DNA of 61,330 nt, counting the filler, from Nemertoderma westbladi (taxonomy: Eukaryota > Animalia > Xenacoelomorpha), in NCBI GenBank assembly GCA_032718475.1. It is 3 parts of 3 records of this genome, joined end to end, with 100 filler letters (N's around TTAATTAATTAA, not from the genome) between each part and the next. Parts side by side here need not be neighbours in the genome. Positions count along the whole stretch, not along the records: positions 1 to 22,894 come from JAUCBJ010003355.1; 2 more parts are not named here. One strand, given 5' to 3'. The notes below the pieces were generated by a model. The model saw nothing but the letters and a program-made list of their open reading frames with translations, had not been told where the DNA came from and ran no database searches. The position numbers and the translations under genes are program-made. Of this stretch, positions 1 to 61,330 are shown piece by piece (within the stretch, counting starts at the first letter, position 1; each line of letters opens with the position of its first letter).

Positions 1-236
1 AACATGTGACGGTCAGAGTTATATATTACATTTTTTTAAATAAGGATATTAATTTGGCGCTGAATATTGTTACTTTAATAAATACAACAAGGTATAGCCC
101 TGTAATTGATACTGGAACCAATTTTATTTACCTGTTTGTCTGGACGCAATGGTGTCTTTTTGTGAGGTGATGTCACTCATGTTGCCTAAATAGGGAACCT
201 CAAAAAATTGGTTTGTGATGCCTATTTAGGCAACTA
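1..236 (+). repeat. Left terminal inverted repeat (partial) with CArG boxes at 185-194 and 221-230
   Basis: Reverse complement of 9026-9262 apart from small indels. CCTAAATAGG and CCTATTTAGG read directly. Confidence 0.9.
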
Positions 237-790
237 GCCTAACTCGCACTACAGTATATTTAATCCACTCTTGAAATGTATCCTTTCAGCCTAGTATCTT
301 CGGTAAAGGTAAAAAGCGTCATTAGAGGTTAACTCATCACGTTTATTGTTTGGTTAGAATGATGTCACTGTAACCTGTTCCTTTCCCTTAACAACACCAT
401 GATATTACACCACAGGACCTAATGCCACAGGAACTAATGGCCAAAGGACCTAATGACGCGGTACCTGTCAGCCTGTACGTGTACATATATTAAAAATTTA
501 TGAAGTCCACTACCGGTACAATAAAATATAATGAATAATTGTATTGGGATTGATTATGGCATAACTAGACTGAACTACACAGTAATGTACCCATACTGTA
601 CTGCCTTATTGAATAAATGTGAATTTTTTTGTCTTGCTCTAGTCTGATAATATATTAATTATTTCATTTAATTAAAATAATGGTAAATTGAATCAATAGT
701 TATTATCTGGCCTGATCCATAGATTTACATAGCAGCCTAAGCCTATAATAAATAGCTCGGGATCATTTTATATACCTGGTATCCTGTATA

Positions 791-1590
791 CAGTACATTC
801 CTCATTCCAGGGGGTTTTCCTCATTCTGGGGGTCATTCCTCAATCCTGTTCAATCCAACTTCAAACCACAAAAAATTGCAGGTTTGTATGTCTGGAATAT
901 TCAATTCTAATGCTGAGCTGCCTGTATCCAATCCCATTATCGGCACTGTATGTGGGAAGGAGCCTGGGGCATGTGTTGTCTGTAACCACATTCGGAAATT
1001 GTACAAACAAAGCCAGCCGACTTCATTAATCAAATTAACTTAGAAATAACAGCCTTTAAAAAAATGTACTTCTAGTTAATATGATGAATGCCAAATTAAA
1101 AGGCAAGAGATAATAAAAGATAGAAAATAAATTTATAGAGAATATATTTATGTGAATATTATTTATCAAATATTGGTAGTTAGAATATACAGTAACTGCA
1201 GATAATTTATGAAGTAAACTTACAGTATTATATTAATCGTTCACTTTTCCACAACTTTTGTTTGAATAAATATTAAAACAACTACTGTCCAACAAGGAAG
1301 TATAAGTAACAAGTCAACAGAGCCGCAGGCTAAGTGGGGATGGTGGTCTGGTTCAAGGGAAGGAGGCTGTTCCTGTTAGAAATGCCTTTGTGCTGCACAG
1401 TGGGATGTTCAATCCTTTCAAACCATGGCGCCTGGAGCGGATTGAAAGTTTCAAACCATCATTTTTATAAAAAATTTGGTTTGAAGTTAGCCATTCAATC
1501 CTTTCAATCCTCCCATTGCCAGCCATTATAAAATGGTTTGAGGAATGACACTCAGAATGAGAAAAACCACCCGGAATGAGGAATGTACTG
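791..1590. mobile_element. Tc1/mariner-pogo-type MITE nested in the large transposon
   Basis: TIRs CAGTACATTCCTCATTCC...GGAATGAGGAATGTACTG (~50 bp, imperfect), flanked by TA at 789-790 and 1591-1592. Confidence 0.8.
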
Positions 1591-1798
1591 TAGTGTATAC
1601 GTATGACGTATGTATATCGGTACCACAGATCAGATGTGGTGTACACGTATATGTTACGTATAAATGATTAAATTAAATTATAATTGTGAGAGTTGATGCA
1701 TTAACCTTCAGACCTTATAATACATCAAATAATTTGATCTCAAATGGAAGTAAGTACCTCCTATTCAAGGATCCAGTTGGCATTGGAAGGCAAAATGC

Positions 1799-4412
1799 AT
1801 GGTAAGATCATGTAATAAAACTACAGACTTGCTGAGCACTGATCCTGCACGCAAAAAAGTAAGTGCCGCAGTTGTTGCATTCATCAGAAAGAAAACAACA
1901 TCAAGTATGGAACCTTCCAGTACCAGGTATGTTTGCCGTTCTTGTTACCATTCTGCAAAAATTGAATTCAATGAAAACAACCCACTTCAACATGTAAGTC
2001 AAGTAACCAAACGGACACATACTGAGGAAACAACTGTGCACGATTATATTGGATGTGGCAATATGGAAGAGGATAATGTTGAAGTTGTATATCATCGGAA
2101 TGATTCACATTCGAAGGATAACATTCAAGACTACCTTAAATCTCTAAAAACCTCTATTATTAAAACTGCAGCAAACCTTAAAGGTTGTTTTCATGAAGAA
2201 ATTATTGGCGATAATTTCTTTTCTCATATAGATCCCACTCTTTTGGAGTTTTGCTGTTTCATGGCAGATGTGGAATCAATTGATATTCAAGCTACAAAAA
2301 GTATAAAATTCAAAATAATTAAAACTGTTGAACAACTATGTTTTTTATCATTGAATTCATTTATTGGTCCTGTTACTTTTATGCAGAAGTATCTGTCATA
2401 TATGCTTTCCAATAGTAAAGTTGGAACGATGTTACAAGGTTTAGGTTCTCCCAGTGGAAGCACCACATTTCTAAAAGGTCAGGTCATGAAGAAAGCACTT
2501 GAAGTTCCTTATGAAACTCCTTCTGGTGATTTGCTTGTAGTCATTGATAACAACCAACATTATCTAAAAACTTATCATGTAATATTCCAAGGAGTTCCTA
2601 TATCTAAAACGACTAGTGTTGCTAGTATGCTGTTCCATACGATCCAACCTACACAGTTCACTGCGCTTCAGTTCATAGACCGTGGGAGTTTCGATAGTTT
2701 GTTGTCATGCGAAGTTGACAAGATGGACGAGTTTGCGGCAGCAACAAGACTTAGATTCTTAAGTTCGGTTTTCAAAGAGGTCAAGGCTGAATTTATTTCC
2801 AATGGTTGTTCTGTAAACGAACTGCATGATGATTCTCTTGCCTCTGACAAATTGTCTACTGGTGTTCGTGTAATCGATACATATCCTTTTATCGATGGCA
2901 CATCAATTGATTTCGATAAGAAAGATGGTGACATACAGTTTAGAATACATGATCAATTTCCAGGTGATCCAGGGTCATCAGAGGCAGTGGAAAATTCTCT
3001 ACAGAAATTATGCCTACATTTTTTATCAGAAAACCGAAAGTGGTTAGTTGTTGTCATGGATGGTTTGCCATATTCTCTGGCTATTGATATTCTAAAAAAA
3101 AATACGGAGCTGGCATCACAAATTATATTAAAGCCTGGACTTGGACATATTCATTTGAACATGATAAAAACTTTAACTAAGATTCTTTGGACACCATTCC
3201 TACAGATGTTTGCTACCGAAATTGCTAATTACAAAACGACCAAGGCTCAATCAGCCTTTTTAAAAGCAAATGATCACCACAAGATGACTGAAGTATTCGA
3301 TATAATATTAATTGCTAATTTGAAAGAGATAATGATGTTGGCCATCAGTGAAATATATGCAAAGAAAATGACAACAGATATTACAATAAATTATTTTTAT
3401 CTATGGGCGAACAAGATTCAGAATCCATCCCTAAAAATGTTATTTGATTGGACAATTGGTCCTATACTATCAGCCTACTTATTTAAATCTGGAATTCGAC
3501 GCAACAACTCTAAAGCAATTGACACTTTCTTATTCAAGTTCGCACCAACCTTTTTTGCACACACAAATCATATTTACAGAAAAATTATAACACACTATTT
3601 CATACAAAAGTGGCAGCTACCTGGGTATATTTCAAGACTGTATGAAAATGAAGGTTTCTCCCGGGGTCTGTCATTTAAAGGCCTGGGGCTAGATTATGTT
3701 TTAGAAGAAGTGCACAAAAAAATTAAGAGGAATACGAGTGGGGGTCTACCATCTTGGAAACGATGGATTACAAACTACAGAACTGGCAACTCGCTTGCAG
3801 AAGTGAGAGACAGTGTCTTTATAGCATCAGATACATTGGATCCATACAAAGCTGATATATTGAGAAAAAAAGATGTAGACCTTTCGAAAATGGTACTGGA
3901 ATTTAGGAAATTATTACACAATTCCCATTTCGTAATGAGTTCGCAATTTATACCTGACAAACGTCATCCACTTGGACTAAGTGGAGAAATGAGTTCTCAT
4001 TTTGGAAAGTTTTTAGAATATGGCTACACTAATTTAATAACTTGTTGCAAAGCTGTATTTTCAGGATCTGAAAATCCGAAATGCGAGCCAGTTCCAATTA
4101 CATATACACAAGAATGTCTTAAAGAATCGCCTGATCATCAAACCATAGACCAATTAAAGACAAATTATTGAGTGGTTTTCTAAAAATTGCTCAAATAAGG
4201 ACATTAGTGATCATATTTTACAAAGACTTCTAAGATGCCATCTGAAGAATTCGTTCATTGAACTGTATAATAATATTTTTGAGTACCCTGATATACAGGT
4301 GCTAATAAATAAATATTTAGAGGATTATACTGAAACTGTCTCTTCACTCCCGACTCTCTTGGACTGTAATGAAACGGATACAAGTAATTCTAGTGATTAT
4401 GAAACTGATTAA
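1799..4412 (+). CDS. Putative DDE-type transposase, Academ/DUF6589-like; one frameshift near 4165 (ORF track stops at 4171)
   Basis: 790-aa ORF with spaced motifs VIDNNQ, VVMDGLPY, PGLGHIHLNM and GLDYVLEE, resembling the DN / D / G-x-x-H / D-x-x-x-E pattern of Academ-type transposases. It has an N-terminal CxxC (YVCRSCY). An alternative frame from 4167 stays open for 81 codons to TAA at 4410-4412 and ends in an acidic tail. Located between TIRs. Confidence 0.7.
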
Positions 4413-4962
4413 ATATTATACATCACCTAGCCTAATTACCTATTGAATGTCCTTCCCGTGGGGAAATTCAAAGCAACTCATAGACGATTACTCTCAAAAA
4501 TGAAACTGTAACCTGAATATATGTATTTAATTTATTGTTTTGGTTAGAATAATATGCCACTGTAGCCTTTGCTATTGACTTTCGTTTATTGTAGAATAGC
4601 ATACCACTGTAACCTGCTCCTTTCCCTTAATTGATAATTAACATTGCTAATTTGCCGAGATTATATATTTAATTCATCGAGGTGTGATTTGTGTCAAGTC
4701 CCTCCCAGCTCCCCTGTCTCGAATTGAGTTTGATACTTAAATTGAGTTTAAGATAAACAAAATATTAAAAGTATGATTCACTGATTAAATTCTTAACTAT
4801 TGCATTTAAATCATTGCATAGTGAGGTTACAAAGGTAAATAATGTTTTAAAATCAACAAGTAGGCCTATATATTAAACTATAAAACTCAATTAGTTGATT
4901 ACAAATTATTTATTTGTCTTTTTGCAGGATGCCCTCTACCTCTCTTGGTTAAAGCAGGGACA

Positions 4963-6590
4963 TTAGGTAATTTCGAGTGTTTCTTTGCATTCCCACACTA
5001 ATGATTTTTCTGTTTCACTCCCTTTCCGTAAAGTTGGAAAACCTAAGCAGTGGGCATGGACCCACTTTTTACAGACGCTATCACCCCCCTGACAACCTAG
5101 CCAAAGGCCAGCGATGTCCCCAATGACACCATACTGACGCCCACAGATCCGACACATTTGTTCGTGATTATTATAGATATTACCTGTGTAACATGGCTTT
5201 GTGTTGTGCTGATCCCTGATAAATGAACAGCACAGTTCCATTCCAATTTATCCGTAATAGCTGTTGTATTTTTTCCAACACCAAGACAAGTGGCATGTGC
5301 CCATGCAGAACATTTACCTTCAATACCACGGCATCCAAACCACAAGCCTCCCATATCCCGTTCTCCTCCACTAAGTTCCCCACAAATCCTACATACTTGG
5401 GATGGAATAGGAAACACACGTGGCATTGCACTATATGGCGCCTTTGTTGGTGTCACTAGTGGCTGTGGTGCATCCACATGCGAATCACATGCAGTTCCAC
5501 CACCATCATAGCCTGCAGACTCATCTCCCATAAGTATGCAGTCCACAGCCTGTCGTGCCTCTCCCTTAGTTGATAACTCTTGTTTGCTAATAGTAGATAG
5601 GGGAAGATTTAGGCCAGAAAGAAGACTTGTATTACTTGTATTGGTAGCGTGTTTATCATGCGAAGAATAAAATTCTAAATGGAAAACTTCCTTTTTGGTT
5701 GTCTTTGAAATTTTTGAGGTCATAAAAATTAAGTCTGTTTTTACTTGAGTCGTAATATCCAAATCATCAGACTTAGATTTTAAGGTTGACTTTCGTTTAC
5801 AAAGAGTTGAATCTCTATTGCGCTTTTTATCAGCACTGAAAGTCAGTTGATCCCGCGTCTTGCGTTTCAGTTTTCTCTTTTTATGTCTGATGTTCTCAGC
5901 CCCACTTCCAATCTCACCCCCAAAGCCCTCAGCACTAACTACAATGTCCCCAACGTCACCCCCAATACCCTCAGTACCAACTACTATATTCTCAATATCA
6001 CCCCCAATGTCCTCAGTACCAACTACTATATTATCAATATCACCAACAATGTCCTCAGTTCCAACTACTATATTCTCAATATCACCCCCAATGTCCTCAG
6101 TTCCAACTACTATATTCTCAATATCACCCCCAATGTCCTCAGCAGTTCCAACTACTATTTCCCCATTGCCAATAACACCCCCAATGACGTTAGTTCCAAC
6201 TACTGTGTTCCCAATATCACCTCCCCAAATACCTTCTGCACCAACTACAATAGGCCTACCCTCAATGCCCCCTGTGATAACCCCAATGTCATTGTCCCCT
6301 CCTCCGTCACAACCACCATGTCCAACACCATAACCACCCCTACATATGCCCTTGCCATCATTCCTCACAGGAAACCAGGATTTATCTTTACCTTCGTCAT
6401 CGAAATCCGATAGAATCGGAGATGGGATATCACAGTCGGATAATGGAGGTGTTTTGGGTTGTGGATCAACTGGGTAGTAGTGCGGCGGTATATTAAGTTC
6501 GGGTAGTGTATTTTGCCACAATCTATTCATCAACATCAGGCCAGAATCATTACAATCATCATCGGTATCGCTCCCAATTTCGAATTCCAT
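4963..6590 (-). CDS. Transposon accessory protein: acidic 14-aa repeats, SRF-type MADS-box-like domain, two PHD fingers (second one frameshifted)
   Basis: RDSTLCKRKSTLKSKSDDLDITTQVKTDLIF aligns without gaps to the SRF MADS core RYTTFSKRKTGIMKKAYELSTLTGTQVLLLV. PHD1 is CRICG...WFGC...CSAWAHATC...WNC..H. PHD2 is CRICG...WLGC...CKKWVHAHC...WEC in the 4963..5241 frame. Confidence 0.75.
5920..6260 (-). repeat. Coding 42-bp tandem repeat (DIGGDIENIVVGTE)n
   Basis: About 7 imperfect in-frame copies within the 5097..6590 ORF. Confidence 0.85.
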
Positions 6591-6718
6591 TTAGTTTAGG
6601 TTATATATATTTAGGTTAAATACAGTATGAGACTGGCTAACTATAGTGTGTAATATACAGTTGGATGGTGAGATAAATGTATTAATACAGTATATACTAA
6701 CTGATTTAAGACTGAATA

Positions 6719-7661
6719 CAGGCCCGTATGGTGATCGTAATATCTGGGGGGGGCAGAAGCCTATTGGAGTATGTCAATAATGGCAAATGTTGTTGACGTA
6801 ACGATTTCATTAACTTAACATTCAAATAACTTTGTTAGATTTAAAGCTGTCGAATTGAAAATTTGTAGCCATAAATATGTCCAAAACTTGACATTATTTA
6901 GCGACTTTAGACACAATCAGTTCAACAGTCTCCTGCTAGATGGCTTCATGTCTAAACATTAAATGTCCTCCCATTTCTTTGCTTTTAAACCGTTTAAGTG
7001 GAAACTTGGCAGAATTGTGCCTAGACCATTAGCTGTGTCATTTAAACTTTTTCTGAGGTCTTAAAAATCGACTGCAGTTTTCCAGACTACCTCTCTAAGT
7101 GTAAAGTGATCAAGGGACATCTGCTTAGATGTTGCTTATATTTCTTTCGGGTTGACACTTACATAATTTTATGTCACGTGCTGCGCGAAGGACCCACTTT
7201 AGGCATAATATGGTTAAGGTTAAGTTACAACAAATTAAAGATATTGATACCAGCGCAAGCAACCCAGTAGCGCGTAGCTGGCTCCCAAATTACAGTCAAA
7301 TAGACACTGGGTCAACAACAAACAACCCCTGTGGTAGCCAATGAGAGAATCTGGAACTTTCGGGTATTTTTAGTATTTACAGCTAGGTAGGTTAATGTCA
7401 TGTAGTATTATATAATTGGACCAAAATGGGATGGTGTGGAGTCACGTCAGTGTGTATGTAGACGTGTGTATTCTACTATAAGTATATCAATGTGAATCCA
7501 ATAATATTGATCACTGGGGTCAACCTCAACACTATTATTATTAATTAATTGTGAACAAGACGAGTGAACAAGACATGTCTGGCTGGGGGGGCAGTGAAAC
7601 GTGTCTGGGGGGGCAGTGCCCCCAAAGCCCCCCCCCCCCCCCCCCGCACGATACGGGCCTG
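6719..7661. mobile_element. hAT-type non-autonomous element nested in the large transposon
   Basis: TIR CAGGCCCGTAT...ATACGGGCCTG, with a perfect 8-bp TSD ACTGAATA at 6711-6718 and 7662-7669. Confidence 0.9.
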
Positions 7662-7822
7662 ACTGAATAGCAACTACATATATGTCTTTGATCACTTGCA
7701 ATGAAATGAAGTCGCCTAGCCTATATTGACTGAATTAGTGAAGGTATAAAATTTCACAATATTAAATACAGAAACGCTCGGACTCAATTATTAAAAATTC
7801 GAAATAGAAACAATCTGCCAAT

Positions 7823-8747
7823 CCGGTGTAACAGGAAAATATGCCCCCCCGGGAAATGTGCCCGGGGGGGCATATTTTCCTAGGAAAAAATGCCCCCCCG
7901 GGCAAATTTCCCTAGGAAAAAATGCCCCCCCCTTAGGAAATTATGCCCCCCCTGAATTATACAATAAACAAAACTTATTACTACTAAAACTTACAAAAAT
8001 TATACAAAACAATAAACAGTCACTTTACCAAATTAAGGAAAGGAGCAGGTTACAGAGGCAGGCCTTTCTAACCTAAACAATAAACGATCATTTAACTAAT
8101 TGAGGGAAAGGAGCAGGTTACAGAGGCGGGATTTTCTAACCAAAACAATAAACAGTCACTTTAGCAAATCAGGGAAAGGAGCAGGTTACAGAGACGGGAT
8201 TTTCTAACCAAAACAATAAACGATAACATTACCAATTGAGAGAAAGGAGCAGGTAACAGAGGCGGGATTTTCTAACCAAAACAATAAACAATCACTTTAC
8301 CAAATCAGGGAAAGGAGCAGGTTACAGACTTAAAAAAGCTTGGAGCTGCTCGGCGCCCACACAACACCACACACTCGCACTGCTGTTATGCCAGTACTTA
8401 CTACAGTAGCCTACTGACTTAGATACTTCAGTATGCTGTTCTACATCCCTTACTGCCTTACCTGCTTGCTTACCTACCGGCAGACCGGTACCGTACTATT
8501 CTTCCAACTATTACAAGTTCTGCAGTTGGTAGATTAAACAGACCGGTATCGTACCAGTTTTCAGACTTTTGAGGGGGGCTAATTTTCCTGAGGGGAGGCA
8601 TTATTTCCTAAGGAGAAAATGCCCCCCCGGGCTAAATTTCCTAGGAAAAATTGCCCGGGGGGACATAATATCCTAGGAAATAATGCCCGGGGCATTATGC
8701 CCGGCCCCTGCAGATTCTAGGGGGGGCTGATTTCCTTGTGACACCGG
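7823..8747. mobile_element. MITE with CCGGTGT termini, subterminal GCCCCCC/CCTAGGAAA repeats and an internal ~65-bp tandem array
   Basis: CCGGTGTAACAGGAAAAT...ATTTCCTTGTGACACCGG. The internal repeats at 8007-8330 contain AACAATAAAC and AAAGGAGCAGGTTACA. No clear TSD. Confidence 0.75.
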
Positions 8748-9025
8748 GCCTTAAAAGCAGCCTAAATAATAACTACTAGTATCTTGACATGGCATACCTA
8801 CTGCTGCGCTGCTCTGCTACAACTGTAGGCCTACTACGCTACTATGCAATATGAATCCGCACTATGACATGGCAGTCTTAAGAGTATAGGTACTGGAAGT
8901 AAATTAAAAGAAATTAAATCCTGAAATCGGTAACAGAGTAAAAAAAGATAAATTGATTGACTGAGCTCAATCCTCCAAAACGTTTTCTTATAATCAAAGT
9001 ATATCAGTATGTATATGTCTGTATG

Positions 9026-9373
9026 TAGTTGCCTAAATAGGCATCACAAACCAATTTTTTGAGGTTCCCTATTTAGGCAACATGAGTGACATCACCTGTC
9101 ACCTCACAAAAAGACACCATTGCGTCCAGACAAACAGGTAAATAAAATTGGTTCCAGTATCAATTACAGGGCTTGTTGTATTTATTAAAGTAACAATATT
9201 CAGCACCAAATTAATATCCTTATTTTAAAAAATATAATCTATAACTCTGACCGTCACATGTTGCCTAATTAGGCAGTAAAGATACATCACTATTACCTAT
9301 AAAGGCAACACTACATTGTAAATGTTGCCTAAATAGGAAATGTCTATTGATGCCTATATAGGCAACTGTACCG
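9026..9373 (-). repeat. Right terminal inverted repeat with six CArG boxes
   Basis: CC(A/T)6GG at 9032-9041, 9068-9077, 9264-9273, 9296-9305, 9328-9337 and 9353-9362. Confidence 0.9.
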
Positions 9374-10109
9374 TATATATAATATCTATATAAGCAGATA
9401 AGTGTTTTAACCTTCCTATGTACACATGCTAAGTGCTATTTCCACCACCTGGGGTCGTTTTTGACCCCATTCAGTTGAATGTGATTTTTCCCCCAATATA
9501 TGGTAGGCTACGCCTACAGTTTCCTCATGTCTTTATTTTGTTACACTCAGACACTCCCCAAATAAGTGTTCCATTCCAAATTTTATAAAAATTGAACAAT
9601 GTCTAGAGAGTCCAAACTCACACTAAGCACATGGCCACGGCCAGTTCCCGCCCTTCATGCAAGCAGGCAAGTGAGTCATATTCCCCATTCACTGCTTGTA
9701 TTTTATGAAACGCTTTTTACAATTTTTTTCATTAACATTTTTTCTACCGACTGTCTGAGACCATATGGTTTCCCTCAATTAGTAAAGTGATCGTTTATTG
9801 TTTTGGTTAGAAAAGCCCACACCTGTAACCTGCTCTTTTCTCTCAATTGGTAAACTGGCCGTTTATTGTTTTGGTTAGAAAAGCCTGCCTATGTAACACC
9901 TGCTCCTTTCAGTCTTTCCCTCAAAAAAATGGTGAAATTAATTTGCACGTTTTGTATTTCAGTATTTGCTTAATACTGTAATACTCCTACTGGTACCGGT
10001 ATTTATATTTTATTGTACTCAGATTATGCTGTCAGGCTGTTATGTATATTAAAAATATTGATTGAGAAAACCATGTTTAGGCCTATCTAAAATCTTTACA
10101 ATTTTTGGG

Positions 10110-10522
10110 AAAATTTTGTATATTCTCCCAGGCATATCTTTAATTCCCAACTTGGTTAAGACATCTTCTAAGATCGTAAAATACCCATCCAAAACTTCTT
10201 TGGTAAGGCCTCTCAACGTAGCAATAGTCTGATCTGCTGATAGTAAGATATTCAGGCTTACCTTTCTTAATCGAGTCTGCCATCGAGAATATAAAGAATT
10301 GAGCCAATAAATTCCAGGCCGATTATCATTAAAGACACTGACAGACTGACTGTTCAAGTCTTGATTTGAGATATTGTTGTATGATGATGGCGACCTCATT
10401 CAAGGTTATAGCCCATCCGTAGTCAGACATGAACTCCAGCCCTGAAACCAAATATTCTTCAACGTCAAGCGCTTTTTCGCAAAAAAAGGTATATATGTCC
10501 CGACTTACCCCGTTTTACCCTA
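10110..10522 (-). pseudogene. Remnant of a pogo/Fot1-like (CENP-B HTH) transposase with an adjacent probable TIR
   Basis: Frameshifted translation ...MSDYGWAITLNEV.../FNDNRPGIYWL...YFTILEDVLTKLGIKDMPGRIY is typical of the region preceding the DDE_1 domain. It is followed by GTCCCGACTTACCCCGTTTTACCCTA at ~10497-10522. Confidence 0.65.
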
Positions 10523-11524
10523 TTGATGATTGAAATAGGGGCCTAATAAATTAGATATTGATTGATATTGATAAAACATTAGGCCCTAAGTAAATTAATC
10601 TGGGTCGAATTGACTTTGAAGGTCTGAAGGTGGGGCGAATCGGTCAACTGTCGAAGTCGATTTGCCAACCAATGTACATACAGACATAGGCCTATTCCCT
10701 TACCAGCCTTACACCTTACATTAACATTACTGTATTATGGGGCGAATAGACTTGGTGCGAGCGAGCGAATAACTAGAGCGAGCGAATATGGAATATATCT
10801 TGCACATAACTGCTTATGCTTAACCTGCAGACCTGCGAATGGTTGTGTGTGAACCTGATTTTTAATACTAATAAGATGAATTAAGTAGGCCCTAAACATT
10901 AAATTACTAAAATTATTAATTAATAAATAGGCTACGCTACCGGTACTTTAGGAGTGAGTAGGTAGGTACGGTATTATAAATTATATTTAAGTAATATGAT
11001 TAGGCCTAACGGTAATGCTGTAATGTTAAATACAACATTTTACTCTCGATTCTTTATAATAGGCCTATCACATTTCAAGTTGAAATCGAACGACCTCCCT
11101 ACTCTTTTTTTTTTACATTACCGGTAATTAATAAATTCATTTTTTATTCGTTAAATAATAATATTAATAATACATAATATTGTAAACATGTGATTATAAA
11201 TGGTGGCAATACCAGAATACGGACGGCAATACTGCAATACAATACAACAATGTAACAACTTTTTGTTTTCGTTTACAATTTGATGTAGTGACTGGCCAGA
11301 TATCAGGCAAAAGTCTGTCAGATATCGGACCCCAGGCCGGATAGCAAAAAAATAAATTAGGTGCACTTGCACTGCACCATGAGGCACGAGTTCCACAAGT
11401 TACAATTGAATTGAAGTTACGTTAGAATTTTGCTATATCCAGAATTGTAGGTTGATTAGTTAGATATATACCGGTATCTATCTATATATATTTCACTGTT
11501 TATTTCTTTAAGAAGCTTTTAATA

Positions 11525-12238
11525 ATGGATTGCGATGACAGCATTAACAATTGTATATCACTCTGTGAAGGTCACTTATCTTGTGTTGGACTTGACCTTG
11601 AAACTTTTACAGATGAGTTACTCACTCACACGGAAAGCACTACACGTCTCGACTTAACTTTCAACCGCCTCAAAGACCTCCAGCCTCTGGTTAGTTTCAC
11701 CAAGCTAACCGAACTAATCCTAGATAACAACTGGATCTCTGACAACACAATACTTACGTTTCCAAGGTTACCGCTCCTTCATACATTATCCCTTAACAAA
11801 AACCGCATCGTGGATCTGGGTCAGTTACTATGGCTGCTCAAGGAGTGTGTTCCATGTCTGTCCTACTTGAGTCTCATCGGAAATGAAGCCTGTCCTAACG
11901 AACTAAGTTCTCTTGAAGCCGGCGAGGAAGATTATCAACGTTACCGGTACAACGTGCTACGTCATCTACCCAAACTCGAGTTTCTCGATTCTCGAAGGGT
12001 TACGGAGAAAGAATGTCTTGCCAGTCAAATATTTGGTTCGTCTCTCGATCCAGTGAAGCCAGTTGATAACTCTGAACTCAATGAGGCCTCGAGTAAGGCT
12101 TGCGGTACCACTTATTCTCCTTTACCACATGTAAATAAACTAGATGGCGAACACCACGGCACGTTGGTGACTAGTCAGTATACATACCACGGCAAGCATT
12201 CCGAGGGGAATAGGTTCATTAGGAACAATGAGTTGTAA
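11525..12238 (+). CDS. LRMDA: Leucine-rich melanocyte differentiation-associated protein (C10orf11-like), intronless
   Basis: LRR motifs (LDLTFNRL, LILDNNWI, LSLNKNRI, LSLIGNEACP), the LRR cap EDYQRYRYNVL...LEFLDSRRV, and the diagnostic C-terminus YHGKHSEGNRFIRNNEL. Confidence 0.9.
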   Translation: MDCDDSINNCISLCEGHLSCVGLDLETFTDELLTHTESTTRLDLTFNRLKDLQPLVSFTKLTELILDNNWISDNTILTFPRLPLLHTLSLNKNRIVDLGQLLWLLKECVPCLSYLSLIGNEACPNELSSLEAGEEDYQRYRYNVLRHLPKLEFLDSRRVTEKECLASQIFGSSLDPVKPVDNSELNEASSKACGTTYSPLPHVNKLDGEHHGTLVTSQYTYHGKHSEGNRFIRNNEL

Positions 12239-12604
12239 CGACGCACAACAACACATGGTAGAAATTACCGGTACCGGTACCTTACTTAGTAGTGCGGATT
12301 GCAGGTTGAGCCACCCAATGTGACTGGTAACCATGGTATAACCAACAAATCGTAATTCCAAAACGCATCACCTGGCAACTGCAATTAGCTGCTTTTTCAA
12401 TAATATTATTTAATTCACAGATTTGTATTGCCGGTACTTTTTTTTTACAACAATGTCATGTTTACGACAAATATGTTTGTTTTGAAGGAAGTTGGGACAT
12501 CGCCTTAAACAGGCACACTTTGCAAAAAAGTTGGTAGATTTTTTAAAATATACTCACTTTATATAGTCCTACCATCAAACTATGCTGCATAATGTATTAT
12601 AATA

Positions 12605-13516
12605 CACCATGTTCTGGAATATAGTGTCGTTATTCAGGTACCTAGACCCCCCCCCCCCCCCCCCACCCCCAAAAAAAAAACTTTTCTACAAATCTTAATG
12701 GGATTGCATGAAATTTGAAATAGAGATAATTTCACCTCCCTCCTCCTCCTCCGTGGATGAGTCAGAATTTTTATTCTCGCTTTCATTCTTTAGCTACAAG
12801 CGTTTAAAAAAGGTGTCTCCGTCGATATTGCACCAGTTACACCGCAGTTATTCTTCAACCTTATAGTGATTTGTTGGTACTAGTGGAAAGCTGGCAATGT
12901 AAGGATTCCAAATATGTAACATAATCTGAATTTGGTTGGAAATAGCTGAGATATGAGCGTTAAAAAGTTGCATAGTTTTGCATCTGCATGAGGCTATTTT
13001 ATTCTATTAAATAAAAATACCATATTCTAGAACATTTTGTTTATTTATGAGTAGCTACATAATAGTATAAATTAAAGAGGTATTGCATTATTGCCCAGCT
13101 ACGTATTTGGATAAACAAAATGTTCTAGAATATGGTACATTAATTAAATAGAATAAATGGCCTGCTGGGGAAGCAAATACATGCAAAATTCGAATGCCCA
13201 TATCTCAGGTAATTCCCAACCAAATTCAAATAGTTTTACATATTTGGAATCCTTGCACGGTCAGCTTTCCACTAGTACCAACAAATCACTAAATATTTGA
13301 AGAATAACTGCGGTGTAACTGGTGCAATATCGACGGAGACACCTTTTTCAAACGCTTGTAGCTAAAGAATGAAAGCGAAAATAAAAATTCTGGCTCATTC
13401 AGCAAGGAGGGAGGACAAACTATCTCTGATTCAAATTTCAAATTAAGATTTGTGGAAAAATTTTGGGGGGGGGGGGCAGGTACCTGAATAACGACACTAT
13501 ATTCCAGGACATGGTG
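12605..13516. mobile_element. Foldback MITE, almost entirely palindromic
   Basis: Termini CACCATGTTCTGGAATATAGTGTCGTTATTCAGGTACCT and its reverse complement. The arms match inward to ~13060/13110. TA on both flanks. Confidence 0.85.
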
Positions 13517-14809
13517 TAAATACCCGACCTCGGGTGTCTGTCTGTCTGTAGGCCTATGGTGTATTTATAACGAACGATGGGGGGGGGGGGGGGAATTGCC
13601 GCGTTGGTCTTCACACGAAGATGCAAAGTGGTTCAAAAGTTAAAAGGAACTATATATAAAAAGAGATACATCAAAATGATGTAATTTATTGCAATAATTT
13701 CGGAAATTCCGCTAAATTTCTTAGATTGACTTAGGGTTAGCGTTTCTTACATGCAGGTTTAATTAGGAATGCCTGACCAACTAACCCTAACCAAAATAAT
13801 AAACGGAATAGGCCTATACCCGCCATAATATACAATCCTCCATAGCCTCAACAAATTCTGTATTGCTGTATTGGATTTGTAGCTGGACTTGAAACGTGAC
13901 TACCAATTTCACTATATTGCGTGTGTGCATCTACGTAAAACAATTGATGCAAGGCACATCACGCTATAATTTGAGCTGACATGACCAGAATAGGGTAAGA
14001 TGTTCTCATTGGATTGTAATTTAATAAGTAGGAATTGTGATCAGCATATTGACGCTGACAATCAACCCTTTGAAAATCTTCGTAATAGTAGATATGGTTT
14101 AAATCTTTTAAATGCGTTCATTCGCATTTTTCAATGTTATTCGATTTGATAAATAAATACCATTGGTTTAATTAATGATTTAAACCGCTGGTTTATTAAA
14201 TAAACTCTTGGTTTTAATGTAAAACCGGTTACTTCAGTGTGACATCCCGGGCGCCACTTCGACCCCTCGAAAATTTAACTGTAACCTTGTGCTATTGACT
14301 CTCGTTTATTGTTTTGGTTAGAATTTAATATGCTTATTCGGATCATCGTCCCATTCGGACCTTCGTCCTGGAACCGAAGGAAATATAAACTGAACCTGTT
14401 TGTTTTTATAAAACTCATGGGGTACAGGCAGTTACGGTGTCTCTGATTAGGCTTACTACCATTGGGTTGTTTACCTATTACTGTATCATGTAAGGGGGGG
14501 GGGGGGGGGGGATATATCGATATGATAACGATCGGTTACCTTGGTTACATAATTCATTGCCTACTGTAGTTAAATTATTGCTTTTCTTAATTATAATCAG
14601 TATTTTTGTTTTAATTATTTTTTTTCCAATATAAAAATACTAATTTAATTTCATAATTAATTATTTTCAACATCTATCATCTCCCTTTGAGGTCCGAATC
14701 AGGGTAAAGGATGTTTGCTCTGGTGTCTGTGTATCCCTAAGCAGTGCAACTTTCTACATTTAGTGCTTTCGCCAAACCAACATTATAGTGGTAACCTGTT
14801 CATTTCTAT

Positions 14810-17800
14810 AGAGCCATCAGTACAGTGTGTGTGATACTTTTAGAGCCATCAGTACAGTTATATGTGATACTTTTAGAGCCATCAGTACAGTTATGTGTGA
14901 TACTTTTAGGCCATCAGTAGAGTTATGTGTGATACTTTTAGAGCCATCAGTACAGTATGTGTGATACCTTTAGAGCCATCAGTATAGTTATGTGTGATAC
15001 TTTTAGACCCATCAGTACAGTTATGTGTGATACTCTTAGAGCCATCAGTACAGTTATGTGTGATACTTTTAGAGCCATCAGTACAGTTATGTGTGATACT
15101 TTTAGAGCCATCAGTACAGTATGTGTGATACTTTTAGAGCCATCAGTACAGTTATGTGTGATACTTTTAGAACCATCAGTACAGTTATGTGTGATACTTT
15201 TAGAGCCATCAGTACAGTTATGTGTGATACTTTTAGAGCCATCAGTACAGTGTGTGTGATACTTTTAGAGCCATCAGTACAGTGTGTGTGATACTTTTAG
15301 AGCCATCAGTACAGTGTGTGTGATACTTTTAGAGCCATCAGTACAGTTATATGTGATACTTTTAGAGCCATCAGTACAGTTATGTGTGATACTTTTAGGC
15401 CATCAGTAGAGTTATGTGTGATACTTTTAGAGCCATCAGTACAGTATGTGTGATACCTTTAGAGCCATCAGTATAGTTATGTGTGATACTTTTAGACCCA
15501 TCAGTACAGTTATGTGTGATACTCTTAGAGCCATCAGTACAGTTATGTGTGATACTTTTAGAGCCATCAGTACAGTTATGTGTGATACTTTTAGAGCCAT
15601 CAGTACAGTATGTGTGATACTTTTAGAGCCATCAGTACAGTTATGTGTGATACTTTTAGAACCATCAGTACAGTTATGTGTGATACTTTTAGAGCCATCA
15701 GTACAGTTATGTGTGATACTTTTAGAGCCATCAGTACAGTGTGTGTGATACTTTTAGAGCCATCAGTACAGTGTGTGTGATACTTTTAGAGCCATCAGTA
15801 CAGTGTGTGTGATACTTTTAGAGCCATCAGTACAGTGTGTGTGATACTTTTAGAGCCAACAGTACAGTTATATGTGATACTTTTAGAGCCATCAGTACAG
15901 TTATGTGTGATACTTTTAGAGCCATCAGTACAGTATGTGTGATACTTTTAGAGCCATCAGTACAGTTATGTGTGATACTTTTAGAACCATCAGTACAGTT
16001 ATGTGTGATACTTTTAGAGCCATCAGTACAGTTATGTGTGATACTTTTAGAGCCATCATTACAGTGTGTGTGATACTTTTAGAGCCATCAGTACAGTTAT
16101 GTGTGATACTTTTAGAGCCATCAGTACAGTTATGTGTGATACTTTTAGAGCCATTAGTACAGTATGTGTTTTATTTTTAGAGCCAGTAGTACAGTTATGT
16201 GTGATACTTTTAGAGCCATCAGTACAGTATGTGTGATACTTTTAGAGCCATCAGTACAGTATGTGTTTTATTTTTAGAACCATCAGTGCAGTTATGTGTG
16301 ATACTTTTAGAGCCATCAGTACAGTTATGTGTGATACTTTTAGAGTCATCAGTAGAGTTATGTGTGATACTTTTAGAGCCATCAGTACAGTATGTGTGAT
16401 ACTTTTAGAGCCATCAGTACAGTAAGTGTGATACTTTTAGAGCCATCAGTACTGTATGTGTGATACTTTTAGAGCCATCAGTACAGTAAGTGTGATACTT
16501 TTAGAGCCATCGGTACAGTTATGTGTGATACTTTTATAGCCAGCAGTACAGTTATGTGTGATACTTTTAGAGCCATCGTTACAGTATGTGTGATACTTTT
16601 AGAGCCATCAGTACAGTAAGTGTGATTTAGAGCCATCAGTACAGTTATGTGTGATACTTTTAGAGCCATCAGTACAGTTATGTGTGATACTTTTAGAGCC
16701 ATCAGTACAGTAAGTGTGATACTTTTAGAGCCATCAGTACAGTAAGTGTGATTTAGAGCCATCAGTACAGTTATGTGTGATACTTTTAGAGCCATCAGTA
16801 CAGTATGTGTGATACTTTTAGAGCCATCAGTACTGTAAGTGTGATTTAGAGCCATCAGTACAGTTATGTGTGATACTTTTAGAGCCATCAGTACAATTAT
16901 GTGTGATACTTTTAGAGCCAGCAGTACTGTATGTGTGATACTTTTAGAGCCATCAGTACAGTATGTGTGATACTTTTAGAGCCATCGGTACAGTTATGTG
17001 TGATACTTTTAGAGCCATCAGTACAGTTATGTGTGATACTTTTAGAGCCAGCAGTACTGTATGTGTGATACTTTTAGAGCCATCAGTACAGTATGTGTGA
17101 TACTTTTAGAGCCATCGTTACAGTTATGTGTGATACTTTTAGAGCCATCAGTACAGTTATGTGTGATACTTTTAGAGCCATCAGTACAGTTATGTGTGAT
17201 ACTTTTAGAGCCAGCAGTACTGTATGTGTGATACTTTTAGAGCCATCAGTACAGTATGTGTGATACTTTTAGAGCCATCAGTACAGTTATGTGTGATACT
17301 TTTAGAGCCATCAGTACAGTATGTGTGATACTTTTAGAGCCATCAGTACAGTACGGTTATGTGTGATACTTTTAGAGCCATCAGTACAGTATGTGTTTTA
17401 TTTTTAGAACCATCAGTGCAGTTATGTGTGATACTTTTAGAGCCATCAGTACAGTTATGTGTGATACTTTTAGAGTCATCAGTAGAGTTATGTGTGATAC
17501 TTTTAGAGCCATCAGTACAGTATGTGTGATACTTTTAGAGCCATCAGTACAGTAAGTGTGATACTTTCAGAGCCATCAGTACTGTATGTGTGATACTTTT
17601 AGAGCCATCAGTACAGTAAGTGTGATACTTTTAGAGCCATCGTTACAGTTATGTGTGATACTTTTAGAGCCATCAGTACAGTTATGTGTGATACTTTTAG
17701 AGCCATCAGTACAGTTATGTGTGATACTTTTAGAGCCAGCAGTACTGTATGTGTGATACTTTTAGAGCCATCAGTACAGTATGTGTGATACTTTTAGAGC

Positions 17801-17995
17801 CATCAGTACAGTTATGTTTGATACTTTTAGAGCCATCAGTACAGTATGTGTGATACTTTTAGAGCCATCAGTACGGTTATGTGTGATACTTTTAGAGCCA
17901 TCAGTACAGTTATGTGTGATACTTTTAGAGCCATCAGTACAGCTATGTGTGATACTTTTAGAGCCATCAGTACAGTTATTTGTGATACTTTTAGA
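14810..17995. repeat. Satellite, 32-33-bp unit AGAGCCATCAGTACAGTTATGTGTGATACTTTT
   Basis: About 3.2 kb of direct tandem copies with no unique spacers. Confidence 0.97.
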
Positions 17996-18830
17996 ATCTA
18001 TATAGGAGATAAAATTTTACCAGATTTGATTGACATGACGATTTCTTGGTGTTGGAGATCGTCAAATCAATTAGTTAACTAAGTGAATTGAGAGTTGTGG
18101 TATTAATTCCGATTCCGAACAGGACAAGTATTCAATATTGTACTCGCCCAAACACAGTTACATACTCAGGGTTCCAATCATTGAATTTGAATGGATTCTG
18201 TGATATTTTGAGAAATACGTTGTTGGTACCATTGGATAGAGCTGAGATGGCTTGGATTGTAAAACGCTTTTAGGGACATGTTATAACCCCCTCCACTCAC
18301 TTCGACACAATTTTTTTCTAAAATTAATTATTTTATTTCACTACAAATAGCTATCCGCCACTATTAATAACTGAATTTCCATTAAAAATATTGAAACCGC
18401 ATGCAGCAGTTATTATTTCAAAATTTATACATTACTTAACGCCACTAGAGTATAGTCAATAGTCATGCCAGTGATGATTTATAGTGGTAATAGTATTTTT
18501 GCCGTGGTAAAAAATAGAAATTACCCCCCTAAGAAATGCAGAAGCTGCGAGATAATAATTGGCATATTGGTCTGACTGAAAGTTTGTCTCCAAACGTAAA
18601 GCATAGGCTACTGTAATTCCTGAAATTTTATGACGTCGCACATCAGTTTTTTCCATTTCTGAACAACTTATTACAATATTATGACGTCGGACATCGTGTC
18701 AAATTGAAAGGCATAGAATTGGATTGTAGCGCAGCTACTCTGAGATAATTAATATTGTAACCTGGTTATTTGTTTATTAAATATAATTAACGTATTCGAG
18801 CTGTAAGAAACGCAGACATATTTAATAAGC

Positions 18831-18877
18831 ACTACTACTGTACTACTACGATCGGCATGCTGCATTGCAGCTGCATT
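18831..18877 (-). mobile_element. Tiny 3'-end fragment of the RTE-type LINE found at 27836-32038
   Basis: ACTACTAC...GATCGGCATGCTGCATTGCAGCTGCATT matches the LINE 3' end and tail at 27839-27880. Confidence 0.75.
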
Positions 18878-18957
18878 ATATATAATATATTACATAATTA
18901 ATTGTACCGTTATAATCGGATTGAAAACAACCGTGAGGGCAAGATCCGGTTTGTAAA

Positions 18958-19183
18958 TATAATAACAATAATATGCTATAAAGCAAAATATAAACCAATA
19001 TCTTACAAAAAGAAAATTTTTCTTTTACAAATTTTCGACTCGACATGAGTCTTATTCATGTATTTATGTTATTAATAAATACATGAATAAGACTCATGTC
19101 GAGTCGAAAATTTGGAAAAAAAAATTTTCTTTTTGTAAGATATTGGTTTTTATTTTGCTTTATAGCATATTATTGTTATTATA
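18958..19183. repeat. Near-perfect palindrome (~110-bp arms), Penelope pLTR-like, each arm with a hammerhead-like motif
   Basis: The arms meet at ~19066-19076. Motif ATGAATAA-GACTC-ATGTC-GAGTC-GAAA at 19083-19109, with its mirror at ~19033-19059. Confidence 0.7.
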
Positions 19184-19584
19184 ATATATTACATATATAA
19201 ATCACAAATAAAGTGGTCCTTCCAACCTTGAGTCGTTCAGCTAGATAATTAGCACTAATTACTATAAATAAAAGTCCTTTAGTAAAATTTTTACTTTAAT
19301 AATTAAGATTACGTTATAATTATTTGTGGTAAATAAATTAATGTTGCTGACACAAACTTTTTTAAACCTTGTACATAATTTATTAAAATATAGGTATCAC
19401 ATTACCTATGTCTATGTAAGGGTAGAATCGATTCTAGTTTTATTAGCTTTCATTTATGTTCTGGAATATATTATAATATATATTTAGCAAATTTCAATTA
19501 GTCGTTAGCCCCATATATCCATACATACACATACAGTACTTTATTTATTTGTGTGGAATTAATTTCGCACTACCAAATCGCCAG

Positions 19585-21659
19585 GGGTGGGTTGCTGGAC
19601 GCCCTACTTAAACCCTATTAGTTAAAAGCGCTTTTAAAAAACTTTAAATAACGCTATTAGCTTAATAAGGTTGCTTGACACCTTTTTAACCTAAAAGCAC
19701 TTTTAGTCTGCTAAAAGCGCTTTTAGTAAGACAACTATTTTCTATGGAGCCACTAATAGGGGTTAAAAGTTTCTTCGAAGCACCTTTTAGTTGCTATTAA
19801 AGGCTATAAGAATAATGCATTATATATTTTTGTAACATAACATCATTAATATCGTGTCATTTTTTGTGGCCACATTTGTTCTAGAACAATGAATATATCA
19901 ATGTTTAATGTCAAATATATTCTAGAATAATCATACTATACTAGAACCAATATTAGAAGTTATAATGATCATTAAAGGTGACTACGAAGTCCAAAAAACG
20001 TAGAGGGTTGACTCCATGCCGATATATTACCCTAATTAGATTCTAGAAATATATTATTTCGTATTATTTAATGTTTTTATTTCGGTATCTTACACATATG
20101 CAAGTTTATTTTTTATTATGTCAGTTGCATTTGATGTTGATGCTTGATAACATAACGCAAATGTAGTTAAATCGTGAGCGCGTATTAAGAAGTAAAGACA
20201 ACCCATTTGAGGTTTTCAGTGACAAAGAACTTATCCAAAGGTTTCGGTTTGATAAATCAGCTATTATAGACATTTCAGATATCATTGGCCACGATTTTAA
20301 GAGATATGATTAATTAATACATAATTAATATTTATTTATTAATTCAACTTTTTACTTTTATTATATTATTTATTGACGCGGGGGTGGTCTAACGCATTCC
20401 ACTAGACAGGCTCGTTCTTTGTCATTCCATGCTGGCTTTCTATTTCTTTTCGCCATCTTAATGTCTAAGTTAGTATGTAGTATAATGAGAGTCTCAGTCG
20501 TATATTTAGGCAAGTCAATCTATCATAAGACCCAAAATATATTTCCTTCCTATCATAAATTTTAGTGACAGAAAAATTTATTTTCTAATCACATTTTCTA
20601 CATTTCTATGCTCGAACGCAGATCGAATACTGTAGGACCGTAGTAAATACATGCAGTACATATAATTTATATTAAATTATGTAAATAAATAAATCAATTT
20701 ATAAACGCAAAAGTATATCTCTGTCATTGCGTTATAAAAGTTTTAGTTTTAAGTTAAGGAGTTTATAGTCGAGTAGACAGTACCGACCACCGTTCAAATT
20801 GGGTATGACTGCAGTTTTTTTTGCTGAAAGTGTTAACTTGTATAAACCATTTTAAATTATGTTATATTTCACATAGTCCGCATTGAGCAATTTTTTCTAG
20901 AACACTATTTATCTTAACGACAGATGTTTTACATAGCAACAATAATGAATTAACACGCAGGGGTATATTTATCTATTTAGACACTGGTCAATCATAAATA
21001 AGGAGAAACCAAGCTTGAGAAAATAAAAATGTAAGGAATAAGGATTATGTTTGCAGTTATGAGTTACAAATTTTGTAACATTGCAGTGTTATGGCAAACA
21101 CTGTTACTGGTAGTGAACTTGTAATACATACAAGGCTCGGTGTGCAATTTGGAGCTCTTAACTGTGGCCAAGTAATGCACCGACATACCAGCTGTCTGTC
21201 AGGAATATATGCTGTCAGCACCCTAACTCTCGCTAGACATGTATCCTCAAGAACTGGTGGAAAATATGTTGGAAATATGTTAATTCGAATGTGGACTATT
21301 AGTTTTAGCTTTTGTTTAGTTTTTGTTTACACGTTTTCCCCTTCTTTTCCTAGATTGAATGGACTACTTGTGGGCCTTTATTATTTTTTACAATTAATAT
21401 TTAATACTCAAACTTGAATTCTAGAAATAGTGATAGTGATAGAGTTATAGTGATGAGATGGTATTATTTATTATTTAATTACTAATAGCGCTATTAAAGC
21501 CCTATTAGCACTAATATTCCTATTAGTAAAAAGGGCTATTAATAATGTTTCAGGCAACGCTTTTTAAAGTCGCTATTTTACTAATAGCACTATTAGTGCT
21601 AATAACCCTTTTAATCCTAATAGCGCTTTTCCACTAATAGCGCGTCCAGCAACCCACCC
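19585..21659. mobile_element. PIF/Harbinger internal-deletion derivative
   Basis: TIR GGGTGGGTTGCTGGACGC...GCGTCCAGCAACCCACCC with 3-bp TSD CAG. It holds a HARBI1-like N-terminal fragment (RSKDNPFEVFSDKELIQRFRFDKSAI, + strand ~20188-20304) and a convergent Myb/SANT-like start (MAKRNRKPAWNDKERACLVECVR, - strand from 20456). Confidence 0.88.
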
Positions 21660-22366
21660 CAGGGCGACATATTTTCCAGGTTTATATCGCAGTGCGACAT
21701 TATTTCTCAGTATGTCCCTACGCCATACATTACTATGTATTTCCAATATATCCTGTATGTCATCGCGTCATTATTCGGATGTTCTAGAAAGTTTGAGCGC
21801 ATAAATACAAATAATTCACCAAAAATAAATAAAATTAGATTCGCCATTGTTAATAATTAGCACATTAAAGCTTTTACGGCCGTCGTTTTATTATGTCCCT
21901 CGCTGTGGCTCGGGAAACAAAATCACTCGTGCCGTAACGCTATAAAGTGCAATTTTATGAACAATGACGTATATAGTTACAGTAGTACGTTATGTTAACA
22001 TGCCTTTTATTTAATAATTCCGGTACAATTCTTATGGAACTTATTCAATATTTCGTTAATTTTAATTTTTTATTTAAATTTTCATTTAATAGTGTGCTAT
22101 TGAAAGTAATCAATATTATATTATATTGAATTGAATTTTGAAATTTCATGACATTTACATGAAAAATATGCCACTATAATTCAAATTATTAGACGGCATC
22201 ACGTCAATTTAAAGTTTTGCGTCTGGTTCGTAAAACAATATGCCGCCTAAAACTAAAAAACCAAATCTAAAAACCTAAACCTAAAACCAAATCACATAAA
22301 TTTAGCCAACCAAGTTTGTAGTCTTATAAATAGTGACCTTTGGGTTGCAGAATTGGGATGGTGTGA

Positions 22367-22755
22367 AAATTTATGCTAATTTTTAGGTTTGTTATAAATA
22401 GTATTAAATTTTATTAACAAAAATGTCGAAAAGTTGTCTGATACTTTTATGCAGGGTGGCTATGTAGACATCCACAGAAAGTTTCAGACTAATTGCTCTA
22501 AAAATATAGATGTAGTAGGGTTTTGAAGTTGACAATCTCATAAATAAAATATTTGGAGATAATCGACCTTTCATTATAAATAGTAATAGTAATTTCAATA
22601 GGATTCCCTAAATGGAAATTGTTATAACTTGAAAACTAAAAGAGCTATTAAATGGCGGTTTTCAGATTTGGAAACACCATTCAATGCTGCATTATAATAG
22701 ACCATAAAAAAAATTTCGACATATTTTGGAACAAAATGGTGTACCCCCTCCTTAA
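22367..22755. mobile_element. Right half of the same Kolobok-like MITE family as 29387-30105
   Basis: Highly similar to 29711-30109; ends AAAATGGTGTACCCCCTCC-TTAA. Confidence 0.8.
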
Positions 22756-22894
22756 GCTTAATAATACAGCTTTATCCTAAACATCAACTCAACACCGTAC
22801 CTGCGCACAATTCGCTAAACTTTAGAATTGAAATCACAAAATATAAAAAACCATTTCGTACGAATCCGTAGTTTACCTTAATTGGACAAGCTGG

Positions 22895-22994
22895 NNNNNN
22901 NNNNNNNNNNNNNNNNNNNNNNNNNNNNNNNNNNNNNNTTAATTAATTAANNNNNNNNNNNNNNNNNNNNNNNNNNNNNNNNNNNNNNNNNNNN
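22895..22994. other. Assembly spacer (N44-TTAATTAATTAA-N44)
   Basis: Artificial 100-bp linker with stop codons in all six frames. Confidence 0.97.
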
Positions 22995-24018
22995 AATAGT
23001 ACATAAATGTAGATAATTATTCTTCCCCCAAAAAACCAAGCCCCTTTTTTATGACCTGCCCCACCAACAAATCCCTCTTAGATTTGTTAATTAACCATGT
23101 CGGTGTGGAAACGTTACGCGGGAAAATAACTGCGGTTGGGTAATAACTGTCTTATTACCGTAGTTTTGAGTTATTTTCCCGGTTATTTTGCCCGCGGAGC
23201 AGGATACAACCCAAGGGCCGCAGGCCCGAGGGTTGTCATATCTAAATATAGATATGAAAAAATTACGCTAATTATGAAAAATGGCAAGTATAGGCCTATG
23301 GGTGGTGCGATTTCGCAAAAGATACTTTTTTAAAATGCTTATAACTCTATAAAAAAAATTTTAAGGCGAAATCGAAAATTCCGGTAAATATAATGGTAAC
23401 AACCACGGTGAGTTGAACTCGTTGTATTTGAACTATGAAATATAAAATATAATATATATAACAATACATAACAAATAATACATAATACATATCCCATCCC
23501 ACAAGGTGAACTTCTATTGTCTCTCACCTACAGTATTGAGCTATTTTTAGCTTCGTTACTAAGGGGTGAGAATATAACTTCCCATTTCTATTGGTTTATA
23601 TAGTGGTACTGGGCTATTAGTGAATGGTGTATGTACAAACAGTACAGCAAAGTGTGTTATATCTACTGTAAACTATGTGAAATCTGTGATACACAGAGAA
23701 TATCACCTGTTCTAGGAGTGATATACGATATATCAACCTGAAGCAAATAAACCTGTATAACTACCGAGGCCGAAGGCCGAGGTTGATATTGTTCGTGACA
23801 CCGAACCCGCTCCACAATTTAGTATTTTCCTCTTGAATTTTTTTATTATAGCTAGTAATTGTTGCTTTTTGTATAGAAATCGTTCTAGAATATGCTAGCT
23901 CTTTATTTTGAAAAAATGAACCCTCAGTTACAAATATTTTTTATTCCAAAACAGATTTTGGAAAAATATCTTGGTTATATTTTAAACACATGGGAATGAT
24001 TAATTACACACCACCTAA

Positions 24019-24198
24019 GGGCGCGTTCATACATACGAGTCAAAGTCAAAAGAAAATAAATGTAGCTAGAAATAATAAATAATAATACATTATATAATAT
24101 AATACATAAACAGATAAGGGCAAAGGGCATTCTATAAAAAAGCATATTGTGTTTTACATTTTGTATTTTGACTTTGACTCGGTTGTGTGAACGTGGCC
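24019..24198. mobile_element. Tourist/Harbinger-type MITE
   Basis: TIR GGGCGCGTTCATAC...GTGTGAACGTGGCC extended by CGAGTCAAAGTCAAAA/TTTTGACTTTGACTCG, with TAA TSD. Confidence 0.8.
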
Positions 24199-24858
24199 TA
24201 AGAATGTTTGGAATTGCTTCTTTTTTTATTTAAGAACAAGATCGTTACCGCTATTATATAAAACTTTTTATATATATATATTTATATATAACTTCTTATA
24301 ACTTTTTTCTATATTTAATAACGAACATTGTGTAGAGCCTACACAAAATATTAAAAATAGCAAAATCTAGCTAATATATCATTTTTGTAATTAAAAAAAA
24401 CGCAATTAATTAGTAATACAAGTTTCCAAAAATTTTTGAATATTGCTACTGTAACTGTATATCACACGGTGTAACTGTATATCAACCGCTAAAAATAAGT
24501 GAGAACATGTGATAAACAGCTTTAGCATTGACACTGTTCCCACAAAGGGAAATCTTATGTGGACTACTTTCATTAGAAGTTTCCTTAACGCCACACGATA
24601 CAAAGGAAATATACCACGTATACCACAATATGCCCATTATAGATAGATAATTGAAACCTGAAAAAGGTGGACAGTCCAAACACTACGAAATAGCATTGCA
24701 TCAATACGTTTTTAATTGGTCAGACTATCATTTATGTTTAATGTGCCTGTGTCCTGTCCACCTTTTTCAAACACACATCTTATTACCAATTATGTCATTA
24801 AGAAAGCGAAAACTTGAAAAAGGTGGACAAACCAATCGCTACAAACTGCTTTGCTTAA

Positions 24859-25492
24859 TTTTTTTTTTTTTTTTTCAGTTAATTACCAAGTTTTATTAAA
24901 TCTAACCACCTTTTTTACAACTTTCCGAAACAAAATGTAAATAAACGCCCACCACCTATACAGATATGTAAATATAAAATAATGTAAATAATTAAAAATG
25001 AAACAGTCTGGCAGTACTGTACTACTGTTCGGCCGCATCTCAAGTAGTGAGCGGGAGACCCGCCCCATCCTCGAGCCCCAGCCCACTGCGCCACCTTACC
25101 CTAGAGCCACGCAGGCAGTGGGAGGAGCCACGGATGATGGCAAAGGAAATCCGCCTCCGCACCCATCCCATAACCGTGCTGTAGGGGCGGTCCCATGCCC
25201 GGTGAAGCCTCTCGGCAATCACCCGCAACAGTTTATTGGCCTGGGGGGCCAACACTCCTTCACACGATGCGACGAAGGGTGAGAAGTCGCCTCGGCGCGC
25301 TGAAACAGCCTCAGAGTAAAGCCGTTTCTTTGCGTCCTCGGCCGACTCCATGATGGAACTGGTGGTGCGTTTCAGGTACGACTCGGCGTCAAGGTTGATT
25401 GTCCGTATGTCTATCAACGCCTGAGTCTGAACACTGAAGGCACCACGTATCCCAACATCGCACCGCAGTCCGTCCCCCGTACCGTCCTCGGT
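24859..25492 (-). mobile_element. 5'-truncated CRE-clade non-LTR retrotransposon (restriction-like endonuclease C-terminus, 3' UTR, poly-A)
   Basis: RCDVGIRG...DIR...D..SY...E..KKRLY...FSPFV.S.EG...LRGSR is the CRE RLE pattern. AATAAA and a poly-A tail are on the minus strand (T-run 24859-24875). TSD TTTGCTTAA(T) at 24850-24859 and 25493-25502. Confidence 0.88.
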
Positions 25493-25965
25493 TTTGCTTA
25501 ATACGTTTCTGATTGGTCTGTCCTTTGTCCATGTTTCTTCTTTTTCAAACACCCAGAAGAAAGCGGGAAATTCAAATTATACTTAAACATTAAATTTATT
25601 TTTAGCGAATCCAGAAAACATTGATTTTTGTTTTGTTGTTGACTGTAAACTGACTGACTGATGAGTTACTATCGACCATAGCGACCTTTAATAACCACGA
25701 CTCATTGGCTATTGACTGTAACTGTACTGCTGTAACTGTATACAATACATAATACATATATCAGTATATAGCACTAGGCCTATCAGCCTATAGGCAGATG
25801 GCCTAAATAACACTACAGCAGTTACGTTACAGCACTAGGCCTACCAGAATAAAGCAATAAAGATTTAATACCGTTACTGCGGTAACGGTACTACTATACT
25901 ATAAATATTCTGATAGGCCTATTAGATTACCAAATTTGAAATTCAGAAATAAATTTTCTCGAAGA

Positions 25966-27237
25966 ATGACTACTTTGCTTAGACAGCGAATCTCAGTGCC
26001 GCGTGCCACCGCGACTAACCGTCGTGAGTTCTCGTTGAAACAAGCGACCTTCGCCCCTAAAAGTCGGCGCCGTTACGAACCGGTAACTCACGAATTCAGC
26101 TACCCAATCAACGACGACCACTCCATCGGCCTCCCAGAGATACCGGACGCCGAGTATTCCGCCGTCCGGTACGCGAACCTTAATGACGCCGCAACCAACA
26201 GCTCCGAATCCATCGGGAAGTGGAACTCGTTGGATCCTGCCTTGGTCGACTCGTTGTTCTCCCACACCGGGTTGATGCAACGAGACGTAAAAAATTTTAA
26301 AACTCTGCGGGAATCCGCATTGATGATTCGATATCCTATCCTAGAGATTGTCTCGGTATTAAACCAAATAAACTACAACGTTTCTACTCCAACTCGTGTT
26401 GTTATCTATGGTAAACCCGGCCGCGGTAAGACCACTACTTTAGCACACGCTATCTATTACTGCAAGTCTAACGGCTGGTTTATCTTGCAGGTTCCCGGCC
26501 AGATGATCCTACGTAACATCCTCGGTTCCCCGGCGTCCACACAGTTCCCCGGGATGCGGGACTCCCCTGTCCGAGCCCAGCATTTCCTCCGCAACGTGAA
26601 ACTAAACAACCTGGAACTCCTTCGGAATCATCCGCTAACGGACTCCTACGAACTAACTAAACGGGACTCCATCGACGCTGGTGAGAGTCTACTCGACTTA
26701 GTAGAGTTAGGACTTGTAAGCGAGGACTGCGCAACTTACGCCGCAATTATTCTACTAAACGAAATTAAATTGTGTAATCTGAAAGGCGCCTTTAAAACCT
26801 TATTAGCCGTCGATAACATCAATATATTCTTCGAAGAAGAAACTGCAGTCGTAAATAAATCTTTAAGGCCGGAAAAGATTACCTTCAAAGTGAACGAATA
26901 CGTTTTGGCAAAGGCGTTTAAAGATCTTATGGTAAGCTCTGATTGGCCCAACTCTGCTGTTGTCTCTGTAGCCTGTAGAACTAGCTGTAGGACCGCGGGT
27001 AGACTGGACTATCTACCTCGGGCTATTCTAGGAGACGCGGGTTTCTACCATCTCGAACCCTTCGTGCCTATCCGGGTACATCGCTACTCCCGGGAGGAAT
27101 TGGACTCGGTTTACGGATACTACATGGAGAAACTCTGGATCCAGGGTTGGTGTCGGAAACCCCAAGGGAAACTCGAGTTGTTGGCCGTCTCAGATAGAAT
27201 TCCTTACTTCTTTACCCAAATAATTCGGTCTACCTAA
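25966..27237 (+). CDS. DAP3: Mitochondrial small-subunit ribosomal protein mS29 (death-associated protein 3), intronless
   Basis: FKTLRESALMIRYP, P-loop YGKPGRGKTT, LLAVDNIN, LG..GF..LEPFVPI.V..YS.EE and an Arg-rich mitochondrial-type presequence. First ATG is at 25966 (the ORF track starts at a TTG). Confidence 0.9.
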   Translation: MTTLLRQRISVPRATATNRREFSLKQATFAPKSRRRYEPVTHEFSYPINDDHSIGLPEIPDAEYSAVRYANLNDAATNSSESIGKWNSLDPALVDSLFSHTGLMQRDVKNFKTLRESALMIRYPILEIVSVLNQINYNVSTPTRVVIYGKPGRGKTTTLAHAIYYCKSNGWFILQVPGQMILRNILGSPASTQFPGMRDSPVRAQHFLRNVKLNNLELLRNHPLTDSYELTKRDSIDAGESLLDLVELGLVSEDCATYAAIILLNEIKLCNLKGAFKTLLAVDNINIFFEEETAVVNKSLRPEKITFKVNEYVLAKAFKDLMVSSDWPNSAVVSVACRTSCRTAGRLDYLPRAILGDAGFYHLEPFVPIRVHRYSREELDSVYGYYMEKLWIQGWCRKPQGKLELLAVSDRIPYFFTQIIRST

Positions 27238-27361
27238 TTAAATAATTACATCGTAGAATTCGCGATTATTTGGTTACCTTGATTCTTTGAAATTGTATTA
27301 ATATGATACATTATTCAATTTGATATAAACATTAATAAATAATTGTATAATTATATACACG

Positions 27362-27795
27362 TTCGTGGGGCCTTCGCGCAGCACGAGACTCGGCTAACCC
27401 GAGAACGGTTAACCCACCCGATTAAGCTGTAATTCAAGTACTTGTTTCTGTTTCCTCTACTACTTCGTTAGCTTGCCTACTTGTTCGATTTTAAGCAATA
27501 CTCATAGGACCCTCGTACCACATATCAGATGAATCTGATGGTTGGTTCTATAGTTGCAGCTACTAATACGTTTCTGTCAATTCGCCCCATAGCGGCAGAC
27601 AGCTAGGAACTATAGAAGTCTGTCTCTGTGTAGAATTTCGAAACATTTGACAGACCACATATTTACCAAGTTTGGTTTAATTTAATCAAGGAATGACCGA
27701 GTAATTAGCGATCAAAGATTTACGACGACAACAGACAACTCGTTAATGGTACCCTTATGCTAAGGCATCGCTCACTTCATGGCTCGCCCCACGAA
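27362..27795. mobile_element. Possible MITE with 10-bp TIR
   Basis: TTCGTGGGGC...GCCCCACGAA. The motif CTTCGCGCAGCACG recurs at ~7177-7190 (reverse) and ~37435-37448. Confidence 0.45.
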
Positions 27796-27864
27796 ATATA
27801 TAATATGTTATACAATATGTTTATAAAATACCAGATATACTACTACTACTAGGATCGGCATGCT

Positions 27865-30800
27865 GCATTGCAGCTGCATTTTTAAGAATGCTGTGCCGGC
27901 TTATCGACATAATTGCACCGCCACAACTCCCTATCACCCATGACATTTGCTAGATCATCCGCATCTTCAAGGCCAGTGCCCTTTAAGATGCGTCTCAAGA
28001 AAGTCATGGGCTGTCCACCATGCTTATTCACTCCATGAGGCTGCTAAAGTACAAGATTATGCACTGGCTGGTCCTCACGGCGAAAGCAATGTCCTGCAAA
28101 GCGGAGGCGATTTTGTTCTAGTTTCAAGCTTGGGGGAACCAATGAGACACCTCCAATGATATATAGTGTCTGGTTGGAGATGTGTGCATTGTACTTGACA
28201 CAATGAACCCGGTGTAGCATTCTTGTGAATGTGCCATCCAGAGATTTGGTGTCCTCAGCAGTTAGAGCCCAGCATGGACTCCCATAGAGGAGTACTGGAA
28301 CTACTGCTGCTCTAAATAATCGGACCTTAAGTTTTCGATTAATTCTCGTTGACTTCCAAATCCTGGAAAGCCTATTCAAGGCTGCCCATGCCTTTCCCTT
28401 ACGTATTCGAAGGTCCTCACCTGACTTCCGGATCCATGATCCCATGTAACAGAAGTCATCCACATGCTCAAGCATGCCATCTTTTGAGCTTATGCTCATC
28501 CGATCAGAGACTTGCTGAGGACTTTCAAAGTTAACTGTCAAAATTTTGGTCTTTCTGGAGTTAATAAAAAGACCAACACTAGAAGCAGCATGTTCTAATG
28601 AGCTGAGGAGCCATTGGGCTCCCTCTAGTGATTCTGAGAGTACTCCTAAGTCATCAGCAAAGTCTAGATCAGTTAGGTACTTGGCAGGAATTCCTCGACT
28701 TCTGGAGCCAGTAGGTGGAGATATCATCACCCCATCATCATTATGATGATCTAAGGACATGCGTAGAACATAGTCAACTACAATTATGAACAAGAATGGT
28801 GCAAGTGTGTCTCCCTGGAGGACGCCCCATAACACTTCAAATGGTTCTGTGTCACCGTCAACAGTAGACACAAATGTTGTCGAACCATCGTATACTGATC
28901 TGATTGCTGCAATAATTTCCTCAGGAATCCCATATAATGAAAGTATGCTGAACATACGTGAGCGAGAGACTGAATCAAAGGCCTTGAAGAAGTCAAAGAT
29001 AACAGCCAGATGCCTGTCTTTCTTTTTTGATAACTCTTCAATTATCCTTCTAAGTACCAGAATGGGCTCCATGGTCCCACGACCTTAACGGAACCCATTC
29101 TGATTTCCACGGAGCAGTCTCTCAATGGGATCCCTGATGCGATTTAATAGAATTCTATTGTATAGCTTTGCAGCAATCGAGATCAATGAGATTCCCCGAA
29201 AAGAACCATAGAGTGTTAGGTTGCCTTTCTTGGGAACTGGCACCAACTTATTTGTTTTCATTTCTTGTGGGACTCTTGTTGTTCGGTACATGTCTACTAT
29301 GATGGGATAGATGAGCTTTAAACACTCAGGTATTTTAAAGACCTCAGGGGGAACACCATCTACTCCACTGGCACGATTGGTCTTAAGGGGGGGTACACCA
29401 TTTTCGGACAACTCTTCGATTTATCACTCTCAGCGTTTCAAAATTGTTTGATTTTGGCTAAAATTTGGCATATAGGTGCCTAAGATGCTATTCTACATGA
29501 CAGGTTAGAAAATTTTTATTTTTCGCTATTTAATATTAGTTAATACTAGTTAACAACAAAAAAAACTTGGTTGCGCTTAAAACCCTAAGGCTTTTACAGT
29601 TTTGAACCTAATCACATGAAAGTTTGTTTATATGATAGATCAAAGATGGGGCAACATAACTATCAGGCGAAATTTTGTTAAAAAAATTCTGCACCGCTAG
29701 GTGGCGCTGCAAATTTATGCAAATTTTTAGGTTTTTTATAAATAGTATTAAATTTTATTAACAAAAAATTTCGAAAAATTGCCTGATACTTTTATGCAGG
29801 GTGGCTATCTAGACACCCACAGGAAGTTTCAGACTAATTACTCAAAAATTGTAGAAGTAGTAGGGTTTTGAAGTTGACAATATCATGAAAAAAATATTTG
29901 GAGATAATCGACCTTTCATTATATATAGTAATAGTAATTTCAATAGGATTCCGTAAATGGAAATTTACATAACTTGAAAACTAAAAGAGCTATTAAATAG
30001 CGGTTTTCAGATTTGGAAATACCATTCAATGGTGCATTATAATATACCATAAAAAAAAATTCGACATATTTTGGACCAAAATGGTGTAACCCCCCCCCCC
30101 CCCCCTTAATGCTCTTTGCAGCAGCCTTCACTTCTGCAAAGGAGATATCGCCAATGGGAATATATGGGAGTACAGACTCAGACACTTTTACTTCTATAAA
30201 GTTATCAGGCAATACCCTGTCATTATTGAGGAGCTTTTCGAAGTGGGCATTCCAACCATTGAGGCGATCGGCTGGTGATTCAGCCTTAACCTTGGTGGTT
30301 GGTTGGCTTTTTCGACCAGCAAGCAAGTTGATCGATCTCCATGCCTGGGATGATTGCCTGCTGTCGTCAGCATCATTTATGGCATCAACCTGTTGGTTTA
30401 TTAGCTCCTGTAAATTAACAGTACTGCCTGTTCAGGAACCTAGATGCAGCCTTAACTGCATTCTTGGCCGCTGTAGTCTGTTTGAGTCGGGACTCTTTCT
30501 GCGCCTTGTAGAGGTCATTTCGGCACTTCTGAATTTTGTTGTCAGTCCAGGGGGCCCGTTTCTTGTTTCGAGGGTATACAGGAACTGTTTCTGCAGCTGC
30601 TAACTTAACTGCCTCTGTGAAGGCAGTATAGCCCTCACAGTGATCTGCCGCCTTATAGGCAAGAACCTCATACATGTTGCTCAGCTGTAGTGTGAAGCTG
30701 GATCTCACACTTGGCTGTTGCAACAGAGAGGACCAGTCATGCCGCGGCAAGGCAGATTTCGTTGTTCTGCTGGCACGCAGACTAAGTCTTACCTTGGCCA

Positions 30801-31828
30801 CAATAAGGCGGTGATCACTGGAGAAAGGTCGAAGTGTAAATGCATTACAGTCTTGTTTAGACCTCTTGTATTTCCTACGAAACAGGATATGGTCTATCTG
30901 GGACTTGTGACCACTGGGTCCACTATGAGTCCATAGCTTTCCAGTTCGCTTCTTGAACTGGGTTCCAGCCGAAAACAATCCATTTCCAGAGATAAAATCC
31001 TGAAGATGGACGGAATTTCGGTTAACACTATTGCTATAGACCCAGGGCGATGTAGGTGATTGATGCAGTTGCATTAAAGTCTCCCAGGAATGTTAAGAAT
31101 GCATGCTGATCCACTCCATCAGTAGCTGCTTGTAGATTCTGGTAGAAATTTTCCACCTCCTCTACAAGGGCAACACTAGTTGGAGAGTAGCACACAATGA
31201 GAACCACCTTAGGAAACTTCTTAGCCAGTCTTCCAGAACATGAGAAGTAGCAACGGATGATGCGGTTAGAGATTTGGTCTATTTTGTCCAATTCTGCATG
31301 TGCAGTTGGATTCATCAATAGACCAATTCCACCATTGCCACTATCATCTGCTGAAGCGAGGGCGAGTCGCCAACCGCCGCCCCCCATGTCCTTAATCAGA
31401 ACCTCATCAGTCTGTCCAGTCTGCATTCGGTGCTCTTGAACACCCACTGCACTAAGAGAAAGCTTATCTGCCAAGGCAGTCAGCTCACCTTGTCGCATTG
31501 GGGACCCGAGTGTTAGGGTGTTTACTGAGGCTAGTCTAGTGACTTGCCTCAGATTCACCAATGGCTTTGTTGGTCGGGGTGGAACATGAGGGTAGCCTCC
31601 AACTCTAGAATCCCTCTCCACATCACAATCTGGCCTTCCTGGTGACCCAGGGTTTGGGCCAGAAAGGTCATCAGGAAAGGGACTCAAAGAATTGTTTGCC
31701 GCTCTCTCTCCAGTAGGGGGTGAGACAGGCAGCCGGTCAGGAGATAACTGACGCCTGTGAGGCCGATTGTGTCCAGTCATTCCACTGGCCTCTAGTGGCT
31801 GGACCTGCGCATTACTAATGTAATCCAT
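27865..31828 (-). pseudogene. LINE ORF: APE endonuclease plus reverse transcriptase, with several frameshifts and a MITE insertion
   Basis: APE motifs VGVQEHR, GGIGLLM, CYSPT, LGDFNA, IDHIL, SDHRLI. RT motifs PVPKKG, FRGISL, QNGFR, DFFKAFDSV, QGDTLAPFLF, DFADD, VLLYGS. Spread over ORF-track pieces 31034-31828, 30415-31074, 29940-30326, 29085-29411 and 28044-29072. The 3' end is approximate. Confidence 0.92.
29387..30105. mobile_element. Kolobok-like MITE inserted in the LINE ORF
   Basis: TIR GGGGGGGTACACCATTTT...AAAATGGTGTAACCCCC with TTAA TSD (29383-29386, 30106-30109). Excision restores AAKSIKTNRASGVDG. Confidence 0.9.
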
Positions 31829-32054
31829 GGTGGGGGTTGGGGGTGCTTTTTTGCCGAGTCAGCTCTCGGGGCAAATACCACACCCTGGTTTGCCATTCCA
31901 CAGGGTGGGTGTCGCAGTGGAGTCAGATATGAGGCCCATCACCCATATCTACTTTGGCGCACATGACCCACCATTGGCTGTGCAGCTCATCTGCTGGGTC
32001 ATGCCCTGTACCCCTGCTGCCATGTGCAGATAGCAGATAAATACCAGAGCTTGT

Positions 32055-35000
32055 GGTTGGGTTGCTCGGTCGGTGGGTTGCTCGGTTGGTGGGTGAGTTG
32101 CTCGGTCGGGTTGGGCGGTGGGTGGCTCGGTCGGTGGGTGGTTTGCTCGGTCGGTGGGTGGCTCGGTCGGGTTGGGCGGTGGGTGGCTCGGTCGGTGGCT
32201 CGGTCGGGTTGGGCGGTGGGTGGCTCGGTCGGTGGGTGGTTTGCTCGGCCGGTGGGTGGGTTGCTCGGTCGGGTTGGGCGGTGGGTGGCTCGGTCGGTGG
32301 GTGGCTCGGTCGGGTTGGGCGGTGGGTGGCTCGGTCGGGTTGGGCGGTGGGTGGCTCGGTCGGGTTGGGCGGTGGGTGGCTCGGTCGGTGGGTGGTTTGC
32401 TCGGCCAGTGGGTGGGTTGCTCGGTCGGGTTGGGCGGTGGGTGGCTTGGTCGGTGGGTGGTTTGCTCGGTCGGTGGGTGGCTCGGTCGGGTTGGGCGGTG
32501 GGTGGCTTGGTCGGTGGGTTGCTTGGTCGGTGAGTGGCTCGATCGGGTTGGGCGGTGGGTGGCTCGGTGGGTGGGTGGGTTGCTCGGTCGGTGGGTGGCT
32601 CGGTCGGGTTGGGCGGTGGGTGGCTTGGTCGGTGGGTGGTTTGCTCGGCCGGTCGGTGGGTTGCTCGGTCGGTGGGTGGCTCGGTCGGTGGGTGGTTTGC
32701 TCGGTCGGTGGGTGGCTCGGTCGGGTTGGGCGGTGGGTGGCTCGGTCGGTGGGTGGTTTGCTCGGCCGGTGGGTGGCTCGGTTTGTGGGTGGCCTGGTCG
32801 GGTTGGGCGGTGGGTGGCTCGGTCGGTGGGTGGTGGGTGGCTCGGTCGGGTTGGGCGGTGGGTGGCTTGGTCGGTGGGTGGCTCGGTCGGGTTGGGCGGT
32901 GGGTGGCTTGGTCGGTGGGTGGTTTGCTCGGCCGGTCGGTGGGTTGCTCGGTCGGTGGGTGGCTCGGTCGGGTTGGGCGGTGGGTGGCTCGGTCGGTGGG
33001 TGGTGGGTGGTTTGCTCGGCCGGTCGGTGGGTTGCTCGGTCGGTGGGTGGCTCGGTCGGGTTGGGCGGTGGGTGGCTTGGTCGGTGGGTGGTTTGCTCGG
33101 CCGGTCGGTGGGTTGCTCGGTCGGTGGGTGGCTCGGTCGGGTTGGGCGGTGGGTGGCTCGGTCGGTGGGTGGTTTGCTCGGCCGGTGGGTGGCTCGGTCG
33201 GTGGGTGGCTCGGTCGGGTTGGGTGGTGGGTGGCTCGGTCGGTGGGTGGTTTGCTCGGTCGTTGGGTGGCTCGGTCGGGTTGGGCGGTGGGGGGCTCGGT
33301 CGGTGGGTGGGTTGCTCGGTCGGTGGGTGGCTCGGTCGGTGGGTGGTTTGCTCGGTCGGTGGGTTGCTCGGTCGGGTTGGGCGGTGGGTGGCTCGGTCGG
33401 TGGGTGGTTTGCTCGGTCGGTGGGTGGCTCGGTCGGGTTGGGCGGTGGGTGGCTCGGTCGGTGGGTGGGTTGCTCGGTCGGTGGGTGGCTCGGTCGGGTT
33501 GGGCGGTGGGTGGCTCGGTGGGTGGGTGGGTTGCTCGGTCGGTGGGTGGCTCGGTCGGGTTGGGCGGTGGGTGGCTTGGTCGGTGGGTGGGTTGCTCGGT
33601 CGGTGGGTGGCTCGGTCGGTGGGTGGCTCGGTCGGGTTGGGCGGTGGGTGGCTCGGTCGGTGGGTGGTTTGCTCGGTCGGTGGGTGGCTCGGTCGGTGGG
33701 TGGCTCGGTCGGGTTGGGCGGTGGGTGGCTCGGTTGGTGGGTGGGTTGCTCGGTCGGTGGGTGGCTCGGTCGAGTTGGGCGGTGGGTGGCTCGGTCGGGT
33801 TGGGCGGTGCGTGGCTCGGTTGGTGGGTGGCTCGGTCGGGTTGGGCGGTGGGTGGCTCGGTCGGTGGGTGGCTCGGTCGGGTTGGGCGGTGGGTGGCTCG
33901 GTCGGTGGGTGGTTTGCTCGGTCGTTGGGTGGCTCGGTCGGGTTGGGCGGTGGGTGGCTCAGTCGGTGGGTGGGTTGCTCGGTCGGTGGGTGGCTCGGTC
34001 GGTGGGTGGTTTGCTCGGTCGGTGGTTGGCTCGGTCGGGTTGGGCGGTGGGTGGCTCGGTCGGTGGGTGGTTTGCTCGGTCGGTGGGTGGCTCGGTCGGG
34101 TTGGGCGGTGGGGGGCTCGGTCGGTGGGTGGGTTGCTCGGTCGGTGGGTGGCTCGGTCGGTGGGTGGCTCGGTCGGTGGGTGGTTTGCTCGGTCGGTGGT
34201 TGGCTCGGTCGGGTTGGGCGGTGGGTGGCTCGGTCGGTGGGTGGTTTGCTCGGTCGGTGGGTGGCTCGGTCGGTTTGGGCGGTGGGTGGCTCGGTCGGTG
34301 GGTGGTTTGCTCGGTCGGTGGGTGGCTCGGTCGGGTTGGGCGGTGGGTGGCTCGGTCGGTTGGTGGTTTGCTCGGTCGGTGGGTGGGTTGCTCGGTTGGT
34401 GGGTGGCACGGTCGGGTTGAGCGGTGGAGGGCTCGGTCGGTGGGTGGGTTGCTCGGTCGGTGGGTGGCTCGGTCGGGTTGGGCGGTGGGTGGCTCGGTCG
34501 GTGGGTGGGTTGCTCGGTCGGTGGCTCGGTCGGGTTAGGCGGTTGGTGGCTCGGTCGGTGGGTGGTTTGCTCGGTCGGTGGGTGGCTCGGTCGGGTTGGG
34601 CGGTGGGTGGCTCGGTCGGTGGGTGGGTTGCTCGGTCGGTGGGTGGCTCGGTCGGGTTGGGCGGTGGGGGGCTCGGTCGGTGGGTGGGTTGCTCGGTCGG
34701 TGGGTGGTTTGCTCGGTCGGTGGGTGGCTCGGTCGGTTTGGGCGGTGGCTGGCTCGGTCGGTGGGTGGTTTGCTCGGTCGGTGGGTGGCTCGGTCGGGTT
34801 GGGCGGTGGGTGGCTCGGTCGGTGGGTGGTTTGCTCGGTCGGTGGGTGGCTCGGTCGGGTTGGGCGGTGGGTGGCTCGGTCGGTGGGTGGGTTGCTCGGT
34901 TGGTGGGTGGCTCGGTCGGGTTGAGCGGTGGGGGGCTCGGTCGGTGGGTGGGTTGCTCGGTCGCTGGGTGGCTCGGTCGGGTTGGGCGGTGGGTGGGTTG

Positions 35001-35130
35001 CTCGGTCGGTGGCTCGGTCGGGTTAGGCGGTGGGTGGCTCGGTCGGTGGGTGGTTTGCTCGGTCGGTGGGTGGCTCGGTCGGGTTGGGCGGTGGGTGGCT
35101 TGTTCGGTGGGTGGGTTGCTCGGTCGGTGG
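32055..35130. repeat. G-rich complex satellite (GGTCGGTGGGTGGCTC / GGTCGGGTTGGGCGGTGGGTGGCTC variants)
   Basis: About 3.1 kb, almost devoid of A on the + strand, built from a few short modules. Confidence 0.97.
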
Positions 35131-35468
35131 TATATTATATTATTTTTTGAAAAAAAAAATATTATTTTTTAGTGTTTTTTGATATTAGTGAATGCTTTAA
35201 AACTTTAGAAGATTTTTTTATGGTAGTTAGTATTTTTTGTAAGTTACTTTGGTCATAAATATATGACATTGGTACACCTTGGGTGCCCATTGACCAGAAT
35301 GTTCTAGAACATTCACTAATACCGAAAAAGCATTAAAAAACACTAAAAAGGACTGGTTAAAAAAATGGCTGGGGTGTCGATAGGGCGAAGTAGGCACGGT
35401 GGGGCTGAACCAACTTTTTATAGAAGAAACATACCCAGACACAATGATTTAATTTTTGGTACATTCCA

Positions 35469-36784
35469 ACGCCCTGATTCCAAAAAAAATGATATTTTCA
35501 AAATCCTCTGTCGGTGTCTTTTTTCTTAAATAGTATTAAATAAATTAGTAATACTATTTATAACCGACTCTTTATAAAAGAAAATGCCCAGGTATTTAAT
35601 TAACTTACCATCTTTTTGTATTATCAATTTACTGAATCCCGTTTAGGTGACGTGCTCTACGAGTTCTCCTTGGTATGTTAATTTTAACCTTAAAACTTTA
35701 CAAGAATACAAGAACCATCCTAAGACCTTATTGGATAATTTTAAAATCATTTGTCGGTGTCTTTCTTAATTATTTAACTAAATAATTTATTAATACTATT
35801 TAATTAATTATAAATGAAATAGTATTAAAAATTAAATGCCCATAAAGTTTTTACTTTCAACTTGCAAACCAGACTATCCATAATTAATAGAAACTAGTTT
35901 TAAAAAAAATAAAAAATAATGGCCAATTATTTAAGCTTATTTATATACAAATATAATATTATAATACAATGACAACTAGGATTTCAATTCTGAAATATTG
36001 AATATTCACCAACACCAATATACTTATTACCCAATAACCGGATAACTATTACAGTAACAAATATGCTTTAGACTTGGTCAGTTCTTCACAACCGAGTCAT
36101 CACTCTTCAGACGCCACTGGGGGGTGGGGGAGCGTTCGCTAAATGTACTGCGGTCACACTCAATGCGATTTGGAGGTGTTTCGGATCGGGGAGACGTGGA
36201 GTAATGTCTGTACCGGCCTCCATCACGACTCTAGCCACGCTCAGAGATGTCTGGGCCTCTGATCCCCGCACCATCACCAAACCCCAAGCCCCGCCAACTG
36301 CGTCGTCCACCTCGGATGCATATGGAGCTAGACCGCACCAACGCAAAATTTAAGCTTATTACATCATAGGTAGTAATAATAGTTATTTATTTATATTATG
36401 TATTACAAATTAGTAAGACATCGGTAATTTTTTTTAAAACTAGTTTCTATTAATTATGGATAGTCTTGGTTTGCAAGTTGAAAGTAAAAAAATTATGGGC
36501 ATTTAATTTTTAATACTATTTCATTTATAATTTGAAAGTAATGACAAAAAAAAATTATGGGTAATGAAAAAACAAGATGGAGAGTTTTAAACGCTCAGCT
36601 AAATAATATTTAATATAATTGAATAAAGATTTGAAAGTTGAATTTGAAAAATTAGACTAAATACCTGGGCATTTTCTTTTATAAAAAGTCGGTTATAAAT
36701 AGTATTACTAATTTATTTAATACTATTTAAGAAAAAAGACACCGGCAGAGGATTTTGAAAATTTCATTTTTGTAATCAGGGCGT
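35469..36784. mobile_element. Foldback element with long AT-rich arms around a GC-rich core
   Basis: 35469-35600 is inverted at 36657-36784, and 35810-35910 is inverted at 36427-36530. The core at 36080-36345 is GC-rich. Confidence 0.7.
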
Positions 36785-36789
36785 AGAAA

Positions 36790-37380
36790 ATGGGATGAAA
36801 TTGGAATTGGGATGTGTGAAGGTGGATGGGAATGTGGGGAGGTGGATGGGTATGTGGGAAGGTGGATGGGAATGTGGGAAGGTGGATGGGTATGTGGTAA
36901 GGTGAGTGGGAATGAGGATGGGAAGGTGGGTGGGGATGTAGATGGGTATGTAGGAAGGTGGGTGGGAATGTGGGACGATGGGCATGTGGGAAGGTGGATG
37001 GGAAGATGGAACTGCAGCATGATGGGAAGGTGGATGGAAATTTGGGAAGATGGGCTACTTTCCCTCAATTTGTAGGTAACAACATCGTTTATTGTTTTGG
37101 TTAGAAAATGCTACTGCTATAACCTGCTGGTAGGTAACAACAGCGTTTATTGATTCCCACATTCCCATCCACCTTCCTAGATTCCCACATTCACATCAAC
37201 TTTGACACATTTCCATCTTCCTCCATTCCCATCCACCTTCCCATCTTCCCACATTCCCATCCACCCTCCCACATTCCTATCCACCTTCCTACATCCCCAT
37301 CAACATTCCCATCCACCTTCCGACACTCCCATCCATCTTCCACATTCCCATCCACCTTCCCATCCACCCACCTACATTCT
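36790..37380. repeat. Inverted pair of short tandem arrays (GGAAGGTGGATGGGAATGTG)n and (CACATTCCCATCCACCTTCC)n
   Basis: The G-rich array (36790-37050) and C-rich array (37153-37380) are reverse complements around a ~100-bp loop containing CGTTTATTGTTTTGGTTAGAA. Confidence 0.85.
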
Positions 37381-37522
37381 CACTCACCGTCCGACCTGCT
37401 GATCAACAGACTATCCCCCCTAAAAAATAAAGGACTTCGCGCAGCACGTGATTACCAAAATACACAGTAAATGTACTGTATAATATAAGTCTGTGACCTC
37501 ATATTTTATATTATCTGGCAAA

Positions 37523-37743
37523 GGCTACTGACCGGACCCATTGCCATTTAAAGGAGCAGGTTATAGAGGCGTGTTGGGGGAACTAAAACGATAAACGAAA
37601 GTTAACACATGTTACAAGATTATGCAGGTTACTAAATTGTGGTAATAATGGGTCCGGTCAATAATACACAAGTAAAATATAAATCAAATATAAAGCTTCA
37701 ATACGGTATTTAGAGGGTCCGGTCATGGGTCCGGTCAGTAGCC
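37523..37743. mobile_element. Small MITE
   Basis: TIR GGCTACTGACCGGACCCAT...ATGGGTCCGGTCAGTAGCC. Confidence 0.7.
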
Positions 37744-39581
37744 ACTTATTAATTATCTTAACAGTTTGTTTTTGTTTGATTTATTTATTTTCGAACGGAC
37801 CAGTAATAAATTAAATTGTAGCGCTGTTGTCAAAAATACCACCCAATTTAATTTGGTTAGGTATATTTGGTATAAACCACACAGGGATATTATTAATTTT
37901 TTATTAATATTCTAGCCCGTGAGAAATTAAGGGCTTAGATGGCTGTACGGGGGGGGGGGGGGGGGGGGGATTTGGGATTGGATGTTATTTAATATCCTAA
38001 AATGAGATTGACAAACTTCAGATTTTTATTGCATTCCATACATTTGCTTGGGATTTCCACACCACCAATCAATACCTTTTATATTAGCTATATGATTTAT
38101 CCTTTGGTATATGTTCTTGTTGAGTAATAATGACTCTTTCTGCCTACGCCCACTAATTGCCAACCATTGGTTTCCTTATTCTAGTTTCGGTTCATCATCC
38201 TATAAGATAACCAACCATCAGGCAAGCCCTTAGTAAGTTCGAAGGTTACCCTAGCAACACTCTGACATGGCATGAATGTAAACACCGTTTCGCAATTTGC
38301 CAGCTTGTTAGTCAGCTGGCGTTTCTATAAGATATCAACTACTGTATTGGTACCAGCTGATTTGGGATATATGGAAATATCCCAGATGCAACGTATGTAC
38401 CAAAAGCCTATCCTTTCTATTCAGAATCGCAGATCGGTAGGCCAATACTGCAATAAGCGATTATTAGACGCTAACACTTTCAAACTACCGAACTATTGTT
38501 TGAGTACAGGGCTAAAGCCTAGCCTAGTTCAGTACGTAGTTACGGCAGCCTACAGTCAGACAGACCAGCAGTTTACAGTTACAATCAGATAATGGCAAGT
38601 CAAAATTGCAAGTGGTACCCTAAGCTAAACTGTTTAACCCAAAAAATCGGTCTTGTAAATTGAACTAAAAGTAAGGTTGTAAATGCAACGTTGAACGTAC
38701 AGGTACCAGTAACGTTGCCGTACCCGCTCTACGTGATAAGCAACCATCCCAAACCGATTAGAGCCTCCCTCATTCCTATATTATTATACATACAGCAGGT
38801 TTACTGGCCCCTGCTAGCCGCTATACGTCTATCTACATATGATAGATCTATAGGTATAGATACTCTACAGCTCTATGATCTATATACAGATATAATATTT
38901 CAACCCGACAGCAATCCGACGTTGGGCGTTACCGTTACCGTTGTATAAACTCTGAGACTGCATCACTAATTTATTTATATCTGTATTATTGTGTATTGCA
39001 GTATTGTATCTTACAAAGTGCGGTACCCTGCTTACTATATACCGGTACGCCCACCAGTCCCACTTTGCAGCCAGTGGTTTAATTCATTGCTGCATTGCCT
39101 TGAACATCTCTGGTTTCAGTCTCAGACCAGGAGGTCGTGAGTACCAGCCCATCAAGGTGCAAGGGCAATGGCAGAATGGGGGTCGGAGCCTAACTGCCTA
39201 AGGCCAGAAGGCGTCACTGTCAGCCGTCAGGAAGATTTTCATTTCAGCGTGAATTCTTCAAAGTGACTAACCAAGTCTCATCTGTGCGTCTGTGCCCTTT
39301 TCACTTTGGAGGGCACAGATAAGTATTCAAGTCACTATCACTACACCGTTAGATGCTAGCTAGGCCTGCCACAAGAAGATATAATTAATTTTTTCTGCAA
39401 CTTTATTTACACCTACCGGTACCTAATTGCTAAATATTTAAAATTTAAATCATTGATTTGATATTCTACCACTACCGGTTGTTGCATCGGACAGCTTCGA
39501 CGTCAATAAACCGATAAATTATCAGTTTTGGTTGCCGAGGAAACAGGAAGAAGTGTGGAAGTTTAGGATAGAAATTAGAAG

Positions 39582-40587
39582 ATGTCGTCTCCCAGTCCTG
39601 GTAAACGACGGATGGACACAGATGTAATCAAATTGTATCCTTTTTATGCTGAAATTTATTCACTCAGCTACACGCAAACTCACAGGCCTACCATATATTT
39701 ATTTTAATATTGACTTCTTCACATGTTCCTACAAGATTACCTCCTATTATAAACATCCGATTTTTCCACACTCTATCTGGTACTGATGGTGCCCCTACCC
39801 TAAAGATCCCCCATGAGGTATCCCATTTGTATTTATTTAACCATGGTGATCAATGTATTATAAGTCTGCTAGGCATTTACCATTTTTTTCCTCATGTATG
39901 TAATCAATTTATGCATCCCATCCCTGCGTTATTAAGCCTAGTATGTGCCTTCGCTAAAAAATACTATTTTCCTTAACTGCCGAAATTATCTGCTCAGAAT
40001 TGAGAGTAAACACGAAGTGACGATATTAGGGGGACTAAACGAGTTTATCGTGAAGTTTTACGGTCCCACCGGCACTACGTACGAGGGAGGCATATGGAAA
40101 GTACGGGTAGATTTACCAGACAAATACCCATTCAGGAGTCCCTCCATTGGTAAGTTGTCCGTCTCAGTGATTTACTGTTTCAGTAATAATGTATGACTCA
40201 TTATTGACTGCAGGGATATTGACGATGTTGTAAGATGATTATTATTAGTGGTTATAATACTATTGTAACTTTTTAGGTTTTATCAACAAGATTTACCACC
40301 CAAACATTGACGAGGCTTCCGGGACCGTTTGTCTAGACGTCATTAACCAATCGTGGACGGCGCTTTATGGTAAGTGAGTTTTACTGGCCCCAATAATATA
40401 TTTCATTATTTGTTCCATATTCACTCAATATATTTGATTGATTGATTATTTGTTCCAGATTTACTCAATATATTTGAGTCGTTCCTGCCCCAGCTTCTCT
40501 CCTACCCCAACCCTATCGACCCACTCAATGGCGATGCTGCTTCGCTATACTTACATAAACCAGAGGATTTTAAAAAGAAAGTCAAAG
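39582..40587 (+). CDS. UBE2H: Ubiquitin-conjugating enzyme E2 H; exons 39582-39634, 39998-40149, 40277-40369, 40459-40587; last exon not seen before the gap
   Basis: Spliced translation [25 protein letters not shown]...[72 protein letters not shown]..., with GT-AG boundaries and consistent phases. Confidence 0.96.
39635..39997 (+). other. U12-type (minor spliceosome) GT-AG intron
   Basis: 5' site GTATCCTTT, branch point TTTCCTTAAC at 39968-39977, and CAG acceptor 20 nt downstream with no polypyrimidine tract. Confidence 0.93.
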
Positions 40588-40591
40588 GTTA

Positions 40592-41714
40592 GTAGAAGGG
40601 ACCCAACCTTTAGGTGGGCGATGTGGAAGGGACCCAACATTTAGGTGGGCGATGTAAAGGGACCCAATCTTTAGGTGGGCGATGTAGAAGGGACCCAACA
40701 TTTAGATGGGCGATGTAGAAGGGACCCAACCTTTAGGTGTTCGTAGAAGGGACCCAACCTTTAGGTGGGCGATGTAGATGGGACCCAACCTTTAGGTGGG
40801 CGATATAGAAGGGACCCAACCTTTAGGTGGGCGATGTAAAGGGACCCAACCTTTAGGTGGGCGATGTAGAAGGGACCCAACCTTTAGGTGTTCGTAGAAG
40901 GGACCCAACCTTTAGGTGGGCGATGTAAAGGGACCCAACCTTTAGGTGGGCGATGTAAAGGGACCCAACCTTTAGGTGGGCGATGTAGAAGGGACCCAAC
41001 CTTTAGGTGTTCGTAGAAGGGACCCAACCTTTAGGTGTTCGTAGAAGGGACCCAACCTTTAGGTGGGCGATGTGGAAGGGACCCAACATTTAGGTGGGCG
41101 ATATAGAAGGGACCCAACATTTAGGTGGGCGATGTAGAAGGGTTCCAACCTTTAGGTGGGCGATGTAGAAGGGACCCAACCTTTAGGTGGGCAATGTAGA
41201 AGGGATCCAACCTTTAGGTGGGCGATGTAGAAGGGACCCAACCTTTAGGTGTTCGTAGAAGGGACCCAACCTTTAGGTGGGCGATGTAGAAGGGATCCAA
41301 CCTTTAGGTGGGCGATGTAGAAGGGACCCAACCTTTAGGTGGGCGATGTAGAAGGGACCCAACCTTTAGGTGTTCGTAGAAGGGACCCAACCTTTAGGTG
41401 GGCGATGTAGAAGGGATCCAACCTTTAGGTGGGCGATGTAGAAGGGATCCAACCTTTAGGTGGGCGATGTAGAAGGGACCCAACCTTTAGATGGGCGATG
41501 TAGAAGGGACCCAACCTTTAGGTGTTCGTAGAAGGGACCCAACCTTTAGGTGGGCGATGTAGAAGGGTTCCAACCTTTAGGTGGGCGATGTAGAAGGGAC
41601 CCAACCTTTAGGTGGGCGATGTAGAAGGGACCCAACCTTTAGGTGGGCGATGTAAAAGGGACCCAACCTTTAGGTGGGCGATGTAGAAGGGACCCAACCT
41701 TTAGGTGGGCGATG
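40592..41714. repeat. Intronic minisatellite, 31-bp unit GTAGAAGGGACCCAACCTTTAGGTGGGCGAT
   Basis: Tandem copies starting 4 nt after the UBE2H exon 4 donor. Confidence 0.96.
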
Positions 41715-41973
41715 TTAACCAAAACAATAAACTAAGCACAATAGAACAGGTTACAGTTTTATTTTTGAGAATAATCAGCTGTTATATTTGCGTCGAATTT
41801 CCCCTGGAGAGGGATGAATTTTTATTGCGTCCAGTCCCCCCCCCCCCCCCCCCCCCCCCATATCTGGTCGTCCAAGCGGCAGAATTTAATACCTCGTGCT
41901 GGTACTTTGATTTAGGAATTACACAACAATTACAATATCAACACAATTTATTGTAAGTTCTTATTGGAGATAA

Positions 41974-43457
41974 GTTGTGGGTGGGACAGCAAGTAACGCC
42001 CGTTGTGGGTGGGACAGCAAGTAACGCCCGTTGTGGGTGGGACAGCAAATAACGCCCGTTGTGGGTGGGACAGCAAGTAACGCCTGTTGTTTGTGGGACA
42101 GCAAGTAACGCCTGTTGTGTGTGGGACAGCAAGTAACGCCCGTTGTGGGTGGGACAGCAAGTAACTCCCGTTGTGGGTGGGACAGCAAGAAACTCCCGTA
42201 GTGGGTGGGACAGCAAGTAACGCCCGTCATGGGTGGGACAGCAAGTAACGCCCGTTGTGGGTGGGACAGCAAGTAACGCCCGTTGTGGGTGGGACAGCAA
42301 GTAACGCCCGTTGTGGGTCGGACAGCAAGTAACGCCCGTTGTAGGTGGGGCAGCAAGTAACGCCCGTTTTGGGTGGGACAGCAAGTAACGCCCGTTGTGG
42401 GTGGGACAGCAAGTAACGCCCGTTGTGGGTGGGACAGCAAGTAACTCCCGTTGTGGGTGGGACAGCAAGAAACTCCCGTTGTGGGTGGGACAGCAAGTAA
42501 CGCCCGTTATGGGTGGGACAGCAAGTAACGCCCGTTCGATGTGGGACACCAAGTAACGCCCGTTGGATGTGGGACAGCAAGTAACGCCTGTTGTGGGTCG
42601 GACAGCAAGTAACGTTGTGGGTGGGACAGCAAGTAACGCCCGTTCTGAGGGGGGGGGGGGGACAGCAAGTAACGCCCGTTGTGGGTCGGACAGCAAGTAA
42701 CTCCAGTTTGTGGGTGGGACAGCAAGTAACGCCCGTTGTGGATGGGACAGCAAGTAACGCCTGTTGTGTGTGGGACAGCAAGTAACGCCTGTTGTGTGTG
42801 GGACAGCAAGTAACGCCCGTTGTGGGTGGGACAGCAAGTAACTCCCGTTGTGGGTGGGACAGCAAGAAACTCCCGTTGTGGGTGGGACAGCAAGTAACGC
42901 CCGTTATGGGTGGGACAGCAAGTAACCCCCGTTGTGGGTGGGACAGCAAGTAACGCCCGTTGTGGGTGGGACAGCAAGTAACTCCCGTTGTGAGTGGGAC
43001 AGCAAGAAACTCCCGTTGTGGGTGGGACAGCAAGTAACGCCCGTCATGGGTGGGACAGCAAGTAACGCCCGTTGTGGGTGGGACAGCAAGTAACGCCCGT
43101 TGTGGGTCGGACAGCAAGTAACGCCCGTTGTAGGTGGGTCAGCAAGTAACGCCCGTTATGGGTGGGACAGCAAGTAACGCCCGTTGTGGGTGGGACAGCA
43201 AGTAACGCCCGTTGTGGGTGGGACAGCAAGTAACTCCCGTTGTGGGTGGGACAGCAAGAAACTCCCGTTGTGGGTGGGACAGCAAGTAACGCCCGTTGTG
43301 GGTGGGACAGCAAGTAACGTTGTGGGTGGGACAGCAAGTAACTTCCGTTCTGGGGGGGGGGGGGGGGGGACAGCAAGTAACGCCCGTTGTGGGTCGGACA
43401 GCAAGTAACGCCCGTTTGTGGGTGGGACAGCAAGTAACGCCCGTTGTGGGTGGGACA
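41974..43457. repeat. Minisatellite, 28-bp unit GGGACAGCAAGTAACGCCCGTTGTGGGT
   Basis: About 1.5 kb of tandem copies. Confidence 0.96.
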
Positions 43458-43630
43458 TTTTGCTTGTAATTTAAAATAAATAGTAAAAGTTCGAGTTGAA
43501 AAAATTGGAAATAAGTTAAGTGTGTTCAGTTCATATGATTCACTAGTCGCAAAATATATTGCCGTGCCTCGTATTCGTGATTCTGCCATTCAATTAATAT
43601 GGCGGCGTAACAACTTTATACGATATATCG

Positions 43631-43730
43631 NNNNNNNNNNNNNNNNNNNNNNNNNNNNNNNNNNNNNNNNNNNNTTAATTAATTAANNNNNNNNNNNNNN
43701 NNNNNNNNNNNNNNNNNNNNNNNNNNNNNN
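43631..43730. other. Assembly spacer (N44-TTAATTAATTAA-N44)
   Basis: Same artificial linker as at 22895. Confidence 0.97.
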
Positions 43731-45043
43731 TGCAATATATTAGTGTTTATTACGTATTTAATTACTTACAATATATTTAGTGCGACGGCAAGAAATAATT
43801 ATTTTTCTCTTTCCTTACTGTCCGTATTATATTATAAATGCGAGACTATAGTAAGATGACATGTCAGTACTTCTTAAAGTACGGTAAAGCCACTACTATA
43901 TTTAAGTATTATTGGTAGGCAGAGTATTAGGAATGCAAAGTTCAGATCCTCGTGTCTCGGCTAAACCAAGCTCTGGGTAGACCTTGGAAACGACTTGCCT
44001 CTTCACACTGACATTGCTTCGTGCGATATTGCTCTTCTACCTTATAACAAATAATACATATAGTAGCGTGATGTCCCTCTAACAGTAGCGTCAATCGCAA
44101 ATAAATCTGTTAAACTTTTGACCATCTGTAATTCTAGTCGATTAAGATATCGTGGCACCTACCGATACTCTTAAAAGACAAATTTCATAGAATTGAGGAT
44201 CTTATGTCCCCAGACTTGCTCTGGAATAAAATTTATGTCAATTTAACATCAAATAATAAAATTCACGGGAATAAATTAAATTCATATTTAAATGAATTTC
44301 ATAAATTGTCATTTTGTGCAATTTATAACATTCCCAAAATTCCAGTAATTAATAGATCATGGGAGCGGAGATTCATATTGAGTGTATTAGAGTGTGAGAA
44401 TCTCCAGCATATAGTCAATAGCCGATAAAATTTATAAAATCATGCATAAAGAGGATATTGACAATTAAAGAATTACTATTAAATAACATCCCAGATCTGT
44501 ATACATGAGGATTGCCCTAATTCTACCGCTAGTTTTCCATAATGTCACCATGGCAACACCCACGCTAGAATTAGAAGCAAGTTAAAAGAACAATAAAAGG
44601 CTTGCCCCATTGCGTAGCATAAGAGTATACATAGCGCACTATTAGTATCCAAGGATACATAGTAAATACGTGACATTCTGGAAGACACTGACTAACAGAC
44701 AAATGGTATGCATGTGTGCAGTAAGTAATGATTGTATGGAATTTGTGCGTTTATAGGTGAATGTTACTACTAAAGTGTGTTTACAGTAGCTAATCGCAAT
44801 TGTAAAATAGCCCTAACTCTACCGAGATAACCTCAAGTGGATTCAAGCCTTTGGGACGGACAGTGGTGGGACTTGTGCCGGTTATCGTTGTCGTGCTGTG
44901 CTACATGTTGGCGTAAACACTGCGACAGCGGTACATCGGCGCTGAGAAACCCACTGTCCGGGGGCAAAAGGCCTAGTAGGAAGCGACGCCCGCTTACCTA
45001 AAATATTAACGTATATTGATATTAACAAACTCAGATAGCAAAT

Positions 45044-47898
45044 ATGACGGAATTAATAGAAGATGACCTTGGTATTAGAGAGCGATATACTCTACCTTTA
45101 CAAGCGTTTGTGGATAGCTTGATACGCGGTGAAGCTGATCCGACTATTACGGAGGACGATGGGCGCTATATCGAACCGCCGATGTCCCAGGAACAACTTA
45201 CGCGCGAAGCGGACTATAGAAAATTCACCGCTCGCTATACGAATCGTAATGGTACGTATATGGACTTCTTAACTACCGGCCATCCTACCGATTTACATGA
45301 TACCGATGATGTAGACACCGAAAGGGAAATGGTTTTATTCCAATATCATACTCAGCGGAATCGTAATGATAAACCGAGAATAGAACACGAGAACTCTATT
45401 CGCAACCTACTCGACAGAGAAAACGTTGAAGAACCCGATAAGCGTATCAACTTCAACGACTACGTGGAATTTTTGCGGGAAACCTATCTCAATATTGCCA
45501 GTCAACAGAACTTAGAGACTCGATATCCTCAAGGTATCCATCACGATCCCATGGTAGAACTCAAACGACTCTATTTCACCATGATGTATCTTACCGCAGA
45601 TCGTCCACTGCCTGTTGTCCCGGACAGTTTTGAACAAATGGAAGAGTATTGCAAAACTGGAGAACGATCACCCGCGTTTCCTCTGCAGGACGTACGTCTT
45701 TGGTATTATTGTGACTCATGTCCTAGACCTAACCAGCAAACGGAAAGACATAAACATCCGCGGAGACGTTGTGCTAAACACAGTTTTACGCGTTATACTT
45801 ACGGGAGTTTCGAGCGAAACCTGTTCGACGTATCCCCTGCGATCGCCCGTTTAAAACGATCGCTAAATAAACCCATGATCAGAGTTCCGGAATACTCGGT
45901 CAGACCTCCCCATTTCCCCGTGAGACCTCAAACTCTTGATCCTAACAGTATCACAGATCCTCCCGAATTATACTCACTGTTCAAGGATTTGGTGTTACCC
46001 GAGCAGCTAATCGGTGGTGCTCCGGCGGTAGGTTCGTTAGATATTCGACCATCCTATTTAACCGGACTGGGACGCGGACATCTAATCTCGCCTTTTAATC
46101 CTTACAACCGGCCAGGATTAACGCCGATACAGCCTGCCACGGAAGTCGAGGAGAGTGTCATTAGAAACGCTCTAGACGCCATCCGACAGAAAATCGGAAA
46201 GGGAACCCAGGATTTTCTAGAGAAACGTAAATTACAGCAGCAGGTCCAATCGGTAAAAGAGCTAGCCTTGCCGCAGTTTGATAGAGAAATCCAAAACCTC
46301 GAAGAGGACATCGAGCTTGGACGTACGTATTCTCTGCAGGCGTTTCTGGAAGAACGCTTGCAGAAACAAGCGGAGGAGAATCAACTGGAGGAGAGGCATA
46401 CGGAAATGGATGAGAGGGAAGAAGCCGCTTTAGCCCAACCCGAAACTCAGATACTCATAACCGATCTCTACTCTAAAACCGTCCGTCATCCCTCGATGGT
46501 TCCGCATTTCGGAGATAAACTTTTCGCAAAGATACAACCCCAACCGGTTGATATCAGCATAAGATCGCAAAATCTTATCGCCGACGCTCCTATGTTACAG
46601 CGTCCGCCAATCGAGGCCGCTCGAGTTGACGGTATACTCGTTGAACCTCCGGACAATCGAGCGGATCTTGTCCGTCGTATGATACACGATGTCAACATAC
46701 GCGCTAGACCTTTACAGAACTCTTTTTATGGAATTAAAGATCACCCTTATTACGTTAATCTGACTCAATATTATATGGTAAAACCAGAAGATCCTATGCA
46801 TGATTTAAAGTTCCTACCACTAATAAATCCTCTGGACATTGTCGAACTCGAACAATTGCAAAAACATCTGGATCAATTAGTAAAGGCAAACTCATTTCGA
46901 AAACCATACAACGTTTCTCGAATACTGCGTATGATTATCGCCATGCCAATTATGTTTCTCGACAACGTTGTCGGCTGTGCGCATCGAGAGACCATATTAC
47001 GTCTATGGACACCAACGATCTTTGTTCCTATTTCCACGAGCAACCGTCGATGGAAATCTATTGTGCATATTGTCGGCTTAATAATTTGCACATTTTTGCC
47101 GTCTGCCCCCAATTTATGACTCAATGCCATCGTTGTCAATTAAAAGGACACGCCAGCTTTGATTGTCCCTTTAACCATGATTTAGAGAGCGTAGATGAAA
47201 TGATTGTACTACGTTATATCAGAGCTTGGGAAGCGAACGCTGATTTACATTGTGACTCACGCCATCGCTATTATCCCGGACGCGCCTACGAAGGAGTTTA
47301 TGCGTTCCATCCATATTTGTTTGCCTCCGTCGAGCAGAAATCGCGCCTATCAAGTTATGAACTGTTGAAGCGCGTTGGAGAATGTATTTCAACCAAATAT
47401 GTACGTAAATTTCTCAGGAGCATTAATCCGAGTGACATCCAGTCTTACAACTTAATAAACTTTATCCGTCAAGACCCTGCCTATGGAGACTTATTCGTCA
47501 ACTCACACCCTGAGTTACAAGAAGTATATCGACGGCCTTACGAGTATCGAGCCCGCGAACGCGAGTTAGAAAGAACCATTAAACCAAGGAAGTTTCTAAC
47601 TGCCTATGGTCCACCCACGGCCCTCGTTCAGACCACTCGTAAAGGACCCGTAAGAGCGGCTGTCTTGAAACGAGCTCTCAAAGCCGTTAGACCCCTCTCC
47701 CCTGACGTTGATGTTAATCAACCCGGTACTTCGACCGGCGGATATACCGATCGCAATCCCATACCTTCTGATGCAATCATATTGCACCCTTCACCCAGGA
47801 GTTATAGCCCTCCTAGTAAAGTGGCTCGCCCCAAAGAGAAAAGGACTCTTGCTAGCTTCAAAAAACTGCGTAAACGCCGTCCGCGCAAGAAAGACTAA
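45044..47898 (+). CDS. Uncharacterised ~950-aa intronless protein with a coiled coil and three CCHC-type zinc knuckles; split by one -1 frameshift at ~46860-46950
   Basis: The 691-aa ORF overlaps a second frame that is open from 46804 to 47898. That frame encodes CRLCASRDH...C, CAYCRLNNLHIFAVC and CHRCQLKGHASFDC, plus a basic C-terminal tail (KKLRKRRPRKKD). A further CDSC...H...C motif lies near 45710. Confidence 0.7.
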
Positions 47899-48239
47899 CT
47901 GTTTAGAGTATTTTTGTATTTTAGAAACTGTGATTTTGTATATTTTATAGACTTAAATCCCATTTTCTGGGAGCGGTGTAAAAGCTTTTGTGGGATAACT
48001 GATACGTTTGCCTTTGCTGGCCAGTTCCCCCCCAGGCGCTGGAATACTCTAAAAAAGGTTTTCTAGCTGTATATATATTCCCCTCGCCCGCAAGGTACCT
48101 TTACAGGGGTTTTAACGGACATAAAAGTAATTCTGCTATATACGTGTTTTAGTGGACATGGTAAGACAAAAAACTTGTAATGCACCAACCACCTTTCACA
48201 GCTTAGCCGTGATGATTCATATTACGACATCTAGCAGCT

Positions 48240-48325
48240 GGTTGCTGACATGGAAACAGCCATTGGCCGCGTGGTTCTTTGTTTGGCTTGGGCCAATCAG
48301 GGCGGTTTTTCCTGTCGACGTGTAG
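48240..48325 (+). promoter_or_regulatory. Possible promoter cluster (two CCAAT boxes, GC-box-like and X-box-like motifs)
   Basis: ATTGG at ~48262, GGCCAATCAG at ~48291, GGGCGG at ~48300 and GTTGCTGACATGGAAAC at 48241. It may drive the downstream kinase gene (inference). Confidence 0.3.
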
Positions 48326-51300
48326 CTTTCCTGCCGATCATAAGGAGAGTGTTCAGTCTTACTGTTTTTTCTTGATACTTTGTTGTTATTGCTGTCTAAG
48401 CCAGAAACACCGGCATTTTTGGATAGATACTGCTGTACCGTAAACTGCTTGAATTATCGAAAGTATAAACTGTTACCGAATCGAATATCACCTAACTCAT
48501 TAATCATATTGTTTGTACTGTTATTTTACCGTCAGTTATTAATTGTAAATATTTGTTGATGGAAATATCGCTATTTGGATAATACGGATAAATCACCCAA
48601 TTCCCAATTTTCTTGATAACACTACAGGTTAGAGAGACCGGCTATACATAACAATTGCGATTTATATTAATGTGGTGTGTATTGAATCCAATGTTATTTA
48701 GCAGACCCTACGTGAGTCAATTACTGCTCTCTTTATGTGTGATCAAATGTACTGACTGTCGGCAGAATAGTGTGTATGATTGTGATTGGTAACAAAGTAT
48801 TTCCTAAAGAATACGTTTTATACTTTAATCATAGGCAGTATCGTTGCGTTTAGTATAAGTCTTAGTTCTGTTTAAATAGATAAAGCGCCACGTCCTAAAG
48901 GAACTGTTAATATTTCCCGAAAGCCAATAATATCTGTCAGAGATTAATTATTAACGATCTATCGAATAATACATTAGGTATACACTGCAACCTTACACTG
49001 TAATAATACAATTCAAGCATCCGAATTCCGTCTCCCGGGTGTAGATCCATCGGGTGAATGATCGCGCATGGGCTGACTTCGGCTAATGTTTTGCGTATTA
49101 GCATAAATTATTGTCGTATGCTAAAGTGGTTTTAATTAACGAAAAGACATATAAATTTTGGCAGGTTAAACTGCTAAAGGTCTTCGAAAGCGCGAACAAA
49201 TGTTTAGATTGAATAAGCGCTATGCATCCGTCCAGGCGAAATATATGTGATGTTCATAATGGAAATTCCACAGAGGATCGAGTGCATCAATGATCTAATT
49301 TATACTGACAGACTGAAGGTACCTGTAGAGTGTAGACTACTGGACTATGCCTATACTGTAGGTATTTCAGCAATAACTATTACGTTTTGGATTACAATTA
49401 ATTACATCCACACAGACAAACAGGCATACAAACAGACAACAACCCAAACCGCAATGATAATTACCTTTGCAGGCATTTCATATATATGTGAAGCAATAAG
49501 CATAACTCTGCTTCGGCAGCAGAAGTACATACTACAGTAGTTCCAAAGTCTGCATCCAAAGTAGAGTTACGAATGAATCATGCTTAAAAGAGTGAACCGG
49601 CCTTAACCGGAGAGATTTTAATGAAAGTTCAAGAGTTCTTCCTACTGCCTAGGTTTTCAAAATAATAGGTTTCCATCTCTGTGTCACAATGAAAACATTT
49701 AAGCCAATAGGAGGATTCAAGAAAGTTCCCTTTGAGCCTCTATGTAAATGATTGAGCCAATCAGGTTAAAATTTTCTGGCTTCAGTCCGCCGTTTGTCCA
49801 GACAACAAAGAGCGGATTCTTAAATTATAATGCTATAATTCAAATTGACCGCGCATATTTGGGCTTTTAATTGACAATCCGCAGTCCGTAGTCCGCAGTC
49901 CGCAGTCCGCTCTTTACATGCACCCGATTTTAGCTTATTTTCTTCACCTCAATAAACACTCTTGCATTCTTGCACTACCTCAATTGCTCAATTTCTTGTC
50001 TATCAGTCTAAATGCCTGATGTAATAAACGTAATTTAATAAACGTAATATCTGTCTGTCTGCGTCAGCCTACAGTATATTGAGTAAGCACTTTCGAATGG
50101 TCAATGTTATGAATCGAGTTAGTCATGTTTACCTTACCATACTGCCATAGCAACTAGTTGTTTTCTTATGATGGGTGACATTGTAAGAAGAATGTAACCT
50201 ACCCGCACTTTATCGACGGGTTTCCTGAGTAATTAATAAATTATTTTTCATTCTGTCATTAATTGTTTAACTAAGCTACCGGGTACTTTATTAATTAATT
50301 AAATCCAAAATGTTAATTTTTCATACAGTTATAAATTTTAAACTATGCGTGCAGCAACTGTTTAATCTTTAATTTTTACTAGGAGTATAAAACATAGCAG
50401 CATAGGCTATACACTATACTTTATTGCAATTACACACGTCAGCACGTGCTACTCAGCTGCTCAGATATACTGACATATATCAGTATATTAAATTGATATG
50501 AACTGAACTACAGAATATTAGAATTCAAACTTGAACACTCATCCTTGAACTTGTCCGATTATGCAACAAAACTTCAGATATTATTTTGCACTTATCCGGG
50601 TCCCCTTCCCCAAAGAACATAAAGTCAGTGCAAACTGCAAAGTAACTGTAATTTGCTAAGGACAACTCTATCCTATCAGTCAGTACTGCCAATGAGAGTG
50701 CAGTATTTAGAATGCTGGAATGGAATTGGCTGTGATTGGCTGGTTTGTACATCAACAATCTAAACTGGCTAGACAAGAAATTGAGGTAGAGCAAGATTGC
50801 GAGATAGTTTATTGAGGTGAAGCAAATTGAGCTAAAATCGCATTCTGCTCTACCTGCTACCTCAATATCTACTCTTCTGATCTTACAGCTTAACTGCTTA
50901 AAGTCATGAATGTCATCATAATATGGTACTACTGTACTAGTCAGCTAGTACTGGTACCGGACTGCCGGACCGGTAACTGCAGAACTGTGCCCTATCGGTA
51001 CTTCTTTACTTAATGTACAATGTACATACATGACATAATCTCATAATGCAGTACTGCAGTAGGCCTAATGTTGTTGCACTCGTGCACTGGCTGCATGACG
51101 GTACTGGGATAATCAGCTGCACCCGCCAGCCCACAGCGCAGATAGCTGGATGGAATTGGAATTGGAATTGGAATTATTTATTTGACAAACGAAGTAAAGT
51201 ATAGACATACCGACATATAAGTAGATATAAACCATAAATATATATACCGGTATATATAAACCGGATAGGTTGCATTTGCTCGCCCTCGTCAGCTCAAGTT

Positions 51301-51556
51301 GCTCGTCTGCTCGTAGCCCTTCAAAACTCAAGGCTCATTCTGGTATTGGACTGTTGGATGGGAAACCTGAAACCCCTGCCAGCCTGCTACCCTGCAACAA
51401 CAAAAACATCAGTTCAGCAGTTAACCTAATATTTTACCGGTAATTTAATATTTACGGTGTGACGGCTGGACGGTAAGCTGGTACTGGTAAGCGTAGTCGT
51501 ATCCCAAGCCGAGGTTGCTGACCTCGAACTCTCCTTAGACTGTGACTAAAAGTTAG

Positions 51557-53524
51557 ATGAAGCGACTTCGAAGGTCGCTCAGCCACAGTCTGCGTCGGTT
51601 GTCCCTCACTAAAGAGGTTGTCAACGAACTGGACGACTCTGTATTCGTTACCGGTACCGACGGACCGACAACAACCCGGTTGCTAGGCCCTCCTACCGGT
51701 CGTCCTAACGCCCATTCCCTGACCAGTCTACGCGACACGGTCTGCGTGGAGGAATCTCCAGACGCCGGATTCAACGAACCAGCTTCCAGCTCAAACTCTC
51801 TTACAGCCCTGCGTACCGTTACCGCTACCGGTAGAAACTTTCGTAGACATTACAGCTGCAACGATGTAGACTCACCCGATTCCTCGCTCCCATCTTCGCC
51901 CAGAATCCCCCCTTACCGAGGGGATACATCCCCTTTTGGTAAACTAGATTCCTACCAAAGACTAGAAGTCCTTGGGGAAGGTTCCTACGCGACAGTCTAC
52001 AAAGGAATCAGCAATGTCACCGGCCAACTAGTGGCTTTAAAAGAAATTCGCCTTCAAGCAGATGAAGGCGCTCCTTTTACGGCTATACGAGAAGCCTCGT
52101 TGCTAAAACAACTTAAACACAACAATATTGTTACTTTGCACGACATTGTTTACACTAAAGAACGGATGGTTTTCGTCTTTGAGTATTTGGATTGGGATCT
52201 CAGTCAATATTTGGAGCGTTACGGGCGGGGCGGGTTGAATCCCATCAATGTTAAACTCTTTCTGTTCCAGATGCTGCGGGGATTGGCGTTCTGCCACGCC
52301 CGTAGGATTCTGCATCGGGATATAAAGCCGCAGAATCTTTTGATTAATCGGGGCGGCGAGTTGAAGCTGGCGGATTTCGGTTTGGCCCGAGCGAAATCTG
52401 TTCCTTCTAAAACTTATTCGCACGAGGTAGGTGGAAGGGGGGGAGATGGTTGAGTGAGGTATTACTGTGAGCATATACCAGTCGGTATACTATACTGATA
52501 TACATTATACCCAGACGGGAATTCCACCGTGGCATTATACCATAAATATTAATTAGTGAATAAAATTGTTTATATTTATTACCGTACAGTAGGCAGTTAA
52601 TCCTAGTTCACATAAACACTTTGCTTTAAGAGCGCTGAACTTTTGCGTCTGATTTTGAACGCGCTTTCTCATCACTTTCAGCTCGTTCTCACAGTTCTGT
52701 AAACAAAACCCATACAATGTGACCGACAAATGAATGACCAACATAGAGTAGTCACCGCGCTAACACCTTCACCAGTGAACTGTTCAAACATAACTAAATT
52801 GTCTTTCATTCATTTTGCAAATAAAGACATTTTTTTCAAACACGTAAGAAAAAGTCTAAAAACATAAATATAATATTCTGATTGACTCTTCGTCTTCACT
52901 TAAATAGGGAGACGGGCAGACCAGACAGGGTACCAAAACTATGTATAGGCCTTTAGGACTAAATTATAATATATTATTATAATATTATATAATTCTGTTT
53001 CCTAGGTAGTAACGCTGTGGTACCGCCCCCCGGATGTCCTGCTAGGCTCCACCGAATACTCCCACCAACTCGACATGTGGGGCGTAGGCTGCATCTTCGC
53101 CGAGATGATCAGCGGGTCGCCCCTGTTCCCGGGCCAGAAGGACGCCCGGGACCAGCTCAACAAGATCTGGCGGGTGTTGGGGACCCCCGACGAGCGGAGT
53201 TGGCCCGGGGTCTCCCGACTGCCCGGATACTCTCCCGAACTAATGCGCTGGCATCGGGCCCAGTCCTTAGAGATCGTCGTACCTAAGATGGTTATAATTC
53301 CCGAGTCGGAGTCCTTGTGCTCCAAGATGCTCCGGTTGAATCCCGCCGAGCGGATCAGTGCAATCACCGCCTCCGACCACAACTACTTCAGCGAGTTGTC
53401 GGCCGCGTCCTGCTTCCTGAGGCCGGTTGACTCCGTGTTCATTCTGCCCGGGGTCCGCAGACAGGCTGAGAGCCACTCGAATAACCTGCGCAAACAGCGA
53501 TCTACGACGTCCTCTTACTATTAG
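51557..53524 (+). CDS. CDK14: PFTAIRE cyclin-dependent kinase (CDK14/Eip63E-like); exons 51557-52426 and 53006-53524
   Basis: [53 protein letters not shown]|[10 protein letters not shown] and DMWGVGCIF. Phase-0 GT-AG intron at 52427-53005. About 462 aa; additional upstream exons are not excluded. Confidence 0.93.
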
Positions 53525-54456
53525 CAATGGGGGCTGTCCGGGTCTGGATGGGGGGATGGGAGGGTGTTTGCGTGGGGGGAGGGGTCTAGGAGGGGGTTGC
53601 ATTGGTTGAAATAGGGGTCCTGGGGGGAGGGGGGGGGGTTACATTTTACAAACCCTTATTATCGGGTTGGAACGAATCTCACATCCTTTTTGTTGAGATT
53701 TTTCTCCTGGTGGGGATGAGTTTGACAAACCTATTTATCCACCTCTTTTACTTTCTGTTCAGACTGTGTTGTCCTTGCTGTAGAGTTAGGTATAACCATT
53801 AGTTATGTTGTGGAATTCCACTTTTACTTCCATTCTTGTTGGGATAAATAAAAGCACAACAGGATACTAATTAGTCCAACTAAATGAATAAGTTACAGGA
53901 TTATATAATTATTATAATATTACAATTTCTATAGAACACAGAAAAGCTCATTATTATTGCAGCCGTAATTATTGCAGCAGCCTTCATTATTGCTGCAACG
54001 CTCAGTATTGCTGCAACCCTCATCGTCTCCTACTCATATTACCGTATATCATTTTCTTAGGCTGTGAATTTCGTTCTAACCCGTTATATAATATCAACTT
54101 TATAAATACAGTGTTTGTTTAGTGATCAGTAATGGTAAAGTCTTTGTATAATAAATTAATTAATTAACAACAATTTTATGTTCTTTATTTCTTAAAGCTT
54201 TTTAGAATATCCAACTCAAGGGCTAAATCTAATCGCATTATTATGGATTTAAATATTTCTATTATTTATAGTGAGCTGCTTTATCTAATTTCTTCTTTAT
54301 TATTTTTAATTTAATTTGTTTTTAATCAGTTAGGCCTATCCGTTGTTATGAGTTTTTAACTAATTTAAAATCTTTATAAAATCAGACTTTTTAAATTTTT
54401 GAATGTTAATGTAAATTATAGCGCGAACCATCACGTATCGTTCAACATTTGGAGAA

Positions 54457-55627
54457 ATGTAGGGGTAGGCCCTCGTGTATGTAGGGGTAGGCCCTCGTGT
54501 ATGTAGGGGTAGGCCCTCGTGTATGTAGGGGTAGGCCCTCGTGTATGTAGGGGTAGGCCCTCGTGTATGTGTAGGGGTAGGCCCTCGTGGATGTAGGAGT
54601 AGGCCCTCGTGTATGTAGGGGTAGGCTCTCGTGTATGTATGGGTATGCCCTCGTGTATGTAGGGGTAGGCCCTCGTGTATGTAGGGGTAGGCCCTCGTGT
54701 ATGTGTAGGGGTAGGCCCTCGTGTATGTAGGGGTAGGCCCTCGTGTATGTAGGGGTAGGCCCTCGTGTATGTATGGGTATGCCCTCGTGTATGTAGGGGT
54801 AGGCCCTCGTGTATGTAGGGGTAGGCCCTCGTGTATGTATGGGTAGGGTAGGCCCTCGTATATGTAGGGGTAGGCCCTCGTGTATGTAGGCGTAGGGGTA
54901 GGCCCTCGTGTATGTAGGGGTAGGCCCTCGTGTATGTAGGGGTAGGCCCTCGTGTATGTAGGGGTAGGCCCTCGTGTATGTAGGGGTAGGCCCTCGTGTA
55001 TGTAGAGGTAGGCCCTCGTGTATGTAGGGGTAGGCCCTCGTATGTAGGGGTAGGCCCTCGTGTATGTAGGGGTAGGCCATCGTGTATGTAGGGGTAGGCC
55101 CTCGTGTATGTAGGGGTAGCCCTCGTGTATGTATGGGTAGGCCCTCGTGTATGTAGGGGTAGGCCCTCGTGTATGTAGGGGTAGGCCCTCGTGTATGTAG
55201 GGGTAGGCCCTCGTGTATGTAGGGGTAGGCCCTCGTGTATGTATGGGTATGCCCTCGTGTATGTAGGGGTAGGCCCTCGTGGATGTAGGGGTAGGCCCTC
55301 GTGTATGTGTAGGGGTAGGCCCTCGTGGATGTAGGAGTAGGCCCTCGTGTATATAGGGGTAGGCCCTCGTGTATGTAGGGGTAGGCCCTCGTATGTAGGG
55401 GTAGGCCCTCGTGTATGTAGGGGTAGGCCCTCGTATGTAGGGGTAGGCCCTCGTGTATGTAGGGGTAGGCCATCGTGTATGTAGGGGTAGGCCCTCGTGT
55501 ATGTAGGGGTAGCCCTCGTGTATGTATGGGTAGGCCCTCGTGTATGTAGGGGTAGGCCCTCGTGTATGTAGGGGTAGGCCCTCGTGTATGTAGGGGTAGG
55601 CCCTCGTGTATGTAGGGGTAGGCCCTC
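54457..55627. repeat. Satellite, 22-bp unit GTATGTAGGGGTAGGCCCTCGT (array 1)
   Basis: Direct tandem copies. Confidence 0.96.
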
Positions 55628-56433
55628 ATTTTGAAATGTTGGAATTTATCATCTCTGACCCCCTCAAACGTTTCCATTTCGTCAAAAAATACGACATGCG
55701 AAATTTTAAGCATGTACATCAAATATTAGAGGGAGCTCAAACACACTGAAGTTGAGTGTCTGGTCACCGATTGATCGCGCGCGAAGAATATAATAGAGTT
55801 TGCTGATATGAAGGCTTCTGTTGGTCGTACAGAGTTAATTTTAGGCTTATTTGAACCGCAGTCATCGATTTAGTGGGTGTAGATACCTTCAAAACAAGTG
55901 CTAAGGTAGTAGTTCTTGAGATATCACACAAAAGCTTAAACCCGGCACAACTCATCAATCGATCATTCAATTGATTACGCCAAGGACATTTTGAAATATT
56001 GGCATTAACATTTTGTAGGTCTACCTCCCTGCATCTTCTTTCAGTTAATCTCGATTTTAGCATTGTATAACCATTCAAACTATGTTTAGTAAAAAAAAAT
56101 TCATCACAACCCCATGGGAAATGCTTGCACAACCATCACTAATTTGTGCCTAAGCGCCATTTGGTACGATATCAATAATTGGCCACAAAACTTAACTTTT
56201 GGTTAATTATATCAGGAACTGTTCGTTTAATTTGATTTTGACTGATTTTAAGTGCAGAACCCAAAAATCGCATCTGAAAAAATCTTCTTTTCATCTTTAA
56301 AATGATATGGTGCATGATATACAACAATACTATACTGTACTTCAAAGCATTTTAAGAAAAGGATTGATAAATGCAGAGATATGTGCATCCAGCGACCAAA
56401 AGAGAACTAATATATGGGAAGAAGCTTTGCACA

Positions 56434-57170
56434 TATGTGTAGGGGTAGGCCCTCGTGTATGTAGGGGTAGGCCCTCGTGTATGTAGGGGTAGGCCCTCGT
56501 GTATGTATGGGTATGCCCTCGTGTATGTAGGGGTAGGCCCTCGTGTATGTAGGGGTAGGCCCTCGTGTATGTATGGGTAGGGTAGGCCCTCGTATATGTA
56601 GGGGTAGGCCCTCGTGTATGTAGGGGTAGGCCCTCGTGTATGTAGGGGTAGGCCCTCGTGTATGTAGGGGTAGGCCCTCGTGTATGTAGGGGTAGGCCCT
56701 CGTGTATGTAAGGGTAGGCCCTCGTGTATGTAGAGGTAGGCCCTCGTGTATGTAGGGGTAGGCCCTCGTATGTAGGGGTAGGCCCTCGTGTATGTAGGGG
56801 TAGGCCATCGTGTATGTAGGGGTAGGCCCTCGTGTATGTAGGGGTAGCCCTCGTGTATGTATGGGTAGGCCCTCGTGTATGTAGGGGTAGGCCCTCGTGT
56901 ATGTAGGGGTAGGCCCTCGTGTATGTAGGGGTAGGCCCTCGTGTATGTAGGGGTAGGCCCTCGTGTATGTATGGGTATGCCCTCGTGTATGTAGGGGTAG
57001 GCCCTCGTGGATGTAGGGGTAGGCCCTCGTGTATGTGTAGGGGTAGGCCCTCGTGGATGTAGGAGTAGGCCCTCGTGTATATAGGGGTAGGCCCTCGTGT
57101 ATGTAGGGGTAGGCCCTCGTATGTAGGGGTAGGCCCTCGTGTATGTAGGGGTAGGCCCTCGTGGATGTAG
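56434..57170. repeat. Satellite, same 22-bp unit (array 2)
   Basis: Direct tandem copies sharing variant order with array 1. Confidence 0.96.
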
Positions 57171-58377
57171 GCCTAGGCCACAACACCTTTTGCGATTGGA
57201 TATCAGTTCACTTTCACTAATTATTGTAATCTAATTAAATAATAATTATGGTTTGTCTGTTACCGATATGATAATATTTTAGGTGTCTAACAGACGTTAT
57301 ATTGTGCTTTGCGGACAGCAGTTGTTAGTTAAGTTTTATGTTTCTTTGCATTTAGTCTTAGATATTTTCCGTATTACGGTGTGTAATAAATTCGCACCTT
57401 ATACTGTTTCAGTATTATTTGTTATCCCAGAGTGCTTTAATATGTTTTATTGTTTATGTATTATTTGTTCCACAATTGAAACATTGCTACTATTGGGGAA
57501 ATTGATGTTATAAAAATATCAGAATTATAAGGCGAATGAAACTTGTCTAAATTTCTACTTTATGGAATCGCATACAACTAAGCTGATTGTAGAGCAGATC
57601 ACCATGCCAACGACAAGCTGTCATAGAGCGTTGCTATGCAACCATCGGGAATTAATGCTTCAATTTTGGAATAATCTTAATTTATTAACGTTGCCTTATA
57701 TTGTGTCTCTAGTAGATTCTATCAGAATGCGGTCAGCTGTAGATTTTAGATGTGTTTATATTGTTCAGTTTCACTGACGTCTGTTAGTGAATTATTTTAT
57801 TTAGTGGAGTGTAACAAGTTGAGGCAATATTTAACTAGATCTGCCATTGCCTTGCCTTATATAGTGAGAATATATATATTGGTCAATAAAAAAACAGTTA
57901 TATTTACCTTTTATTTTAACAAACGTTATTAAAAGTCTAAATTAGATTGGAAAATATTATATATTTATGTAACATTGAAAATTTAAAAATAATGTTTTTA
58001 ATTCAATTAATATTTTAAACTATTTATATTTTCTATTTGTTTATTTCCAATTTCTGTTCTGTAATTTACTATTTTTTTGTCCTTGCTTTAATTTTATTGA
58101 TTGTTTACTAAAGAAGTCGATGTAAATACAACGAAATCAACAATTATTATTTAATATTAAATTATACTAATTAATATTATACAATTATTAATAGTTTACT
58201 TTGTCAACAAAACAATTTTTTTGTCGCACTCATATAATTTATTATAGTAGCAATAATATTGGATCTGTATATGAAAAATATAAAAATTAAATACAATTTA
58301 TTTAATTTAAAATTATTTCTTCCTCGATGGTTTTTCCATCCGTCTGCTAAAGTATAATAGTAACTAACACTATATCA

Positions 58378-61190
58378 TTAGTAACTGATGCACCAGGATC
58401 TGGTACTACTAGTAACTGATGCACCAGTTCTGGCACAACTAGTAACTGATGCACCAGTTCTGTCACTACTAGTAACTGATGCACCAGTTCTGTCACTACT
58501 AGTAACTAGTGCGGCAGTATATGGCACTACTAGTAACTAGTGCACCAGCTCTGGCAAAACTAGTAACTGATGCACCAGTTCTGTCACTACTAGTAACTAG
58601 TGCGCCAGTATATGGCACTACTAGTAACTAGTGCGCCAGTATATGGCACTACTAGTAACTAGTGCACCAGCTCTGGCACAACTAGTAACTGATGCACCAG
58701 TTCTGTCACTACTAGTAACTAGTGCGCCAGTATATGGCACTACTAGTAACTAGTGCACCAGCTCTGGCACAACTAGTAACTGATGCACCAGTTCTGGCAC
58801 AACTAGTAACTGATGCACCAGTTCTGTCACTACTAGTAACTAGTGCGCCAGTATATGGCACTACTAGTAACTAGTGCACCAGCTCTGGCACAACTAGTAA
58901 CTGATGCACCAGTTCTGGCACAACTAGTAACTGATGCACCAGTTCTGTCACTACTAGTAACTAGTGCGCCAGTATATGGCACTACTAGTAACTAGTGCAC
59001 CAGCTCTGGCACAACTAGTAACTGATGCACCAGTTCTGTCACTACTAGTAACTAGTGCGCCAGTATATGGCACTACTAGTAACTAGTGCACCAGCTCTGG
59101 CACAACTAGTAACTGATGCACCAGTTCTGGCACAACTAGTAACTGATGCACCAGTTCTGTCACTACTAGTAACTAGTGCGCCAGTATATGGCACTACTAG
59201 TAACTAGTGCACCAGCTCTGGCACAACTAGTAACTGATGCACCAGTTCTGTCACTACTAGTAACTAGTGCGCCAGTATATGGCACTACTAGTAACTAGTG
59301 CACCAGCTCTGGCACAACTAGTAACTGATGCACCAGTTCTGGCACAACTAGTAACTGATGCACCAGTTCTGTCACAACTAGTAACTGATGCACCAGTTCT
59401 GGCACAACTAGTAACTGATGCACCAGTTCTGTCACTACTAGTAACTAGTGCGCCAGTATATGGCACTACTAGTAACTAGTTCACCAGCTCTGGCACAACT
59501 AGTAACTGATGCACCAGTTCTGGCACAACTAGTAACTGATGCACCAGTTCTGTCACTACTAGTAACTAGTGCACCAGTTCTGGCACTACTAGTAACTAGT
59601 GCACCAGTTCTGGCATAACTAGTAACCAGTGCGCCATTATATAGCACTACTAGTAACTAGTGCGCCAGTTCTGGCACTCTAGTTAAGGTGCACCAGTTCT
59701 GGCACAACTATTAACTGATGCACCAGTTCTGGCACTACTAGTAAGTAACTGATGCACTAGTTCTGGCACTACTAGTAACTAATGCGCCAGTATATGGCAC
59801 TACTAGTAACTAGTGCACCAGTTCTGGCACTACTAGTAACTAGTGCACCAGTTCTGGCACAACTAGTAACCAGTGCGCCATTATATAGCACTAGTAACTA
59901 GTTCGCCAGTATCTGGCACTACTAGAAACTAGTGCGCGAGTCTGGCACTACTACTAATAACTAGTGCGCCATTATATAGCACTACTAGTAACTAGTGCGC
60001 CAGTATCTGGCACAACTAGTAACTAGTGCACCAGTTCTGGCACTACTAGTAACTAGTGCACCAGTTCTGGCACAACTAGTAACCAGTGCGCCATTATATA
60101 GCACTACTAGTAACTAGTGCGCCAGTATATGGCACTACTAGTAACTAGTGCACCAGTTCTGGCACTACTAGTAACTAGTGCACCAGTTCTGGCACAACTA
60201 GTAACCAGTGCGCCATTATATAGCACTACTAGTAACTAGTGCGCCAGTATCTGGCACTACTAGAAACTAGTGCGCGAGTCTGGCACTACTACTAATAACT
60301 AGTGCGCCTTTATATAGCACTACTAGTAACTAGTGCGACAGTATCTGGCACAACTAGTAACTAGTGCACCAGTTCTGGCACTACTAGTAACTAGTGCACC
60401 AGTTCTGGACAACTAGTAACCAGTGCGCCATTATATAGCACTACTAGTAACTAGTGCGCCAGTATATAGCACTACTAGTAACTAGTGCACCAGTTCTGGC
60501 ACTACTAGTAACTAGTGCACCAGTTCTGGCACAACTAGTAACCAGTGCGCCATTATATAGCACTACTAGTAACTAGTGCGCCAGTATCTGGCACTACTAG
60601 TAACTAGTGCACCAGATCTGGCACAACTAGTAACCAGTGCGCCATTATATAGCACTACTAGTAACTATTGCGCCAGTTCTGGCACTCTAGTTAAGGTGCA
60701 CCAGTTCTGGCACAACTAGTAACTGATGCACCAGTTCTGGCACTACTAGTAACTAGAGCGCCAGTATATGTCACGTCTAGTAACTAGTGCACCAGTTCTG
60801 GCACAACTAAGAACTGATGCACACGTTCTGGCACAACTAGTAACTGATACACCATTTCTGGCACTACTAGTAACTAATGCGCCAGTATATGGCACTACTA
60901 GTAACTAATGCGCCAGTATATGGCCTTACTAGTAACTAATGCACCAGTTCTGGCACTACTAGAAACTAGTGCACCAGTATCTGGTACTACTATAAACTAG
61001 TGCGCCCATCTTTCGTACTAGTAACTAGTGCGCCAGTTCTGGCACTACTAGTAACTAGTGCCCCAGTTCTGGCACTACTAGTAACTTGTGCAATAGAAAC
61101 TAGAGCACATTTTACCTTTATATGGCAGATGGTATTACTAGTAAGTAAGTAACTAGTGCACTAGTATTTGGCATTGCTAGTACACTAGTA
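58378..61190. repeat. Satellite, 30-31-bp unit ACTAGTAACTAGTGCACCAGTTCTGGCACT with higher-order structure
   Basis: About 2.8 kb of tandem copies with recurring variant order, degenerating at the right edge. Confidence 0.95.
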
Positions 61191-61330
61191 ACAAGTAAAG
61201 TTAAGATGTAGTACAACTAAATTAACTCATACTAATATTGTTACCACATTGCGTGTTATTTTTTTGCTGCAATCGTTTATTTATTATAAATTATTGTATT
61301 CAACCTTGGGACATTATAAATTATATTCCG

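Follow-up and report, generated by a model that had tools for sequence, protein, structure and literature searches.

A putative MADS-type protein and matching CArG sites in the inverted ends of a two-gene, probably Academ-related DNA transposon

The first 9,373 bases of the window, the 61,330-base stretch of Nemertoderma westbladi DNA analysed here, contain a damaged copy of a two-gene DDE transposon that likely belongs to an Academ-related lineage. One gene likely encodes a MADS-type DNA-binding domain together with chromatin-reader (PHD) fingers, and the MADS target word CC(A/T)6GG (the CArG box) is present at both ends; the element therefore likely makes its own end-gripping protein. Our joint reading, to which we give a probability of about 0.4, is that the MADS protein of an Academ-related two-gene transposon binds the end palindromes and helps the transposase to pair and cut the ends. 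On sequence grounds the gene 2 product probably binds the CArG-bearing ends; that it does so for end assembly, and not for transcription alone, we put at somewhat below even odds.

Structure of the element

The element is supported as a DDE DNA transposon of the cut-and-paste type in an animal host, as had been proposed from the sequence alone, and is about 7 kb in size. Its transposase ORF (+ strand) and second gene, ORF2 (− strand), are convergent, and each of them has one of the two ends upstream. The interval 1..9373 had been described as a single transposon, but approximately 1.9 kb of it consists of two foreign insertions. A nested non-autonomous element at 6719..7661 (no strand assigned) has 11-bp inverted ends starting with CAG and an 8-bp target duplication, and we take it to be hAT-like. 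It is missing from the X1, X2 and X3 contigs (joint 6709-7661). The second nested element, at 7827..8743 (also without an assigned strand), has TGT...ACA ends, a 4-bp CCGG duplication and a high-copy 68-bp repeat; it is presumably Ginger-like, and is missing from the X2 record 12 contig. X1 and X2 represent one sample yet gave different contig-depth ratios, and depth is therefore no measure of copy number; run X5 gave almost no coverage of the element's genes. The damage to this copy comprises the two insertions and probably two frameshifts. The sequence-only reading had missed the insertions, the damaged right tip and the PHD fingers described below.

Terminal inverted repeats are present, with full ends of approximately 380 bp. 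The window holds the inner part of the left repeat (1..236, + strand); its outer part, some 145 bp, would lie before the window start, judging from the right arm and the contigs of other copies. The right repeat as kept here spans 9026..9369 (− strand), and its positions 9026-9262 match the left arm (1-236) at 96–100% in three blocks. The right end had been placed at 9373, which did not hold: contigs of other copies from two studies extend 39 letters past 9369, into sequence absent from the window. The last ~39 bp of the right repeat are missing in this copy, and a search for the tip elsewhere in the window found none. A Tc1/mariner reading, prompted by the TA-CAGT look at 9370, was rejected because other copies continue past this point and the transposase belongs to a different kind.

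The transposase and its relatives

Gene 1 encodes a DDE transposase that is probably a distant relative of Academ. The ORF (1754..4171, + strand; 805 codons between stops, the first Met being codon 16) encodes an N-terminal Cys cluster and conserved D265, D436, H465 and D647/E651. Among 58 sequences D436 was invariant, and D265 and E651 were present in at least 90%. An AF2 model (pLDDT 82) matched P-element transposase (Z 10.3, rmsd 6.2, 347 aligned) and, more weakly, the RAG1 core (Z 5.8). A conserved acidic triad was found, in what the model predicts to be an RNase H-fold. An 84-codon frame overlapping the transposase stop (4158..4412, + strand) is probably the transposase C-terminus, frameshifted off in this copy; over 3956-4629 as a whole, other copies' contigs are shorter by a single letter (X1 record 4).

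The window transposase itself gave no Pfam match. DUF6589 (PF20231), which we take to be linked to Academ, matched 16 of 34 transposase relatives, 8 of them above the cut-off, and RAG1_imp_bd matched 6 of the 34. The named relatives are oyster and clam proteins. A FastTree phylogeny was built from 42 sequences: the window, 5 of 15 loci and 36 of 152 retrieved transposase relatives. The window transposase is 19–27% identical to the other 41, and two loci, L003 and L007, are both distant from it in the tree. A search of viral contigs found no transposase relatives, and an ORF at 45026 considered as a relative was rejected on comparison.

Like Academ elements (AcademH and AcademX), the window element has a large DDE transposase and long inverted ends. 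According to PMC10045372, AcademH is marked by a helicase and a target duplication of 9–10 bp, and AcademX by a nuclease and a duplication of 3–4 bp. The partner in the window element is instead a MADS and PHD protein, and no helicase or nuclease domain was found in the four long ORFs scanned. Six CArG words were looked for in the first 400 letters of 100 bivalve Academ consensus sequences (PMC10294476), and none occurred; all six of these sequences inspected at their start have TAG there.

CArG sites in the terminal inverted repeats

Eight of the nine perfect CC(A/T)6GG sites in the window fall inside the two long inverted ends. Their coordinates are exactly as first listed: 185 and 221 in the left repeat, and 9032 and 9068 (inner) and 9264, 9296, 9328 and 9353 (outer) in the right. 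The sole further perfect site in the whole window is at 22876. Across the window the number of sites is what chance would give (9, with 8.06 expected); their clustering is not. The 344-bp right arm holds six sites; when it was dinucleotide-shuffled 10,000 times, 9,437 shuffles had none, 556 had one, 7 had two and none had more. No perfect site was found in the element interior, 237-9025 (8.8 kb, both upstream regions included), or in the outermost ~45 bp of the end. Each of the two left sites mirrors a site on the right, which leaves six independent sites.

The sites form an extended palindrome, TTG-CCTA-WW-TAGG-CAA. A T stands two bases before CC in all 12 half-sites, and the flank is TTN in nine of them; 5′-TTN and NAA-3′ are given as the prevalent MADS flanks in the excerpted text of PMC10178880. 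Site spacings in the right arm are 36, 196, 32, 32 and 25, with three sites 32 bp apart, and only two of the four neighbour spacings within groups are in phase. Paired MADS sites are stated to work best an integer 3–7 turns apart (PMC10178880, same excerpt). The spacers are mutually unlike by eye, which suggests that the motif, rather than a tandem unit, has been kept. In core, flanks and spacing, the end repeats fit a MADS site, which supports the sequence-only reading.

In Sleeping Beauty-type elements, long ends carry inner and outer sites for the transposase. The palindromes here could similarly be bound by the transposase itself, the CArG likeness being due to chance and the MADS-like segment of ORF2 having another role or being decayed. 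The transposase has its own Cys cluster, and with RAG1_imp_bd in six relatives it could read the sites itself; moreover L007, whose transposase is paired with a convergent MADS and PHD ORF, retains the MADS gene without a CArG array. Binding by the transposase requires, however, a core coincidence of approximately 1 in 100 (the chance, by arithmetic, that a random 10-bp palindrome of the same GC content fits CC(W)6GG) plus matching TTN/NAA flanks. In addition, the W6 core was found to be A/T at all six sites, as first described, and its central two bases vary yet remain A/T in every case. We therefore consider binding by the transposase distinctly unlikely.

The usual SRF site preference differs from a CCTA-WW-TAGG core with TTN flanks, which is nearer to Mcm1 and plant sites, and the element encodes a candidate reader of its own. 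These points make it highly improbable that the arrays recruit host SRF, for example for cell-specific expression, with the ORF2 domain a competitor or unrelated, even though every site is a canonical SRF-type box and SRF-like genes occur in nearly all eukaryotes (PMC10178880, excerpt).

The second gene

ORF2 (5097..6590, − strand; 497 aa) encodes, in order, an acidic and Pro-rich start, Gly-rich 14-aa repeats, a basic stretch, a MADS-like segment, a linker and a PHD finger. The 14-aa acidic Gly/Ile repeats directly before the MADS segment are encoded by a 42-bp tandem repeat (5867..6160, − strand). PHD finger 1 (5229..5393, − strand; aa 400-454) scored 20.7 bits against a cut-off of 24. PHD finger 2 (4984..5154, − strand) scored 24.5 bits, above the cut-off, and lies in the frame 4963-5247, which is probably the true C-terminus of ORF2, separated from it by an intron or a frameshift. 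Over 4617-5501 or 4617-5900 as a whole, other copies' contigs are shorter by two letters (records 5 and 17).

The MADS-like core (5721..5846, − strand; aa 249-290) is very probably homologous to the MADS domain. A gapless alignment to SRF had been claimed for it; one was obtained to MEF2C positions 15-48, with 12 identities in 34 as counted by eye. Residues R15, N16, R17, T20, K23, R24, K25, L28, K31 and L35 (MEF2 numbering) are kept; all of these except L28 and L35 are helix-1 DNA-contact residues, and ORF2 K265 aligns to K23, the residue reading the C/G border. MEF2 G27, A32, Y33, S36 and L38 are replaced, and no GR motif was found where the N-terminal arm with its conserved Arg3 would lie, a Lys/Arg-rich stretch of uncertain register standing there. 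A match to Pfam SRF-TF (PF00319), which had been anticipated, was obtained with a fragment (E = 8.7e-5, 22.3 bits) but fell below the curated 26 bits; whole ORF2 gave E = 0.00097 and 19.0 bits. SRF-TF matches among 68 fragments were limited to two overlapping fragments from the window and the L007 partner gene. The nearest ESM Atlas clusters for both segments bear SRF-TF (0.82 and 0.88), and are leads only.

The segment has a strong basic bias (23 K+R in aa 231-300), and for this reason the SRF-TF match may be inflated. Its best PDB E-values were 0.29–0.65, and a search with an 80-aa fragment gave no matches. Among proteins of 273–870 aa no sequence relatives of the window segment were found, and when near lengths were searched with either MADS segment the only homologue was L007's own protein. 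A single-sequence AF2 model of the segment had a pTM of 0.13. The sub-threshold score, the basic composition and the lack of direct homologues would fit a spurious likeness, with a basic nuclear-localisation stretch in an ORF2 that is a PHD protein only. This is very unlikely given a gapless 34-residue match that retains the DNA-contact residues, the recurrence of SRF-TF in a distant relative's partner gene, and its absence from all 65 other fragments scanned. Gene 2 thus most likely encodes a divergent MADS domain, and to that extent the sequence-only reading stands.

Proposed role of the MADS protein

In the mechanism that we propose, the ORF2 MADS protein would occupy the six CArG palindromes of either inverted end, with one dimer per 16–18 bp site. 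Spaced by three helical turns, the dimers on the outer sites would bend the end on one face, and the outermost ~45 bp would stay free for the transposase, which the MADS protein would help to pair and cut the ends. The PHD fingers may recognise methylated histone H3 and anchor the complex to open chromatin, a role that the PHD of RAG2 plays for RAG1.

Alternatively, ORF2 may bind the CArG arrays and act on transcription or chromatin only, as a self-activator, a repressor or a VANC-like, sequence-specific anti-silencer. Once the two insertions are subtracted, approximately 570 bp separate the inner CArG pair from the ORF2 ATG downstream of it, acidic stretches occur in the protein alongside the PHD fingers, and VANC of VANDAL elements is described in PMC5735166 as acting via repeated short targets. 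Four of the six sites, however, crowd the outer part of the end, away from the promoter side, and none was found in the 1.2–1.5 kb before the transposase gene. A purely transcriptional role therefore appears unlikely.

By analogy, the window element likely works like the two-gene PIF/Harbinger elements, in which the second gene likewise encodes a DNA-binding domain of transcription-factor type and the subterminal sites are likewise repeated. In Harbinger3_DR the Myb-like protein recognises a 9-bp subterminal motif, and transposition depends on this protein (PMC9710019). The window element differs in having an unrelated transposase, MADS rather than Myb/SANT, PHD fingers, and ends of ~380 bp as against ~15 bp; no Pfam match to a Harbinger-type transposase or to Myb/SANT/MADF was found in either ORF. 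RAG1/RAG2 and ProtoRAG also combine a transposase with a PHD-bearing partner, and relatives of the window transposase have a RAG1-like N-terminal domain. The RAG2 PHD binds H3K4me3, according to an excerpt of PMC8355894. Unlike RAG2, the window partner lacks a beta-propeller and is expected to contact DNA directly, and the window transposase is more like P and Hermes in fold than like RAG1 or Transib.

The CC(A/T)6GG core, the TTN/NAA flanks and the K23-equivalent lysine are shared with SRF, Mcm1 and MEF2, whereas the window domain is below the Pfam cut-off, has changed core residues, lies mid-protein before PHD fingers and is transposon-encoded. VANDAL elements resemble the window element in encoding a factor (VANC) with repeated targets in the same element; in contrast, they are plant Mutator-like elements with an unrelated protein, and their targets are tandem repeats in non-coding regions (PMC5735166).

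The literature searched, which did not include the main Academ paper, contained no description of an animal transposon with a MADS circuit of its own; this would hold even if ORF2 only regulates transcription. If the joint reading is correct, MADS would join the few transcription-factor folds used by DNA transposons as a separate end-binding subunit, and a natural protein-and-site pair would exist within one 7-kb element. After RAG1 with RAG2, the element would also provide another, independent example of a transposase that works with a PHD-finger partner, and a route for clustered SRF-type sites and divergent MADS genes into animal genomes. More speculatively, it may represent a widespread, undescribed Academ-related lineage in which the specificity of the MADS-PHD partner changes with the ends, the protein being here an obligatory, PHD-steered, CArG-reading subunit of the transpososome. 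Strong SRF-type sites would then be dispersed across the host genome with each copy, and the element's MADS protein could compete with host SRF.

Recurrence of the gene pair

The pairing of transposase and MADS protein recurs in L007, whose partner ORF had SRF as its best PDB match (E 0.057). Whether the MADS ORF and CArG-rich ends co-occur in related elements had been set as a test, and the outcome was mixed: L007 has the partner gene, but its contig contained no CArG array, and its terminal repeats were not located. At the K23 position L007 has Asn. Lack of both the lysine and the array is what would be expected if protein and site co-vary, on this one contrast. The 10 flanking stretches searched, from 8 loci, contained no CArG array, and none of them has defined ends. 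In L003 there is a convergent PHD ORF, truncated where the contig stops.

The window and L007 MADS segments were compared in an SRF-anchored register, MAFFT alignments being misregistered and left out. They share 5 of 42 residues, and 477 of 10,000 shuffles scored as well, a low similarity that may reflect separate captures. Four weak matches of the L007 segment to viral contigs (E 6e-4) were taken as chance. A 70-bp pair in L007, at 1435-1504 and 9054-9123 (77%), is possibly a decayed pair of ends.

Clustered CArG sites in the element ends

A search of the whole window for the SRF-type box CC(A/T)6GG (accessible part of PMC10178880) returned all eight sites of the sequence-only reading at exactly the positions it gave (185, 221, 9032, 9068, 9264, 9296, 9328 and 9353), and one more. 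Nine sites in all do not exceed chance (8.06 expected), but their clustering does: the 344 bp right arm (9026-9369) contained six sites, and the maximum in 10,000 shuffles was two. The left arm (1-236) mirrors 9026-9262, so only six sites are independent. All 12 of their half-sites had the CC or GG and a T two bases outside, 11 had CCTA and nine a TTN flank; the central two bases varied, but were always A/T. In the same source, the prevalent MADS flanks are 5'-TTN and NAA-3', and paired sites have an optimum spacing of 3-7 whole helical turns. In the right arm the sites are spaced by 36, 196, 32, 32 and 25, with spacers that show no similarity to one another. Host SRF might also recognise such boxes, but this is the least probable of the readings that we considered.

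A MADS-like and PHD protein

The second gene (5097-6590, minus strand) is a 497-aa ORF convergent with the transposase gene. Its MADS-like segment aligned with residues 15-48 of MEF2 without gaps (12/34 identical, counted by eye); from sequence alone, a gapless alignment with the SRF MADS core had been proposed. The expected match to the SRF-TF profile was present, but at 19-22 bits against a cut-off of 26. The best PDB matches were MEF2 chains (E 0.29-0.65). R15, N16, R17, T20, K23, R24, K25 and K31 of MEF2 are kept, whereas G27, A32, Y33, S36 and L38 are altered; K23 reads the C/G border of the site (PMC10178880, in part). It is very improbable that the match, below cut-off yet gapless, is spurious. 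The closest Atlas neighbours of the segment, small fungal SRF-TF clusters (0.82), provide a lead only, and single-sequence structure prediction of the segment yielded no fold information. A PHD finger is present at aa 400-454, and a second one in an overlapping frame.

A DDE transposase

Gene 1 (1754-4171, plus strand) encodes a DDE transposase. No Pfam match was obtained with the 805-codon ORF, whereas 445 relatives were retrieved at E values of 0.001 or lower. The named ones are oyster and clam proteins, and on these rests the assignment of the host to an animal lineage. D265, D436 and D647/E651 are conserved in the alignment. A Foldseek search with the structure model (pLDDT 82) gave no match at E up to 0.001 and ranked P-element transposase first; structural alignment gave Z scores of 10.3 with P, 9.2 with Hermes and 8.6 with Tn5. 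The protein lies on a long branch, with 19-27% identity to the 41 other tree sequences. Among 34 scanned relatives, RAG1_imp_bd was found in six and DUF6589 in 16 (eight above cut-off). Because DUF6589, which we take to be a link to Academ, occurs in these relatives, the transposase is likely to be Academ-related. AcademH is marked by a helicase and AcademX by a nuclease (PMC10045372, in part); neither domain was found in the four long ORFs of the element. At position 467 (3140-3160) the protein carries His instead of the Glu that occurs in at least 90% of 58 aligned sequences; other copies among the contig matches listed showed no difference there.

Extent of the element

Contigs of three sequencing runs (X1, X2 and X3; two samples, two studies) covered the element. 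Two stretches, 6710-7660 (missing from contigs of all three runs) and 7823-8743 (missing from X2 contigs), are distinct insertions, flanked by target duplications of 8 bp and 4 bp, respectively. Most contigs also skipped 1065-1402, which lies between two 58-bp inverted arms (789-846 and 1535-1592) that precede the transposase and are separated by 688 bp; 789-1592 is possibly another small insertion. A highly abundant 68-bp repeat family of the host is represented at 353-398, 4531-4637, 8005-8344 and 9754-9897, within the element, within a nested insertion and in flanking sequence.

The right end had been placed at 9373. End-bearing contigs of X2 and X3 continue unbroken for 39 letters beyond 9369 with sequence absent from the window copy (9 letters in X1), and the extra sequence was found nowhere else in the window. 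It therefore appears that the end lies further out: the ends would be about 380 bp and the whole element about 7 kb, the window copy lacking the right tip, and the outermost perfect CArG site would lie about 45 bp from the tip. The contigs are also shorter by one letter over the transposase stop and by two over the PHD region, which fits probable frameshifts in the window copy.

Partner genes and ends of relatives

One metagenome scan provided 15 loci, 11 with sequence beyond the transposase and five with more than 1 kb. The convergent ORF of locus L007 carries a match to SRF-TF at the start (E 0.0041) and to PHD at the end; among PDB entries, the SRF-TF segment matched SRF best (E 0.057). Locus L003 has a convergent PHD ORF interrupted by the contig end. 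Thus the pairing of a transposase with a MADS/PHD gene is found again at a transposase identity of about 22%. L005, L006 and L011 had no SRF-TF or PHD in a scan of 66 locus fragments selected from a list of 92. The MADS segments of the window and L007 are barely alike (5/42). These segments (5616-5885 and L007:7738-8016) have common nearest Atlas clusters, of 70-79 aa, from Ascomycota.

Co-occurrence of MADS gene and CArG ends, suggested earlier as a check, gave a mixed picture: the partner gene recurs, but no array was present in ten flanking stretches without defined ends, and L007 has two scattered sites. L007 has Asn at the border-reading Lys position, a single contrast that fits co-variation of protein and site. 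In the 100 bivalve Academ consensus sequences of PMC10294476 (accessible part), a search of the first 400 letters for six CArG words found none. Other repeated palindromes lie upstream of related transposases (L003:148-217 and 609-637; L004:70-269); these could represent terminal motifs of the elements concerned or repeats with no relation to them.

A possible role for the CArG sites

The simplest joint account, to which we give a probability of about 0.6, is that the element's own MADS domain would read its own CArG sites. Alternatively, the transposase itself could bind the palindromes, which seems unlikely; by our arithmetic, a palindrome fits CC(W)6GG by chance about once in 100, flanks not counted. 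Binding by the MADS protein would serve end assembly, a tentative proposal for which the Myb-like protein of Harbinger is a precedent (PMC9710019, in part); the PHD-bearing partner recalls RAG2 (PMC8355894, in part). The predicted binding might instead serve transcription only, a form of self-regulation for which VANC is a precedent (PMC5735166, in part). We consider this doubtful, and prefer end assembly on account of site placement: the sites are restricted to the ends, denser in their outer part, partly in phase and absent from upstream regions.

The literature searched, which did not extend to the AcademH paper and Repbase, contained no transposon that combines a MADS gene with matching CArG sites at its ends. 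The AcademH paper reportedly describes a PHD-bearing AcademH subgroup, so the PHD part may already be known. No such element appeared in the accessible parts of PMC10799480, PMC5751038, PMC10294476, PMC8616336, PMC5718144 and PMC3285675; in PMC8616336, a host MADS factor uses Helitron-borne sites.

Other features

Long uninterrupted frames of host type encode an LRR protein (11456-12238), DAP3 (25861-27237) and a protein kinase that is split into two parts (51557-53524). A 116-codon fragment (10049-10399), for which Pfam gave no useful match, presumably resembles part of a pogo-type transposase. Two overlapping ORFs of 697 and 364 codons (45026-47898), neither with a Pfam match and the second with Cys/His knuckle-like motifs, may represent a mobile element of gag-like or unclassified type. 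A G/T-rich simple repeat of about 3 kb (32000-35100) has a GC content of 0.71 and almost no A. On a contig outside the window (L023:2998-3095; L065 is the same sequence), four CArG sites at 25-bp intervals, again flanked by TTG/CAA, directly precede a small basic ORF; this contig, which we take to be giant-virus-like, has 26% GC and a PCNA-like gene nearby.
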